This document shows positions 1-41,464 of a DNA stretch of 41,464 nt, one piece after another. The stretch is taken from the NCBI GenBank assembly GCA_964450975.1, contig CAYVFO010000003.1:1-41464 (forward strand), read 5' to 3'. The notes under the pieces were generated by a model. The model was not told where the DNA came from. It made no database searches and saw only the letters and a list, made by a program, of their open reading frames with translations. Positions within the stretch are counted from its first letter, which is position 1; every line of letters starts with the position of its first letter. The stretch comes from an uncultured Elusimicrobia bacterium. Lineage in GTDB: Bacteria > Elusimicrobiota > Elusimicrobia > UBA1565 > UBA9628. The translations under genes were made by a program, and so were the position numbers.

Positions 1-72
1 TCTCGATGCGCGTCTTCGCGGTCGGGGCGGTCATCCCCCGATGATACAAAAACCCGCGTAACCGGGACGACA

Positions 73-101
73 TTGACGGTGCCCGACGAGGCCGCTATAC
101 T
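73..101 (+). promoter_or_regulatory. sigma70-type promoter for the radical SAM gene
   Basis: TTGACG (73-78), 17-nt spacer, TATACT (96-101). GAGGG (117-121) lies 7 nt before ATG 129. The same TTGACG/TATACT pair recurs at 16663-16690. Confidence 0.6.
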
Positions 102-128
102 GGGTATAGGCTCGACGAGGGCCTCCCC

Positions 129-1736
129 ATGTACGTGCCTCTTAAGGAAGCCGTCATCCGCCCGTCCCTGCCCGCCCAGGCCGGCATGGCGGAGACCATC
201 CCGGCCGCCGACCACGGCGCGCTGCTTTCGCGCATCGCCAAGTTCCCCAAGAATCCGCGCATTCTCCTGCTCGAGCCCTACTACCCGGCCGAGGCCGCGT
301 GGGGCTCGGTCAAGGTCGAGCAGGGCTTTCTCCCTCCGCTCGGCACGATCTCGATCTACCGCTGGCTCAAGGACAAGGGCTACGCCGTGGACTTCGTCGA
401 CACGCAGTTCGGAGACTACGACGCCGAGTCCCTCGCCGGCCTCATGCGAGAGAAGAAGTACGACCTCGTCGGCCTTCCGCTGTTCACGCCCACCGCGGGC
501 CACGTGTTCTCGACGGCGAAGCTCATCCGCAAAAACCTGCCCGACGCGGTCATCCTGTACGGCGGCGTGCACGCGACCTCGATGTCGGCCGAGACGCTCG
601 GCGAGTCGCCCGAGTGCGACTTCGTCATCCGCCGCGAGGGCGAGCTCACGATCGTCGAGCTCATCGAGGCGCTCAAGAAGCATCAGACGACTTTCGCCGA
701 AATCGTCGGCCTGACGTGGCGCAAGGACGCGACGACGGCCGTGCTCAACCCGGACCGCAACCTGCTGCCCGAGCTCGACGAGCTGCCGAAGGGTCTCTTC
801 GGCGACCTCGACCTCAAGCGCTACATCCCGCACCCGACGCAGTACACGCGCCTGCCGAACTATCCGTTCGTCATGCAGCGCGGCTGCCCGTACCCGTGCA
901 CGTTCTGCGAGGCGCACGTCGCGCTCGGCAAGAAGCTCCGCCTGCTCACGCCCGAGCGCGTCATCGAGGAGCTCAAGATCCTCAAGTACGAGAAAGGCGC
1001 GCGCGGCATCTACTTCCAGGATTCGACGTTCACGATCAACCGCGAGTACATCACGAAGGTCTTCGAGCTCATGATCAAGGAGGGCGTCAACGACCTCCGG
1101 TGGTCGTGCACGACGCGCACCGACCGCGTCGACCCCGACCTGCTCGCGCTCATGCACGAGGCGGGCTGCCGCAACATCCTCTACGGCATCGAGTCCGCGA
1201 ACGAGCAGTCGCTCGCCGTCATCAAGAAGGGCATCACCGCCGAGCGTCAGGCCATGGGCGTCGAGTGGACGCACAAGGCCAAGATCACGATGACGAACAG
1301 CTTCATCATCTGCCTGCCCGGCGAGGACGAGGAGATGGTGCAGAACACCATCACCTACGCCAAGAAGCTCGCCGCGCAGATGAGCCTGTTCTACCTGCCC
1401 GTGCCCTACCCCGGCTCGGACCTCTACCAGGCGTGCAAGGCCGACGGCGGCCTGCGCAAGTGGGACAACTGGAACGACTTCCTGTCGATCGACTTCGACA
1501 ACCCGATCTACGTGAACCCGAAGATCGGCAAGGAGCGCATGAAGTACTGGTACCGCGAGGCGTTCGTCCAGTACTACTCGACGCCCGCCGTCTGGATGAA
1601 CAACCTCAAGGCGCTGTGCCGCAACGGCGGCATCGGCCGCTATCTGCGCGGCGTCAACGCGCTGCGCGCGCTCGTCTCGCGCAACCCGGGCCGCGGCCTC
1701 CTGCCCGCGCGCCCGTCCGGCGTCGAAGCCGCTTAG
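129..1736 (+). CDS. B12-binding domain radical SAM protein
   Basis: 535-aa ORF. N-terminal Rossmann-like cobalamin-binding-type region (RILLLEPYYP, LVGLPLFTPTAG), then the radical SAM cluster motif CPYPCTFC (CX3CX2C). Strong GC3 bias. An alternative start at M20 (186) is possible. Confidence 0.8.
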   Translation: MYVPLKEAVIRPSLPAQAGMAETIPAADHGALLSRIAKFPKNPRILLLEPYYPAEAAWGSVKVEQGFLPPLGTISIYRWLKDKGYAVDFVDTQFGDYDAESLAGLMREKKYDLVGLPLFTPTAGHVFSTAKLIRKNLPDAVILYGGVHATSMSAETLGESPECDFVIRREGELTIVELIEALKKHQTTFAEIVGLTWRKDATTAVLNPDRNLLPELDELPKGLFGDLDLKRYIPHPTQYTRLPNYPFVMQRGCPYPCTFCEAHVALGKKLRLLTPERVIEELKILKYEKGARGIYFQDSTFTINREYITKVFELMIKEGVNDLRWSCTTRTDRVDPDLLALMHEAGCRNILYGIESANEQSLAVIKKGITAERQAMGVEWTHKAKITMTNSFIICLPGEDEEMVQNTITYAKKLAAQMSLFYLPVPYPGSDLYQACKADGGLRKWDNWNDFLSIDFDNPIYVNPKIGKERMKYWYREAFVQYYSTPAVWMNNLKALCRNGGIGRYLRGVNALRALVSRNPGRGLLPARPSGVEAA

Positions 1737-2044
1737 CGCTTCCCGAGCTTCTCGGCCGCGCGGATGCGCGCGAGAAGCGCCTTCCCGTCGGGATGGCTCG
1801 GGTCCGCCGCGAACACGTCGAGCAGCAGGTCCTTGGCGAGCCCGTAATCCCCGTCGAGATACGCCTGCGTCGCCTCGTAGTGGAGGCGGTCGGCCTCGCG
1901 GCGCGCCTCCGCCGTCACCGGCTTCGGCGCCTGGACGGCGGGCTTGGGCTTCGGGCGGACGCACGCCGCGCCGAGCACGAGGACCGCGAGGACGAAGGCC
2001 TTCTTCAGAAGCCGAGCACCGATTCCGGCCGCAGGAAATGGCAC
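1733..2044 (-). CDS. small exported or lipoprotein-like protein with helical TPR-like tail
   Basis: C-terminal part of track ORF 1733..2932(-): ...[27 protein letters not shown]... then [19 protein letters not shown]. Start is uncertain: GTG at 2044 (40-nt overlap with msrAB) or CTG at 2008 (CTGA overlap with the msrAB stop). Confidence 0.45.
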
Positions 2045-3096
2045 GTGTAGCCGTCGGGCTTCTTGACCAGATAGTCCTGGTGATAATCCTCGGCCTTCCA
2101 CCACGGGCCCGCCTTCTCGACTTGCGTCACGATCGGCGCGCCCCACTTGCCCTTCTCGTTGACCTTCTTGATGAAGGCCTCCGCCGTCTTCCTCTGCTCG
2201 TCGGAGTGGAAGAAGATCGCCGAGCGGTAGGACGTGCCGCGGTCGTTGCCCTGGCGGTCCTTCGTCGTCGGATCGTGCATGCGGAAGTACCAGCGCAGCA
2301 AAGTCTCGACGGAGACCTTCTCGGGGTCGAAGACGACGCGCACTGCCTCGGCGTGGCCCTCGTGGTTCTCGTAGGTCGCGTTGGCGACGCGGCCGCCCGA
2401 GTAGCCGACCTCGGTCGAGAGCACGCCCGGAATCTTGCGCAGGAGCTGCTGCATGCCCCAGAAGCAGCCGCCGGCGAGGTCGATCGTCTCCATCTTCTTG
2501 GTCTCCTTGCGCGCGGGCGCCGGCTTCGCCTTGGCCGGCTTGCCCGCGTTGCCCGCGGGGCCGAACAGCGGCAGGTAGCGGCCGTAGCCCTCCTTTTCGA
2601 GATCCTTCACCGACACGAACCGCAGCGACGCCGAATTGATGCAGAAGCGCAGCCCGCCCTTGTCCTTCGGGCCGTCGTCGAAGACGTGGCCGAGGTGCGA
2701 GTCGCCGTGCTTGGAGCGCACCTCGGTGCGGACCATGCCGAACTCGAAGTCCTTCTTCTCGACGACGTTCTCCTTGTCGATGGGCTTCGTGAAGCTCGGC
2801 CAGCCCGTGCCGGAGTCGAACTTGTCCGTCGAGGAGAACAGCGGCTCGCCGCTGGCGACGTCCACGTAGATGCCGGCCTCGTGGTGGTTCCAGAACGCGT
2901 TCTTGAACGGGGGCTCGGTGCCCGAGTTGCATACCACGGCGAACTGCTCGGGGGTGAGCTTCTTCTTGAGCTCTTCCTTCGAGGGCTTCGAGAAGGTCAT
3001 CTTCTCCTCCTTGCCGGCCGGAGCCGCGCGCAGCGGCAGGGCCAGAGCGGCGATCAACGTCAAGGCCGTCATCATGGGGGTGATCATAGCACTCAT
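2005..3096 (-). CDS. msrAB: exported bifunctional peptide-methionine sulfoxide reductase (MsrB domain then MsrA domain)
   Basis: Last 363 codons of track ORF 2005..3765(-). Signal peptide [25 protein letters not shown]. MsrB motifs GWPSF and RFCINS; MsrA motif GGCFWG. The rest of that ORF is an R/E-rich artefact antisense to ccdA. Confidence 0.9.
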
Positions 3097-3153
3097 GAGT
3101 GTCGGGGACGGCCCGGGGATGTCGCCTCGGGGTGAAATGATAGGATGAATGAA

Positions 3154-3888
3154 ATGAACCCGGGAACCGTCGGCTACGGAGCGGCTCTGCTCGCGGGAGT
3201 GGTCTCTTTCCTCTCGCCGTGCGTGCTGCCGCTCGTCCCCGGGTACATCTCCTTCATGAGCGGCCTGACGCTCGAGGAACTGTCCGCCGGCGCGAACGAC
3301 AAGGCGCGCCTGCGCCACGCGGGGTGGGAGTCGCTGTTCTTCGTGCTCGGCTTCTCCGTCGTCTTCACTCTCTTGGGCGCGACGGCGACGACGCTGGGCC
3401 GCCTGCTCGCCGAGTACGCGCACGTCGTCTCCAAGGTCGCAGGCGCGGTCGTCGTGCTCTTCGGCCTCCACCTCACGGGCCTCGTCCCGATCAAGATCCT
3501 TTATTATCAGAAGCGCGCCGACACCGCCGCGTTCAAGCCGGGCTACGTCGGCTCGTTTCTGATGGGCCTGGCGTTCGCGTTCGGGTGGACGCCGTGCATC
3601 GGGCCGATCCTCTCCGGCATCCTCGCGCTCGCCGCGACGCGCGAGACCGTCGGCCAGGGCATGGCGCTCCTCTTCGTCTACTCGCTCGGGCTCGGCGTTC
3701 CGTTCGTGCTCACCGGCTTCGCCGTCACCGGCTTCATGCGCTTCTTCTCCCGCTTCAAGCGCCACATCCGGACGGCCGAGATGGTCTCCGGCGCCCTGCT
3801 GGTCGCGATCGGCCTGCTGATCTTCTTCGACAAGCTCACGTGGCTCAACCGCTTCGCGCCGAAGGCCCTCGAGCGCTTCCTCCTCTGA
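3154..3888 (+). CDS. ccdA: CcdA/DsbD-family transmembrane thiol-disulfide electron transporter
   Basis: Multi-TM protein with the two conserved Cys motifs [12 protein letters not shown] and WTPCIGPIL. Start placed at ATG 3154 because TGaTAGGAT (3138-3146) lies 7 nt upstream; ATG 3145 is the alternative. Confidence 0.85.
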
Positions 3889-4376
3889 TGAAAAACCTCC
3901 TCCGAGCCGCCGCCGTCGTCGTCGCCGCTCTCGCCCTGCACTCCGCGTGCGTCGGGCCCGACAACCAGAAAGCCGCCGAGCTGACCGGCCCCGGTCCCGA
4001 CGGCAAGCCCGTCGCGCTCGCGGACTTCAAGGACAAGGTCGTGCTCGTCGACTTCTGGGCGACGTGGTGCGACCCGTGCAAAGACGAGATCCCCGACCTC
4101 GTGAAGCTGCAGGACAAGCTCGGCCCGAAGGGCTTCACGGTGCTCGGCGCCTCGATGGACGAAGACGCCGAGGCGGCCAAGGCCTTCGCGAAGAAGATGA
4201 AGGTGAACTATCCGACGATGCTCCTCGGCGGCGAGCGTCCGCCGAAGGGCTGGATCGTTCCCGGCCTGCCGACGGCGTACCTCGTCGGCCGCGACGGGAT
4301 GATCCGCCAGCGCTGGTTCGGCTCGAAGTCCGTCGAGAAGGTCGAGGCGGAGATCGTTTCTGCTCTCGCGCGCTAG
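3888..4376 (+). CDS. TlpA/ResA-like periplasmic thioredoxin-fold protein
   Basis: ATG overlaps the ccdA TGA by 1 nt (TGATG). Signal peptide [21 protein letters not shown]. Active site WATWCDPC (CxxC). Confidence 0.85.
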
Positions 4377-5166
4377 CCTCGCCGCGCTGGCGCTGCTGCT
4401 CGCCGGCGCCGCGCGCGCCGAGGACACCGGCGCGTTTCCGCAGGCCGAGGCCCTGTTTCCGCGCCTCGTCGCCGCGCCCAAGCAGATCCAGCTCGGCGCC
4501 AACCGCTACGCCCTGCGCGGCCGCGACTACTCCGATCTCTCGCTCGGACACGCGTGGGGCTTCTGGCGCGGACGCGCGGGCGATCAGCTCACGCAGTGGC
4601 AGGTCGACGCGCGCGCGATGTCCTTCTCGCGCTGGTCGACCGGCCTCGAAGCCGTCGACCTCGTCGCCGACCTCCCGTTCACCGTGCGCCGCGGCGACGT
4701 GAGCGCGCTCGTCGCGCTGTTCCACGAGAACTCTCACGTCGGCGACGACCACATCCGCCGCACGGGCCGCGCGGCCGTGCGCACGGCCGCGACCGGAATC
4801 CGGACGCTCGCGGCGCTCGAGCCGTGGGACTGGGCGCGCGGCTACGGCGGGCTCTCGTTCCTCTTCGACTCGGCCCCCTCCCCGAAGCGCTGGGGCTTCC
4901 AGACGGGCCTGGAGCTCACGACGCGCGAGCTCGGGCTCACGCCCGACCTGCCGCTGTGGCTCTACGCCGGAGAGGACCTGCAGTTCCACGAGCGCGTCGG
5001 CTTCAACCCGAACTCGCGCGTCGTCGCGGGGATCAAGGCCGCCTGGCCGGGCTCCCACAAGTCGGCGCGTCTGCAGTTCGGCTACTTCTCCGGGCACTCG
5101 TACTACGGGCAATTCTTCGCGGATCGCGAGCACTTCGCGGACGTTTCCGTGATCCTCGAGCTTTGA
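4360..5166 (+). CDS. DUF1207-like exported protein (start codon unresolved)
   Basis: The track gives only 4618..5166. The same frame is open from 4303, shows GC3 bias, and encodes a signal peptide ([24 protein letters not shown]) plus FPQAEALFPRLVAAPKQ. Motif HENSHVGDDH recalled from DUF1207. The only in-frame start candidates upstream of 4618 are CTG codons (4360, 4387 and others). Confidence 0.5.
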   Translation: MLSRASLAALALLLAGAARAEDTGAFPQAEALFPRLVAAPKQIQLGANRYALRGRDYSDLSLGHAWGFWRGRAGDQLTQWQVDARAMSFSRWSTGLEAVDLVADLPFTVRRGDVSALVALFHENSHVGDDHIRRTGRAAVRTAATGIRTLAALEPWDWARGYGGLSFLFDSAPSPKRWGFQTGLELTTRELGLTPDLPLWLYAGEDLQFHERVGFNPNSRVVAGIKAAWPGSHKSARLQFGYFSGHSYYGQFFADREHFADVSVILEL

Positions 5167-5179
5167 TAAGATCACGTCA

Positions 5180-6055
5180 ATGAGCAAGCTTACCCTCAGC
5201 GTGGTCGTCCCGGCCTACAACGAGGCCGAGGCCATCGGTCCCGTCGTGGCCGACCTCCACGCCGAGCTCGCCAAGCGCGGACTCGAGAGCGAGATCATCG
5301 TCGTCGACGACGGCTCCGCCGACCAGACGGCGAAGGCGGTCGACCCGAAGCACGCGCGCGTCATCCGCCACCCCGCCAACCGCGGCTACGGCCAGGCGCT
5401 GCTCACCGGCATCGAGGCCGCCAAGCACGAGTGGGTGCTCATGATCGACGCGGACGGCTCGTACCCGCCCGCCGAGATGCTCCGCCTGCTCGACTTCGCG
5501 CCCGACTTCGACCTCGTCATCGGCCAGCGCGAAGGCTCGCACTTCTGGGGAACGCCCGTGAAGGCGTTCCTGCGCTGGGTGTACCTGCGCCTGGCCTCCT
5601 TCGTCGCGGGCTTCCGCGTGCCCGACGCGAACTCGGGCCTGCGCCTCGTGCGCAAGTCGCTCGTCGACCGCCAGGGCCTCGTCCGCTGCCTCGGCTACTC
5701 GTTCACGACGACGATGACGCTCTCCTTCATCGTGCAGGGCCGCCTCGTGAAGTTCCACCCGATCGAGTTCCGCGCGCGGTCCGGCGGCCACTCGAAGGTG
5801 AAGCCCTTCCGCGACATCTTGCGCACGCTCCAGCTCATGACGCAGGTCATGATCATCTACAACCCGCTCAAGCTCTTCGCGACCGTCGCGATCGTCTTCG
5901 CGCTCAAATCCGTCGCGTTCTACGCCGCGTTCTACCACGGCTACGACCCCGTCTGGGTCGCCTGCGCGGCGGTCATGTCGCTCGCGAGCCTCGTCGCCTT
6001 CTCCGTCGGCTGCGTGCTCGACTCGATGCGCATGCACGGCCAGTGGCGCCCGTAG
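5180..6055 (+). CDS. family 2 glycosyltransferase, polyprenyl-phosphate sugar synthase-like with C-terminal TM helices
   Basis: VVVPAYNEA, VVDDGSADQT, DADGSYP (DxD). Hydrophobic C-terminus. TGaTAAGAT (5164-5172) lies 7 nt before the ATG. Confidence 0.8.
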   Translation: MSKLTLSVVVPAYNEAEAIGPVVADLHAELAKRGLESEIIVVDDGSADQTAKAVDPKHARVIRHPANRGYGQALLTGIEAAKHEWVLMIDADGSYPPAEMLRLLDFAPDFDLVIGQREGSHFWGTPVKAFLRWVYLRLASFVAGFRVPDANSGLRLVRKSLVDRQGLVRCLGYSFTTTMTLSFIVQGRLVKFHPIEFRARSGGHSKVKPFRDILRTLQLMTQVMIIYNPLKLFATVAIVFALKSVAFYAAFYHGYDPVWVACAAVMSLASLVAFSVGCVLDSMRMHGQWRP

Positions 6056-6060
6056 GCGCC

Positions 6061-7524
6061 GTGAACCTCGTCGTGGGCTCCGGCCCCTCCGGAGCGGCCG
6101 CCGCGTCGGCCCTGCTCGACGCCGGGAAAGAAGTCCTCATGCTCGACATCGGCCGCGTGCGCGAGGCGCATCCCTCGCGCGACCCGCGCGCCGGCGACGA
6201 CCCCGCGCGCAAATTGGTCCGCGGCTCCGCGTATCCGTACCTGTCCGACCGCGAGGCCGGACTCGTCCAGAAAGGCACCCGGTGCCTGGCGTCGGGCGGC
6301 AAGGGAGGTCTCTCGGCCGTCTGGGGCGCGAGCGTTCTTCCGTTCCCGGAGGAAGAGCTCGCCGAATGGCCGTTTCCCGCTCAAGAGCTGCGGCCGTTCT
6401 ACGCGAAGGCGGCCGCTTTGCTGGGCGTATCGGGCGTCCCCGATGATCTCGCCTCGTTGTTTCCGTTCCACGCCCCGCCTCTGCAGCCGTTGAATCCCTC
6501 GCTGCAGGCCCAATCCGTTCTGGCTCATTTCAACGCCAACGCCGTCGCGTTGAAGGCCGCCGGGTTTATTTGGGGTCGCGCGAGACACGCCGTTCGTTCC
6601 GGCCTGTGCGACTACAACGGGGGCTGCCTATCCGGCTGCCCGACCGGCGCGATCTTCGACGCGGCTCAGGCCGTGGATTCGCTGCTGAAGCGCCCCGGCT
6701 TCCGCTACGAGGGCGGAGTCACCGTCCTCTCCGTCGAGGAACGCGAAGGCGGCGTGCGCCTCCACGCGGCCCGCGCGGGGGCGTCGCGCTCCGTCTACGA
6801 CGGCGCCCGCGTCTTCATCGCCTGCGGCCCCCTCGCGACCGCGCGCCTCGTTCTCGGCTCGTTCGGAGCGCCGGAGAAGCCGCTCGAGCTCAAGACTCAG
6901 CCCTACTTCCTCCTGCCGATCTGCCTCGATCGCGACGTGCCCGGCGCGCCCGAGGCCGCGCTGCACACGCTCGCGCAGGCCTTCCTCGACTTCAAGGACC
7001 CCGCGGTCTCGAAGCGCCTCGTGCACCTCCAGATCTACGGCCACAACGAGTTCATCGCCGAGAAGCTCGCGCCCGCGCCCGGCTTCGTGAAGCGTCATTT
7101 CGCGCCTCGCCTGCTCGCGATCCAAGGCTACCTGCACTCCGACGAGGCCGCGCCGATCTCGGTGACGGCGAGCGGCAAGGGAGAGGACTGCCGGCTGACT
7201 TTGCGCGCGGGCGAGCGCCGCGAGGGCAAGGCCGCCGCGCGCCGAGCCGCCGCGAAGCTCGCCGCGCACGCCGAGGAGCTCGGGTTCACGACGATGCGCT
7301 TCATGATGAAGGCGGGCCGCCCCGGCGAGGGCAACCACGCGGGCGGCCTGTTTCCGATGCGCGCGAAGCCCGGCCCCTGGGAGACCGACGCTCTCGGCCG
7401 CCTCGGCGGGCGCGCGAACGTCCACCTCGTCGACAGCTCCGTGCTGCCGACGATGCCGGCCTCGACGTTCACCTACGCCGTCATGGCGAACGCCGGCCGG
7501 ATCGCGACGAGGGCGGCCGCATGA
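6061..7524 (+). CDS. GMC-family FAD-dependent oxidoreductase
   Basis: GTG 6061 lies 5 nt after the GT2 stop. VVGSGPSGAAAA dinucleotide-binding motif. C-terminal NVHLVDSSVLPTMPASTFTYAVMANAGRIA is typical of the GMC C-terminal domain. The upstream 210 codons of track ORF 5431..7524 overlap the GT2 gene and are rejected. Confidence 0.75.
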   Translation: MNLVVGSGPSGAAAASALLDAGKEVLMLDIGRVREAHPSRDPRAGDDPARKLVRGSAYPYLSDREAGLVQKGTRCLASGGKGGLSAVWGASVLPFPEEELAEWPFPAQELRPFYAKAAALLGVSGVPDDLASLFPFHAPPLQPLNPSLQAQSVLAHFNANAVALKAAGFIWGRARHAVRSGLCDYNGGCLSGCPTGAIFDAAQAVDSLLKRPGFRYEGGVTVLSVEEREGGVRLHAARAGASRSVYDGARVFIACGPLATARLVLGSFGAPEKPLELKTQPYFLLPICLDRDVPGAPEAALHTLAQAFLDFKDPAVSKRLVHLQIYGHNEFIAEKLAPAPGFVKRHFAPRLLAIQGYLHSDEAAPISVTASGKGEDCRLTLRAGERREGKAAARRAAAKLAAHAEELGFTTMRFMMKAGRPGEGNHAGGLFPMRAKPGPWETDALGRLGGRANVHLVDSSVLPTMPASTFTYAVMANAGRIATRAAA

Positions 7525-8354
7525 TGGTCGCGGTCACCGGCGCCCAGGGCCTCGTCGGGACTCGGCTGTGCGCCGCGCTCGCCGCCGCCGGGCACGGCGT
7601 CCGGCGCCTCACGCGAAATCCCGCCGGCCCGCACGACCGCAAGTTCGTTCTCGGAACGGACGTCGGTCCGAACGTCCTCTCCGGCTGCGACGCGCTCATC
7701 CACTCCGCCTACGACTTCAAGGCGCTCGGCTGGGAGGAGATCCACCGCGTCAACGTCGAGGGCTCGATGAAGCTCATCGCCGCCGCCGCGACCGCCGGGA
7801 TCAAGCGCATCGTCTTCGTCTCGACGGTCTCGGCCTTCGAGGACGCCGTCTCGAACTACGGCCGCGGCAAGATCCTCGTCGAGAAGATGGTCCTGGCCGG
7901 CGGCGGGATCGTCGTGCGGCCCGGCCTGGTCTGGGGCGGCTCCGGCGGCTTCTACGGCACGCTCGAGAAAGCCTGCGCCGCGCCCCTTCTGCCGGTCTTC
8001 GACGGCGGCCGCCAGCCGCTGCAGATGGTGCACATCGACGACGCGGTCCGCGACCTGATCTCGGCTTTGACGTGGGACCCGAAGCTCGCCGGCGGGCCGG
8101 TCACCTCCGCGCACCCCGAGCCCGTCTACTTCCGGACCTTGCTCCAGAGGATCGGCGCCTCCAAGGGCCGGACGATCCGCACGCTCTCGATCCCGTCCGG
8201 TCTGGCTTTGTTCGGGCTCCGGTTCTCGGAAGCCCTCGGTATTCCGACCGGGTTTCGCTCCGACAGCCTGGTTTCTTTGATCAATCCGAACCGGAATTAC
8301 GACTGGTCGGCTCATCGTGCCCTCGGGTTGTCCTACCGCCCGTACTCCCCCTAG
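7521..8354 (+). CDS. NAD(P)-dependent epimerase/dehydratase-family SDR
   Basis: ATGA overlap with the GMC gene stop. VTGAQGLVG (TGxxGxxG) and YGRGK (YxxxK). Confidence 0.8.
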   Translation: MMVAVTGAQGLVGTRLCAALAAAGHGVRRLTRNPAGPHDRKFVLGTDVGPNVLSGCDALIHSAYDFKALGWEEIHRVNVEGSMKLIAAAATAGIKRIVFVSTVSAFEDAVSNYGRGKILVEKMVLAGGGIVVRPGLVWGGSGGFYGTLEKACAAPLLPVFDGGRQPLQMVHIDDAVRDLISALTWDPKLAGGPVTSAHPEPVYFRTLLQRIGASKGRTIRTLSIPSGLALFGLRFSEALGIPTGFRSDSLVSLINPNRNYDWSAHRALGLSYRPYSP

Positions 8355-8368
8355 CCCCGACGGGGAAT

Positions 8369-8377
8369 TGGTATAAT
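8369..8377 (+). promoter_or_regulatory. extended -10 box (TGgTATAAT) for leaderless mutS
   Basis: TGGTATAAT at 8369-8377, 7 nt before ATG 8385. No SD can fit in that space. Confidence 0.5.
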
Positions 8378-8384
8378 CTCGACG

Positions 8385-11003
8385 ATGGCTTCCGTCGAGA
8401 ACATGCCCGACACGCCGGTGATGCGCCAGTACCAGGACATCAAGGCCCGGCACCCCCAGTCGATCGTCTTCTTCCGCCTCGGCGACTTCTACGAGATGTT
8501 CGGGGGCGACGCGCAGGAAGCCTCCCAGATCCTCGGCCTCGTCCTCACGCAGCGCCAGGGCGTGCCGATGTGCGGCGTGCCCTTCCACAACTCCCAGAAC
8601 TACATCGCGCGGCTGCTGCGCGCCGGCCGCAAGGTCGCGATCGCCGAGCAGCTCGAGGCGCCCTCGAAGGACAAGAAGATCGTCGCGCGCGACGTCGTCC
8701 GCGTCGTCACGCCGGGCACGGTCGTCGAGGACGAGCTCCTCGATCCCGCCGCGTCGAACTATCTCGTCGCCGTCGAGCACGACCTCGTCGGCTGGGGCGC
8801 CGCGTGCGTCGACGTCTCGACCGGCGAGTCCTGGGCGACGCAGACTCTCAACGACCGCGACCACCGCAAGCTCTACGATCTTCTCGCGCGCGTGCGCCCC
8901 GCCGAGGTGCTCTCCACCAACGAAGCCGCGTCCGCGCTGCGGCTGCGGCAGGTGCTGCCGCCGAAGGCGTGCCTGACCATCCGCGACGTCGCGAAGATGG
9001 GGACGCTTCCGTCGTGGGCGGGCGAGTCGATCTGGCGCAACCGCCATCTCGCGCTCAAGGCCGCGATGTCGGCGCGCCGCTACGTCGATGAGGCCAAGTT
9101 CCGGCTGCGCGAGCTGCCCGAGCCGGGCTACCGCGAGGCCGGCGAGGTCATGCAGCTCGACGAGACCGCGATCCGGACGCTCGAGCTCGTCGAGGCCGCG
9201 TCCGGCGAGAAGCGCCACACGCTCTGGGGCCTGCTCGACCAGTGCCGCACGCCGATGGGCTCTCGCCGCCTCAAGCACTGGCTCCTGCACCCGTCGACCG
9301 ACCTGCGCGAGATCGAGCACCGGCAGAACTGCGTCGAGGACCTGCTCGACAAGCCCGACGCGCGCCGCTCGCTGACGAAGCTCCTGCAGGAGATCGCCGA
9401 TCTGCCGCGCGTGACCTCGCGCCTCTCGACGCGCCAGGCCGGCCCGCGCGACCTGGGCGCGCTCCGCCGCTCGCTCTCGCGCCTGCCCGAGCTCGAGCGC
9501 TGGCTCGAGGACACCGCGTTCTCCTCCGGCCTCGCCAACCTCGCGACGGACCTGGCCGAGACCGCGAAGGCCCTCGAGCCGCTCGGCGAGCGCCTCGCGA
9601 AGGCCCTCGTCGACGAGCCGCCCGCGAAGCTCTCGGACGGCGGCCTCATCCGCCCCGACTTCGACAAGGAGCTCGACGGCCTCCGCCGTCTCAAGAACGA
9701 CTCCGACCAGGTCCTGGCCGAGCTCGAGGAGCGCGAGCGCAAGGCGACCGGCCTCTCGTCGCTCAAGGCCGGCTACAACTCGGTCTTCGGCTACTACCTC
9801 GAGATCTCCAAGGCGCAGAGCGCGAAGGCGCCGGCGTCCTACACGCGCAAGCAGACGCTCACCAACGCCGAGCGCTACATCACGCCCGAGCTCAAGGAGC
9901 TCGAGACGAAGATCCTCTCCGCCGAGGACAAGATGCTCCGCCTCGAGGCTCGCCTCTTCGACGAGCTCCGCGAGGAGGCGTACGGCCGCCACGCCGCGCT
10001 CCTGCGTTTGGCTGAGCTGCTCTCCGAGCTCGACGGCTTCCAGTCGCTCGCCTCGGTCGCGGCGATGCACGACTTCGTCAAGCCCAAGATCGACCTCACT
10101 CATGATCTCGAGATCGTCGAGGGCCGCCACCCCGTGCTCGCGGCGCTACTCCCCTCCGGCGCGTTCGTGCCGAACACCCTTCTCCTCAACGCGCGCGACC
10201 CGCAGATCCTGGTCCTCACCGGCCCGAACATGTCCGGCAAGTCCACCTATCTGCGGCAGAACGCGCTCATCGCGCTGCTCGCGCAGGTCGGCTCGTTCGT
10301 GCCCGCGAAGTCGTGCCGCGTCGGCATCGTCGACAAGATCCTGACCCGCATCGGCGCCCAGGACGCGCTCGCGCAGGGCGACTCGACCTTCATGGTCGAG
10401 ATGAAGGAGACGTCGCACATCCTGCGCTCGGCGACCGCGCGCTCGCTCGTCGTCCTCGACGAGGTCGGCCGCGGCACTTCGACCTTCGACGGCATCTCGA
10501 TCGCCTGGGCCGTGCTCGAGCACCTGCACGGCGCCTACCAGCGCGACGACGCGAAGGACAAGGACGCCTCGCCGCGCGGCCCCCGCACGCTCTTCGCGAC
10601 GCACTACTTCGAGCTCACCGCTTTGTCGAAGACGCTCGTCGGCGTCGCCAACGCGAACGTCGAGGTCAAGGAGTGGCGCAACGCCGAGGGCCAGACCGAG
10701 GTGGTCTTCCTGCACAAGATCGGCGACGGCCCGGCCGACCGCTCCTACGGCATCCACGTCGCCGCCTTGGCCGGCCTGCCCGCGACCTTGATCGCGCGCG
10801 CCGAGGAGATCCTCTCCGGCCTCGAGAACGAGTCCGCCTCCGGCCGCCTCGCGGCCCGCGTCGCGAAGGAAGAAGCCCCGCCCCCCGAGCTGCCGCTGTT
10901 CGAGGAGGACCCCATTCTCCGCACGCTCAAGCTCATGAATCCCGACAACATGACGCCCGTCGAGGCGCTCCAGGCCCTCGTCGCGCTCAAGAAGAAGCTC
11001 TGA
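8385..11003 (+). CDS. mutS: DNA mismatch repair protein MutS
   Basis: 872 aa. N-terminal PVMRQYQDIKA...FFRLGDFYEMF. Walker A GPNMSGKSTYLRQ. STFMVEM and DEVGRGTS motifs. Confidence 0.97.
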   Translation: MASVENMPDTPVMRQYQDIKARHPQSIVFFRLGDFYEMFGGDAQEASQILGLVLTQRQGVPMCGVPFHNSQNYIARLLRAGRKVAIAEQLEAPSKDKKIVARDVVRVVTPGTVVEDELLDPAASNYLVAVEHDLVGWGAACVDVSTGESWATQTLNDRDHRKLYDLLARVRPAEVLSTNEAASALRLRQVLPPKACLTIRDVAKMGTLPSWAGESIWRNRHLALKAAMSARRYVDEAKFRLRELPEPGYREAGEVMQLDETAIRTLELVEAASGEKRHTLWGLLDQCRTPMGSRRLKHWLLHPSTDLREIEHRQNCVEDLLDKPDARRSLTKLLQEIADLPRVTSRLSTRQAGPRDLGALRRSLSRLPELERWLEDTAFSSGLANLATDLAETAKALEPLGERLAKALVDEPPAKLSDGGLIRPDFDKELDGLRRLKNDSDQVLAELEERERKATGLSSLKAGYNSVFGYYLEISKAQSAKAPASYTRKQTLTNAERYITPELKELETKILSAEDKMLRLEARLFDELREEAYGRHAALLRLAELLSELDGFQSLASVAAMHDFVKPKIDLTHDLEIVEGRHPVLAALLPSGAFVPNTLLLNARDPQILVLTGPNMSGKSTYLRQNALIALLAQVGSFVPAKSCRVGIVDKILTRIGAQDALAQGDSTFMVEMKETSHILRSATARSLVVLDEVGRGTSTFDGISIAWAVLEHLHGAYQRDDAKDKDASPRGPRTLFATHYFELTALSKTLVGVANANVEVKEWRNAEGQTEVVFLHKIGDGPADRSYGIHVAALAGLPATLIARAEEILSGLENESASGRLAARVAKEEAPPPELPLFEEDPILRTLKLMNPDNMTPVEALQALVALKKKL

Positions 11004-12802
11004 TGCCCGTCATCAACCGCCTTCCCGAGGAAGTCTTCTCCCGCATCGCCGCCGGCGAGGTCGTCGAACGCCCCGCGTCGCTGCTCAAGGAGCTCATCGA
11101 GAACTCGCTCGACGCCGGCGCCAAACGCGTCGACGTCGAGGTGACCGGCGCGGGCAAGGCCAGCCTGCGCGTCTCCGACGACGGCTGCGGCATGGACCCC
11201 GAGGACGTGAAGCTCTGCCTCGAGCGGCACGCCACGAGCAAGATCTCTCAGTTCGAGGATCTCGACAAGCTCGACACGTTCGGCTTCCGCGGCGAGGCGC
11301 TGTACGCGATCGCCGCCGTCGCCAAGGTCACGATCACGAGCGCCCCGCACGGCGCCAAGACCGGCTGGCGCGTGACCTCCGAGAAGGGCAAGGTCACCGA
11401 CGGTCCCGCGCCCGCGGTGCCCGGCACGACCGTCCTCGTCAAGGACCTGTTCTACAACACGCCCGCGCGCCTCGAGTTCCTCAAGTCCGACGGCGTCGAG
11501 CGCGGCAAGCTCGCGGCCGTGATCGAGGAAGCCGCGCTCGCCAACCCCGGCGTCCGCTTCACCTACAAGTCCGACGGCCGCCAAGTTCTCCGCTTCGAGC
11601 CCGAGAATTCGGGAGATTTCTTCCAGGACTTCGACCTGCGCGCCGCGGCCGTCCTCGGCGACGACCTGGCCGGCGGCCTGCTGCCGATCGACGTCGAGCG
11701 GCCCGGCGTGCGCGTGCGCATGCTGATCTCCTCGTACGACAAGATGCCCTCGTCGCGCGCGTTCCAGTACTTCTTCGTCAACAAGCGCCCGATCGTCTCG
11801 AAGTCGCTGTCGGCCGCGCTCTACAAGGGCTACGGCGAGCACAAGCCGCAGGGCAAGCAGCCCGTCTGCATCGCCTTGCTCGAGCTCAACCCCGACGCCT
11901 TCGACGCGAACGTCCATCCGGGCAAGCGGGAGGTCCGCTTCAAGAACGAGGGCGAGCTCTTCGAGATCGTCTGCGGCTTGACCGCCTCGGCCATCGCGAA
12001 GGCCAAGGCGGCGGCTCCGATCGTCGCCGCCCCGGAGCCCGAGCCCGCGCCTGCGTCCGTCGTCGCGGACGCTCCGGCCGCCGCGCCCGCCAAGGGCGAG
12101 GTCGACGCGCACTATCTCGGCGGCCGGGCGCTCCTGCCCGACGAGTTCAAGCAGCTCAAGCTCGGCGCCGCGGTCGCGCTCTCCGCGCCCGAGGGCGCGC
12201 CGGCGTGGTACACGCCGCCGTTCCGCTACGTCGGCCAGATTGAGCGCAGCTACATGCTCTTCGAGGCGAACGGCGGGCTCTTCATCCTCGACCAGCACGC
12301 CGCAGCCGAGCGCGTGCTCTTCGAGAAGCTCATGGGCGAGATCGAGGACGGCGGCGCGAAGTCCCAGCGCCTCATGATCCCGGTCCCCGTCGACCTGCCG
12401 GCCTCCGCGGTGCGCATGGTGCTCGACAAGGCCGACCGCCTCGCCAAGATCGGCTTCGAGGTCGCCGCTCACGGCAAGAACGGCCTGCACGTGACGGCGG
12501 TGCCCGCGCTTTTCTACCAGGCCGACGACGTCAAGAAGCTCGTGCACCGCGTGGTGGACGGCCTCTCCGATCCCGTCGCCGAGGCCGAGCAGATCCGCCA
12601 CGACGCGATCGCGACGATCGCCTGCAAGGCCGCGGTGAAGGCGCACGACCGGCTCGGCGAGGACGAAGCGTACAAGCTGCTCGACGCGCTCAAGGACTGC
12701 AAGGACGGCTCGTGCTGCCCCCACGGCCGCCGCACGATGCTGGCCCTCAACCGCGACGAGCTCGCCCGCCGCTTCCAGCGCCCCGGCGCGGTTCCGCTCT
12801 AG
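11003..12802 (+). CDS. mutL: DNA mismatch repair protein MutL
   Basis: ATG overlaps the mutS TGA by 1 nt. GHKL ATPase motifs VVERPASLLKELIENSLDAGA and FGFRGEAL. C-terminal CPHGRR. Confidence 0.95.
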   Translation: MPVINRLPEEVFSRIAAGEVVERPASLLKELIENSLDAGAKRVDVEVTGAGKASLRVSDDGCGMDPEDVKLCLERHATSKISQFEDLDKLDTFGFRGEALYAIAAVAKVTITSAPHGAKTGWRVTSEKGKVTDGPAPAVPGTTVLVKDLFYNTPARLEFLKSDGVERGKLAAVIEEAALANPGVRFTYKSDGRQVLRFEPENSGDFFQDFDLRAAAVLGDDLAGGLLPIDVERPGVRVRMLISSYDKMPSSRAFQYFFVNKRPIVSKSLSAALYKGYGEHKPQGKQPVCIALLELNPDAFDANVHPGKREVRFKNEGELFEIVCGLTASAIAKAKAAAPIVAAPEPEPAPASVVADAPAAAPAKGEVDAHYLGGRALLPDEFKQLKLGAAVALSAPEGAPAWYTPPFRYVGQIERSYMLFEANGGLFILDQHAAAERVLFEKLMGEIEDGGAKSQRLMIPVPVDLPASAVRMVLDKADRLAKIGFEVAAHGKNGLHVTAVPALFYQADDVKKLVHRVVDGLSDPVAEAEQIRHDAIATIACKAAVKAHDRLGEDEAYKLLDALKDCKDGSCCPHGRRTMLALNRDELARRFQRPGAVPL

Positions 12803-13609
12803 CTAGAGCTTCTCGAAGCCGACGATGCGGTAGCGCACCGCGCCCAGCTTCGACACCCACGCCAGAAGCCGCGTCGGCCACAGCATCGAGTCGCCGCGCG
12901 GCGCGCCGGCCGCGATCGCGTCGAGAAGCACCGCGTACGTCGGCTGGACGTTCTTGTTGATGTCGCGGTCGAGGATGACGCGCAGGCCCGCGCTCTTCGC
13001 CATCGCGTAGTAGTCGCCCTCGTCCCAGCCCGCGCCGGACTTGCCGTAGCCGACCTCGATCTTCCGGCGGATCCACGAGCCGATCCAGGACTCGCGCGCG
13101 TTCGGGTTCGCGGGCACGAAGTCGGAGAGGCCGATCTTCCCGCCCGGCTTGAGCACGCGCGCGGCCTCGAGGAGGAACTTCCGTCGCGACGGGAAGTGGA
13201 AGATGCACTCGACGGCGAGCACGCGATCGAACGAGGCGTCGGGAAACGGCATTTTGCACGCGTCGCCCTCGACGAACGTCGCGGCCGGCGCGTTCTTGCG
13301 CGCGAGGACGAGCTGGCGCGGATCGATGTTGAGCCCCGTGACCTTCGCGGCCGGGTGCTTCGCCGCGAGCGAGGCGGCCGTGCCTCCGAAGCCGCAGCCC
13401 GCGTCGAGGATCGCCTGGCCGTCATGCAGATCCGCCGCGGCCAGCACCTCGTCGTTGAGCCGGTTCATCGCCGCCGAGAACTCCGCGCGGTCGAGCGTCG
13501 CCGCGCGCGGATTCTCCCAGTAGCCCCAGTGGACGAAGCGCGAGAAGAGCTTCGCGGCGGGTTCCTCCGGCGCGGACAGGATCAGATCGAAGTAGGGAAG
13601 GTCGGTCAT
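12803..13609 (-). CDS. class I SAM-dependent methyltransferase
   Basis: Last 268 codons of track ORF 12803..14677(-). Motif I ILDAGCGFGG; HWGYW motif. ATGA overlap with the upstream OMP gene. Confidence 0.8.
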   Translation of the reverse strand: MTDLPYFDLILSAPEEPAAKLFSRFVHWGYWENPRAATLDRAEFSAAMNRLNDEVLAAADLHDGQAILDAGCGFGGTAASLAAKHPAAKVTGLNIDPRQLVLARKNAPAATFVEGDACKMPFPDASFDRVLAVECIFHFPSRRKFLLEAARVLKPGGKIGLSDFVPANPNARESWIGSWIRRKIEVGYGKSGAGWDEGDYYAMAKSAGLRVILDRDINKNVQPTYAVLLDAIAAGAPRGDSMLWPTRLLAWVSKLGAVRYRIVGFEKL

Positions 13610-14295
13610 TCGGCTCCGAAGACGCGGACTTTCATCGCGAGCGACAGGCGGTTCGTCGCCTTCTCGCCCGACTCGGTGTTGCGGTTGTAGTCGAGCACGA
13701 AGTTGAGGCGGCTCGTGAGGCGGATCTCGGCGCCGACGCCCCACGACGGCGACCAGAAGCTCTCGTCCGTGCGCTGGTTGGAGCGCGCGCCCGTGTTGTC
13801 GTCCTCGACCGTCTGGTTGAGCGAGGAGTTCACGTGCTGGAGGCCTCCCGCGACGAACGGGACGAGACCGAGCTTCTCCTGCAGGTCGAGGCCGAAAAGC
13901 TTGAGGATCGAGATGCGCGCGTAGCGCAGATCGAGCGTGCGCACGCGGCCCTGCTGGTCGCCGTCCGGCCCGACGAAGCGCGTCGAGGCGTCGTTGTAGG
14001 AGGCCTCGAGGCCGTACCGCAGCCGCGTCGGCGCGTCCTCGTCGGTCGAGACGAGCTCGAGCGTCGCGATCGGCCCCCAGGAGCGGTCGACGATGTTCGC
14101 CTCGCGGCCGGTGCTGCCGGTGACGCCGAGGTAAAGGGAGCTCTGCTCGCCCTCTTCCTCCTCGTCCTCCTCTTCCTCGGCCGGCTCCGCGGGCTCCACG
14201 GGCTTCGCGGGGACGGGCTTGGGGGCAATCACGGGCACGGCTCGGGCGGGAAGCGCCAGGAGAAGAAGGACGGCGGCTGTAAGGAGCCCGGCCAC
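13606..14295 (-). CDS. outer-membrane beta-barrel-like protein with acidic linker
   Basis: GTG start. Signal peptide AVLLLLALPARA. Poly-acidic stretch EEEEDEEEEGE. Alternating amphipathic beta-strand patterns follow (LRYGLEASYN, WGVGAEIRLTSRLNFVLDY, RLSLAMKVRVF). Confidence 0.6.
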   Translation of the reverse strand: MAGLLTAAVLLLLALPARAVPVIAPKPVPAKPVEPAEPAEEEEDEEEEGEQSSLYLGVTGSTGREANIVDRSWGPIATLELVSTDEDAPTRLRYGLEASYNDASTRFVGPDGDQQGRVRTLDLRYARISILKLFGLDLQEKLGLVPFVAGGLQHVNSSLNQTVEDDNTGARSNQRTDESFWSPSWGVGAEIRLTSRLNFVLDYNRNTESGEKATNRLSLAMKVRVFGAE

Positions 14296-14300
14296 GAGGC

Positions 14301-14314
14301 AGTATAGCTATAAT
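14301..14314. promoter_or_regulatory. back-to-back divergent -10 boxes
   Basis: Minus-strand TATACT (14306 to 14301) lies 5 nt before GTG 14295. Plus-strand TATAAT (14309-14314) lies 6 nt before GTG 14321. Confidence 0.5.
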
Positions 14315-14320
14315 GATCAC

Positions 14321-14710
14321 GTGGAGCCCAAGCGCCGGCGCGCGCGCGCGATGTTCGAGGCGGTGTTCGCCTTCTTCCTCTGCCTCACGCTCTACGGACT
14401 CGTCATGCTGGGCTCGGTCTGGGCGCCGGTCTTCCTCGGCGGCCCGAAGCTCAAGCCTCTCGTCGCCTACATCCTCATGCCGATGGACCTCGTGATGCTC
14501 GGCTGGAACCAGAAATGGCCCGTGTTGGTCCTGCACCTCGGCTCGGCGGGAATCGCGTACTACCTGTCCAAGAACTCCGCGCCGAAGATGTACGACCTCA
14601 TGATCTTCGCCTTCGCCGGCTGCGCCCTCGTCGCCGCCGCCAACGACGCGATCAAAGCCTACCGTCATCCTCCGCACGTAAAACCGAAGGTTGACGCCAA
14701 GGCGTCTTAA
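14321..14710 (+). CDS. small multi-pass membrane protein, unknown function
   Basis: Basic N-terminus VEPKRRRARA followed by about 4 hydrophobic helices. GTG 14321 fits TATAAT-N6-GTG; ATG 14351 is the alternative. Confidence 0.6.
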   Translation: MEPKRRRARAMFEAVFAFFLCLTLYGLVMLGSVWAPVFLGGPKLKPLVAYILMPMDLVMLGWNQKWPVLVLHLGSAGIAYYLSKNSAPKMYDLMIFAFAGCALVAAANDAIKAYRHPPHVKPKVDAKAS

Positions 14711-14726
14711 CTCCTACCCTCCGCCC

Positions 14727-15467
14727 ATGGACGAAGAGAACAGAAAGATCATCATCGCGGGCGCCGTGCTCGCCGCCGTCGTCGGCGGCGGCCTCTACGC
14801 CTACAAGACTCTCAACGCCCCCGCCGCGGCGCCCGGTCTGTCGTCGGCGCCCGGCGCGCCCGCCGCTCCCGCGAACCCCTCTCTGCCGCCGCTCGAGGAG
14901 AGCGACGACGCCGTCCGCCGCTCCGCGGCCGGCCTCTCCCCGGACGCCGTCTACGCCGCGTGGCTCAAGCAGGAGGCGCTCGTCCAGCGCTACGCCGCCG
15001 CGGTCTCCCACATCGCGCGCGGCGCGGTGCCTCGCGACGCCCTCGTCTCGCTCGCCCCGCGCGGAAAGTTTCCCGTCCTCAAGCGCGGCGGCAAGATCTA
15101 CGCCGACCCGAAAGGCTGGGCGCGCTACGACGGCCTGACCGCCGCGATCTCCTCCGTCGACGTGAATGGTTTCGTCGCGCTCTACGGCGAGCTCGAGCCG
15201 CTGGTCGAGGAAGCCTGGCGCGGCTTGGGCGAGAAGGGCACGGCGCGCGAGGCCTTCGCCGCAGCCGCGACGGAGCTCGCGGGAACGCCGGATCTCTCCG
15301 GCGACGTCGAGCTCGTGGAAGGCAAGAAAGGGATCACGTACAAATTCGCCGATCCCAAGCTCGAGGGCCTCTCGGCCGCGCGCAAGCAATTGCTGCGCTT
15401 CGGGCCGCGCAACGCGTCGAACGTGAAGGTGAAGCTCGGCGCGCTGGCGGAAGCGCTTAGGCCCTAG
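14727..15467 (+). CDS. DUF3014-like membrane-anchored protein
   Basis: N-terminal TM IIIAGAVLAAVVGGGLY. Motifs LPPLEESDDAVR and YKFADPKLEGLSAARKQLLRFGPRNA match my recollection of DUF3014. TTGACG-N18-TACCCT-N6-ATG lies upstream. Confidence 0.6.
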   Translation: MDEENRKIIIAGAVLAAVVGGGLYAYKTLNAPAAAPGLSSAPGAPAAPANPSLPPLEESDDAVRRSAAGLSPDAVYAAWLKQEALVQRYAAAVSHIARGAVPRDALVSLAPRGKFPVLKRGGKIYADPKGWARYDGLTAAISSVDVNGFVALYGELEPLVEEAWRGLGEKGTAREAFAAAATELAGTPDLSGDVELVEGKKGITYKFADPKLEGLSAARKQLLRFGPRNASNVKVKLGALAEALRP

Positions 15468-15514
15468 GAGCTCTTCCTCACGGGCCGTACGCCCGTTCGT
15501 CCCGCGACCGGGCG

Positions 15515-16015
15515 TTAAGGCTTGACTAAAGCGTCCGTCGGGATCAGGAAGACGTTCTTGACGATCGTGCGGCCGCCGTCGCGCCAGTCCTGAATCGCCA
15601 CCTTGTCGGCGCCGATGCCCTTGAAGTAAATCTTGCGGTGCGCGTACGCGCCGAGCTGCGCCGAGTTCGTCAGCGAGCCGTTGTTGGACGTGACGATGGT
15701 GATGTACGTCGCGTCCGCCTCGTTCTCGACGACCGTCGCGATCACGCCGATCTTGCCGTCCTCGGAGACGAACCAGCGGACGTCCTGCGGCGTGTGGCGC
15801 TCGCCGAGATACTCGGTCTGGCGCACGCACTTCGAGAACTTGAGTGTCGCCGTGCGCGGAGCCGCGTCGGGGTTCGTGCCGTCGGTGAGCCACAGCGCGA
15901 AGGACTTGGTCTGCCACTCGCTCGTCATCGCGTCCTGGGGACACGGAAGCGGGATCTGGACCTGGGCGGCGGCGGGAATCGAGAGAAGGGCGGCGGCGAG
16001 CAGCGAGACGATCAT
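15515..16015 (-). CDS. secreted hypothetical protein
   Basis: ATG 16015 is preceded by GGAGG (8-nt spacer) and an upstream TATAAT. Signal peptide MIVSLLAAALLSIPAAAQ. No recognisable domain. Confidence 0.6.
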   Translation of the reverse strand: MIVSLLAAALLSIPAAAQVQIPLPCPQDAMTSEWQTKSFALWLTDGTNPDAAPRTATLKFSKCVRQTEYLGERHTPQDVRWFVSEDGKIGVIATVVENEADATYITIVTSNNGSLTNSAQLGAYAHRKIYFKGIGADKVAIQDWRDGGRTIVKNVFLIPTDALVKP

Positions 16016-16107
16016 CGGCGGATACCTCCGGGATAGAATCCCTATAGGTATTATAACCCGCCCCGGGCCCCCCGCATGGGGCAAAAGACCCGGAACCGCC
16101 CGTGTAA

Positions 16108-16587
16108 TTAGTCCTTGATGGAGGACTTCTTCTCGAGCCAGACGCCCAGGAGCGTGTGCACCTTGCGGGCGATTTCGAGCTCCCGCTCGTACTCTTCGAG
16201 GAACCTCAGGAAGGCCTTGTTCTCCTCGGCCGAGTGCGAGCCCCCCTTGGTGTAGGCGCGGTAGTAGGACTGCCCGTCCTCGAAGTACTGCACGCGGACC
16301 GCGAGGTCCTTCGCGACCTCGGCGGCGGTGTCGAGCGTGCCGGCGGGGCGCGCCGGAATGGCGGGCGGCATGAGAACGGGCTTGGCCGGCTCCGCGGCCT
16401 TCGGCGGCTCGGGCGCGGGCGTCACGGGCGCCGCGGGCGCGGCGGACTCCGCCGGCTTCGTCTCGGCGGGCGCGGCCTGGGCGACGGTCGAGCCGGAGCC
16501 GGGAAGCCCGGGAAGATCGGCGGCAAGGACCGGCGCGGCGATGAGCAAGAGGGAAGATAAGATCATGGTCCCAAGCGTAGCAGGCAT
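16108..16587 (-). CDS. secreted Ala/Pro-rich hypothetical protein
   Basis: Signal peptide (MILSSLLLIAAPVLAA), A/P/E/K-rich linker, helical C-terminal domain. Start is 16587 or 16566. Confidence 0.55.
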   Translation of the reverse strand: MPATLGTMILSSLLLIAAPVLAADLPGLPGSGSTVAQAAPAETKPAESAAPAAPVTPAPEPPKAAEPAKPVLMPPAIPARPAGTLDTAAEVAKDLAVRVQYFEDGQSYYRAYTKGGSHSAEENKAFLRFLEEYERELEIARKVHTLLGVWLEKKSSIKD

Positions 16588-16625
16588 GGACCTATTTGTC
16601 CACGCGCGCGAACGGGTCTTGACGG

Positions 16626-16690
16626 TTTTTTGATTTTTCTTTTCGTCGTTTGAGAGGGGGTCTTGACGCCCGGAAAATCGGGGCTATACT
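16626..16690 (+). promoter_or_regulatory. strong sigma70-type promoter with AT-rich UP-like element
   Basis: TTGACG (16663-16668), 16-nt spacer, TATACT (16685-16690). It is preceded by the T-rich tract ttttttgatttttcttttcgtcgtttgag (16626-16654), which is exceptional in this GC-rich DNA. Confidence 0.6.
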
Positions 16691-16696
16691 CAAATC

Positions 16697-16954
16697 AGAT
16701 CCGCTCCGAAGCGAGTCGTTCGTGAGTTCGCAGACGCAATTCGTCGACGCGAGGTGGACGCCGGGTGAGGCTGCGGCCGTAAACGGCGACCTTCGGGCGT
16801 GGCGGTTCGTGGCTGGTGCCGTCGTATCGGGCGCGTCGTCGCGGTTGTTGCCGCCGAGACGCGAGGGCGCGCCCGGCGTGATGGTTCGGAGCGGGTCCTT
16901 TGAGGCGCCGAGGCGGTCCCCTAGTGGACGCCGGTCTCGGCGCCTCCTTATTTT
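16697..16954 (+). ncRNA. unclassified structured small RNA candidate (about 200-260 nt)
   Basis: Lies between the promoter above and an intrinsic terminator. No credible CDS on either strand. A 13-bp end-closing helix pairs 16698-16710 with 16885-16897. Local hairpins include a C(UUCG)G tetraloop (16790-16797) and GCCG-UAAA-CGGC (16776-16787). Confidence 0.5.
16903..16954 (+). terminator. rho-independent terminator
   Basis: GC-rich stem AGGCGCCGAG (16903-16912) pairs with CTCGGCGCCT (16936-16945), followed by CCTTATTTT. Convergent with the queE 3' end. Confidence 0.6.
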
Positions 16955-17001
16955 GTGGCCAAAACGGCCAACACCGCGACTACCGGGAAGCCTGACACCG
17001 G

Positions 17002-17718
17002 TTACGGCAGGTTCCAGAGGTGGTGCCACTGCGGGCGCAGGTGCACCTCTTTGACCACGCGGCGAGCGGCCGCCTCGAAGCGCAGGGCGCGCTCGGGCTC
17101 GATCGGCTTGGCGCCGCCGAAGGGCGTCGCCGGCTGCAGGTACAGGGGAACGGGGCGCGGCGAGCGCTTCACGAGGTCCAAAACTTTCTTCCACTCGTCG
17201 TCGGTCGTCTTGCTCGTGAGCACGACCTTGATGAACGTGCCGGGCGGCGCGGCGCGCAGGAAGTCGCGGTGCGCGGTCCAGTGCTCGCGGCCCGTGGACG
17301 AAGGCAGCTTCACGTCCATCGCGACGGCGTCGCACAGCGGCGCGAGCGCGCTCATCGGAACCGGCAGCGTGCCGTTCGTCTCGAGGTGGTTCTCGAGGCC
17401 GTTCTTGTGCGCCCAGCGCATCAGCGGCATGAGGAACTGCGCGTGGAGGAGCGGCTCTCCCCCCGTCCAGGAGATCGAGCGGTGCGCGCGCTCGTGCGCG
17501 AGCTGGCGGATCTCCTCCTTGACCCATTCGGCGGTCCTGATCTCGCCGGAGGGGATGGGGATCGTGTCGGGCTCGTCGCAGTAGTCGCAGTGGAGGTTGC
17601 AGCCGCCGAGGCGCGCGAAGATCTGCCGCTCGCCAAGGCGCGGGCCCTCGCCCTGCAGAGACGAGAATATCTCGACGACCCGCGCGCGGGTCTCGTCCGA
17701 CAGAGCGAGCGTCTTCAA
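17002..17718 (-). CDS. queE: 7-carboxy-7-deazaguanine synthase
   Basis: SLQGEGP and radical SAM motif [12 protein letters not shown] start overlaps the queC TGA (TTGA). Confidence 0.88.
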
Positions 17719-18389
17719 GCGGCCGGGTCCTTCCTGCCGGCCTCGCGGAAGCCCTTCGCCCGCAGCTTGCAGGAGTCGCACGTCCCGCACTGGCGCCTGC
17801 CGCCCGCGTAGCACGACCACGTGAGCTCGAGCGGCGCGCCGACCTTCTCGGCCAGGCGCACGACGCCTTTCTTGTCGAGGCGCAGGAGCGGCGCGTAGAT
17901 CTTGAGCGGCTTGCCCTCGGAGCCGCGCTTGGTGCCTTCCTTGGCGACCTTGCCGAACGCGTCGATGAACGGCGGGCGGCAGTCCGGATAGCCCGAATAG
18001 TCCAGGGCGTTCGCGCCGATGACGATCGCGCTCGCGCCGACGGCGTCCGCCAGCGACACGGCGAGCGAGAGGAACATCGTGTTGCGGCCGGGGACGTAGG
18101 TCGAGGGAACGCCGCCGCTCCCGATCTTGCTCAACGGCATGGACGGCAAACGGATGCTTTTATTGGTCAACGACGACCCTGCCAGCCACGGCAACGACAA
18201 TTCGACCTGGTGGAGCGGGATCGAAGCGGAGCGCGCCACGGCTCGGGCGGAACGGAGTTCGCGGACGTGCCTCTGACCGTAGCGGATGGACAATCCCACG
18301 CAGGCGAAGCCCTTCTTCTTCGCCCAATACAAAGCGGTCGTGCTGTCGAGTCCGCCCGACAGGAGAACGACGGCCTTCGGCTTGCTCAC
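17715..18389 (-). CDS. queC: 7-cyano-7-deazaguanine synthase
   Basis: [10 protein letters not shown]-loop. C-terminal Zn cluster [18 protein letters not shown] start overlaps the upstream TGA (GTGA). Confidence 0.9.
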
Positions 18390-19168
18390 GCCTTCTTCAC
18401 CGGGAACTTCCCCTCGAGCGCCTCGCGGCAGATGCGGATCACGTCGGGGCTGAAGTTGCCCTTCTCGATCATCCAGGAGATGTAGCCGCGATCGGAGCGC
18501 ACGACCTCGGCCAAGGTCTTGCCCTTGTGCTTGTTGCCGAAGCCGAACGCGGCCTCGCCCGCTTTCCAGACGAACTTGCCCTCGGCGTCGACGCGGTTCG
18601 GGTCGATCTGCGCGCACCAGGCGTCGAGGCCCGCGACGTCCTTCGGCAGGTCGGCGTAGCGCTCGACCTGGGCGAAGAGGATCTCGGCGGTCGCGCGCGC
18701 GTCGGCCTCGGCGCGGTGGGCGCCGGAGAGGTCCTTGCCGCAGTAGAACTTGTAGGCGGCGGTGAGGTCGCGGCGCTCCTTGCGCGAGAAGATCACGAAG
18801 GAGTCCACGATGCGCCGCCCCGTGCCGGGCCAGTCGGTGCCGCAGCGCTTGAACTCGGCGGACAAGAGCGGGATGTCGTAGCGCGCCGCGTTGAAGCCGG
18901 AGAGGTCCGCGCCCTCGAAGAGCTCGAGCAGCTTGGGCACGAGGTCGACGAAGCGCGGCTCATTGGCGACCATCTCGTCGGTGATGTGGTGGACCGCGGA
19001 GGCCTCGGCGGGGATCGGCACGCCGGGGTTCACGAGCGAGGACCAGACGACCTCGCTTCCGTCGGGATTGCGGCGGACGACGCAGACGTCGACGACGCGG
19101 TCGTTGAGCGGATCGACGCCGGTCGCCTCCAGGTCGAAGACGCAGAGAGGGCGGTCGAGCTTGATCAT
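18386..19168 (-). CDS. DEDDh 3'-5' exonuclease (DnaQ-like) with C-terminal DUF3820-like extension
   Basis: Exo I FDLEATG, Exo II FNAARYDIPLL, Exo III HRAEADA. C-terminal KGKTLAEVVRSDRGYISWMIEKG. ATGA overlap upstream. Confidence 0.8.
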   Translation of the reverse strand: MIKLDRPLCVFDLEATGVDPLNDRVVDVCVVRRNPDGSEVVWSSLVNPGVPIPAEASAVHHITDEMVANEPRFVDLVPKLLELFEGADLSGFNAARYDIPLLSAEFKRCGTDWPGTGRRIVDSFVIFSRKERRDLTAAYKFYCGKDLSGAHRAEADARATAEILFAQVERYADLPKDVAGLDAWCAQIDPNRVDAEGKFVWKAGEAAFGFGNKHKGKTLAEVVRSDRGYISWMIEKGNFSPDVIRICREALEGKFPVKKA

Positions 19169-19734
19169 CGGGGCGGCTCCTGCGCGGGCGCGGTCGCCGG
19201 CGCGGTTGACACGGACTGAACGGAGGTCGGCGCGAGCTCGAGCGGCGGCTCGGGAGCCGGAACGGGGACGGGCTCCGGCGAGGGCGCGGCGGCCGTCGAC
19301 GCCGTGGGCGGAACGACGAGAATGACGCGGGCGGGCCCCGTCGAGACGGGAACCTCGTGCTTGGCGCCCTTCGGCTTGCAGTCGTAGGTCAGGTGCTGGA
19401 ACGGCGCGATCTTGAAGTGCTCCATGCCCTTGTCGAGGTTCGTCGTGACGTCCTCGCCCGAGTAGGAGATGTCGGTGTCCTGGCGGTGATAGTCGTCGGT
19501 GACCTGCGGCGCGAGCTCCTTGCCGCAGTTCTTGCGCATCTTGCGCAGCGCGTCGCGGCGGCGGCCGGACACGAACCAGCCCCAGCCGTCGGTCGAGTAG
19601 CGGACGTGCCCGCCGCCCATGTCGACGAAGCCGACCTCCTTGACCGGGCCTTTGCGCGGCTTGCGGCGCTCGACGGTCTCGGCCACGCACGACGACAGCG
19701 CGGCGATCAGCACGAACAGAAGCGCGTTTCTCAT
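19165..19734 (-). CDS. lipoprotein, unknown function
   Basis: MRNALLFVLIAALSSC has a canonical lipobox (LSSC). Pro/Ala-rich C-terminus. ATGA overlaps on both sides. Confidence 0.65.
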   Translation of the reverse strand: MRNALLFVLIAALSSCVAETVERRKPRKGPVKEVGFVDMGGGHVRYSTDGWGWFVSGRRRDALRKMRKNCGKELAPQVTDDYHRQDTDISYSGEDVTTNLDKGMEHFKIAPFQHLTYDCKPKGAKHEVPVSTGPARVILVVPPTASTAAAPSPEPVPVPAPEPPLELAPTSVQSVSTAPATAPAQEPPR

Positions 19735-21089
19735 TTGAGAGCCCTCAGCGCGGCCGTGGGCACGATCTCGGGAGCGGACGCGGCGCCCGTCAGCCGCTCG
19801 GCGCAGCGCTTGCCGTCGAGGATCGTCTCCTCCATGAAGGAGTACTTCCACCCGCCGTAGCGGCCGATGGATTCCACGCCGAGCTTCTTGAAGTGTCCGA
19901 AGATCGCGTTCACCGCGGGCGTGCGCGCGCGGTCGTAGACGACGTAGCCGACGTCGACGGGCATCCAGATCTTGGCGGAGAGCTCGTCGCCGGCCTTCAT
20001 GATTCCGGCGTCGCGCAGGCCCTTGATGATCTGCTTCTCGAGCGCGTCGCGATCCACCTTCGCGCCGCCGGGCCGCGCGACCTCGATGTAGAGCGCGGAG
20101 TGCCCCGCGGGCGCCAGGTTCGGCGAGAAGTTCGAGGAGTAGCCGACGCGGTAGAACGGGAAGCGCTTCTCGGGGTAGTAGATCCAGTGCTTGTCGGCGG
20201 GCGCGGGCCGGTTGATGCCGACGTTGAGGTTCCACACCGTGTTCCAGCGCAGCGCGCGGCGCGCGGTCCTCACGGCGGGCGGCAGCGGCGACGCGAGATC
20301 GAGGAAGACGTTGAGCGGCAAGGTGTTCACGAGGCGCTCGAAGCGCACCTCGCCGAGCCCTTTGACGACCGCGACCTTCTCGCGGAGGTCGACGGCGGTC
20401 ACGGGCGAGCCGGTGCGCACAACGCCGGGCTCGAGCCTGGAAGCGAGCGCGTCGGGAAGAACCTGGATGCCGCCGCGCACGGGGTAGCGGAACGTCGCGT
20501 TGTAGCCGAACAGCGCGTTCTGCTCGGCCAGGGCGCCGTAGACGACCTCGGAAGCGGAGGGCTTCGGCACGAAGCGGCCCTGCCACTCGGTCGTCAATTT
20601 GTTCAGCGGCGTGCGCCAGAGCTTCTCGTTGTACGGCCGCATGAAGCGCTCGGTGATGCCCGTTCCGAACGTGGCGCGCGACCACGAGAGGAAGTCGGGC
20701 GCCTTGGGCAGCTCCTTCGGCCGGTGCACGGTCTCGAGGAAGCCCGCGACGCACTCGGCGACGACCTTCGGCGGCAGGCCCTTCGTGTTCGCCTGGAACG
20801 GGTAGCGCGTGTACGCCTTCGAGGAGTAGATCCACGCCTTGCGCTCGTGCGAGGCGACGTTGTCCTTGAGGAGATCGAGGATGAGCTTCTTGCCGTACTC
20901 GTCGTGGAGATGGAGCAGGTGGCCGGTGTAGTCGAACGTGAAGCCGCCCGTCTTCACCGAGCCCGCCGTGCCGCCCACCGTGTCCTTGGCTTCGACGACG
21001 AGGCGGTTCTTGACCCCGCGCTCGCCCAGGTGATGGGCGGTCGAGAGGCCCGCGAGTCCGCCGCCGAGGATCAGGACGTCGGTCTTCAT
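19731..21089 (-). CDS. FAD/NAD(P)-binding oxidoreductase, UDP-galactopyranose mutase-like
   Basis: DVLILGGGLAGLS dinucleotide fold, EAKDTVGG, C-terminal GRYGGWKYSFMEE resembling the Glf-type tail. The Glf-like assignment is from memory only. Confidence 0.6.
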   Translation of the reverse strand: MKTDVLILGGGLAGLSTAHHLGERGVKNRLVVEAKDTVGGTAGSVKTGGFTFDYTGHLLHLHDEYGKKLILDLLKDNVASHERKAWIYSSKAYTRYPFQANTKGLPPKVVAECVAGFLETVHRPKELPKAPDFLSWSRATFGTGITERFMRPYNEKLWRTPLNKLTTEWQGRFVPKPSASEVVYGALAEQNALFGYNATFRYPVRGGIQVLPDALASRLEPGVVRTGSPVTAVDLREKVAVVKGLGEVRFERLVNTLPLNVFLDLASPLPPAVRTARRALRWNTVWNLNVGINRPAPADKHWIYYPEKRFPFYRVGYSSNFSPNLAPAGHSALYIEVARPGGAKVDRDALEKQIIKGLRDAGIMKAGDELSAKIWMPVDVGYVVYDRARTPAVNAIFGHFKKLGVESIGRYGGWKYSFMEETILDGKRCAERLTGAASAPEIVPTAALRALK

Positions 21090-22117
21090 CGCATCTCGAC
21101 GAGCGCCATGCGGCGCGCGACCCATCCGACGAGGACGGCGACCAGGATGTACACCGCGACCGCGCTGCGCAGCGGCAGCTGCGTGACGAGGAACGCGCAG
21201 AAGGAGAGGAACGCCGCCGCGCCGCCCGCCATGACGACGACGGTGTTGCGCGTAAAGCCCATCTTCTCGAGGCGCAGCGCGAAGTGATCCCTCGAGCCCA
21301 AAAACGGCGACTTGCCCTGGTTGAGGCGCAGCATCGAGACGAAGAGCGTGTCGAACGCGGGCACGAAGAGGATGAGCAGCGGCGCGAACGGGCCGGCGTC
21401 GTTGACGTCGGAGTAGCGAGTGCCGAGCGAGATGCCGGCGAGCAAAAAGCCGATCAACAGCGAGCCGCAGTCGCCCATGAAGATCTTGCGCGAGCGGGAC
21501 ATGTTCCACGGGATGAAGCCGATCGCGGCGCCCGCGAGCGCGGCGGAGGCGAAGTTCACGTAGAGCTCTTCCGACGGCAGCGAGATCATCAAAAAGCCGA
21601 GCGCCGCGACGGCGGCCTGGGAGGCCGAGAGGCCGTCCATGATGTCGACGATGTTGAAGGCGTTGGTGACGCCGACGACCCAGACCATCGTGATCGCCGC
21701 GGCGACGTACGCGGGATCAACGAAGCGCACGCGCAGGCCGAAGAGGATCAGGAGCAGCGCGGCCAGGATCTGCACGAGGAACTTGGGCTTATAGTCGAGG
21801 CCTTCGGGGCGCTTGAGGTCGTCGACGAGCCCGAGGACGAACACGAGCGTGCCGCCGAGGACGAGCGCGCGCAGGTTGTAGAGCGTGCCGGTCGGGAAGT
21901 TGGTGGTGAGGCGCAGCAGCAGCATCGTCGCCATGAAGCCCGCGTAGATCGCGACGCCGCCGAACACGGGCGTCGGCTCCTTGTGGGTCTTCACCGAGGA
22001 CGTCGGCGCGTCGAGCAGGCCGAAGCGCAGCGCGACCGAGCGCATCAGCGGCGTCGTGATGAACGACACCGCGGCCGCGCACGCGAAGGAGACGAAGAGG
22101 AGACCCGCCTGCGTCAC
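21086..22117 (-). CDS. polyprenyl-phosphate N-acetylhexosamine-1-phosphate transferase (WecA/MraY family, GT4)
   Basis: Multi-TM. GLVDDL and NAFNIVDIMDGL family motifs. GTG 22117 overlaps the upstream TGA (GTGA); track start 22147 is the alternative. Confidence 0.8.
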   Translation of the reverse strand: MTQAGLLFVSFACAAAVSFITTPLMRSVALRFGLLDAPTSSVKTHKEPTPVFGGVAIYAGFMATMLLLRLTTNFPTGTLYNLRALVLGGTLVFVLGLVDDLKRPEGLDYKPKFLVQILAALLLILFGLRVRFVDPAYVAAAITMVWVVGVTNAFNIVDIMDGLSASQAAVAALGFLMISLPSEELYVNFASAALAGAAIGFIPWNMSRSRKIFMGDCGSLLIGFLLAGISLGTRYSDVNDAGPFAPLLILFVPAFDTLFVSMLRLNQGKSPFLGSRDHFALRLEKMGFTRNTVVVMAGGAAAFLSFCAFLVTQLPLRSAVAVYILVAVLVGWVARRMALVEMR

Positions 22118-24090
22118 GAGCCCTCCCCCAGGCCCGCGACGACGCACGCGCGGCCCTCGTACTCGGTCTTGAGCGTCTTCTCGAGCCCCGCCCAGTTCGC
22201 GGCGCCCTTCGGCGTCAGCGAGCCCAGCGAGGCGCCCAGGCGCGCGGCCTCGCGCGGGACGATCATCACGCGCGTGAAGCCGTCGGCGCGCAGGGCCGAC
22301 AGGAGCGCCGCGGTGTCGGCGGCCTCGTTGGCGCGGCGGACGAAGAGGTTGGGCATGTGCACGGTGCTGGGGAGGTGGTCGGCGCCGAGGTAGTAGCCGC
22401 GCTGCTCGCCGACGACGAGGATTTTATCATTCGGCCTGGCCGCCCCGGTCAGCCACGCGGCGCACGGGTAGTACTCGAGGCGGCGCGCGAGGAACGCCTC
22501 CCGCGACTCGAGGCCGAACGCCGTCGAGGACGAGGAGAAGCTCTCGTGGACGAACACGAACAAAAACAGGTGCGCCGCGGTCATGACGCCCACCGACGCC
22601 GCGACCGCGCCGCGTCCCCAGCCCGGCAGGATGTCCCAGAGCTTCACGAGGCCGACGGCGCCCAGGAGCGCCATGAGCGGCACGAGCACGACGAGGAAGC
22701 GGAGCACGACGCCGGTCGAGAACCAGACGGCGGCCCAGACCGCGCAGTAGAGCAGCAGGCCCTTGAGCGCGCGGTTCTTCGACGCCGCCCACGCCCCCAG
22801 CGGCAGGAGCCACAGGACGACGTCCCAGCCGAGGTCGCCGAGCACGTCCATCCCCCCGCCGAAGCGCAGCGGGTTGCGCAGGAGCAGGATCGGCATCATG
22901 ATGAGGCTCTTGAACCAGCCGTGCGCGTGGCCGTACTCGGTCAGCACCGAGAAGTAGCCGGCGGCGAGCTCGGAGGTCCAGCCCGTGTTCGCATTCTCGA
23001 AGAACTTGTAGAGGAACGGGAAGACGGGGTTCTTCACCGCGAGCCAGTTCTTGATCAGCCACGGCGCGAACAAGGCGGACACGATCGCGACGAAGCCCGC
23101 GAGATCGGCGACGCGGGCCGCGCGGTTCTTCTCGCCGAGGCACATGAAGAGCAGCCGCGCGCCGAGAATCGCCGCGCCGATGCCCGCGTAGTATTTCGTC
23201 CCGAGGGCGAGACCGGTGAAGGCCGCGGAAAGCCACAGCCAGCCGCGGTGATCGCCGCCGTCCGGCGAGAGCCCGCGCCAGCGCTCGAAACAGAGAGCGG
23301 CCGCGGTGACCCAGAGCATCACGAGGGGCTCCACGTACGTCGTCGAGGACATCAGCAGGACCGCGGCGTGCGTGGCGATGAAGAGAGAGGCGAGCAGCAC
23401 CGCGTTCATCGGCGCCTCGCGCCGCCCGAGCGCGAAGATCCACCAGATCGCGAGCACCGTCGAGAGCCACATATACATCTGCGCGAGCAGGTCGCTGCCG
23501 AGCAGAAGGGCGAGCGTGAAGAGCATCTCGCCGTACTGCGGGAAGTGCGCGTAGACGATGCCGGGCGGCGCGAACAGCCGGCCCTCGCGCACGTACGCCG
23601 CCGGCAGGCCCAGGTGGTAGACGAGCGAGTCGTACTGGTGCGGCGGCACGAGGCACATCCAGAGGGCGGCCAGGAGAGGCAGCACGACCGCCATCGCCGC
23701 AATCGGCCGCTCCCGCAGCAGGCTCTGGTCGGGCGCCAGCGACTCGAGCGCGGGCTTGAGCTCGGCGAAGCCGAACACCCAGAGGGCCGCGAGCAGCCCC
23801 GACGCGGCCCAGGGCGCGTAGAGCCCGGCCGCGCCCAACGCGACGCCGCCGACGGCGAGAAGGCCGAGGCCGAGCGTGGCGCCCGCGAGCGTCTTCTGCG
23901 ACTCGCTCATGTCGGAGAGCCCGAGCAGCCCGGCGAGCTTGCGGCCCGAGCCGGTGGCGAGAAGAACGGTGAGGACGAGGAGGACGAAGGGGATCGCGCC
24001 GGGCCGCAAGGCGACCCACAGCGAGTCGGCGGCCGAGGCCGCGCCGAGCGCGGCCGTGAGCAGCGCGAACGCCGCGGCCGCTCGCGCCAT
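22114..24090 (-). CDS. large polytopic membrane protein, putative GT-C-fold glycosyltransferase with C-terminal soluble domain
   Basis: Last 658 codons of track ORF 22114..24501(-). More than 12 hydrophobic segments. First-loop motif PPHQYDSLVYHLGLP. About 150-aa soluble tail. The family call is tentative. Confidence 0.5.
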   Translation of the reverse strand: MARAAAAFALLTAALGAASAADSLWVALRPGAIPFVLLVLTVLLATGSGRKLAGLLGLSDMSESQKTLAGATLGLGLLAVGGVALGAAGLYAPWAASGLLAALWVFGFAELKPALESLAPDQSLLRERPIAAMAVVLPLLAALWMCLVPPHQYDSLVYHLGLPAAYVREGRLFAPPGIVYAHFPQYGEMLFTLALLLGSDLLAQMYMWLSTVLAIWWIFALGRREAPMNAVLLASLFIATHAAVLLMSSTTYVEPLVMLWVTAAALCFERWRGLSPDGGDHRGWLWLSAAFTGLALGTKYYAGIGAAILGARLLFMCLGEKNRAARVADLAGFVAIVSALFAPWLIKNWLAVKNPVFPFLYKFFENANTGWTSELAAGYFSVLTEYGHAHGWFKSLIMMPILLLRNPLRFGGGMDVLGDLGWDVVLWLLPLGAWAASKNRALKGLLLYCAVWAAVWFSTGVVLRFLVVLVPLMALLGAVGLVKLWDILPGWGRGAVAASVGVMTAAHLFLFVFVHESFSSSSTAFGLESREAFLARRLEYYPCAAWLTGAARPNDKILVVGEQRGYYLGADHLPSTVHMPNLFVRRANEAADTAALLSALRADGFTRVMIVPREAARLGASLGSLTPKGAANWAGLEKTLKTEYEGRACVVAGLGEGS

Positions 24091-24839
24091 CAGCCCTTCT
24101 TCGGCTCGAAGAGGGCCAGCTTGACGATGCCGATGCGCTGGAGCACGTAGAGGGCCAGGCACCACAGCGCCTCGAGGCCGTACACGCACGAGCGCCGGAA
24201 GTTGATCGACGAGGCCTCGGCGAAGTAGCGCGCCGCGACGGGCACGTCGCCCATGCGCTGCTTCATGTACGCGGCCTGGATCAGGAACTGCTGGTCGAAG
24301 ACGAAGTCGTCGGAGTTGTTCTCCCACGGGATGGTCTCGAGGCACTTGCGCGAGTACGCGCGCAGGCCCGAGTGCCACTCGCCCAGGTTCTGCCCGGTCA
24401 CGATGTTCTCGAAGCCGGTCAGGAGGCGGTTGAAGACGTACTTGTAGACGGGCATGCCGCCGCCGAGCGCCTCCCAGCGCGTGCGGATGCGGTTGCCGCA
24501 CACCATGTCGGCGATGTCGTTGGTGATGAGGCCGGCCATGATCGGCACGAGCCGCGCGTCGTACTGGTAATCGGGGTGGACCATGACGACGACGTCGGCG
24601 CCCTTCTCGAGGGCGGCCTTGTAGCAGGTCTTCTGGTTGCCGCCGTAGCCCTTGTTCGTCGTGTGCTGGATGACCGTCAGGCCCAGCTTCTTCGCCAGCG
24701 CGACCGTGCCGTCCTTGGAGCAGTCGTCGACGAGGATGACCTCGTCCACCGACCCGGGCGGGATGTCCTTGATGGTCCGCTCGAGGGTCTTCTCCGCGTT
24801 GTAGGCGGGCATGACGACGATCGTCTTGGCTTTGGGCAT
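24090..24839 (-). CDS. family 2 glycosyltransferase (polyprenyl-phosphate sugar synthase-like)
   Basis: VVMPAYNAEKTL, LVDDCSKDGT, HPDYQYD. One C-terminal hydrophobic helix. TATAAT (24854 to 24849) lies 9 nt before the ATG. Confidence 0.8.
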   Translation of the reverse strand: MPKAKTIVVMPAYNAEKTLERTIKDIPPGSVDEVILVDDCSKDGTVALAKKLGLTVIQHTTNKGYGGNQKTCYKAALEKGADVVVMVHPDYQYDARLVPIMAGLITNDIADMVCGNRIRTRWEALGGGMPVYKYVFNRLLTGFENIVTGQNLGEWHSGLRAYSRKCLETIPWENNSDDFVFDQQFLIQAAYMKQRMGDVPVAARYFAEASSINFRRSCVYGLEALWCLALYVLQRIGIVKLALFEPKKG

Positions 24840-24879
24840 GAGAGGGGTATTATAGGAAAGACGACGGGGGTATGACGCC

Positions 24880-26538
24880 TTAGCGGCGCAGTTTCCAGAC
24901 CCGGAGCCAGGGGCCCCGGACCTTGCCCGCCTCGAACGGGAACTCGGCGACGAGGTCGGCTCCGGCCGCCAATTCGGAGAAGAACGAGGCGTACTCGCGG
25001 GTGCGGCGCGGGTCGGCGCCGATGGAAGACGTCACGACGTACTTCGCGCGCACGGCGCGCACCGGATCGAGGCCCGGGCGCACGTCGAGGAAGTCGCCGT
25101 CGGCCTGCGACGCCGCCACGTGGCGCGGCGCGGAGAAGAGCTCGACGGCCTGCCGTTTGACTCGGTAAATCTTCCAGCCGCCGCCGGGGTGGCGCTCGGC
25201 CATCGCCTTCCAGAGCTTGGCGCGCGGGGAGCCGGCGGCCGCGGTCCGGGCGGCCAGGTCCTCGCACTGCTCCTTCGACGGGATCGCGCGCGGCGTGGCG
25301 TGCGGCAGATCGAGCAGAATCGTTTCCCCCGCCGGGATGTTCTTCGTCATCCACTCCTCGGCCTGGGCGCGCGTGTCGGGCAGGCGCAGCTCGGCGAGCC
25401 ACGCCCACGACATCCAGATTCCGGGAGCGAGCGCCAAGACGGCGACGGTCAGGCGGCGCCACGGCTTCTGGCCGCCGAGAAGGTTGAGGCCCTCGCCCGC
25501 GAGAACGGCGAGCGCGGGGAAGACGCCGAGCATGTAGCGCAGCCACGCGCCGTCGAAGCTGTACGAGAGCACGACGCCGTACGCGATCACGGGCACGATC
25601 AGAAGAACGGCGCGCTTCGTCTTCTTCCAGAGCAGGACGCCCAAACCCAGCAGCGCGGCCGCGCCGGCGGGCGAGCCGTCGCCGCCGAACGTCCACATGT
25701 TGTGGAGCACGCGCACGGCGGTCTCCGCGGCGTCGTGCGGACGCAGGCGGCCTAAGTCGCCATAGTCGGCCTGGTCCGCGATGAAGCGCTGGAACTCGAG
25801 GAGCACGTACGGCGAGCCCGCGAAGAACGCGGCGGCGGCGAAAGCGGCGGCCTGCAGGAGCCACGTGAAGTACGGCGCGCCCCCCTCGCGCAGCGCCCAC
25901 GCGAGCGGGACGACGAGCGCGATCGGCGCGGCGGTGTACTGCGTCGAGCACGCGGCTCCGACGGCGGCCGCGGAGGCGTAGAGCCAGCCGCGCGCGCCGC
26001 CCGACTGGAACTTGAGCGCGCACGCCCACGCGAGCGAGGCGAAGAAAGTCATCGTCATGTCGGGCTTCGCGGTGTGCGCGAGGTCGACGAGCGTGGGCGC
26101 CACGGCCAGGATCATCGCGGCGTACGGCCAGCGGCTCTTGTCGTCGGTCCGCTCCCAGCGCAGCATGACCGCGACCGCGCCGAGCGAGGCGGCGGCCGAG
26201 ACGAGGCGCGCGATCAGGTAGAAGCCCGTCGGCGCGAAGCCGTAGAGCGCGGCGAAGTCGAGCGGGCTCTTGCGCAGGCCGAAGAAAGACCAGAAGCCGA
26301 ACCACAGGCCGTAGAGGCCGGCGAGAAGCGTCGGCCAGAGCGTCGGGTACTTGAAGGAGTGCGGCCTAAGCGAGCCCGAGCCGAACGAGACGGCCATGTT
26401 GACCAAGTGCGGCTCGTCGGCGTTGTAGGTGTGCGGCAGGCCGTACGACGCCGTCGAGAAGCGCAGCCACGCGGCGAAGAGCGCGAACGCGAGACCCGCG
26501 TAGAGCCAGGGCGAGACTTCGGCGGCCTTCTTACGCAC
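24880..26538 (-). CDS. GT-C-fold glycosyltransferase (ArnT/PMT-like)
   Basis: GTG start. N-terminal loop motif YNADEPHLVNMA. About 11 TM segments plus a soluble C-terminal domain. 8-nt overlap with the upstream gene. Confidence 0.6.
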   Translation of the reverse strand: MRKKAAEVSPWLYAGLAFALFAAWLRFSTASYGLPHTYNADEPHLVNMAVSFGSGSLRPHSFKYPTLWPTLLAGLYGLWFGFWSFFGLRKSPLDFAALYGFAPTGFYLIARLVSAAASLGAVAVMLRWERTDDKSRWPYAAMILAVAPTLVDLAHTAKPDMTMTFFASLAWACALKFQSGGARGWLYASAAAVGAACSTQYTAAPIALVVPLAWALREGGAPYFTWLLQAAAFAAAAFFAGSPYVLLEFQRFIADQADYGDLGRLRPHDAAETAVRVLHNMWTFGGDGSPAGAAALLGLGVLLWKKTKRAVLLIVPVIAYGVVLSYSFDGAWLRYMLGVFPALAVLAGEGLNLLGGQKPWRRLTVAVLALAPGIWMSWAWLAELRLPDTRAQAEEWMTKNIPAGETILLDLPHATPRAIPSKEQCEDLAARTAAAGSPRAKLWKAMAERHPGGGWKIYRVKRQAVELFSAPRHVAASQADGDFLDVRPGLDPVRAVRAKYVVTSSIGADPRRTREYASFFSELAAGADLVAEFPFEAGKVRGPWLRVWKLRR

Positions 26539-27727
26539 GCTTCCCCCGCAGATAGGGCATCGCGCCGGCGGCGGCGAGGAGGCAGAGGAACGGCTCGAGC
26601 GGGACGCGGTAGCGCAAAGTCGTCAGGAACACGGCGTGCGCCATCGTGTGGTAGATCAGGAGCGCCCAGACCGCGCCCCACGGCGCGCCCGTCTTGAGCG
26701 CGGCGCGGCCGCCCAGGATCGCGAAGGCGAAGAGGACGGTGAAGTAGAGCCCCATCACGACGCGCTGCCAGAGCGTGTAGGGATCGTAGAGCCACGGGCG
26801 CCAGTACAAGAACGCCTTGCCGACGACGATGCCGGCGGCCTGGAGCGGGTTCTCTTTGACGAGGTTCATCGTCTTGTCGAAGAAGTACGCGCCGATCTCG
26901 CGGTCGGAGATCCCGTTGGCCTTGGCCTCGGCGGCCATGTCGATCGGATGCGTGCGGACGGCGTCGCGATCGAGCGTGAAGCCCTCGTAGAGATTCCAGC
27001 CCATCTGGCCGGAGAGCGGCACGAGCTGGCCGTACTTCTGGTAATTGCGATACGTCCACAGCGCCGAGGGCAAAAACCAGCCCGGCGCCATGAGGAGAGA
27101 AAAGAGAACGGCGTGCTTGAAGCCCTTGGCCTTCCACAGGAAGAAGAACAGAATTCCCGGGAACGCTCCGAAGACCGACTTGCACGACGTCGCCAAGCCT
27201 CCGATCAAGCCGATCGCCAGATGCTTCGCGGACAACGGCTTGTTCCACAGGAGCACGACTCCGTGGAAGAACAACATCAACAAGAAGACGAAGAACGTCT
27301 CGGTCTGGAGCTGCGGAGTGAAGAAGATCACGGCGGGATCGACGGCCAGCCAAAGGGCCGACAGCCGAGCGGTTTTCTCGTCGACCAATCTCCCGGCGGC
27401 ACGGCGCAGAATCAGCGGCGTGATGCCGCCGAGCACGACGTTGAATATGAGAATGGGATACTGACTATCGGTCCGCAGCAAACCGAGAATGCCCGCGATG
27501 ACGAGCGTGAACAGCGGCGGGTGAGTCGCGTCGAACTCGGGCATCGGCAGGTAGCCGAGCCACGAGAGCGCGAGGTTGAAGTAGAGGTCGCGGCCGTAGG
27601 CGTCGCCCAGGTTCTTGGCCTGGAACACCGCGAGGATCGCCAGGCGCGCGGCGACGGCGATCGCGAGGACGGTCCAGTCGAAGCGGCGCGCGCTCCAGCG
27701 CGTCAGGAACGGAAGGCGGCCTTCCAT
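26531..27727 (-). CDS. GT-C-fold membrane glycosyltransferase-like protein
   Basis: 398 aa, polytopic, no large soluble domain. Its position in the glycosylation array supports the call. The family call is tentative. Confidence 0.5.
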   Translation of the reverse strand: MEGRLPFLTRWSARRFDWTVLAIAVAARLAILAVFQAKNLGDAYGRDLYFNLALSWLGYLPMPEFDATHPPLFTLVIAGILGLLRTDSQYPILIFNVVLGGITPLILRRAAGRLVDEKTARLSALWLAVDPAVIFFTPQLQTETFFVFLLMLFFHGVVLLWNKPLSAKHLAIGLIGGLATSCKSVFGAFPGILFFFLWKAKGFKHAVLFSLLMAPGWFLPSALWTYRNYQKYGQLVPLSGQMGWNLYEGFTLDRDAVRTHPIDMAAEAKANGISDREIGAYFFDKTMNLVKENPLQAAGIVVGKAFLYWRPWLYDPYTLWQRVVMGLYFTVLFAFAILGGRAALKTGAPWGAVWALLIYHTMAHAVFLTTLRYRVPLEPFLCLLAAAGAMPYLRGKRA

Positions 27728-28053
27728 TCCTCTTCCTTGAACCCCAGCAGGCCGCGGTCCTTGAGCAGGACGAAAGGGCGCTTCACGAGCTTGCCGTGCT
27801 TGGCGAGAAGCGCCAAAGCCTCGGCCTCGCTCATCGTCTTGAGCTTATCGCCCAGGCCCATCTCCCGGTAGACGACTCCGGAGGTGTTGAACAGCCGGCG
27901 GATGTCGCCCGCGTACTTCAGCATCGTCTTGAGCTCGGCCAACGTGGGCGGGGTTTCGACGATCGGGACCGCCTCGTAGGCGATTTTACGGGCGTCGAGG
28001 AACTTCAATGCCTGGCGGCAAGTGGAGCACTTCTCGTACTCGTAGACGCGCAC
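27703..28053 (-). CDS. ArsC/Spx/YffB-family thioredoxin-fold protein
   Basis: VRVYEYEKCSTCRQALKFL is a typical N-terminus for the family. GTG 28053 lies 6 nt after TATAAT (28065 to 28060); track ATG 28074 is the alternative. Confidence 0.7.
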   Translation of the reverse strand: MRVYEYEKCSTCRQALKFLDARKIAYEAVPIVETPPTLAELKTMLKYAGDIRRLFNTSGVVYREMGLGDKLKTMSEAEALALLAKHGKLVKRPFVLLKDRGLLGFKEEEWKAAFRS

Positions 28054-28197
28054 CGGGGGATTATAGCGGAGCATGGTCCAATTAAGGAAGGCCCGCGCGG
28101 TGGGCCTATGGGGAACATATCGCAGGGACTAAAGAATAGGCCCCACTGGGACCTACGGCCCCGGTCGGTTCCGGGGGTAAAGGCTACACTGGGGTCG

Positions 28198-30726
28198 ATG
28201 AGGTTCGCAGCCGCCCTACTCTCCCTTTCGCTGATCGGCACTTCGATGCCGCTCGACGCCTCCGCCCAGGTCGTGCGCGTGGCGGTCGGCGAGGCGGGCA
28301 TCGCGCCCGTCGCGCCCGTCGGCAATTCGATCTCCGGCTCCAACCTCGCTCCCAATCTCTCGATCGGCGCGGCCACGCTCACCGGCGGCCTCTCCGCGCC
28401 CTCGATCGCGCCGGCTCCGTCCGCGCTGAACGGCGCCGTTTCCGTCAAAGCCGTTCCTTCCGCTCTCGCACCCGTCCTTTCCGCCCCCTCCACCGAGCAG
28501 CCTGAAAAGCCCGAGACCCCGAAGCAGGCCGCGACGCCCGTCGCGCCGGCCAAGGCGAAGAAGTGGTGGAACACCCCGATCACCGAGCTCCTCGGCCTCA
28601 AGAAGCCCGCCGAGGCGAAGTCCGAGCAGAAGACCACGACCGCCGAGACGGCCTCCGTCGAAGGCGCGGTCCAGTTCGACGGCGTCTCCGAGAAGAAGGG
28701 CTCCGTCGAGGGCGCGCCCGTCGTCGAGGGCGACAACTCCAAGGCCTTCAAGGCCGGACAGAAGCTCGGCAAGTTCGTCCGCCAGCAGAACGTCAAGCGC
28801 AACGCCTCCGTCGACGAGTTCGGCGGCCCCCTCTCCGAGCCGATGACCTTCAAGCAGCGCGTGGGCTACGGCCTCTCGCGCGGCCTCCACATGATCGGCA
28901 TCGGCGCGATCATGACCGTCGGCCTCAAGCCACTGCTCGACGCGTGGGCCTGGCCCTCGATCATCAGCGACTCGGCGCTCCAGGGCTTCGGCCGCGTGGC
29001 GCTGCTCACAAAGTTCGGCCCCAACGAGATCGTCGAAGGGCTCGCCAACAACCCGATCGGCTTCATGGGCTTCTCTCTGCCGTGGGCGGTCACGATGGAG
29101 GAGATCTCCTTCCGCCTGCTCGGCTTCGGCCTGACCTTCCTCGTCATCGCCGCGGTCCGCCCGTTCTCGCGCTGGGTTTCGAAGATGATCAGCGGCCTGC
29201 CCGACGCGGCGGGCGCCGTGACCGGCGTGCAGCGCTTCCTCAAGCTCGGCGACGTGACCTCCCGCTACGCGTTCCCGATCGCGGCGATCTACTCCTCGTT
29301 CCAGTTCGCCGTCGCGCACTTCGGCGCGTGGGGCGTCGACCCGTACATCCTGCTCGTCAACGGCGTGCTCGGCGTGTTCCTCGCGCACACGGCCTACAAG
29401 TCGCGCAGCATCGTCGCGCCGATCGTCGCGCACCTCCTCTTCAACCTCTCCGTCTTCGCCGTGATCCTCGCCGGCATCGTCTGGTCGCCCGCGACCGCGC
29501 TGATGATCGCGATCGTCATGGGCCTGCTCGGAAGCGCCTCGCTGCTCTACTCGTGGCTGATGGCCCGCAAGATCAAGAAGTTCCAGATCAACGGCGCGAT
29601 GTCCATCGTGGCGCTCGCGCTCGCCGGCTCGCTGCTCACGGGCGTCAACCCGCCGAGCAAGGGCGACCTCGCCCGCGCGTTCAACTCCCACTCCACCCGC
29701 GGCGACATCACGCTCGTCCAGGAAGCCGTCAAGCCCGGCGCCGCCGTGGGCGCGGCCGTCTCGGCCGGCGGCGTCGCGCCCGACTCGACGAAGGCGGCCG
29801 TCGCCCCCGTGATCGAGCCGCGCGAAGTCATGACCGCGCGCGTGAAGGGCGCGGTCGTCAACGTCATCGTCAGGATGCCCCAGGGCATGGGCACCGGGTC
29901 CGGCTTCATCATCACGCCCGACGGCATGTTCATCTCCAACGCTCACGTCACGGGCACGCGCAAGCCCGGCGAGTTCGTCGAGGCCCGCATCCCCGGCGTC
30001 AACGGCATCGTCCGCGCCAAAGTCCTCGCCGCCAATCACGACAAAGACATCGCGATCCTCCAGCTCGCGCCGCGCATGGACGGCAAGCCGTGGCCGACGG
30101 TCCCGCTCGCGAAGAACCCGCCGCTCGAGGGCGAGCAGGTGACCGCGATGGGCTACCCGCGCGGCCTGCCCTTCACCGTGACGGCGGGCGTCATGTCCGG
30201 CCTCGAGGGCCGCGGCAACATGTACGTGCAGCACCTGCAGACCGACGCCTCGATCAACCCCGGCAACTCCGGCGGCCCGCTGTTCAACGCTGCGGGCGAA
30301 GTCGTCGGCATGAACACCCAGATCTTCACGATGAGCGGCGGCTCCGACGGCCTCGGCTTCTCGATCACCGCTCCCGCGATCCAGATGGCGATCGATCAGT
30401 ACCTCAAGACCGGCAACATGGCCACCGCGTCGCTCGGCATCATCGCCAACCTCTCGGACCCGAACAAGCCCGAGGCGGGCCTCGAGATCGAGTACGTGAA
30501 GTCCGGCTCCGCCGCCGAGGCCGCCGGCCTCAAGCGCGGCGACCTCATCGTCGCGGTCGGCGACATGCCGATCATGGAAGGCGGCCAGGAAGCCGCGCTC
30601 AAGATCGCCCTCGCCCTCTCCCGCCATACGCCCGGCGAGCAGGTCGACGTCACCGTGCTCCGCGCCGACGAGAAGCACGTCATCAAGGTGAAGGTCGACG
30701 CGAAAGTCACGGGCGAGTCGCGCTAG
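28198..30726 (+). CDS. fusion protein: signal peptide + Ala/Pro/Ser leader + CPBP (CAAX/Abi) intramembrane protease + HtrA-like serine protease + PDZ
   Basis: CPBP motifs MEEISFR (EExxxR), FAVAH (FxxxH), HLLFN (HxxxN). S1C triad contexts SNAHV, DKDIAIL, GNSGGPLF. PDZ-like tail GLKRGDLIVAVGD. TACACT (28185-28190) lies 7 nt before the ATG. The upstream 134 codons of the track ORF are rejected. Confidence 0.75.
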   Translation: MRFAAALLSLSLIGTSMPLDASAQVVRVAVGEAGIAPVAPVGNSISGSNLAPNLSIGAATLTGGLSAPSIAPAPSALNGAVSVKAVPSALAPVLSAPSTEQPEKPETPKQAATPVAPAKAKKWWNTPITELLGLKKPAEAKSEQKTTTAETASVEGAVQFDGVSEKKGSVEGAPVVEGDNSKAFKAGQKLGKFVRQQNVKRNASVDEFGGPLSEPMTFKQRVGYGLSRGLHMIGIGAIMTVGLKPLLDAWAWPSIISDSALQGFGRVALLTKFGPNEIVEGLANNPIGFMGFSLPWAVTMEEISFRLLGFGLTFLVIAAVRPFSRWVSKMISGLPDAAGAVTGVQRFLKLGDVTSRYAFPIAAIYSSFQFAVAHFGAWGVDPYILLVNGVLGVFLAHTAYKSRSIVAPIVAHLLFNLSVFAVILAGIVWSPATALMIAIVMGLLGSASLLYSWLMARKIKKFQINGAMSIVALALAGSLLTGVNPPSKGDLARAFNSHSTRGDITLVQEAVKPGAAVGAAVSAGGVAPDSTKAAVAPVIEPREVMTARVKGAVVNVIVRMPQGMGTGSGFIITPDGMFISNAHVTGTRKPGEFVEARIPGVNGIVRAKVLAANHDKDIAILQLAPRMDGKPWPTVPLAKNPPLEGEQVTAMGYPRGLPFTVTAGVMSGLEGRGNMYVQHLQTDASINPGNSGGPLFNAAGEVVGMNTQIFTMSGGSDGLGFSITAPAIQMAIDQYLKTGNMATASLGIIANLSDPNKPEAGLEIEYVKSGSAAEAAGLKRGDLIVAVGDMPIMEGGQEAALKIALALSRHTPGEQVDVTVLRADEKHVIKVKVDAKVTGESR

Positions 30727-30730
30727 CCCG

Positions 30731-31366
30731 TCAGCGCAGCGGTCTTCCGAACCCCCGAAACACCCAGCCCCGCGCGAACATCCGCGCCGCGTCGTGCTCG
30801 CGCGTGAGATAGAGGTCGTCGCGCGAGGACTCGACGACGCGATAGCTCCCGTCGGCCGCGACGTCGGTGACGAGCGCGATGTGCGAGATCCAGGCCTTCG
30901 GCGTCGCGCTCATGAAGACCACGTCGCCCGGCTTCGGCGGACCGCTCATGTCGAGGCAGCCGTTGTGGCGGCAGTACGTGTAGAGGTTGCGGGCACGCCG
31001 ATCGAAGAATGGATCGCCCGGCCGGCCGTCCTTCTTGCCGTAGCGGCCCGGGTTCGCGCGCCAATCGTCCTCCAGCAGCTTCTTGAGCGAGGTTCCCGCG
31101 TTGCGGTAGGCGATGCGCGGGACGTCCATGCAGACGATGAGGCCGCGCTTGCCGAAGAAGTCGCCGTAGAGCCCCTGGAGCGGATCGTAGAGGACGCCGA
31201 TGAGCTGCCGCGCCTCGGCGACGATCCGTCCGCGGTCGGCCTTCGGATTCCACGCGGCGGGCTCGGCGTCCGGCCCGCGATAGGCGTGGAAGCGCGCGAA
31301 CAGGACGAAGGCGGCGGCCCCGGCGGCCAGCAAGGCCGCCGAGGCCAATAGGACTCGCTTGAGCAT
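30731..31366 (-). CDS. DUF1287-like / NlpC-P60-superfamily exported protein
   Basis: N-terminal TM or signal LLASAALLAAGAAAFVLF. Cys context IVCMDVPRIAYR and His context WISHIALV with PGDVVF, resembling DUF1287 as I recall it. Confidence 0.5.
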   Translation of the reverse strand: MLKRVLLASAALLAAGAAAFVLFARFHAYRGPDAEPAAWNPKADRGRIVAEARQLIGVLYDPLQGLYGDFFGKRGLIVCMDVPRIAYRNAGTSLKKLLEDDWRANPGRYGKKDGRPGDPFFDRRARNLYTYCRHNGCLDMSGPPKPGDVVFMSATPKAWISHIALVTDVAADGSYRVVESSRDDLYLTREHDAARMFARGWVFRGFGRPLR

Positions 31367-31479
31367 GCCCCTCCCATACGCGGGAACCCCCGGAAACCTT
31401 ACGGGTCGAATCTAGGACCTTGGACCCTGTTTTGAAAACGCGGCCGGGGGCATTACTGAGGGAGACGCACGGAGGCCCG

Positions 31480-31812
31480 ATGCTCGACGACAATCTGCTG
31501 TTCCTGCTGGGAGTGGGAGCTGTCCCCATTTTGATGATGGCCGCGACGATCTACGCCCGCTCACTGCACCGACGGCCGGCGCTCGCCTGGGCGGGCCCGC
31601 GGCGCGGAGCGTCGCTCGTCATGCCGACCGCCGAGGAGACCGCGCGCAGCGTCCGCCGGTTTAAAGAGGCGGCGGAGCGCTCGGAGATGGTCGACTTCGT
31701 CTGGGAGCGCTACGCGCAGGGACGGGCGCTTCTGCTCGACGACATCCGCCGCGCGGCGGAGAGGAAAGGACGGAAGTCGAAGGCGAAGGGACCGCCGCCG
31801 AAGTGGATTTAG
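31480..31812 (+). CDS. small membrane-anchored hypothetical protein
   Basis: GGAGG lies 4 nt before ATG 31480. One TM (LLFLLGVGAVPILMMAATIY) and a basic C-terminus. Confidence 0.5.
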   Translation: MLDDNLLFLLGVGAVPILMMAATIYARSLHRRPALAWAGPRRGASLVMPTAEETARSVRRFKEAAERSEMVDFVWERYAQGRALLLDDIRRAAERKGRKSKAKGPPPKWI

Positions 31813-31813
31813 C

Positions 31814-32101
31814 CTAGGCGCCGAGCGCGTTCCACCAGTCGGCCAGCATCCGCTTCCGCTTCTTCGCGTCGTCCTGCGCGGTCAGGACGTCGAGGAAGGA
31901 TTGGGAAATCGCGTGATAGCCTTGGGCGCCCCCGCCCGCCACCCAGCAGTGCATGAGCAAAGCGCCGCACGACGCGCACTTGCCGACCGTGAACTCGACG
32001 CCCTCGGCGGAGCCGACGTCGGCCGAGCCGGACAGCTCTTCGGTCAGGCGTGCGAATTCCTGAGATGGACAGCAGTCCATGGAACTTTTAGGGCCGCTCA
32101 T
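31814..32101 (-). CDS. small Cys-rich hypothetical protein
   Basis: MDCCPSQ...GKCASCGALLMHCW contains six Cys. TACTCT (32114 to 32109) lies 7 nt before ATG 32101; ATG 32080 is the alternative. Track start 32182 lies in low-GC palindromic DNA and is doubted. Confidence 0.4.
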   Translation of the reverse strand: MSGPKSSMDCCPSQEFARLTEELSGSADVGSAEGVEFTVGKCASCGALLMHCWVAGGGAQGYHAISQSFLDVLTAQDDAKKRKRMLADWWNALGA

Positions 32102-32218
32102 TCGTATGAGAGTAGAAGAATTGCCGGCCCGCCGCCAGAGAAATTGACTAGCTCTAGAGTCAGTCAATGGCTTAGAAGCCATCGAACAAGCACCGGTGCG
32201 CGTGATTATCAGTAGTAG

Positions 32219-33589
32219 CTAGAGCGCGAAAGGCTTGCCGTCGGCGGGGTGGACGGTCTCGACGATGCCGTTCGGGCCGGCCTCGACCGAGAGCCAGTGG
32301 TGGAGCTTGCGCTTGCGCGTGGTCGAGGGCTCGGGGTAGAGAGGCGATCCGCCGCCGCCGGTGAGCACGTAGCGCACGCCGTCGCGCTCGACCGAGCCGA
32401 GCGCGTGGATATGGCCCATGTAGACGCGCTTCACTTTCTTCTTGGCCATCAGCGCCATGAACTCGGCGGCGCCTTCCTTGAAGCCGCCGGCGCCCTTCAA
32501 GGCGCCCCAGTCGGTGAACTCGCCGAGCGGGGCGGGCGGGATGTGCGTGAAGACGACCGTCGGAACGGATTCGTCGAGCACGGACGACAGCCACTCGAGC
32601 TGCGGCTTCGTCACGCGGTTCTCCGAGGAATCCAGCACGACGAAGCGCCATCCGGCGCGCTCGAAGACGTAATTGGGCGAGCCGAACGTCGCCTTATACA
32701 CGTTCGCGTTCGTGACGCCGTGCGGCTTGTGGCGGTCGTGGTTGCCGAGCGCTGTGAGATAGGGGACCTTCACGCCCGCGAGGAACCAGCCCTTGATGAA
32801 GGACCAATACTGGGCGATCGTGCCGCGGCTGACCATGTCGCCCATCTGGAAGATGAAGTCGGGCGCGGTCGTGTTGGCGCGCGCGAGCAGGCGCCAGAAG
32901 ACGCCGGGCTGGTTGAACAGCTTGCGCGAGAACCAGAAGCGGCCGGGCTCGCTGTCGCCGATCACCGCGAACTTGAAGCTCTCCCCCTTCGCTCGCGGGG
33001 TTTCGGCGAGCTTCGAGAGTTGGCGTTCGGTGCGCAGGGGCAGCGCCTTCTTCTGCAGCACGCCGAGCGCGCCGGGCGCGCGGTGCTGCGCGGGCTTGAC
33101 GACGATGTGGCCGCGGCCGACCGCCTCCTCGATCGTCGGGACCGTGATCATCGGCGCGTGCGCCATGCGCGGCACGCGGCCGTCCCACATGTCGCGCTCG
33201 ACGGTCAGGATCGAATCGGGGGCGCCGACGAGGCCCGTGTCGAGGTCGGCGTCGGGCTTATAAGGCAGCCCGGTGTGGACGCTCACGCCGGTCTGACGGC
33301 TGCCGTGGATGATCCACGGCTTGCCGGTCTTCTCGGCCAAGGCCTTCACGGCCTCGATCTGCTGAGGCGTGACGCCGGGACCGGGCACGCCGAGCACTTG
33401 CGTCCCCGACAGCAAAGACGGCGCGAGCTTGGGCGCGTCGGCGCTCGGAGCGGAGAGGACGCTCGCGGAGAGCGCGGGAGCGGTCAGGCCCGGCGCGGAA
33501 GGGATAGCGCTGCGCGGGACGACGACCTGGGAAGAGGCCGCGCCGGCGACCCAGAGCAGAAGGATCGCCGGCGCGGTCACGACGGTCAT
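32219..33589 (-). CDS. secreted calcineurin-like metallophosphoesterase with N-terminal extra domain
   Basis: Signal peptide plus A/P/S leader. MPE motifs VIGDSEPG, QMGDMVSRG, LGNHD, FTHIP, MGHIHA. The ATG lies 1 nt after the moxR stop. Confidence 0.75.
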   Translation of the reverse strand: MTVVTAPAILLLWVAGAASSQVVVPRSAIPSAPGLTAPALSASVLSAPSADAPKLAPSLLSGTQVLGVPGPGVTPQQIEAVKALAEKTGKPWIIHGSRQTGVSVHTGLPYKPDADLDTGLVGAPDSILTVERDMWDGRVPRMAHAPMITVPTIEEAVGRGHIVVKPAQHRAPGALGVLQKKALPLRTERQLSKLAETPRAKGESFKFAVIGDSEPGRFWFSRKLFNQPGVFWRLLARANTTAPDFIFQMGDMVSRGTIAQYWSFIKGWFLAGVKVPYLTALGNHDRHKPHGVTNANVYKATFGSPNYVFERAGWRFVVLDSSENRVTKPQLEWLSSVLDESVPTVVFTHIPPAPLGEFTDWGALKGAGGFKEGAAEFMALMAKKKVKRVYMGHIHALGSVERDGVRYVLTGGGGSPLYPEPSTTRKRKLHHWLSVEAGPNGIVETVHPADGKPFAL

Positions 33590-33590
33590 G

Positions 33591-35084
33591 TTATTTGACG
33601 GGCTGCTTGGCCGGAGGAACCAGGCGGGCGCCGGGGTTCGGAACGCCGACCTTCTTGAGGATCTGGTCGACGACCTGGTCGGTGGTCAGGTTGTTCGCCT
33701 GGTAGCCGAGCGTGACGCGGTGGCGCAGGATGCGGTGAGCCACGTCGCGGACGTCCTGAGGCGAGACCCACGCGCGGCCGTTGAGGAGCGCGTTGATCTT
33801 GGCGGCCTTGAGGAGGAAGATGGCCGCGCGCGGCGAGGCGCCGGACTCGATCGCGTCCTTCGCGTCGATGCCGTACTTCGCCGGGTTGTGCGTCGCCTCG
33901 ATGATGTTGACGATGTAGTCGTCGATCGCGGGATCGACGTGGACCTGCTCGGCGATCTTGCGGATCGCGACGAGCTCATCAAGGGAGGTGATCTTGCCGG
34001 CCTTCGGCTGGCCCTCTTTCTTGGAGAACCGGTTCATGATCTCCTTGAGCTGCTCCATCGTCGGGCGGGGCACGAGGACCTTGTACATGAAGCGGTCCTG
34101 CTGGGCCTCGGGCAGGCGGTAGACGCCTTCCTGCTCGATCGGGTTCTGCGTCGCGAGCACCATGAACGGCTTCGGCAGCTCGAGCGTCTTGCGCGCGATC
34201 GTGACGCGGCCCTCGGCCATGGCCTCGAGGAGCGCGGCCTGCGTCTTCGGCATCATGCGGTTGATCTCGTCGACGAGCAGGATGTTCGTGAACACCGGGC
34301 CCTGGACGAGCTTGAACGCCTTCTCGCCGGTCGCCGGGTCTTCCTGCACGATCTCGGAGCCGAGGATGTCGGACGGGAGCTTGTCGGGCGTGCCCTGCAC
34401 GCGCTCGAACTGGCCCTCGACCGCGTCGGAGAACGCCTTGACGGTCTGCGTCTTGGCGACGCCGGGGACGCCTTCGAGGAGGACGTGCTCGGAGGCGATC
34501 ATCGCGGTGATGATCGAGTCGATCATGTCTTCCTGGCCGACGATGACCTTCGCGATCTCGGCGCGGATGCCCTTCACGACCGCGGCCTTCTCGACGATCG
34601 TCTGCGCGAGCGCCGCGTCGCCGCCCGCGTACGGGGAGGCGGCGGCGTCGACGGAAGGAGCCGAGGCGATCAGCGACTCGCCGGTGAGCGCGGCTTCGAG
34701 CGCGTTGCCCGCGCCGTGGACCTGCCCCGTCGGAGCCTTGCCCAAGTTCGGCATCGCGGCGAGAGCGTTCGTCGCGTTCGTCATCCGCTCGGCGGCGGAG
34801 GCCGCGGAGGTCACGGGCTTGAGGGCCGCCGGAACCGCGGCGGCCGCGGCCGGGATGACCGAGGGAGCCGGGAGCAGCGAGGGCGTCAGGGCCGAGCCCA
34901 GGCCCAGCGTCGGAGCCGCGAGCGCCGGCGCGCCGAGCGTGACCGAGGGCGCCGCGATGCCCGCGCCGAGCGCGGGAGCGACGGTGCCCGCCGGCACGCG
35001 CCCGCGCAGCTGCGCGGAAGCGGGCATCGGCGCGGCGATCATCGCCGCCAGTCCGAGATTGATGATGCTGGGAACTTTCTTCAT
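33591..35084 (-). CDS. MoxR-family AAA+ ATPase with about 170-aa N-terminal signal-like Ala/Pro-rich extension
   Basis: Last 497 codons of track ORF 33591..38246(-). Walker A EGVPGVAKTQ, Walker B ILLVDEINR, and VIVGQEDMI typical of MoxR. AGGAG lies 5 nt before ATG 35084. Confidence 0.85.
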   Translation of the reverse strand: MKKVPSIINLGLAAMIAAPMPASAQLRGRVPAGTVAPALGAGIAAPSVTLGAPALAAPTLGLGSALTPSLLPAPSVIPAAAAAVPAALKPVTSAASAAERMTNATNALAAMPNLGKAPTGQVHGAGNALEAALTGESLIASAPSVDAAASPYAGGDAALAQTIVEKAAVVKGIRAEIAKVIVGQEDMIDSIITAMIASEHVLLEGVPGVAKTQTVKAFSDAVEGQFERVQGTPDKLPSDILGSEIVQEDPATGEKAFKLVQGPVFTNILLVDEINRMMPKTQAALLEAMAEGRVTIARKTLELPKPFMVLATQNPIEQEGVYRLPEAQQDRFMYKVLVPRPTMEQLKEIMNRFSKKEGQPKAGKITSLDELVAIRKIAEQVHVDPAIDDYIVNIIEATHNPAKYGIDAKDAIESGASPRAAIFLLKAAKINALLNGRAWVSPQDVRDVAHRILRHRVTLGYQANNLTTDQVVDQILKKVGVPNPGARLVPPAKQPVK

Positions 35085-35092
35085 AGACGCTC

Positions 35093-38000
35093 CTAAGGGT
35101 TCTTCGGCTGCTTGGCTTTCGGCTGCAGCGCCAGCTCGAGGCTTTCGAGCGGGTCGCCTTCGGTGGAAATCTTGATCGGGCGCAGGCGCGCGGCCTCGAA
35201 CGCCGTCTCGATCATCTGCTCGCGGCGGGAGATCAAAGCGCCCTGCTCGCGGCGGACTTCGGAAGAGGAGGTGTCGAGCACGCGGGTCGTCCCCGTCTCG
35301 GCGTCCTCGACGGGCAGGAGGCCCACGTCGGGGAGCGGCTGGAGCTCCGCGGGATCGCTCACGCGGATCGGGCGCACGTCGTGGCGCGCGGCGAGCGAGC
35401 CGAGCGCGTCCTTGAAGTCGGCGGAGATGAAGTCGGAGATGACGGCGACCATCGAGCGCGAGACGAGGACCTTGCCCGCGGTGTCGAGGCCGGGCTTGAG
35501 GTCGGTCGTCTGGCCCTGCGCCTCGGCGTTCAGGATCGCCTCGATGAGCTGCATCGCGTGCTTCTGGCCGCCCTTGGGCGGGATCACGGTCTCGACGCGG
35601 TCGGAGACGAGGATCAGGCCGACGCGCACGTTGTGGCGCGTCGCCGCGAGCGCGATCACCGCGGCCGCGTCCTGGATCGCCGCGCGCTTCTCGACGCCCG
35701 TGGTGCCGACGCGGCCGGACTTGGAGACGTCGACGACGAGCATGAGCGGCATGTCGCGCTCGAGCTCGAACTTCTTCGCGTAGAGCTCGTCCTTCTTCGC
35801 GGAGGTCTTCCAGTCGATCTCGCGGGCGTCCTCGTTCTCGTACGGGCGGGCCTCGGCGAACTCGGTGCCGCCGGCGCCGATGAAGCGCGAGCGGAACGAG
35901 CCGCCGGAGACGGCGGTCGCGAGGCGGCGCGCGGAGAGCTCGATGCGGCGGTGGCGCGCGAGCGTCTTGGCCTCGATCGTGTCGCGGCCGGCCTCGGCGG
36001 CGAGGCGGGCCTCCTCCTCCTTGGCCTGCGCCTTGGAGAGCATGCGCCAGACGACGAACGCGGCGCCGATGCCGACGGCGGCGAAGAGCAGGAGCGGAAC
36101 GGCGCCGAGCACGGGCAGCGCGGCGAGCATGAGCGGCGAGAAGGCGTGCTGCGTCTTCTTGCCCTCGTGAGCGGCGAGCGCGCGGTCGGCGGCGCGGAGC
36201 GCCTCGTCGATCGTCTCGGCCTCGGCGTCGGTCAGGTCGCGCGGCGTCGTGCCGTCGCCCTCCCAGCCCTTGCCCGACTTCTTGATGCCCTCGAGCCACG
36301 TCTTGAGCTTCACGACGTCGGCCTTGGAGTATTTCTCGCGGTACTCGCCGGAGCCGTAGCCGGCGCCGTTGGAGTCCATGAGGCCCATCGCGCGCAGCTT
36401 CTCGGTGAACGTCGAGCCCGGGAACACGGTGTAGCCCTTCTGCAGGCGGCTGTTGAGGAGCTCGGCGGAGATCTCCGCGGGATCGTCGCCGGCGGCGACG
36501 CCGGAGGCGGCCGCGATGCGCTCGTAAAGAGGAAGGAGGGTCTTGGCCTTCTCGAACGCCTTGCGCTGCTCGGCGGTGGGCTTCTTGACCTTGGCCATCG
36601 CCGAGTCGGAGGCCGCGCGCAGCTCGCGGTAGTGGCGAAGCGTGAACGGCTCGCGCCAGGAGTCGTCGTCCTCGCGCGCGCCCGAGTTGACGTTCGCGTC
36701 CTTGAGCTTGTCGAGGACCTTCTCGAGCTCCTCGCCGACTTCGGTCGCGCCCTTCGCCGCGCGCTCGGACGCGGCCTCGGCCATGAGCTTGCCGGCGGGG
36801 GTCTTGAGGCCGGCGAGCAAGGCCTCGAGCTGCGGCTTCTCCGAGGGCGTGCCGGCGACGGCCTCGGACACGAGGTCGAGGACCTGAGCGACGTCGGCGG
36901 AGTCGTGACCGGGACGCGCCTTGAGGATTTCGATGAGGACGTCCTGCGCGCGGACGGCGAAGCCCGCGTCCTTGGCGCGCGCCTTGAGCGCGACCGTCAG
37001 GCGCACGAGCGCGAGCGACTCCTGACCGGGGCGCATCACCTCGGTCTTGAGGTCGGCTCCCTTGGTCGCGGCGGGGCCGCCGAAGCGCTTGGCCAAGATC
37101 TCGTCGAAGCGGTCGATGGCGCCGGTGAGGAAGACCTTCTCGTTCCACGTGAGGTCGCGCGGCGAGGAGCCGAGCGACTTGCCGCCGGCGGCGGTCTTCA
37201 CGAGCCACGCGCGGATGGCCTCGAGCTCGGCCTTCGTGTAGGTCTGCCGGTAGTCGGAGAGGTTGTTGCCCGCGCCGGGCATGAGCTTCGCGGCGCGCAG
37301 CGCCTCGTTGAACTCGGAGGCGGTGAACAGGCGGTAGCCGGCGAGCAGGACGACGTTGGCCTCGTCGGCCGCGATCTCGCCGACGGAATCGCCGGCGGGC
37401 GCGCCCGCGAGGGCGGCCAGAGCCTTGTAAGAGGAGATCGTCTTGCGCGCGGTCTCGGCGGCGGCCTTCATCTCGGGCGTGAGCTTGCCCGCGGCGCGCG
37501 CCTGGTTTTCGGCTTCCGTGATGCCGTCGATGATCGACTGGTAATGGCGCAGCTTGAGGTCGGAGCGCCAGGCGTACTCGGACTCGCGCGCGCCCACGAG
37601 CAGGTTCGCGGTCTTGAGGCCGGCGAACGCCGACTCGGCCTTCTCGGCCGCGGCCTTCAGACCCTCGCCGGCGCGCTCGCGCGCGGCGGGAGCGAAAGCG
37701 GCGCCGTTCGGCGTCTTGAGGACGGACGTGAGCGCGTCGACCGCGACGGACTCGGCCGGCTTGCCCTTCACCGAGGCGAGGATCTGCTTGAGGAGGGCGT
37801 TCGCGTCGGCGGCGTCGAAGCCGGGGCGGCCGACCTGCGCGAAGAGCTTGGTCTCGACGTCGAGCGCGGCGGAGTCGCCCTTCGCCGTGAGCTCGCGCGA
37901 GAGCTTCGCGATGAGGAGCGAGTCCTCGTCGGAGGCGTCGAGCGCCTTCTCGGACGGGAAGCGAGCGGCGCGGACGGCCTCGACCTGCTCGATCGCGCCG

Positions 38001-41000
38001 GAAAGCCAGATCTTCTCGGCCCACGTGAGCGGGCGGGTCTTGCCGTCGGACTCCCAGCCCTTGTTCTCCTTGGCCATCACGACGAGCGCGTCGCGCAGAG
38101 TCGCGAGCTGGGCGGCGTCGAGCGACTCGGCGTAGGCGAGGCGCGAGGAGTAGTCGCCCATCGCGGGCGCCAAGCCGAGCGTCCGCATCGCCTTCATGAA
38201 GTGCTGGCCGCTGAACGTGCTCTGGCCGGACTTGATCGTCTCCCACAGATCGTCGGCGGCGAGCTCGGGAGCCGAGCCGCCCTGCATCATGCCGGCCTTC
38301 GCGCCCGCCTCGAGCGACTTCTCGACGGTCGCCATCGCGCGGTCCATGAGCTCGCGCGTCGCGGCGTTCTCCTTCGTCGCCGGCTCGGCCTTCGGGCCGC
38401 CCATCTCCTCGAGCGCCTTCGCGAACGCCTGCAGATGCCCGAGCTTGTAGAGCTCGCGGTAGTTCTTGGTCGTGTAGGAGCCGCCGCGGCCGTAGTAGCC
38501 GCCGTGGCCGTGGTCGTCGTAGTAGTCGCCGTAGCCGCCGCCGCTCTGCGAATCGGGCAGGACGACGCCGTCGGCGATCAGCCGCTCGTGGAGGCCGGGG
38601 ATCGCGGCCTCGGCTTCCTTGATCTGCTCGGTGATCGCCTGCGTGATCAGGTAGCGCACGCCGCCCTGCAGAGGCGCCGGCGCGTTCCCGTCGCCCTGCA
38701 TCTTGTCGCCGATGTTGAGGAGCATGACGACCATCGACGGCGGGCCCTTCACTTCCTGGTCGGGAGGCGTCGCCTCCCAGATCGGCTTGCGCAGCGCGTC
38801 GTAGGCGCGCGCGATCGCCAGAGACTTGTCGAGGAAGATCTTCGCCTTCGCGAGGTCGCCGTCCTGGATCGCCGCGTCGCCGAGGCGGCGGAAGACGAAC
38901 GAGGCGGACCAGAGCTGGAGCGCGGGGTCGTTGACGTGCTTGTCCTGGACCGCGGTTATCCCGTCGAAGAACTTCTTGCCGCCGTCTCGGGAGAGGTGCG
39001 AGTAGAGAACGCCGCCCGCCATCTGCTGGACCTGGCGGTTCGGGCTCTTGAGCACGCGGAAGAGCTGGACGATCGTCTTCTCGTTGCCGGACTCGACGCC
39101 GAGCACGACGAGCTTGACGAGCAGCATCGCCGCGCCCTCGTCGGAGCGGGACGCCGCGATGATCTGGTCCATCGACGCCCAGAGCATGTCGTTGTCGCGC
39201 TCGATGAGCGAGCGCAGCATGATCGCCTCGCCCTGCGCGGTCAGCGGCAGGATGCCGGCGCGGCGGACGATCGCGACGAGCACGTTGTCGGCCTTGGGAT
39301 CGGGCGACTCGCGCAGGATCTGCAGCGCGCGCTCGAGGTCGCCGCCGGCGGTGCGCGGCGACTCGTGCCAGCGCTTGAGCGCGGGAAGGACCTGCTCGGG
39401 GATGCGCGCGTCCACGTAGCGGTCGGTGAAGATGACGAGGTCCTCGGCGTAGAAGAGGCGCATCGAGGCCTCGGCGGCCTGCCGCTGCTGCGCCTGGAAC
39501 TGGATCGTGCCGATCGAGGACACGCCGGTCAGCGCGATCATCAGGGAGAGGACGCCGACAGTGCCCCAGCGCTTGAGGCGCGCGCCGAGTCCCGGAGCCT
39601 GCGGAGCCTTCAGCGACGGGATCTCATAAGGAACGGGCTTCGACGCCGCGATCGCCTCGAGCGCTTCCACGCGCAGGACCGCGTCGGAGTGCGAGAGCCA
39701 GCCGATGTCGGCGCGGCGCGCGAGGATGCGCTCGGTGACCGGCGTCAGCGGCTCCATGCGCGTCTTGCCGGCGCGGCGGAGCGCGGCCAGGATCTTGTCC
39801 ATCGTCTCGGGCGAGGCGCCGGAGAGGTACGCGGCGGTCAGGAGCTCGCGCCAGAGGGCCTCGTCGCGCGCGGCCCAGTCGATCATCGTCTCGCGCAGCG
39901 GCTCCTTGGCCTGCTGCCACTTCGCGACGAAGTGCGAGAGGCGGCGCTCGTCGGCCTCGCGCAGGTCGTAGAGGTGGACGAGGTCCTTCGCGACGCCCTT
40001 CGGCACCGCGCCGTTCCAGCGCTGCCACGTCTCGGTGATCCGGCGCGTGAGCGCGCCGCCCGTCCAGTGGTCGTAGGCGAGGTAGCCGGCGGCGAGCGTG
40101 GCGAGGATCGCGAACGGAAGAATCTGGGGCCACGCGCCGAGCGGGATCAAGGCGAGGCCGAGGAAGGAGGCGGGGCCGCCGAGCGAGCCCGAGCCCTTGC
40201 CCTTCTCGTCCTTCGCGGCCTTCTTCTCGCCCGCGTCGTTCTGCGGGCGGCGGAGGAAGGACTTGCCCTTGAGAATCGAGTCGAGCAGCAGGAGCATCAG
40301 CGCGGGCCAGAGGAGGTAGACGCCGATCGGGCGCGGCGACTTGATCGTGTCGCCCTGCTGGCCCTTCTCGAGCGCCGAGACGTCCTTGAGGATCGCGTCG
40401 ATCGAGGTCTTGCCGCCGGAGCGGAAGTACGCGCCGCCGGTGCGCTCGGCGAGCTTGCGCAGCGGCCCCTCGACGAGGCGCGTCGTCGCGGGCTGGCCCG
40501 TCTTCTCGTCGATCTGATACTCGAAGCCCTTCCCGTCCTCGGTCGGGATCTTGATCTTCGTGCCGGCGGGATCGCCGACGCCGATGACGTAGACCGTGAC
40601 CTTGTGCTCGAGCGCGGCCGCGATCGCCTTCTCGACGTCGGCCTCGGGCACGTCGCCGTCGGAGATGACGATCATCAGGCGCTGGCGGTCGCCGAGCTTC
40701 TTGAGGACCTCGAAGTGCTCGGCGGCGTACTTGACGCCGTCGCCCAAGTTCGAGCCCGCGCCGATGTCGCGCGTCTCGACTTCGGGGCGGTTGATCTTGA
40801 ACTCGAAATTCGAGTACTCGGCGGAGACGGGCGAGGCGGTGCGGGCCTTGCCCGCGAAGAAGACGAGGCCGACGCGGTCGGTGCCCTGCAGGCGCGAGAT
40901 GAACTCGTTGAGCTCCTTCCGCGTGCGCTCCATGCGGCCGTCCTCGGCGTACACCATCGAGGTCGAGCCGTCGACGGTGACGACGATGTCCTTGCCGCCG

Positions 41001-41464
41001 AAGTTGACGCGCTCGTCGGTCATGCCGCCGCGCGGATCCATCGACGCGAGGCCGGTCAAGCCGAGCACGGACAGGATGAGGGCGGTCTTCGTCAGGAAGC
41101 GCTTCGCCCCCCACCACCCGGTGAAATTCTTGGGAGCCGTGACGGGCGCGAGCTTCTTGGCCGCGGCCATGTTCTTGCGCAGGCCCCAGAGCACGAAGAG
41201 GATCGCCAGCGGCAGGCCGATGCCGAGCACCCACGCGAACGCGGCGCCGGAGAACATGACGCCCTGGCCGGCGAAGGCGAGCGGCAGCGCGGCCATGCCC
41301 CAGACGCCGGAGCCCTTGCGCGGGATCGCCTTGCGGGCGGCGTCCTTCTCGCCTTTCTCCTGCTGGCCGAGAGCCTCGCCGAGCTTGTCGGCGCCTTCCT
41401 TGGGATCCTTGCCGTCTTTGCCGTCCTTCGGCTTGCCGTCGCCCTTCTTGTCGCCCTGCTGGTC
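35093..41464 (-). CDS. giant membrane protein: BatA-like TM-vWA-TM module + about 1,300 aa unassigned repeat region + 2TM-DUF58 module (5' end open at window edge)
   Basis: One uninterrupted frame. vWA MIDAS VDGSTSM...ISDGD (about 40400-41000). DUF58 signature GTEFAEARPYENEDAREIDWKTSAKKDELYAKKFE (about 35250-35960). Additional TM segments. The frame continues in phase, with no stop, from ATG 41296 to the window end. Confidence 0.8.
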   Translation of the reverse strand, partial: DQQGDKKGDGKPKDGKDGKDPKEGADKLGEALGQQEKGEKDAARKAIPRKGSGVWGMAALPLAFAGQGVMFSGAAFAWVLGIGLPLAILFVLWGLRKNMAAAKKLAPVTAPKNFTGWWGAKRFLTKTALILSVLGLTGLASMDPRGGMTDERVNFGGKDIVVTVDGSTSMVYAEDGRMERTRKELNEFISRLQGTDRVGLVFFAGKARTASPVSAEYSNFEFKINRPEVETRDIGAGSNLGDGVKYAAEHFEVLKKLGDRQRLMIVISDGDVPEADVEKAIAAALEHKVTVYVIGVGDPAGTKIKIPTEDGKGFEYQIDEKTGQPATTRLVEGPLRKLAERTGGAYFRSGGKTSIDAILKDVSALEKGQQGDTIKSPRPIGVYLLWPALMLLLLDSILKGKSFLRRPQNDAGEKKAAKDEKGKGSGSLGGPASFLGLALIPLGAWPQILPFAILATLAAGYLAYDHWTGGALTRRITETWQRWNGAVPKGVAKDLVHLYDLREADERRLSHFVAKWQQAKEPLRETMIDWAARDEALWRELLTAAYLSGASPETMDKILAALRRAGKTRMEPLTPVTERILARRADIGWLSHSDAVLRVEALEAIAASKPVPYEIPSLKAPQAPGLGARLKRWGTVGVLSLMIALTGVSSIGTIQFQAQQRQAAEASMRLFYAEDLVIFTDRYVDARIPEQVLPALKRWHESPRTAGGDLERALQILRESPDPKADNVLVAIVRRAGILPLTAQGEAIMLRSLIERDNDMLWASMDQIIAASRSDEGAAMLLVKLVVLGVESGNEKTIVQLFRVLKSPNRQVQQMAGGVLYSHLSRDGGKKFFDGITAVQDKHVNDPALQLWSASFVFRRLGDAAIQDGDLAKAKIFLDKSLAIARAYDALRKPIWEATPPDQEVKGPPSMVVMLLNIGDKMQGDGNAPAPLQGGVRYLITQAITEQIKEAEAAIPGLHERLIADGVVLPDSQSGGGYGDYYDDHGHGGYYGRGGSYTTKNYRELYKLGHLQAFAKALEEMGGPKAEPATKENAATRELMDRAMATVEKSLEAGAKAGMMQGGSAPELAADDLWETIKSGQSTFSGQHFMKAMRTLGLAPAMGDYSSRLAYAESLDAAQLATLRDALVVMAKENKGWESDGKTRPLTWAEKIWLSGAIEQVEAVRAARFPSEKALDASDEDSLLIAKLSRELTAKGDSAALDVETKLFAQVGRPGFDAADANALLKQILASVKGKPAESVAVDALTSVLKTPNGAAFAPAARERAGEGLKAAAEKAESAFAGLKTANLLVGARESEYAWRSDLKLRHYQSIIDGITEAENQARAAGKLTPEMKAAAETARKTISSYKALAALAGAPAGDSVGEIAADEANVVLLAGYRLFTASEFNEALRAAKLMPGAGNNLSDYRQTYTKAELEAIRAWLVKTAAGGKSLGSSPRDLTWNEKVFLTGAIDRFDEILAKRFGGPAATKGADLKTEVMRPGQESLALVRLTVALKARAKDAGFAVRAQDVLIEILKARPGHDSADVAQVLDLVSEAVAGTPSEKPQLEALLAGLKTPAGKLMAEAASERAAKGATEVGEELEKVLDKLKDANVNSGAREDDDSWREPFTLRHYRELRAASDSAMAKVKKPTAEQRKAFEKAKTLLPLYERIAAASGVAAGDDPAEISAELLNSRLQKGYTVFPGSTFTEKLRAMGLMDSNGAGYGSGEYREKYSKADVVKLKTWLEGIKKSGKGWEGDGTTPRDLTDAEAETIDEALRAADRALAAHEGKKTQHAFSPLMLAALPVLGAVPLLLFAAVGIGAAFVVWRMLSKAQAKEEEARLAAEAGRDTIEAKTLARHRRIELSARRLATAVSGGSFRSRFIGAGGTEFAEARPYENEDAREIDWKTSAKKDELYAKKFELERDMPLMLVVDVSKSGRVGTTGVEKRAAIQDAAAVIALAATRHNVRVGLILVSDRVETVIPPKGGQKHAMQLIEAILNAEAQGQTTDLKPGLDTAGKVLVSRSMVAVISDFISADFKDALGSLAARHDVRPIRVSDPAELQPLPDVGLLPVEDAETGTTRVLDTSSSEVRREQGALISRREQMIETAFEAARLRPIKISTEGDPLESLELALQPKAKQPKNP
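36165..38479 (-). repeat. protein-level tandem repeat, A-B-A-B-A arrangement, period about 909 nt (about 303 aa), inside the giant ORF
   Basis: A units start at YTTKNYRELY (about 38479), WRSDLKLRHY (about 37570) and WREPFTLRHY (about 36660). Each A unit ends in G(K)xWExDGxxPRDLTxxEKxxLxGAI. B units align with each other (SLLIAKLSRELTAKG... versus SLALVRLTVALKARA...). Confidence 0.7.

Follow-up and report, generated by a model that had tools for sequence, protein, structure and literature searches.

The window, 41,464 nucleotides of a contig from an uncultured Elusimicrobia bacterium, contains three open reading frames (G1, G2 and G3; Table 1) that encode a CPBP-HtrA protease fusion, a metallophosphoesterase and a MoxR-type ATPase (a chaperone driven by ATP), and whose starts and quoted peptide strings are exactly as an initial annotation had given them. 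That annotation regarded the three as unrelated enzymes, but they are neighbours in a conserved Elusimicrobiota cluster in which a giant fused Bat protein (G4), MoxR and the phosphoesterase follow one another and G1 is convergent. This arrangement recurs in loci L002, L005, L010, L011 and L016, while L033 has the giant protein and MoxR with a convergent protease and without the phosphoesterase, its MoxR being only 50% identical. The N-terminus of the giant protein lies past the window end and was read in orthologues of ~3,000-3,270 aa; its DxSxS motifs are intact at residues 109 (VWA) and 1856 (DUF58). The cluster resembles the Bat (Bacteroides aerotolerance) MoxR-DUF58-BatA/B/C/D operons in combining a MoxR AAA_3 ATPase with DUF58, BatA_N and VWA domains and a BatC-like TPR. 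It differs in that all non-ATPase parts are fused into the one giant protein, together with helical repeats of ~290 aa, the genes stand in the reverse order, the phosphoesterase and the CPBP-HtrA fusion are attached, and every product carries a leader, which the described Bat proteins lack. Adjoining G1 are three PMT/PMT_2-type GT-C genes, one GT2 gene and one GT4 gene; in L005 and L010 the G1 orthologue likewise adjoins the ArsC-PMT_2-PMT_2 part of this set.

Table 1. Coordinates of the genes and leader features in the window
Feature	Position	Strand	Description	Evidence or conservation
G1 ORF	start 28198	+	842 aa; Rce1-like/CPBP 288-417, Trypsin_2 567-705, PDZ 761-833	Pfam
G1 leader head	28198..28266	+	MRFAAALLSLSLIGTSMPLDASA, then Q24 and R27	kept in CPBP-fusion orthologues of L002, L005, L010, L011, L016, L033
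G1 spacer	28267..28491	+	residues 24-98, A/P/S/G/L-rich, 51-aa uncharged run	sequence and length differ among orthologues
G1 Lys-rich stretch	28492..28707	+	amphipathic helix KKWWNTPITELLGLKK and FDG motif EGAVQFDGVSEKK; FDG = residues 160-162	
G1 passenger	28708..30726	+	K/R-rich juxtamembrane stretch, ~7 TM segments with CPBP/Rce1-like motifs, trypsin-like HtrA domain, PDZ	Pfam, NCBIfam, hydropathy
G2 ORF	start 33589	-	456 aa; Metallophos 205-396	Pfam
G2 leader head	33530..33589	-	MTVVTAPAILLLWVAGAASS, then Q21 and R26	
G2 spacer	33404..33529	-	residues 21-62, A/P/S/L-rich, predicted disordered	AlphaFold pLDDT ~42, residues 18-59
G2 passenger	32219..33400	-	folded N-domain of unknown function (residues 64-170) and metallophosphoesterase	Pfam, AlphaFold, Foldseek
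G3 ORF	start 35084	-	497 aa; MoxR AAA_3 200-333 and lid	Pfam
G3 leader head	35013..35084	-	MKKVPSIINLGLAAMIAAPMPASA, then Q25, R27, R29; AGGAG RBS upstream	kept in ~50 MoxR orthologues
G3 spacer	34800..35012	-	residues 25-95, 59-aa uncharged run, predicted disordered	AlphaFold pLDDT ~40
G3 helix-loop-helix motif	34677..34799	-	residues 96-136, AAERMTNATNALAAMPNLGKA...GAGNALEAALTGE	MoxR form of FDG motif
G3 passenger	33591..34607	-	MoxR AAA+ core; Walker A (GVPGVAKT) and Walker B (LLVDEINR) intact	Pfam, invariant columns
Giant fused Bat protein, C-terminal two thirds	35093..41464	-	BatB-like VWA, helical repeats, DUF58	Pfam, NCBIfam

The leaders of G1, G2 and G3 are translated. GC3 periodicity extends up to the start of each frame, leader GC3 (0.83-0.96) is similar to that of the core, and the MoxR leader frame stays intact and free of stops despite indels in 12 orthologues. 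The G3 ATG lies 8 nt past the upstream stop, with AGGAG 5 nt 5' of it, and the G2 ATG lies 1 nt past the MoxR stop. As first described, all three leaders open with a signal-like head ending in A-S-[AS]-Q (residues 1-23 in G1, 1-20 in G2 and 1-24 in G3). Heads consist of 1-4 Lys/Arg, 12-16 hydrophobic residues, a Pro/Gly break, a small-x-small pattern and a near-invariant Gln, and a basic residue (Arg or Lys) at +4 to +6 after the Gln is common to all four families. Behind the head of G1, G2 and G3 is an A/P/S/L/G/V-rich tract nearly devoid of charged residues; spacers range from 0 to ~130 aa in length, and AlphaFold pLDDT values of ~40 for the G2 and G3 tracts fit a disordered spacer. The third part pairs a short helix with a hydrophobic-acidic-small motif behind it (FDG, or LE.ALTGE in MoxR); the giant protein, MoxR and the CPBP-HtrA fusion have this motif, and G2 does not. 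In G3 the helices of this part (97-109 and 119-134) have pLDDT values of 84-91 and the motif is kept in orthologues down to 44% identity; FDG variants of the MoxR motif occur in P0043, P0046 and P0055, and the Lys-rich/FDG stretch of G1 aligns with the MoxR region in hhalign. No family in Pfam or NCBIfam covers the module.

Judged from sequence comparison, the leaders are homologous copies of one module and not low complexity that arose by chance. When leader profiles were aligned between families in hhalign, they scored 39-50, compared with 5-16 for reversed or column-shuffled controls, and with the heads removed the scores were 25-33 against 6-11; cross-family similarity in profile-to-sequence searches was just 10-33 bits. 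In composition-preserving shuffles 'APS' occurred 0.8 times and 'AP.L' 0.9 times, compared with 7 and 9 in the three tracts, counts that are indicative only, as the motifs were picked after the data had been seen. Across the window and 20 related loci, with 162 genes called by GC3, every uncharged A/P/S-rich run of at least 30 aa stood behind such a head and belonged to one of four syntenic families. The proposal of one shared, positionally fixed module, as opposed to background composition, is thus upheld by orthologue conservation, inter-family homology and the fact that no other exported protein in the window has the module. In related loci it is carried by MoxR, the phosphoesterase, the CPBP fusion and, as a fourth carrier, the giant protein, whose orthologues open with it; a fifth carrier has an Xre_MbcA_ParS_C domain of cytoplasmic type. 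Approximately 50 Elusimicrobiota MoxR orthologues with the extension measure 450-530 aa, compared with 317-332 aa for MoxR of other phyla.

The reiterated (L/I/S)xAPS and LAPxL units that the initial annotation described are not the functional signature: deeper relatives have a charged, recomposed or missing spacer but keep the head and the FDG-type motif. Neither the leaders of the giant protein nor distant MoxR leaders are enriched in the exact xAPS word. The spacer is dispensable: it is charged in the L033 clade, of different composition in P0133 and P0140, and missing in P0150, P0151 and P0161, where FDG stands directly behind the head ('...PARA' followed by 'FDGSSP' in P0151). In G3, amino-acid divergence (pN) is 0.34 in the spacer compared with 0.11 in the core. 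The conserved parts are the head, the Arg/Lys at +4 to +6 and the downstream FDG motif (LE.ALTGE in MoxR), and the uncharged Ala/Pro/Ser/Leu 'xAPS' look is specific to the spacer of this high-GC sub-clade.

With moderate confidence, we consider this one conserved module most likely to be a device with a flexible spacer that targets and tethers proteins to the inner membrane, shared by the parts of an envelope machine of the fused Bat type (MoxR-VWA) and by a small number of further enzymes. Recruitment to the cytoplasmic membrane, or retention there, would fall to the head, the spacer would act as a leash and the conserved FDG-type element would do the docking; if the passenger side stays cytoplasmic, the head would be an anchor rather than an export signal. 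The sequence data show that the module exists, is translated and conserved, is homologous between families, lies in syntenic loci and has a spacer predicted to be disordered; the membrane targeting, the membrane side and the docking role are what we infer. For MoxR and the giant protein at least, we lean towards a cytoplasmic passenger side. MoxR keeps its ATPase motifs, and the domain of the fifth carrier is of cytoplasmic type. Of 13 giant orthologues, 12 have a further n-h-c signal peptide behind the module; the 15 residues preceding this peptide carry +3 to +5 charges and the stretch after it ~0. P0066 has a Lys/Arg-rich leader and a transmembrane hairpin with basic flanks between leader and AAA core. 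For G1 the evidence is weak, as is the charge bias around its first transmembrane segment, and the near-zero net charge of the leaders does not discriminate between membrane sides. Against an anchor, the head lacks nothing that marks a cleavable Sec/SPase I signal; even the -3/-1 pattern is conserved, for which an anchor that stays uncleaved has no obvious need. In addition, the phosphoesterase family looks exported, with signal-like heads in 74 of the 94 homologues that have N-terminal regions, and the Foldseek matches of the G2 passenger (Rv0805, GpdQ and purple acid phosphatases) include, among the closest, secreted purple acid phosphatases. The monotopic PglC has a re-entrant membrane helix, a helix-break-helix of ~27 aa (PMC6133551), which the N-terminal Lys/Arg and the hydrophobic helix broken at [S/A]-Pro recall; a PglC-like fold would keep both ends cytoplasmic and so resolve the paradox of the ATPase. 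However, the hydrophobic part of the leader is only 12-16 aa with a polar return arm, the phosphoesterase head has no Pro, and the leaders contain no transmembrane or re-entrant segment of sufficient length (~27-30 aa, as in PglC).

Classical secretion, the initial view, is a rather unlikely alternative. The head would be a cleaved Sec signal, leader and passenger would be periplasmic or surface-exposed, and the Ala/Pro/Ser tract would be an extended, possibly O-glycosylated linker tethering or sorting the enzymes. The canonical n-h-c architecture with A-x-A followed by Q in all families, the uncharged and export-compatible early mature region, and the signal-like heads of most phosphoesterase homologues, some with FDG right at the predicted cleavage site, are in its favour. 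So are the periplasmic HtrA/PDZ and Bat VWA domains, the VWFA domain of BB0173 facing the periplasm (PMC5700661), and the PMT/PMT_2-type, GT2 and GT4 genes beside G1. As a general reading, however, plain secretion is contradicted by three observations: an AAA+ ATPase whose Walker motifs are intact would sit where ATP is absent, the giant protein retains behind its leader another complete signal peptide, the n-region of which is strongly basic, and P0066 adds its basic leader and hairpin. The antitoxin-type Xre_MbcA_ParS_C domain likewise carries the module. The leaders share with a Sec/SPase I signal peptide and disordered linker the basic n-region, short h-region, helix breaker, small -3/-1 residues and low-complexity tract, and differ in these passengers, in the signal peptide retained behind one leader, and in keeping the +1 Gln, the basic +4 to +6 residue and the downstream FDG beyond what signal peptidase needs. 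Ala/Pro/Ser-rich regions are O-glycosylated in targets of Neisseria PglL/PglO and of actinobacterial Pmt. The leaders are similar in having Ser/Thr in N-proximal Ala/Pro-rich tracts behind signal peptides, with PMT-like GT-C genes adjoining, which are a lead towards O-glycosylation and only that; the tract has no conserved acceptor positions and is replaced or absent in relatives, and no PglL/Wzy_C-type enzyme was identified.

It is distinctly improbable that G1, the CPBP-HtrA-PDZ fusion encoded nearby, recognises head and FDG motif as a tag and processes it, by analogy with the C-terminal tags of exosortases and CPBP-family myxosortases. The fusion remains linked to the giant-MoxR pair from 97% to ~50% MoxR identity, there are several tagged proteins per genome, and CPBP-family proteases can act as sorting enzymes (PMC11980579; bioRxiv 10.1101/2023.06.07.544157). 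The likeness to PEP-CTERM and MYXO-CTERM systems lies in a short conserved motif by a hydrophobic segment on several otherwise unrelated proteins and in the linked CPBP-family protease. However, the tag is N-terminal instead of a tripartite C-terminal domain, has no invariant Cys or Arg-rich tail, and would undergo putative processing by a protease that carries it too, and some tagged phosphoesterases have no such protease within 10 kb.

We give little credence to the possibility that the VWA and DUF58 domains of the giant protein bind the hydrophobic-acidic-small motif (FDG or LE-A) as a MIDAS ligand, which would recruit MoxR, the protease and client enzymes on a spacer leash. The motif resembles the acidic motifs of integrin ligands (LDV, IDS, IET), the DxSxS motifs of G4 are intact, and every cluster component but G2 has the motif; however, the MoxR form is predicted in a confident helix rather than a free linear peptide, and carriers also occur outside Bat clusters.

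Finally, that the tracts are high-GC background low complexity, or that the real start codons lie 3' of the leaders, is largely refuted and barely credible: the genome is 68-70% GC with Ala/Pro-rich tracts elsewhere in the window, and database entries P0031, P0032 and P0035 place the MoxR start at an internal Met immediately ahead of the helix motif, but that Met is preceded by a weak GAG compared with the strong AGGAG at 35084 and is Ile or missing in several orthologues, leader GC3 is coding-like, the shuffled controls score far below the real leaders, the uncharged runs are confined to four families, and more than 50 sequences keep the head at their extreme N-terminus.

The initial annotation gave the three leader-bearing genes G1, G2 and G3 the starts and enzyme types that we also obtained, but its description of their products as unrelated enzymes does not hold. 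The upstream gene G4, which encodes a giant fused Bat protein, is tightly packed with G3 and G2 in one operon, and G1 is convergent with them in a conserved cluster. The G4 stop lies 8 nt upstream of the G3 ATG, which is preceded by an AGGAG ribosome-binding site, and the G3 stop lies 1 nt upstream of the G2 ATG. Pfam models matched AAA_3 (E = 9.7e-56), DUF58 (E = 9e-58) and VWA; in addition, the giant protein of the window was matched by BatA and BatB models, its L002 orthologue by BatA, BatB and BatC models, and the giant-protein orthologues by BatA_N. A MoxR AAA_3 ATPase is thus found beside DUF58 and a BatA/BatB-type membrane VWA protein, and the cluster represents a Bat-type MoxR-VWA system in fused form; BatD had no Pfam match in the cluster. 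Orthologues of the giant protein have about 3,000-3,270 aa (e.g. L002:444-9992) and run in the order leader, second signal peptide, Ig-like region, BatA_N and VWA, BatC-like TPR, second (BatB-like) VWA, helical repeats and DUF58. G4 covers the C-terminal two thirds of such a protein, in which helical repeats, each about 290 aa long, stand in tandem (residues ~1008-1255 versus 1304-1559, 33% identity, E = 9e-34), with a third, partial copy behind them.

Features of the window discussed in the text
Feature	Coordinates	Strand	Length	Description
G1	28198-30726	+	842 aa	CPBP/Rce1-like membrane protease, trypsin-like HtrA domain, PDZ
G2	32219-33589	-	456 aa	Calcineurin-like phosphoesterase
G2 N-domain	33080-33400	-		Residues 64-170
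G3	33591-35084	-	497 aa	MoxR AAA_3 ATPase
G4	35093-41464	-		BatB-like VWA, C-terminal DUF58; runs past window end
Small ORF	31420-31812	+
Small ORF	31814-32182	-
Glycosyltransferase cluster	21086-27727	-
GT4	21086-22147	-
PMT/PMT_2-like	22114-24189	-		GT-C membrane protein
GT2	24090-24839	-
PMT/PMT_2-like	24880-26538	-		GT-C membrane protein
PMT/PMT_2-like	26531-27727	-		GT-C membrane protein
mutS-mutL	8385-12802	+
queE-queC	17002-18389	-
Exported protein	2005-3096			Without leader
Exported protein	3840-4376			Without leader
Exported protein	4303-5166			Without leader
Exported protein	13606-14295			Without leader
Exported protein	15515-16084			Without leader
Exported protein	16108-16587			Without leader
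TM-anchored protein	14691-15467	+

The same organization recurs in related loci. L005, L010 and L016 carry the giant-MoxR-phosphoesterase genes, a convergent CPBP fusion (the G1-type CPBP-HtrA-PDZ protease) and then ArsC-like and PMT_2 genes, while the giant-MoxR pair and the convergent fusion are still present in L033; overall, the fusion is linked to the cluster in 7 loci. Tagged phosphoesterases elsewhere had no adjoining Bat genes in the loci examined. The window has a GC content of 68-70%, its nearest protein relatives are labelled Elusimicrobiota or Elusimicrobia, and the housekeeping genes mutS-mutL and queE-queC indicate a chromosomal context. One related locus, L004 (CALRXP010000026.1), is titled 'Candidatus Endomicrobium trichonymphae', a label that looks doubtful; it has 68% GC and closely resembles high-GC groundwater-type loci.

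The initial annotation had named true starts downstream of the leaders as something that would refute its reading; the leaders are translated, that of MoxR having coding-like GC3 and the AGGAG at the upstream ATG. Codon-position GC periodicity extends to each of the three proposed starts. Across 12 MoxR orthologues, leader GC3 is core-like (0.83-0.96) and no leader contains an internal stop despite many indels. Some 50 MoxR orthologues, 450-530 aa in length, keep the whole N-terminal extension, down to 44% identity, and MoxR proteins of other phyla consist of the core only (317-332 aa). Met101 was rejected as the sole MoxR start, since it has only a weak GAG upstream versus AGGAG at the 35084 ATG and several orthologues lack it or have Ile instead. 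Three homologues (P0031, P0032 and P0035) are annotated from an internal Met immediately ahead of the conserved helix, which drops the leader; for P0035, on the L010 contig, the full ORF with an intact head is present in the DNA (L010:10001-11467). Amino-acid divergence of the spacer (pN 0.34), the A/P/S-rich tract behind the head, is about three times that of the core, and pN/pS is uninformative because synonymous sites are saturated.

Several comparisons favor a shared module over random low complexity, as initially proposed. Among 162 GC3-called genes from the window and 20 Elusimicrobiota loci around MoxR orthologues, 39 uncharged A/P/S-rich runs of at least 30 aa were found, all N-terminal behind signal-like heads and all confined to four syntenic families: giant protein, MoxR, phosphoesterase and CPBP fusion. 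Leader alignments of different families gave hhalign values of 39-50, compared to 5-16 for reversed or column-shuffled controls, and 25-33 compared to 6-11 when the heads were removed, although in profile-to-sequence comparison family-specific leader HMMs match other families at only 10-33 bits. These alignments point to a leader homology between families that is distant but real. The other exported proteins of the window lack the leader though they have signal peptides or lipoboxes. The TM-anchored protein at 14691-15467 has a short uncharged tract of similar composition ('NAPAAAPGLSSAPGAPAAPANPSLPPL') after its anchor, with neither an A-x-A-Q head nor an FDG motif. A database search with the giant-leader alignment returned nothing useful, low-complexity words having swamped its 8,000 candidates; the non-repetitive region behind the giant leader retrieved three fragments only, and about 460 kb of related loci, scanned with an HMM of the FDG motif, yielded no additional carrier family.

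By inspection, the heads of G1, G2, G3 and more than 70 orthologues have 1-4 Lys/Arg, a hydrophobic stretch of 12-16 aa, usually an [A/S/G]-Pro break, a small-x-small pattern and a near-invariant Gln, and in each of the four families the first Arg/Lys stands at +4 to +6. The spacer is predicted by AlphaFold at a pLDDT of about 40, and its longest uncharged run has a median of 37 aa in the giant protein, 60 in the CPBP fusion, 64 in MoxR and 23 in the phosphoesterase. A short amphipathic helix and a hydrophobic-acidic-small motif follow: 'APEKL..G.MFDGS.AK' in the giant protein, 'AK..AD..FDGA..K' in the CPBP fusion, and in MoxR 'AALAAMPNLdKAS....GAGtALEaALTGE', or '..RFDG...' in the clade of P0043, P0046 and P0055. 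Two helices are predicted in this region of G3 (97-109 and 119-134, pLDDT 84-91). G2 itself has no FDG motif, though many of its homologues have one. A fifth carrier family was identified in L035:40-816 (minus strand), a 258-aa protein that combines this head with an LxP-rich spacer, the sequence 'AAAVFDGLAH' and, at its C-terminus, an Xre_MbcA_ParS_C domain; within the locus, no gene for a RES toxin adjoins it.

The reiterated xAPS and LAPxL units, which the initial annotation listed as part of the shared pattern, are not what is conserved. 'APS' and 'AP.L' occur about nine times as often in the leaders of G1, G2 and G3 as in composition-preserving shuffles, for motifs picked after seeing the data, but 'APS' is unenriched in giant-protein leaders (z = 0.1) and distant MoxR leaders (z = 1.1), and the spacer is charged or absent in relatives. 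In the L033 clade, whose MoxR is about 50% identical, the MoxR and CPBP-fusion spacers are charged while the head, 'IRVTG' and 'VVFDGDK' are kept. An exhaustive search with G2 yielded 3,412 phosphoesterase relatives; an N-terminal region is present in 94 of these, with a signal-like head in 74 and an F[DE][GAK] match in 26. Their longest spacer is 130 aa of Leu/Thr/Pro/Gln (P0140, from a locus of 56% GC), whereas P0150, P0161 and P0151 have none, with '...LLLAVPARA' running directly into 'FDGSSP' in the last. Because the spacer is recomposed or absent where head and FDG are kept, the core of the module is the head plus the FDG-type motif, and the A/P/S tract reflects the local amino-acid make-up of an insertable spacer. 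Recent DNA repeat expansion was rejected as its origin, as a tandem-repeat search found only short 2-3-copy repeats in the tracts.

Taken at face value, the head is a signal of the Sec/SPase I type: a basic n-region, an h-region (about 7-15 aa in such signals), a polar c-region and small residues at -3/-1 are all present by inspection. Export is plausible for the phosphoesterase family, the passenger of which is compatible with an extracytoplasmic location; those of MoxR, the giant protein and P0066 (L032:10001-11866), a divergent MoxR, are not. The MoxR Walker A/B and all other ATPase motifs are kept and the periplasm contains no ATP, which counts against export as the general function, as do P0066 and the fifth carrier, whose Xre_MbcA_ParS_C domain is antitoxin-type and cytoplasmic. 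P0066 has a Lys/Arg-rich leader and, between it and the AAA+ core, a two-TM hairpin of about 42 aa with Arg/Lys flanks. In addition, 12 of 13 giant orthologues have a complete second signal peptide behind the module, often ending A-x-A-Q, which would be redundant if the first exported the protein. The 15 residues before this second signal carry +3 to +5 charges with 0-1 acidic residues, with almost none after it; under the positive-inside rule, this pattern suggests that the FDG end of the giant leader is cytoplasmic. In Borrelia, BatB-like VWA domains lie on the periplasmic side (PMC5700661). The net charge of the leader is near zero and does not separate the two sides. The charge bias around the first TM segment of G1 is weak and constitutes minor evidence, in the direction of a cytoplasmic passenger side, and the G1 CPBP motif order would fit an Rce1-like N-in topology. 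From passenger domains and charge patterns, we infer the membrane side and lean toward cytoplasmic passengers. Type I, N-out and TonB-like topologies were rejected on charge distribution.

The leader is most likely a shared inner-membrane targeting and tethering module, to judge from sequence and predicted structure, in which the spacer would act as a leash and the FDG-type element as the conserved docking part. It is best filed as a variant of an N-terminal signal/anchor plus linker. Pfam and NCBIfam models cover the catalytic domains only and none the leaders, a PDB sequence search with G2 gave no match, and our literature search found nothing on signal-bearing MoxR proteins or such leaders in Elusimicrobia. 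The conserved basic residue behind the head is in keeping with a segment whose two ends both stay at the cytoplasmic face. The re-entrant helix of PglC, with its Lys-Arg and Ser-Pro (PMC6133551), offers a likeness in the basic flanks on both sides of the head and in the [S/A]-Pro break of the MoxR, giant and CPBP heads. However, that helix, with both ends cytoplasmic, is about 27 aa long, and the head, with its 12-16 hydrophobic residues, is shorter than this precedent; the conserved A-x-A pattern is unexplained by an anchor. With regard to a possible dedicated sorting tag, which would sit on several unrelated proteins alongside its processing enzyme, five carrier families were found here and the CPBP-HtrA fusion is linked to the cluster. 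In two elaborations that do not exclude each other, this fusion may process the tag, myxosortase being a CPBP-family precedent for tag processing (PMC11980579; bioRxiv 10.1101/2023.06.07.544157), and the acidic motif may bind MIDAS sites of VWA or DUF58 domains; DxSxS motifs are intact at residues 109 and 1856 of G4. It is conceivable, though we consider it improbable, that an undescribed Elusimicrobiota N-terminal tag (head, optional spacer, FDG-type motif) assembles MoxR, the giant Bat/VWA protein, the CPBP-HtrA fusion and clients at one membrane site. The head would then be a new, Sec-signal-mimicking monotopic anchor at the cytoplasmic face; alternatively, the N-terminal tails would be exported and the passengers would remain in the cell. 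Either way, VWA MIDAS sites or the CPBP protease would read the FDG motif.

An O-glycosylation acceptor would be expected to conserve Ser/Thr sites, but the leader tract is poorly conserved and is charged or absent in relatives. A glycosyltransferase cluster adjoins G1, and in L005 and L010 the G1 orthologue likewise has ArsC-PMT_2-PMT_2 next to it. Of the PMT/PMT_2 Pfam matches, that at 26531-27727 is above cut-off (45.5 bits) and two are below, and the PMT/PMT_2, GT2 and GT4 enzymes could equally modify lipid A or glycans. A TonB/TolA-type spacer, in which an uncleaved TM anchor and a charged Pro-rich spacer carry a periplasmic C-terminal domain, was rejected, as the head carries an A-x-A site and does not reach the length of a TM segment, the spacer is uncharged and the passengers are not TonB_C-like.

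MoxR-VWA/Bat systems are widespread, yet how they work is obscure. In the one described here a single N-terminal module is shared by all components, the ATPase included. Under standard annotation it would pass for a secretion signal, and an ATP-dependent chaperone would be assigned to the wrong compartment, an error that some pipelines sidestep because they trim the leader without notice. Should the module prove to be a common anchor or docking tag, it would give a direct view of how a Bat-type envelope machine is assembled and would also reveal which proteins are its clients. These findings caution that a signal-peptide-like N-terminus with low complexity is not always an export signal, and that the most conspicuous repeats of a leader may tell the least about it.

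The interval between G1 and G2 contains two small ORFs, one with a TM segment and the other Cys-rich (CC..., C..C); neither has a Pfam match, and tblastn found neither in the related loci. The N-domain of G2 is confidently folded (pLDDT ~90), contains the motif 'HGSRQTG...DLD.G' and is unaccounted for by the top Foldseek matches; P0180 has two tandem copies of this domain without a phosphoesterase.

Follow-up and report, generated by a model that had tools for sequence, protein, structure and literature searches.

INTRODUCTION

MoxR ATPases are typically cytoplasmic proteins of about 320 aa that have no signal peptide. In the MoxR-vWA pairs RavA-ViaA, NorQ/NorD and CbbQ/CbbO, the vWA partner is a cytoplasmic protein, soluble or peripheral, and the clients are known. 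The described system closest to the locus analyzed here is the Bat operon with MoxR and DUF58, such as batA-E of B. fragilis and its homologues in Leptospira, Borrelia, Francisella and Rhizobium. The role of these Bat, or MoxR-proper, systems has been unclear since the first description of the bat genes (PMC3557215), and whether their subunits form one complex has so far been an open question as well. For Borrelia BB0173, the vWA domain was measured experimentally to face the periplasm (PMC5700661). Pairwise fusions of bat genes are known in spirochaetes and Francisella, including batB-batC of L. biflexa, bb0170 of Borrelia (BatD, TPR and SH3) and a fusion in Francisella Schu S4 (PMC3557215, PMC5700661).

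Here we analyze a stretch of 41,464 nucleotides from an uncultured Elusimicrobia bacterium (the window), in which a very long minus-strand gene lies next to moxR. We think it probable that this locus encodes a Bat-type ('MoxR proper') system in a fully fused form specific to this lineage. A preliminary description had proposed that the arrangement is undescribed, and we found no account of this layout in the literature searched.

RESULTS

Coding frame and distribution of the giant gene

The minus-strand frame from 41464 to 35093 holds 2,123 open codons and ends at TAG 35095-35093, as the preliminary description had reported. GC3 lies between 0.92 and 1.00 in each 100-codon bin and GC2 is about 0.45, indicating that the frame is continuous and contains no hidden frameshift. 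While the open frame of more than 2,100 codons is thus real, the gene itself is cut by the window: judged from its orthologues, it would be about 3,200 codons long, and the window portion corresponds to the last two thirds. In orthologues of 3,182 aa, the alignment with the window protein starts only at residue ~1087. ATG 41296 is not the start of the gene; its Met is replaced by Ile in orthologue P0005. The source contig probably breaks within the KPGDG-type linker (41297..41464); a tandem-repeat scan at the window end detected no clean nucleotide repeat.

A search for the fused architecture in relatives identified about 45 homologues, most of them ~3,200 aa long and 56-61% identical over the entire query. 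Orthologues (~2,800-3,400 aa) occur in 24 species genomes, all Elusimicrobia, and the gene is known only from uncultivated members of this group. Several shorter or broken forms were considered as natural splits and rejected. L003 and L028 (L003/L020 and L028 being the candidate splits) are frameshifts in which one frame turns to junk and the other continues, and L002 is broken across many frames. As in the window, the ~1,900-aa forms P0029, P0032, P0040 and P0042 lie on short contigs and begin at the repeat linker.

Module layout of the giant protein

The window encodes the following parts of the protein (residues are numbered in the window frame).

35093..41464, minus strand: giant fused Bat-type gene, 3' part, 2,123 codons plus TAG, open at the window edge
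41297..41464, minus strand: Lys/Asp/Gly/Pro-rich linker, residues 1-56, continuing the (KPGDG)n linker of the orthologues
41039..41296, minus strand: three membrane helices, BatA/BatB-type N-terminal anchor (H1/H2, residues 57-95; H3, 124-142)
40355..41032, minus strand: BatB-like vWA domain, predicted periplasmic, MIDAS DGSTS at 40958-40972
40271..40330, minus strand: helix H4, C-terminal anchor of the vWA module, then a Lys-rich loop
40073..40165, minus strand: H5, hydrophobic over 31 residues, conserved motif PLGAWPQILPF
39566..40072, minus strand: conserved helical domain of ~170 aa, residues 465-633, without a family match
39497..39565, minus strand: transmembrane helix H6, N-flank with a mean of 4.0 Lys/Arg versus 0.1 Asp/Glu
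36140..39496, minus strand: family-specific alpha-solenoid of ~1,100 aa, residues 657-1775 (HEAT-like part, loop, repeats)
38462-38551, minus strand: disordered Gly/Tyr/Asp/His loop between the HEAT-like part and the repeats
36221..38302, minus strand: about 2.3 copies of a ~300-aa repeat (37415-38302, 36512-37414 and partial 36221-36511)
36029..36139, minus strand: hydrophobic stretch H7/8 preceding DUF58, 38 residues on average in the family, hairpin or single span
35243..35854, minus strand: DUF58 (vWA-like) domain, DxSxS motif DVSKS

Both terminal modules of the window frame score in HMM scans. Pfam VWA matches residues 159-301 (3e-22), and DUF58 (PF01882) matches residues 1871-2074 at 1e-57 and 195.2 bits against a cut-off of 23.4, covering model positions 1-206 of 216, so that the C-terminal module is a complete DUF58. 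The MIDAS DGSTS (D165, S167, S169) and the DUF58 motif DVSKS (D1912, S1914, S1916) are each invariant in 26 homologues. The vWA domain with its MIDAS DxSxS lies between membrane helices, as in BatA/BatB, and further hydrophobic segments are found at residues 434-464, 634-656 and 1776-1812. These domains and segments in a continuous frame bear out the proposal that a vWA domain and DUF58, both MoxR partners, reside in one real membrane protein.

The BatA/BatB layout (TM, vWA with MIDAS, TM) is present, but it does not form the N-terminus as had been thought: about 1,090 aa lie upstream in the orthologues and comprise a signal peptide, a DUF11/BatD-like domain, a BatA-like vWA, BatC-like TPRs and the KPGDG linker. 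Given these upstream BatD-, BatA- and BatC-like modules, the giant protein probably represents a fusion of the whole Bat operon, and the earlier view of two welded modules, vWA and DUF58, was right about the joining but too narrow. For the window's own protein, the N-terminal third lies outside the window and is presumed from the orthologues. The full-length protein would begin with a signal peptide and Ala/Pro spacer, followed by the DUF11/BatD-like domain, a BatA-like TM-vWA-TM module and BatC-like TPRs. After the KPGDG linker, where the window starts, come a BatB-like TM-TM-TM-vWA(MIDAS)-TM module, a probable hydrophobic hairpin, the 170-aa helical domain, a TM helix and the ~1,100-aa alpha-solenoid. 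The C-terminal end consists of a hydrophobic anchor and of DUF58, which is vWA-like and has a MIDAS motif too.

Relationship to individual Bat families is visible in NCBIfam matches to BatA (2e-53), BatC (5e-20) and BatB (7e-19), all of which score under the curated cut-offs (BatA 181 versus 380, BatB 68 versus 350). BatA_N (PF07584) matches only the upstream module of P0005, at 20.4 against a cut-off of 25.9. In the orthologues, outside the window, BatD reaches only E 0.2; the TPRs are clear there, with BatC under its cut-off.

Membrane topology and the central solenoid

According to the flank-charge (positive-inside) rule the vWA domain lies outside, in agreement with the orientation of BB0173, the one case measured experimentally (PMC5700661). 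The Lys/Arg-rich loop between H1/H2 and H3 is cytoplasmic by charge, and H5 is probably a hairpin or re-entrant loop. The H6 N-flank is strongly positive and the flanks of the 38-residue H7/8 are not positive, a pattern that would fit solenoid and DUF58 both outside. Charge rules favor the extracytoplasmic middle region suggested in the preliminary description, with the solenoid probably on the periplasmic side.

The extra TM segments, helical part and large repeats described for this middle region are all found, the segments at 434-464 and 634-656. Residues 1055-1350 and 1351-1651 are 32% identical (E 2e-35), with a partial third copy at 1652-1748, and more distant homologues have one ~300-aa repeat unit fewer. 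Pfam at E<=1 gave nothing meaningful for the middle region, as expected from the preliminary description, and among 1.84 billion representative proteins the solenoid region was found only in the giant-protein family. Structure prediction yields an alpha-solenoid (pLDDT 85) for which Foldseek returned only generic HEAT/TPR helical-repeat matches, with TM-scores of 0.1-0.2.

MoxR, the phosphoesterase and neighboring genes

Downstream of the giant gene lie moxR and a phosphoesterase, and a protease gene is found on the opposite strand.

33591..35084, minus strand: moxR, 497 aa, AAA_3 core 34086-34487, then AAA_lid_2
34575-35084, minus strand: MoxR residues 1-170, signal-peptide-like segment, uncharged Ala/Pro spacer and conserved motif
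32219..33589, minus strand: metallophosphoesterase, 456 aa
33410-33589, minus strand: signal-like segment and spacer of the phosphoesterase
32990-33409, minus strand: alpha/beta N-domain of the phosphoesterase, confidently modelled, with a GS...DLD motif
32402-32977, minus strand: catalytic domain of the phosphoesterase
28198..30726, plus strand: Rce1-like/trypsin/PDZ protease, start at 28198 placed by orthologue alignment

The gene junctions are as first described: the giant-gene TAG is embedded in the moxR SD, overlapping GGAG 8 nt before ATG 35084, and the moxR TAA is 1 nt from the phosphoesterase ATG at 33589. Such tight stop/start spacing points to translational coupling of the giant gene to moxR, which follows it in every locus with downstream sequence. 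The order giant gene, moxR, phosphoesterase, noted earlier as inverted, is conserved; the phosphoesterase, noted as an addition, is present in most family members and missing in several, including four loci with room for the gene.

MoxR matches Pfam AAA_3 (1e-55, 187.7 bits versus a cut-off of 27) and AAA_lid_2 (63.3 bits versus 22.7). Its Walker A, Walker B, sensor and Arg finger motifs are invariant in 18 orthologues (GvPGVaKT, L.DEINR, ATqNP, PEAq.DRF and s.RA, sensor 2 included), which indicates that ATP use is under selection. It departs from a typical MoxR in its length and in a conserved signal-like N-terminus and spacer: an MKK n-region, an h-region of 11-14 residues and an A-x-A-Q site are found in 19/19 orthologues, distant ones included. 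A search of this extension against 5.8 billion proteins gave no match at E<=1e-3 and missed even the orthologues. An HMM of the extension matches the N-terminus of the giant protein weakly (~1e-4, with bias correction off). The signal-peptide-like N-termini of MoxR and the phosphoesterase had been missed in the preliminary description.

The phosphoesterase matches Pfam Metallophos (PF00149; 2e-11, 45 bits versus a cut-off of 21.5). Its catalytic domain has the same fold as Rv0805 (3ib7), GpdQ (3d03) and purple acid phosphatases (Foldseek 9e-11 to 1e-9). However, identity to class III cNMP phosphodiesterases, GpdQ and purple acid phosphatases is just 17-19%, the first metal motif is GD-x-E in place of their D-x-H, and the N-domain, signal-like segment and spacer are additions relative to these enzymes. 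Scores for NCBIfam CpdA (28.5 versus 225) and SpdA (31.2 versus 400) are far under the cut-offs. For the N-domain, a PDB profile search found no match and Pfam at E<=1 nothing meaningful; from the GS...DLD motif and a beta-alpha pattern, our guess is that it is nucleotidyltransferase-like. Several orthologues have Asn in place of the second Asp of the motif, and three have an eroded N-domain.

The locus lies in conserved chromosomal synteny. The Rce1-trypsin-PDZ protease is a conserved neighbor and may be an associated component of the system. A Sec-type signal-like N-terminus with an uncharged Ala/Pro spacer is common to the giant protein, MoxR, the phosphoesterase and this protease. PMT_2 glycosyltransferases are also encoded in the neighborhood.

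DISCUSSION

The locus and the Bat operon share a parts list: a MoxR-proper ATPase, DUF58, two TM-vWA-TM modules with MIDAS, TPRs and a putative BatD-like domain. In contrast to the operon, all non-ATPase parts here are in one ~3,200-aa polypeptide, the modules run in roughly the reverse order and moxR comes last. Insertions comprise a ~1,100-aa family-specific solenoid and a helical domain of 170 aa, and additional helices preserve the membrane topology of the modules in the fusion. MoxR has a signal-like extension of 170 aa, and a phosphoesterase is added. The known partial fusions likewise join adjacent bat genes, but only two neighbors, and none includes DUF58, all modules or a novel insert. 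As in RavA-ViaA, NorQ/NorD and CbbQ/CbbO, a MoxR ATPase adjoins the gene of a MIDAS-bearing vWA partner, although the partner here is polytopic.

By analogy with other MoxR-vWA pairs, a MoxR hexamer would dock on the MIDAS-bearing DUF58 and remodel the fused scaffold by ATP. Periplasm-facing vWA domains and solenoid would serve to hold envelope ligands or to mature them. Variable in its number of repeats, the solenoid would act as spacer or scaffold, and the phosphoesterase as an accessory enzyme. The fusion would set subunits at 1:1, and because the Bat proteins and DUF58 are fused, we infer that they act as one physical complex. The signal-like N-termini of MoxR and the phosphoesterase are at odds with a docking of ATPase and DUF58 in the cytoplasm.

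These N-termini raise the possibility, which we regard as doubtful, of an extracytoplasmic machine, in which Sec-exported MoxR and phosphoesterase act on a periplasmic DUF58 and solenoid. If the signal peptides are real and MoxR is exported, an AAA+ ATPase would work outside the cytoplasm. The tripartite N-terminus of MoxR in all 19 orthologues speaks for this reading, as do the same layout on the phosphoesterase, the giant protein and a protease whose trypsin-PDZ part is of periplasmic type, and the flank charges of H6 and H7/8. Selection on ATP use sits poorly with it; the periplasm is not known to contain usable ATP, and no case of export is known to us for MoxR or any AAA+ ATPase. The wholly uncharged spacer could reflect membrane association instead. 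In a more elaborate form, which we put forward as rather unlikely, functional signal peptides would bring MoxR to a periplasmic DUF58 at the end of a periplasm-spanning solenoid, beside the exported phosphoesterase, and the neighboring PMT_2 glycosyltransferases might O-glycosylate a shared signal-plus-Ala/Pro-spacer tag. If true, this would be the first AAA+ (MoxR) machine assembling and working outside the cytoplasm.

It is improbable that the giant protein is a polyprotein precursor cut at Lys-rich linkers into ordinary Bat-like subunits, perhaps by the neighboring trypsin-like protease. Two such low-complexity linkers, the KPGDG linker and a loop spanning residues 399-433, do fall precisely at module boundaries and the protease is a conserved neighbor, but the linkers are cytoplasmic by charge rules while the protease domain is probably periplasmic, and the adjacency may be plain synteny among relatives. 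It seems very improbable that the locus is a ternary MoxR-vWA system for phage defence or conflict: Pfam bpMoxR also matches the ATPase (1e-12), yet AAA_3 scores far above it, there is no beta-propeller or effector domain, and the locus sits in conserved synteny; PADLOC matched neither the giant protein nor the phosphoesterase, and for MoxR it gave only a marginal hit to DolB (E 9e-4). An artefact is also very hard to credit and largely refuted, whether as a spurious long frame (the genome has 69% GC) or as separate genes joined through a mistake in assembly or a frameshift. High-GC DNA does yield many long spurious ORFs, and the gene is broken in three related assemblies (L002, L003 and L028). 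Against this stand the high GC3 across the whole frame and the single ORF seen in at least 15 independent assemblies; wherever the assembly is intact, the gene is one ORF. In broken copies one frame becomes out-of-frame junk and the other continues; these copies are pseudogenes or contain indel errors, and are not naturally split genes.

The natural joining of all non-ATPase subunits, DUF58 among them, provides strong genomic evidence for their action as a single 1:1 assembly. The fusion fixes the module order, constrains topology and offers one defined polypeptide for structural work, and it brings with it an orphan ~1,100-aa solenoid of variable repeat count. The export-type signal on a MoxR selected for ATP use means that either this phylum breaks the usual rules of localization or the periplasm hosts a working AAA+ ATPase.

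Extent and coding status of the giant gene

The minus-strand frame running from position 41464 to a TAG at 35095-35093 holds 2,123 open codons. As the genome is about 69% GC and has many spurious long ORFs, codon-position composition was used as the coding test. Every 100-codon bin had a GC3 of 0.92-1.00 and a GC2 of about 0.45, and this uniformity establishes 41464-35093 as one continuous coding frame, in agreement with the preliminary description, which had reported an uninterrupted frame. Superimposed on the real genes are antisense and out-of-frame ORFs as long as 1,551 aa (33590-38246 and many others); these have GC2 of about 0.7 and are high-GC artefacts.

The vWA module at the visible start had been taken as the N-terminus of the protein, a reading that we had to abandon. 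In alignment with P0005, a homologue of 3,182 aa, the visible protein begins at residue ~1087, and the Met at 41296 corresponds to Ile in P0005, so ATG 41296 is an internal codon. Judged by this alignment, the window cuts the giant gene. The (KPGDG)n linker of the orthologues runs on into the first 56 visible codons, suggesting that the source contig breaks within the KPGDG repeat.

Module order of the giant protein family (residues counted from the window edge)
Module 1: signal peptide and Ala/Pro-rich spacer
Module 2: second, internal signal-like helix
Module 3: DUF11/BatD-like domain (weak match)
Module 4: TM helix, then helical region
Module 5: BatA-like TM-vWA-TM (NCBIfam BatA 2e-53)
Module 6: BatC-like TPRs (NCBIfam BatC 5e-20)
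Module 7: KPGDG linker
Module 8: BatB-like vWA module (NCBIfam BatB 7e-19; Pfam VWA at residues 159-301), the supposed N-terminal module
Module 9: middle region, no domain match
Module 10: DUF58 (Pfam, residues 1871-2074, nearly full length)

Pfam thus matched both terminal modules of the visible protein as the vWA and DUF58 domains that had been proposed. All NCBIfam Bat-specific scores fell under the curated cut-offs, and we therefore call the modules Bat-like rather than equivalogs. The core of the original idea, a fused vWA/DUF58 partner protein for MoxR, stands; its extent does not, as the gene is cut by the window and, judged by its orthologues, joins BatD-, BatA-, BatC- and BatB-like modules to DUF58. 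An internal signal-peptide-like element, LKRGLAILALSVGMLASQQQASAQ, lies directly before the BatD-like domain at residues 181-207 of P0005 (about 4861-4941 in locus L001), and another is found at offset 248 of ORF1 in locus L003. The arrangement gives the impression that a BatD-like gene with its own signal became joined to the end of a further signal-plus-spacer module.

Conservation of the fusion

About 45 relatives were retrieved from 5.8 billion proteins; most are ~3,200 aa long, with 56-61% identity across the entire query. The named relatives come from Elusimicrobia MAGs, and NCBI and JGI call them only 'VWA domain-containing protein' or 'DUF58/TPR protein'. Scanning one genome per GTDB species gave 24 loci, all Elusimicrobia or Elusimicrobiota. 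The gene is a single ORF of 2,780-3,400 aa in at least 15 independent assemblies. Frameshifts break it in three: L002 (CP096137.1) and L003/L020 (CBDIQC010000001.1), both megabase-scale assemblies, and L028, a Logan contig. We considered whether these copies are natural splits and rejected this, because in L003 and L028 one frame decays to Arg/Pro-rich junk beside another that reads true sequence upstream of the called start. In L002 the phosphoesterase gene is broken too. On sequence grounds we regard the broken copies as indel errors or pseudogenes; owing to such breaks, entries among the public gene calls, P0040 and P0047 for example, are fragments.

The middle region

Earlier inspection had recognised large repeats and no domain between the terminal modules, and both observations hold. 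Residues 1055-1350 share 32% identity with residues 1351-1651 (E 2e-35), an incomplete third copy occupies 1652-1748, and the number of repeats is lower by one unit in more distant homologues; Pfam gave no match to the region up to E<=1. Stretches of hydrophobic sequence occupy residues 434-464 (31 aa, containing PLGAWPQILPF, a conserved motif), 634-656 and 1776-1812. A phmmer search of 1.84 billion cluster representatives returned 47 proteins, all family members or their fragments. AlphaFold2 modelled residues 655-1790 (mean pLDDT 84.9) as an all-alpha solenoid with one disordered loop, and Foldseek against the PDB matched this model only to generic HEAT, ARM and TPR solenoids (transportin, condensin, Ctr9; TM-scores 0.1-0.2). 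Taken together, the family-only matches and the modelled fold indicate a family-restricted helical scaffold. The interrupting loop is conserved and Gly/Tyr/Asp/His-rich (GGGYGDYYDDHGHGGYYGRGG, 38462-38551, minus strand, residues 972-1001), and could be a metal-binding or low-complexity element.

Membrane topology

Topology was predicted from flank charges averaged over 26 homologues.

Hydrophobic segments of the visible protein
H1: predicted in to out
H2: predicted out to in, followed by a Lys/Arg-rich loop
H3: predicted in to out, placing the vWA domain outside
H4: predicted out to in
H5: positive flanks on both sides; probably a hairpin or re-entrant loop
H6: strongly positive N-flank (4.0 K/R vs 0.1 D/E); predicted in to out
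H7/8: 38 residues; weakly charged flanks, C-flank net negative

The vWA domain is therefore predicted to lie outside, and the experimental topology of Borrelia BB0173 agrees with this placement (PMC5700661). Each fused vWA module has in front of it an additional short hydrophobic helix (ALLPGAAG or ALPLAFAGQG), which would restore the N-out start needed by BatA-type anchors. A periplasmic position is the simplest one for the solenoid. DUF58 would lie outside if H7/8 forms a hairpin and inside if H7/8 is a single span.

moxR, the phosphoesterase and their N-termini

Downstream genes and the convergent neighbour
35084-33591, minus strand: moxR (Pfam AAA_3 and AAA_lid_2)
33589-32219, minus strand: metallophosphoesterase (Pfam Metallophos)
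28198-30726, plus strand: Rce1-like/trypsin/PDZ protease

The junction sequences confirm the tight coupling first described: the giant-gene TAG overlaps a GGAG 8 nt ahead of the moxR ATG, and the moxR TAA is 1 nt ahead of the phosphoesterase ATG. moxR lies 3' of the giant gene in every locus with downstream sequence. The phosphoesterase follows moxR in about 11 loci and is missing from four (L019, L021, L025 and L027) despite sufficient downstream sequence.

MoxR has 497 aa, compared with the usual ~320. The architecture of its first ~170 residues is kept in 19/19 orthologues, the L028 copy begins alike, and the ATPase motifs are invariant. The extension consists of an MKK n-region, a hydrophobic core of 11-14 residues, an A-x-A-Q site and an almost uncharged, Ala/Pro/Ser/Leu-rich spacer of about 75 residues, and carries the motif ERMKDATAALAAMPNLSKAS..G.G.ALE.ALTGE. 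The phosphoesterase, the giant protein and the protease start in the same way. A strict pattern of a signal followed by an uncharged Ala/Pro spacer, applied to about 500 kb of the loci, matched these four families alone, one spurious repeat-frame ORF excepted. By classical criteria the four N-termini would be Sec signals. Such a signal on MoxR conflicts with its being an ATP-dependent enzyme, and we found no precedent for a signal-bearing MoxR in the literature searched.

AlphaFold2 (mean pLDDT 81) predicts a phosphoesterase with residues 1-60 disordered, a confident alpha/beta N-domain at 61-200 and a catalytic domain resembling Rv0805, GpdQ and purple acid phosphatases; the CpdA and SpdA models scored far under their cut-offs. 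Neither Pfam nor a sequence search of the PDB gave a match for the N-domain. Its GS...DLD motif on a beta-alpha-beta pattern may point to a nucleotidyltransferase-like fold, and the motif is decayed in some orthologues. Past the stop, an AT-rich intergenic stretch (32144-32180) contains an imperfect palindrome, TTGACTGACTCTAGAGCTAGTCAA, which may be an operator or terminator; it lies upstream of a small Cys-rich ORF of 122 aa (31814-32182, minus strand) without a Pfam match.

Neighbouring genes

The protease, of about 840 aa, combines Rce1-like (CPBP) membrane protease, trypsin and PDZ domains, and is convergent to the operon in at least seven loci.

Protease orthologues
L001: 20840-23617
L012: 23683-26202
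L015: 24307-26934
L027: 18002-20632
L013: 21101-23719

Two PMT_2 (GT-C, protein-mannosyltransferase-like) genes and a GT2 gene adjoin it (24090-27727, minus strand), one PMT_2 gene holding its position in L012 (27104-27994) and L015 (27317-28162). That their products O-glycosylate the Ala/Pro/Ser/Thr spacers is pure speculation. Upstream of the giant gene, synteny is kept for an ATP-synt_ab-type ATPase, a Ribonuc_L-PSP (RidA-like) protein and a hypothetical protein of about 320 aa (L001 1-4253, L002 6576-9125, L003 2720-4942); in L001 the genes immediately preceding the giant gene additionally encode a histidine kinase and response regulators. Housekeeping genes in the window include MutS (8385-11003, plus strand) and a B12-binding radical SAM enzyme (129-1736, plus strand), neither with a signal-like N-terminus.

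Relation to known Bat systems

Pairwise bat fusions are known from L. biflexa, Borrelia, S. thermophila and Francisella (PMC3557215, PMC5700661). The literature searched held no report of a fusion joining all modules including DUF58, of an orphan solenoid of ~1,100 aa in a Bat system or of a coupled phosphoesterase, and PADLOC returned no defence-system match. The client and physiological role of Bat systems in general are unknown (PMC3557215). The locus has the components of a Bat-type MoxR system, so Bat-like working is expected. In this scheme MoxR hexamers would act on the DUF58 domain, with its MIDAS motif, and remodel the fused scaffold at the expense of ATP. The periplasm-facing vWA domains and solenoid may bind envelope partners, and the fusion would enforce a 1:1 stoichiometry.

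Follow-up and report, generated by a model that had tools for sequence, protein, structure and literature searches.

A conserved signal-peptide-like leader on the MoxR ATPase of a fused Bat-type system in Elusimicrobiota, a possible membrane tether

MoxR ATPases are generally viewed as chaperones that act in the cytoplasm, and what the Bat/MoxR membrane system does is not yet clear. The closest described relatives of the protein studied here are the canonical MRP-type MoxR proteins of MoxR-DUF58-VWA (Bat) operons, for example the Cytophaga hutchinsonii protein (PDB 2R44) and Borrelia BB0176, which is accompanied by BB0173. Like these proteins, the MoxR encoded in the window (the whole 41,464-nt stretch of DNA that was analysed) has an AAA_3 core, an AAA_lid_2 domain, all ATPase motifs, and DUF58, VWA and TPR partners encoded next to it. 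Unlike them, it has ~155 additional residues at the N-terminus, made up of a signal-like helix, a spacer and a motif. A further difference from canonical Bat operons is that the partners are fused into one chain of ~3,000 aa that is encoded upstream rather than downstream of moxR. Ordinary 330-aa MoxR-DUF58 pairs are kept in this genome as well. A whole Bat system is thus present here as one protein, with a MoxR that bears a conserved secretion-type leader. Literature searches on Elusimicrobia MoxR, on MoxR with a signal peptide or in the periplasm, and on secreted signal peptides of Elusimicrobia retrieved no published description.

Direct reading of the minus strand bore out the gene arrangement proposed in the first-pass annotation, in which an ATG with a good AGGAG Shine-Dalgarno (SD) sequence follows the stop of the giant gene by 8 nt. 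The giant ORF ends with TAG at 35095-35093 and, after the intervening nucleotides (GAGCGTCT), moxR starts with ATG at 35084-35082 (Table 1). The two genes lie in one operon. A TAAGGAG sequence overlapping the stop codon of the giant gene is kept in 10 orthologous loci, and every complete orthologue has it together with the upstream ATG. The moxR-giant synteny is present in all complete loci examined, where moxR always comes directly after the ~3,000-aa giant, to which it is apparently translationally coupled. Translation from ATG 35084 gives a single chain of 497 aa, and NCBI and other gene callers predict products of 484-510 aa.

Table 1. Features of the moxR region and their positions in the window.
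Feature	Position	Strand	Remarks
Metallophosphoesterase, 456 aa	32219..33589	(-)	Pfam Metallophos; similar-style leader; 0 cysteine
Canonical MoxR AAA+ core and lid, residues 157-497, TAA stop	33591..34616	(-)	Pfam AAA_3, AAA_lid_2, bpMoxR
Internal GTG, codon 170	34575..34577	(-)	Without upstream SD; not kept as start codon
Variable linker, residues 137-156	34617..34676	(-)	dN/dS ~1.0; pLDDT <50
Conserved leader motif ERMTNATNALAAMPNLGKAPTGQVHGAGNALEAALTGE, residues 96-136	34677..34799	(-)	Two predicted helices
Q-x-R-x-R-V box and uncharged Ala/Pro/Ser/Leu spacer, residues 25-95	34800..35012	(-)	From translation; ends VPAALKPV
Signal-peptide-like segment, residues 1-24	35013..35084	(-)	From translation; conserved in 12 orthologues
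Shine-Dalgarno AGGAG	35090..35094	(-)	Overlaps TAG of giant ORF (35093-35095); 5 nt upstream of moxR ATG
Giant fused Bat-type partner, C-terminal 2,123 codons	35093..41464	(-)	Cut by contig end

The portion of the giant within the window encodes VWA, VWA_2 and DUF58 domains (Pfam), helical repeats and a transmembrane (TM) hairpin, with 0 cysteine. Complete orthologues measure 2,777-3,217 aa; in one of these (P0002), we found three VWA domains, TPR at 940-1036, DUF58 at 2965-3176, and BatA_N at 547-617 with an E value of 1.3e-4, which is below the Pfam cut-off. DUF58 is the C-terminal part of the giant, whose ORF stops 8 nt ahead of moxR, and the orthologous loci show the same arrangement. The Pfam search of P0002 did not detect BatD, and the presence of a 'BatD-like' part is suggested by the architecture. 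MoxR, DUF58, BatA_N-VWA modules and TPR, which define a Bat system, are thus found together, and the giant can be read as a fused Bat/MoxR membrane system with BatD-like, BatA-/BatB-like VWA, TPR, helical-repeat, TM-hairpin and DUF58 parts.

The canonical core that had been recognised behind the leader by its VIVGQ (residues 180-184) and GVPGVAKT (205-212) motifs was recovered by Pfam as AAA_3 at 200-333 (E 1e-55; 187.7 bits versus a cut-off of 27) and AAA_lid_2 at 408-475 (63.3 bits versus a cut-off of 22.7). PDB 2R44 matched residues 170-481 (E 4.7e-74), and AF2 modelled the core with a pLDDT of 80-90. Walker A (GVPGVAKT, 34449-34472), Walker B (LLVDEINR, 34257-34280, minus strand), sensor 1, the Arg finger and sensor 2 are all present, and across 26 sequences no variation occurs in Walker A, in D272-E273 of Walker B or at N314, R331 and R419. 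As judged by these residues, the ATPase motifs are intact. Leader-bearing MoxR proteins were found here in one order of Elusimicrobiota only, and would represent a subfamily of that order.

The MoxR N-terminus reads MKKVPSIINLGLAAMIAAPMPASA/QLRGR, where the slash marks the A-x-A site, and continues as an Ala/Pro/Gly/Ser/Leu-rich stretch. Translation confirmed the basic n-region, hydrophobic core and AxA site followed by Q that had been noted before: an n-region MKK, a 12-aa h-region (IINLGLAAMIAA) and a c-region PMPASA precede Q25, and this MKK…ASA/Q start is kept in 12 orthologues. The segment thereby has the basic n-region, the h-region of 7-15 residues and the small residues at -3 and -1 of a Sec/SPase I signal. 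In E. coli, Sec substrates have no basic residues early in the mature part, whereas R27 (+3) and R29 (+5) are found here. In the spacer, 64 residues after the A-x-A site lack D, E and K, and an AF2 pLDDT of ~30 predicts disorder. The following motif has the consensus ERM..A..ALAAMP.L.KA....GAG.ALE.ALTG over residues 96-136, in which L108, P112, A117, G126, E130, A132 and T134 are invariant (26 sequences); AF2 places helices at 94-109 and 119-134 (pLDDT 53-69). The first-pass description of the leader as low-complexity therefore holds for the Ala/Pro/Gly/Ser/Leu-rich stretch but had overlooked the conserved helical motif. Its length of 170 aa was also an overestimate, since the alignment with 2R44 begins with MoxR residue 170 opposite residue 18 of 2R44 and canonical MoxR paralogues begin 54 aa ahead of Walker A, which leaves an extension of ~150-156 aa beyond the canonical core. 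The linker at 137-156 is the site of a hydrophobic hairpin insertion in some orthologues. No Pfam or NCBIfam family model matched the leader.

The GC3 bias reported for the leader was measured at 0.92 in the MoxR frame (spacer 0.93), close to the 0.96 of the core. In a comparison of orthologues, which the first-pass annotation had put forward as a check, the frame, start and SD were kept in 12 orthologues and in 18 database proteins. Values of dN/dS were 0.39 for the signal, 0.56 for the spacer, 0.29 for the motif and 0.19 for the core, with the linker evolving at ~1.0. No in-frame start with an SD in the interval from 90 to 20 codons upstream of Walker A is conserved among the orthologues, and one orthologue (L010) has zero such starts there. 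Given the GC3 periodicity, the kept frame, start and SD, the dN/dS below 1 in signal and motif, and the lack of a conserved internal start, the leader is translated and conserved.

Compared by its parts, the MoxR leader is a single instance of a lineage-specific module that recurs throughout the genome on some 40 unrelated proteins, a point that had escaped the first-pass annotation. About 36-46 proteins of this genome share it; this class was defined within our analysis by heuristic filters on GC3-selected ORFs, the strictest of which missed the window's own MoxR. Its parts are an A-x-A/Q signal-like helix with an h-region of typically 9-15 aa, an R-V box, an uncharged Pro/Ala spacer of ~50 to 90 residues and a short conserved island. 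The cleavage-site type small-x-small/Q occurs in 27/36 leader proteins, and MoxR has ASA/QLRGRV. Relative to the other signal-like N-termini, themselves a noisy class, leader proteins more often have Q at +1 (57% versus 8%) and R at +3 (32% versus 6%) and more rarely D/E at +2 to +8 (8% versus 47%); Arg is conserved at +3 to +7. A closing island of the aromatic-Asp-Gly (FDG) type is present in 16/36 leaders. In the window's MoxR its place is taken by the GAG.ALE.ALTG motif, while the MoxR proteins of two other genomes (G296 and G013) have RFDGA instead of the MoxR-specific motif.

The passengers are diverse. Endonuclease I, an M28 peptidase, an HtrA-PDZ protein and ChaN-like proteins are of exported type and lack a second hydrophobic segment. 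Three further carriers are a complete ABC exporter, an ATP-grasp-MFS fusion and an Aas-like acyltransferase/AMP-binding enzyme; in each of these the leader stands ahead of TM1 with zero TM segments between. Cysteine makes up 0.04% of leader-bearing proteins, 0.56% of other signal-bearing ORFs and 1.01% of the remaining ORFs, and it is excluded along entire polypeptides, among them the nucleotide-binding domains of ABC proteins and the giant of 3,217 aa. In 12/12 orthologues, mature MoxR contains 0 Cys; as the canonical 330-aa paralogues also have 0-1, the MoxR Cys count was discarded as a non-discriminating marker of localisation. DsbA homologues and an SPase I gene are present in the genome.

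The leader resembles Sec/SPase I signals in its basic n-region, its 10-12-aa h-region, its Pro helix breaker and its A-x-A followed by Q. It differs in that the leader class continues with Arg at +3 to +7 and then at least 60 uncharged residues, and in that the passenger is an ATPase. In Bacteroidetes, a 'Q-rule' places Gln at +1 of SPase I-cleaved Sec signals; here, by contrast, the +1 Gln is restricted to the leader class and is not shared by the other signal-like N-termini of the genome. Glutaminyl cyclase (PF05096), sought as support for a general Q-rule, was not found in this 81%-complete genome. A functional analogy can be drawn with the membrane-anchored AAA+ protein FtsH and with TonB and TolA, which have an N-terminal anchor and a Pro-rich spacer. 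In all of these, a hydrophobic N-terminus and a flexible or extended Pro-rich spacer would determine where a working domain sits with respect to the membrane. The anchors of FtsH, TonB and TolA are however true TM helices of ~20 residues, whereas the MoxR leader offers 10-12 hydrophobic residues and looks cleavable; furthermore, the TonB/TolA spacer is periplasmic and charged, whereas that of MoxR is uncharged.

On which side of the membrane the leader ends was assessed from hydropathy and charge rules. Two positional orthologues from one genus (L020 and L021), which are 69% identical, differ by a clean insertion that contains a hydrophobic segment of 36 aa, flanked on either side by basic residues. 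This indel must be topologically neutral, so that the segment would form a hairpin with the leader end and the ATPase on the same side. In the giant, a second signal-like segment (n-region GRSLKRG) comes after the protein's own signal peptide and leader. RRLYPKLDAKR stands behind the next TM segment, and DUF58 comes after a hairpin with basic flanks. By the positive-inside rule, and because the VWA domain of the BatA-like BB0173 is periplasmic (PMC5700661), the leader end and DUF58 of the giant would both be cytoplasmic. Together, the hairpin indel and the second signal of the giant suggest that the leader end and the ATPase of MoxR probably lie on the same, cytoplasmic, side. The position of the leader ahead of TM1 in the ABC, MFS and acyltransferase proteins also appears to favour a cytoplasmic leader end. 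In E. coli, a basic residue soon after the cleavage site disfavours Sec export, and on this ground the Arg at +3 to +7 would count toward the cytoplasmic side as well.

We favour the reading, to which we give an even chance, that the MoxR leader is a membrane tether beside the DUF58 end of the giant. The first-pass annotation had offered an uncleaved anchor of unusual topology, a tether to the giant or an internal GTG start, and we infer one of the former two. In such an arrangement, the ATPase ring would stay cytoplasmic, held at the inner membrane by the hydrophobic N-terminal helix, with the flexible spacer of ~70 residues providing reach. The conserved helical motif may contact the giant partner or the ATPase ring itself. 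The MoxR hexamer would thus be kept next to the end of the giant that carries the cytoplasmic DUF58, and would remodel the giant with ATP. Against this, the N-terminus appears to have all features of a cleaved Sec signal, with the Pro helix breaker and A-x-A/Q conserved across families, and an h-region of 10-12 aa is shorter than a stable TM anchor requires. The leader also occurs on Endonuclease I, M28, HtrA-PDZ and ChaN-like proteins, which are extracytoplasmic elsewhere, and the near-absence of Cys is what would be expected if these chains passed unfolded through an oxidising compartment. Moreover, if the signal does start translocation, the leader of the window's MoxR has no segment that could return the chain across the membrane. 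If the ATPase is inside, the leader would be an N-terminal membrane tether of a new kind, one mimicking a signal peptide, and signal-peptide predictors and secretome estimates would be misled for Elusimicrobiota. The giant may serve as a natural single-chain topology reporter, and the Cys-free ATPase should suit single-cysteine accessibility mapping.

Real export is a rather unlikely alternative. SPase I would cut behind ASA, and MoxR as a whole, with the spacer leading, would go to the periplasm or beyond, where it could possibly act on the periplasm-facing VWA/BatD-like parts of the giant, either without ATP or with an extracytoplasmic nucleotide supply. The canonical n-h-c signal with A-x-A/Q in all orthologues fits this view, as do the leaders on typical exported hydrolases and on the metallophosphoesterase encoded by the next gene, and the periplasmic VWA of BB0173. 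The near-freedom from Cys of the leader class in a genome with DsbA homologues, and of mature MoxR, would also be in line with export, but for MoxR the canonical paralogues deprive this argument of force. The invariance of all ATPase motifs speaks against export, and we know of no ATP source outside the cytoplasm. The basic-flanked hairpin indel, the second signal of the giant and the leaders on ABC/MFS proteins point to a cytoplasmic leader end, and a cytoplasmic location is also predicted for DUF58, which is adjacent in gene order. Were the ATPase outside, the rule restricting AAA+ machines to places where ATP is made would be called into question.

An improbable further possibility is that a hitherto undescribed, lineage-specific sorting or processing machinery recognises the A-x-A/Q-x-R-V box, the spacer and the island, with MoxR as one client. 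Such machinery would decide what becomes of all ~40 leader proteins, for instance by cleaving them and attaching them, covalently or not, at the envelope. The specificity of the box for the leader class, the recurrence of the FDG island, the replacement of the MoxR-specific motif by RFDGA in G296 and G013, and the exclusion of cysteine from whole polypeptides are consistent with it. On the other hand, our analysis identified no candidate machinery, the leader resembles no known family model, and the passengers (soluble, polytopic and ATP-dependent) seem too mixed for one destination. The combined notion that an ATP-dependent AAA+ protein crosses the membrane, or is threaded through it by the non-helical uncharged spacer, via a lineage-specific pathway for ~40 other Cys-free proteins, transporters and ATP-using enzymes among them, is doubtful in our estimation. 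If true, Elusimicrobiota would have an undescribed system for sorting or tethering proteins, and ATP-dependent chemistry might also take place beyond the cytoplasm.

The idea that translation begins internally, at the GTG once placed near 34560 (actually 34577-34575) or elsewhere, with the upstream 170 codons being mere high-GC open frame, draws on the abundance of long spurious open frames in a 69% GC genome and on a MoxR frame that is open upstream to 38246, but it is hardly credible and was rejected, because most orthologues have Ile at codon 170, conservation is seen for the upstream ATG and SD and for no internal start, the leader is under purifying selection as protein (dN/dS 0.29-0.56), and gene callers predict the full-length products.

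Downstream of moxR, the ATG of the metallophosphoesterase gene lies 1 nt past the moxR stop. This gene is also found downstream of moxR in two other genomes (G004 and G015) and is absent there in a third (G014). Elsewhere in the window (28198-30726), a leader-bearing CPBP-HtrA-PDZ protein has an ambiguous TM count of 7 or 8 segments.

Reading the coordinates in the sequence confirmed the start proposed in the first-pass annotation, in which ATG 35084 has an AGGAG Shine-Dalgarno (SD) sequence and lies 8 nt past the stop codon of the giant gene. Translation from this ATG yields 497 residues (P0001), beginning with MKKVPSIINLGLAAMIAAPMPASA/QLRGRV and continuing through an Ala/Pro/Ser/Leu/Gly-rich stretch into a standard MoxR core; Pfam gave no match ahead of residue ~159. 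Translation and Pfam thus uphold the signal-like start and the Ala/Pro/Gly/Ser-rich leader before a canonical core. The long leader is real, but not its earlier estimate of 170 aa: PDB 2R44 (a 331-aa MoxR; E 4.7e-74) aligned with query residue 170 at its own residue 18, and the canonical MoxR paralogues of related genomes start 54 residues ahead of Walker A, which together put the extension at ~150-156 residues. In the moxR frame GC3 was 0.92 for the leader and 0.96 for the core; the source assembly (3.03 Mb, 81% complete) has ~69% GC, and the window is its contig C3.

Coordinates of the features discussed (P0001, MoxR of the window; P0002, complete giant orthologue of 3,217 aa, in N- to C-terminal order; G000, the window's own genome)
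Feature	Sequence	Position	Remarks
Giant, C-terminal part	window	35093-41464	incomplete at contig end
Giant stop, TAG	window, minus strand	35095-35093	
AGGAG ahead of moxR	window, minus strand	35094-35090	
moxR start, ATG	window, minus strand	35084-35082	
moxR stop, TAA	window	33591-33593	
AAA_3	P0001	200-333	E 1e-55
AAA_lid_2	P0001	408-475	
Double ABC exporter (L039)	G000 C30	9004-13320	complete; leader ahead of TM1
ATP-grasp (LAL_C2) fused to MFS transporter (L038)	G000 C26	11799-14945	leader-bearing
Acyltransferase/AMP-binding (Aas-like) enzyme (L045)	G000 C48	399-3053	leader-bearing
Ordinary MoxR-then-DUF58 pair	G000 C117	7046-8462	no leaders
Ordinary MoxR-then-DUF58 pair	G000 C175	4096-5032	no leaders
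MoxR orthologue	L020	994-2814	
MoxR orthologue	L021	916-2532	
Complete giant	L027 (G004)	4244-13897	
Complete giant	L029 (G015)	4321-13869	
Complete giant	L028 (G014)	6583-14916	
Signal-like start and own leader	P0002	N-terminus	~170 aa, MoxR-leader style
Second signal-like segment	P0002	after own leader	GRSLKRGLAILALS...AAAQ/G, intact-looking
Beta-rich domain, then TM	P0002	after second signal	
BatA_N	P0002	547-617	then VWA and TM
TPR	P0002	940-1036	
KPGDG repeats	P0002	after TPR	
Second TM-VWA-TM module	P0002	after KPGDG repeats	
Helical repeats	P0002	after second VWA module	~1,100 residues
Hydrophobic hairpin	P0002	between helical repeats and DUF58	
DUF58	P0002	2965-3176	last in order
Split giant (L025)	G020:C1:3472000-3491999	9297-12116, 12118-13278, 12720-15725, 14240-18100	single-contig genome

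Among 40 relatives searched, ten same-genus genomes held full-length matches (residues 1 to ~490, 63-76% identity) without stops, and other families of the order yielded remoter matches. All complete orthologues begin with ATG-AAG-AAG (MKK) or MKT, at 4-6 nt from a preceding TAAGGAG-type SD, which shares bases with the upstream ORF's stop codon. In 12- and 26-sequence alignments the signal-like start was conserved, the spacer varied while staying uncharged throughout, residues 96-136 formed a motif with many invariant positions, and the linker between motif and core was variable. Nei-Gojobori dN/dS estimates across eight genus members were 0.39 for the signal, 0.56 for the spacer, 0.29 for the motif, 0.99 for the linker (137-160) and 0.19 for the core. 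The orthologue comparison therefore bears out leader conservation, and the MoxR protein is almost certainly translated whole, leader included. The GTG suggested earlier as an internal start near 34560 is codon 170 (34577-34575, minus strand), a position occupied by Ile in most orthologues; between 90 and 20 codons before Walker A the orthologues shared no in-frame start preceded by an SD, and one orthologous locus (L010) had no candidate start in that interval. Internal initiation was consequently rejected.

Residues 1-172 alone retrieved 18 database proteins of 484-510 aa, all MoxR, two of them named Elusimicrobiota by NCBI. Within a 301-genome phylum sample, matches covering the motif were confined to the window's genus and two more genera of its family, a further family of the order gave partial matches, and matches in the remaining phylum were limited to the canonical N-terminal helix and core. 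AlphaFold2, run on the 26-sequence alignment, predicted residues 1-95 as disordered (pLDDT ~30), helices at 94-109 and 119-134 (pLDDT 53-69) and a confident core from residue 157 on. At L080 (G296:C4, same genus) and L016 (G013:C125) the MoxR leader closes with a generic RFDGA instead of GAG.ALE.ALTG, so this closing element seems exchangeable.

The leader recurs genome-wide. Heuristic filters applied to GC3-selected ORFs of the whole assembly returned 36-46 proteins in which a signal-like start precedes an uncharged Pro/Ala-rich stretch. The hydrophobic run is short (median 11.5 residues); 27 of 36 carry small-x-small/Q, 16 of 36 an FDG island 80-180 residues in, and 12 of 36 an 'ALKP' element, which often ends the spacer. 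Against the genome's remaining A-x-A signal-like N-termini, Gln at +1 (57% versus 8%) and Arg at +3 (32% versus 6%) were enriched and Asp/Glu at +2 to +8 depleted (8% versus 47%), which makes the A-x-A/Q-x-R-V junction part of the module rather than an organism-wide habit. Pfam, run on 20 leader proteins, sorted the passengers into two groups. One comprises types that as a rule are found outside the cytoplasm (Endonuclease I, peptidase M28, HtrA-PDZ, ChaN-like, Exo_endo_phos). Those of the other group (the ABC, LAL_C2-MFS and Aas-like proteins, an HpcH aldolase, a PD-(D/E)XK nuclease) depend on ATP or have to begin in the cytoplasm, and no hydrophobic segment separates leader from domain in any of the five. 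The paradox posed by MoxR is thus an instance of a wider one.

On which side of the membrane the leader ends can be approached through its relatives. L020 and L021 represent two species of one genus, share 69% identity and each come immediately behind a DUF58-type ORF. They are told apart by a clean insertion that separates motif from core in L020 and contains a 36-aa hydrophobic segment, with Pro at its centre and basic residues flanking it on either side. L019/L079, L024 and L081 contain homologous 40-aa segments with an Arg-rich stretch before and KKDKDK or RRSDG after; the orthologues with this segment (36-42 aa, Gly/Ala-rich, …LQLYMPAI…) belong to another family of the order. The ATPase has to face one side in all these orthologues, whether or not they have the segment, so a two-pass hairpin is to be expected. 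We infer that leader end and ATPase share one side, and the basic flanks suggest that this is the cytoplasm. The n-region of the giant's second signal-like segment is basic (GRSLKRG), five basic residues follow the TM after the beta-rich domain, and the loop inside BatA_N has seven. The VWA domain of the BatA-like BB0173 has been shown experimentally to be periplasm-exposed (PMC5700661); anchored on it, the best-fitting giant topology would place both its own leader's end and DUF58 in the cytoplasm. The alternative, with the 38-aa segment 531-568 as a single TM, breaks the positive-inside rule twice.

These data are compatible, at about even odds, with a cytoplasmic ATPase that the leader holds at the membrane beside the giant's DUF58 end, where the two-helix motif could act as the contact piece. 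That MoxR is truly exported appears unlikely: the short h-region, the conserved A-x-A/Q, the classic exported hydrolases bearing the same leader and the lack in the window's MoxR of a segment able to return the chain all speak for export and against a cytoplasmic ATPase, but the hairpin indel and the giant's topology point the other way, and the leader end on ABC and MFS proteins cannot be outside because these transporters would be inverted. A dedicated leader pathway deciding MoxR's fate, which overlaps with both membrane tethering and export, is somewhat less probable still. We found no paper on a signal-bearing MoxR or on the leader.

Leader-bearing ORFs were also nearly devoid of cysteine (0.04-0.12%, with 77-85% Cys-free), against 0.56% in other signal-like ORFs and 0.85-1.01% in the rest of the genome (Mann-Whitney p = 1e-11). 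The 3,217-aa giant, the 2,123 giant codons in the window, the 1,438-aa ABC exporter and the leader-bearing phosphoesterase have none; the genome has genes for DsbA-family proteins and for SPase I. Mature MoxR lacks Cys in 12 of 12 orthologues, which is weak evidence for MoxR itself because canonical paralogues hold 0-1. A putative 122-aa ORF after the phosphoesterase (31814-32182, minus strand) has 5 Cys, versus three Cys-free genes upstream.

The giant is a Bat-fusion protein. Its complete orthologues span 2,777-3,217 residues, and in three genomes an AT-rich intergenic stretch precedes the giant's ATG. We take the beta-rich domain and TM of P0002 to be BatD-like; BatD was not detected in P0002 by Pfam. 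In the window, a metallophosphoesterase gene with the same kind of leader starts 1 nt past the moxR stop. The leader-bearing pair is arranged the other way round, with the DUF58 end ahead of MoxR, and its coexistence with ordinary MoxR-DUF58 pairs in the same genome marks it as an extra, specialised, paralogous system. In G020 the giant gene is split across frames, a pattern more suggestive of indel errors in a long-read assembly than of genuine breaks.
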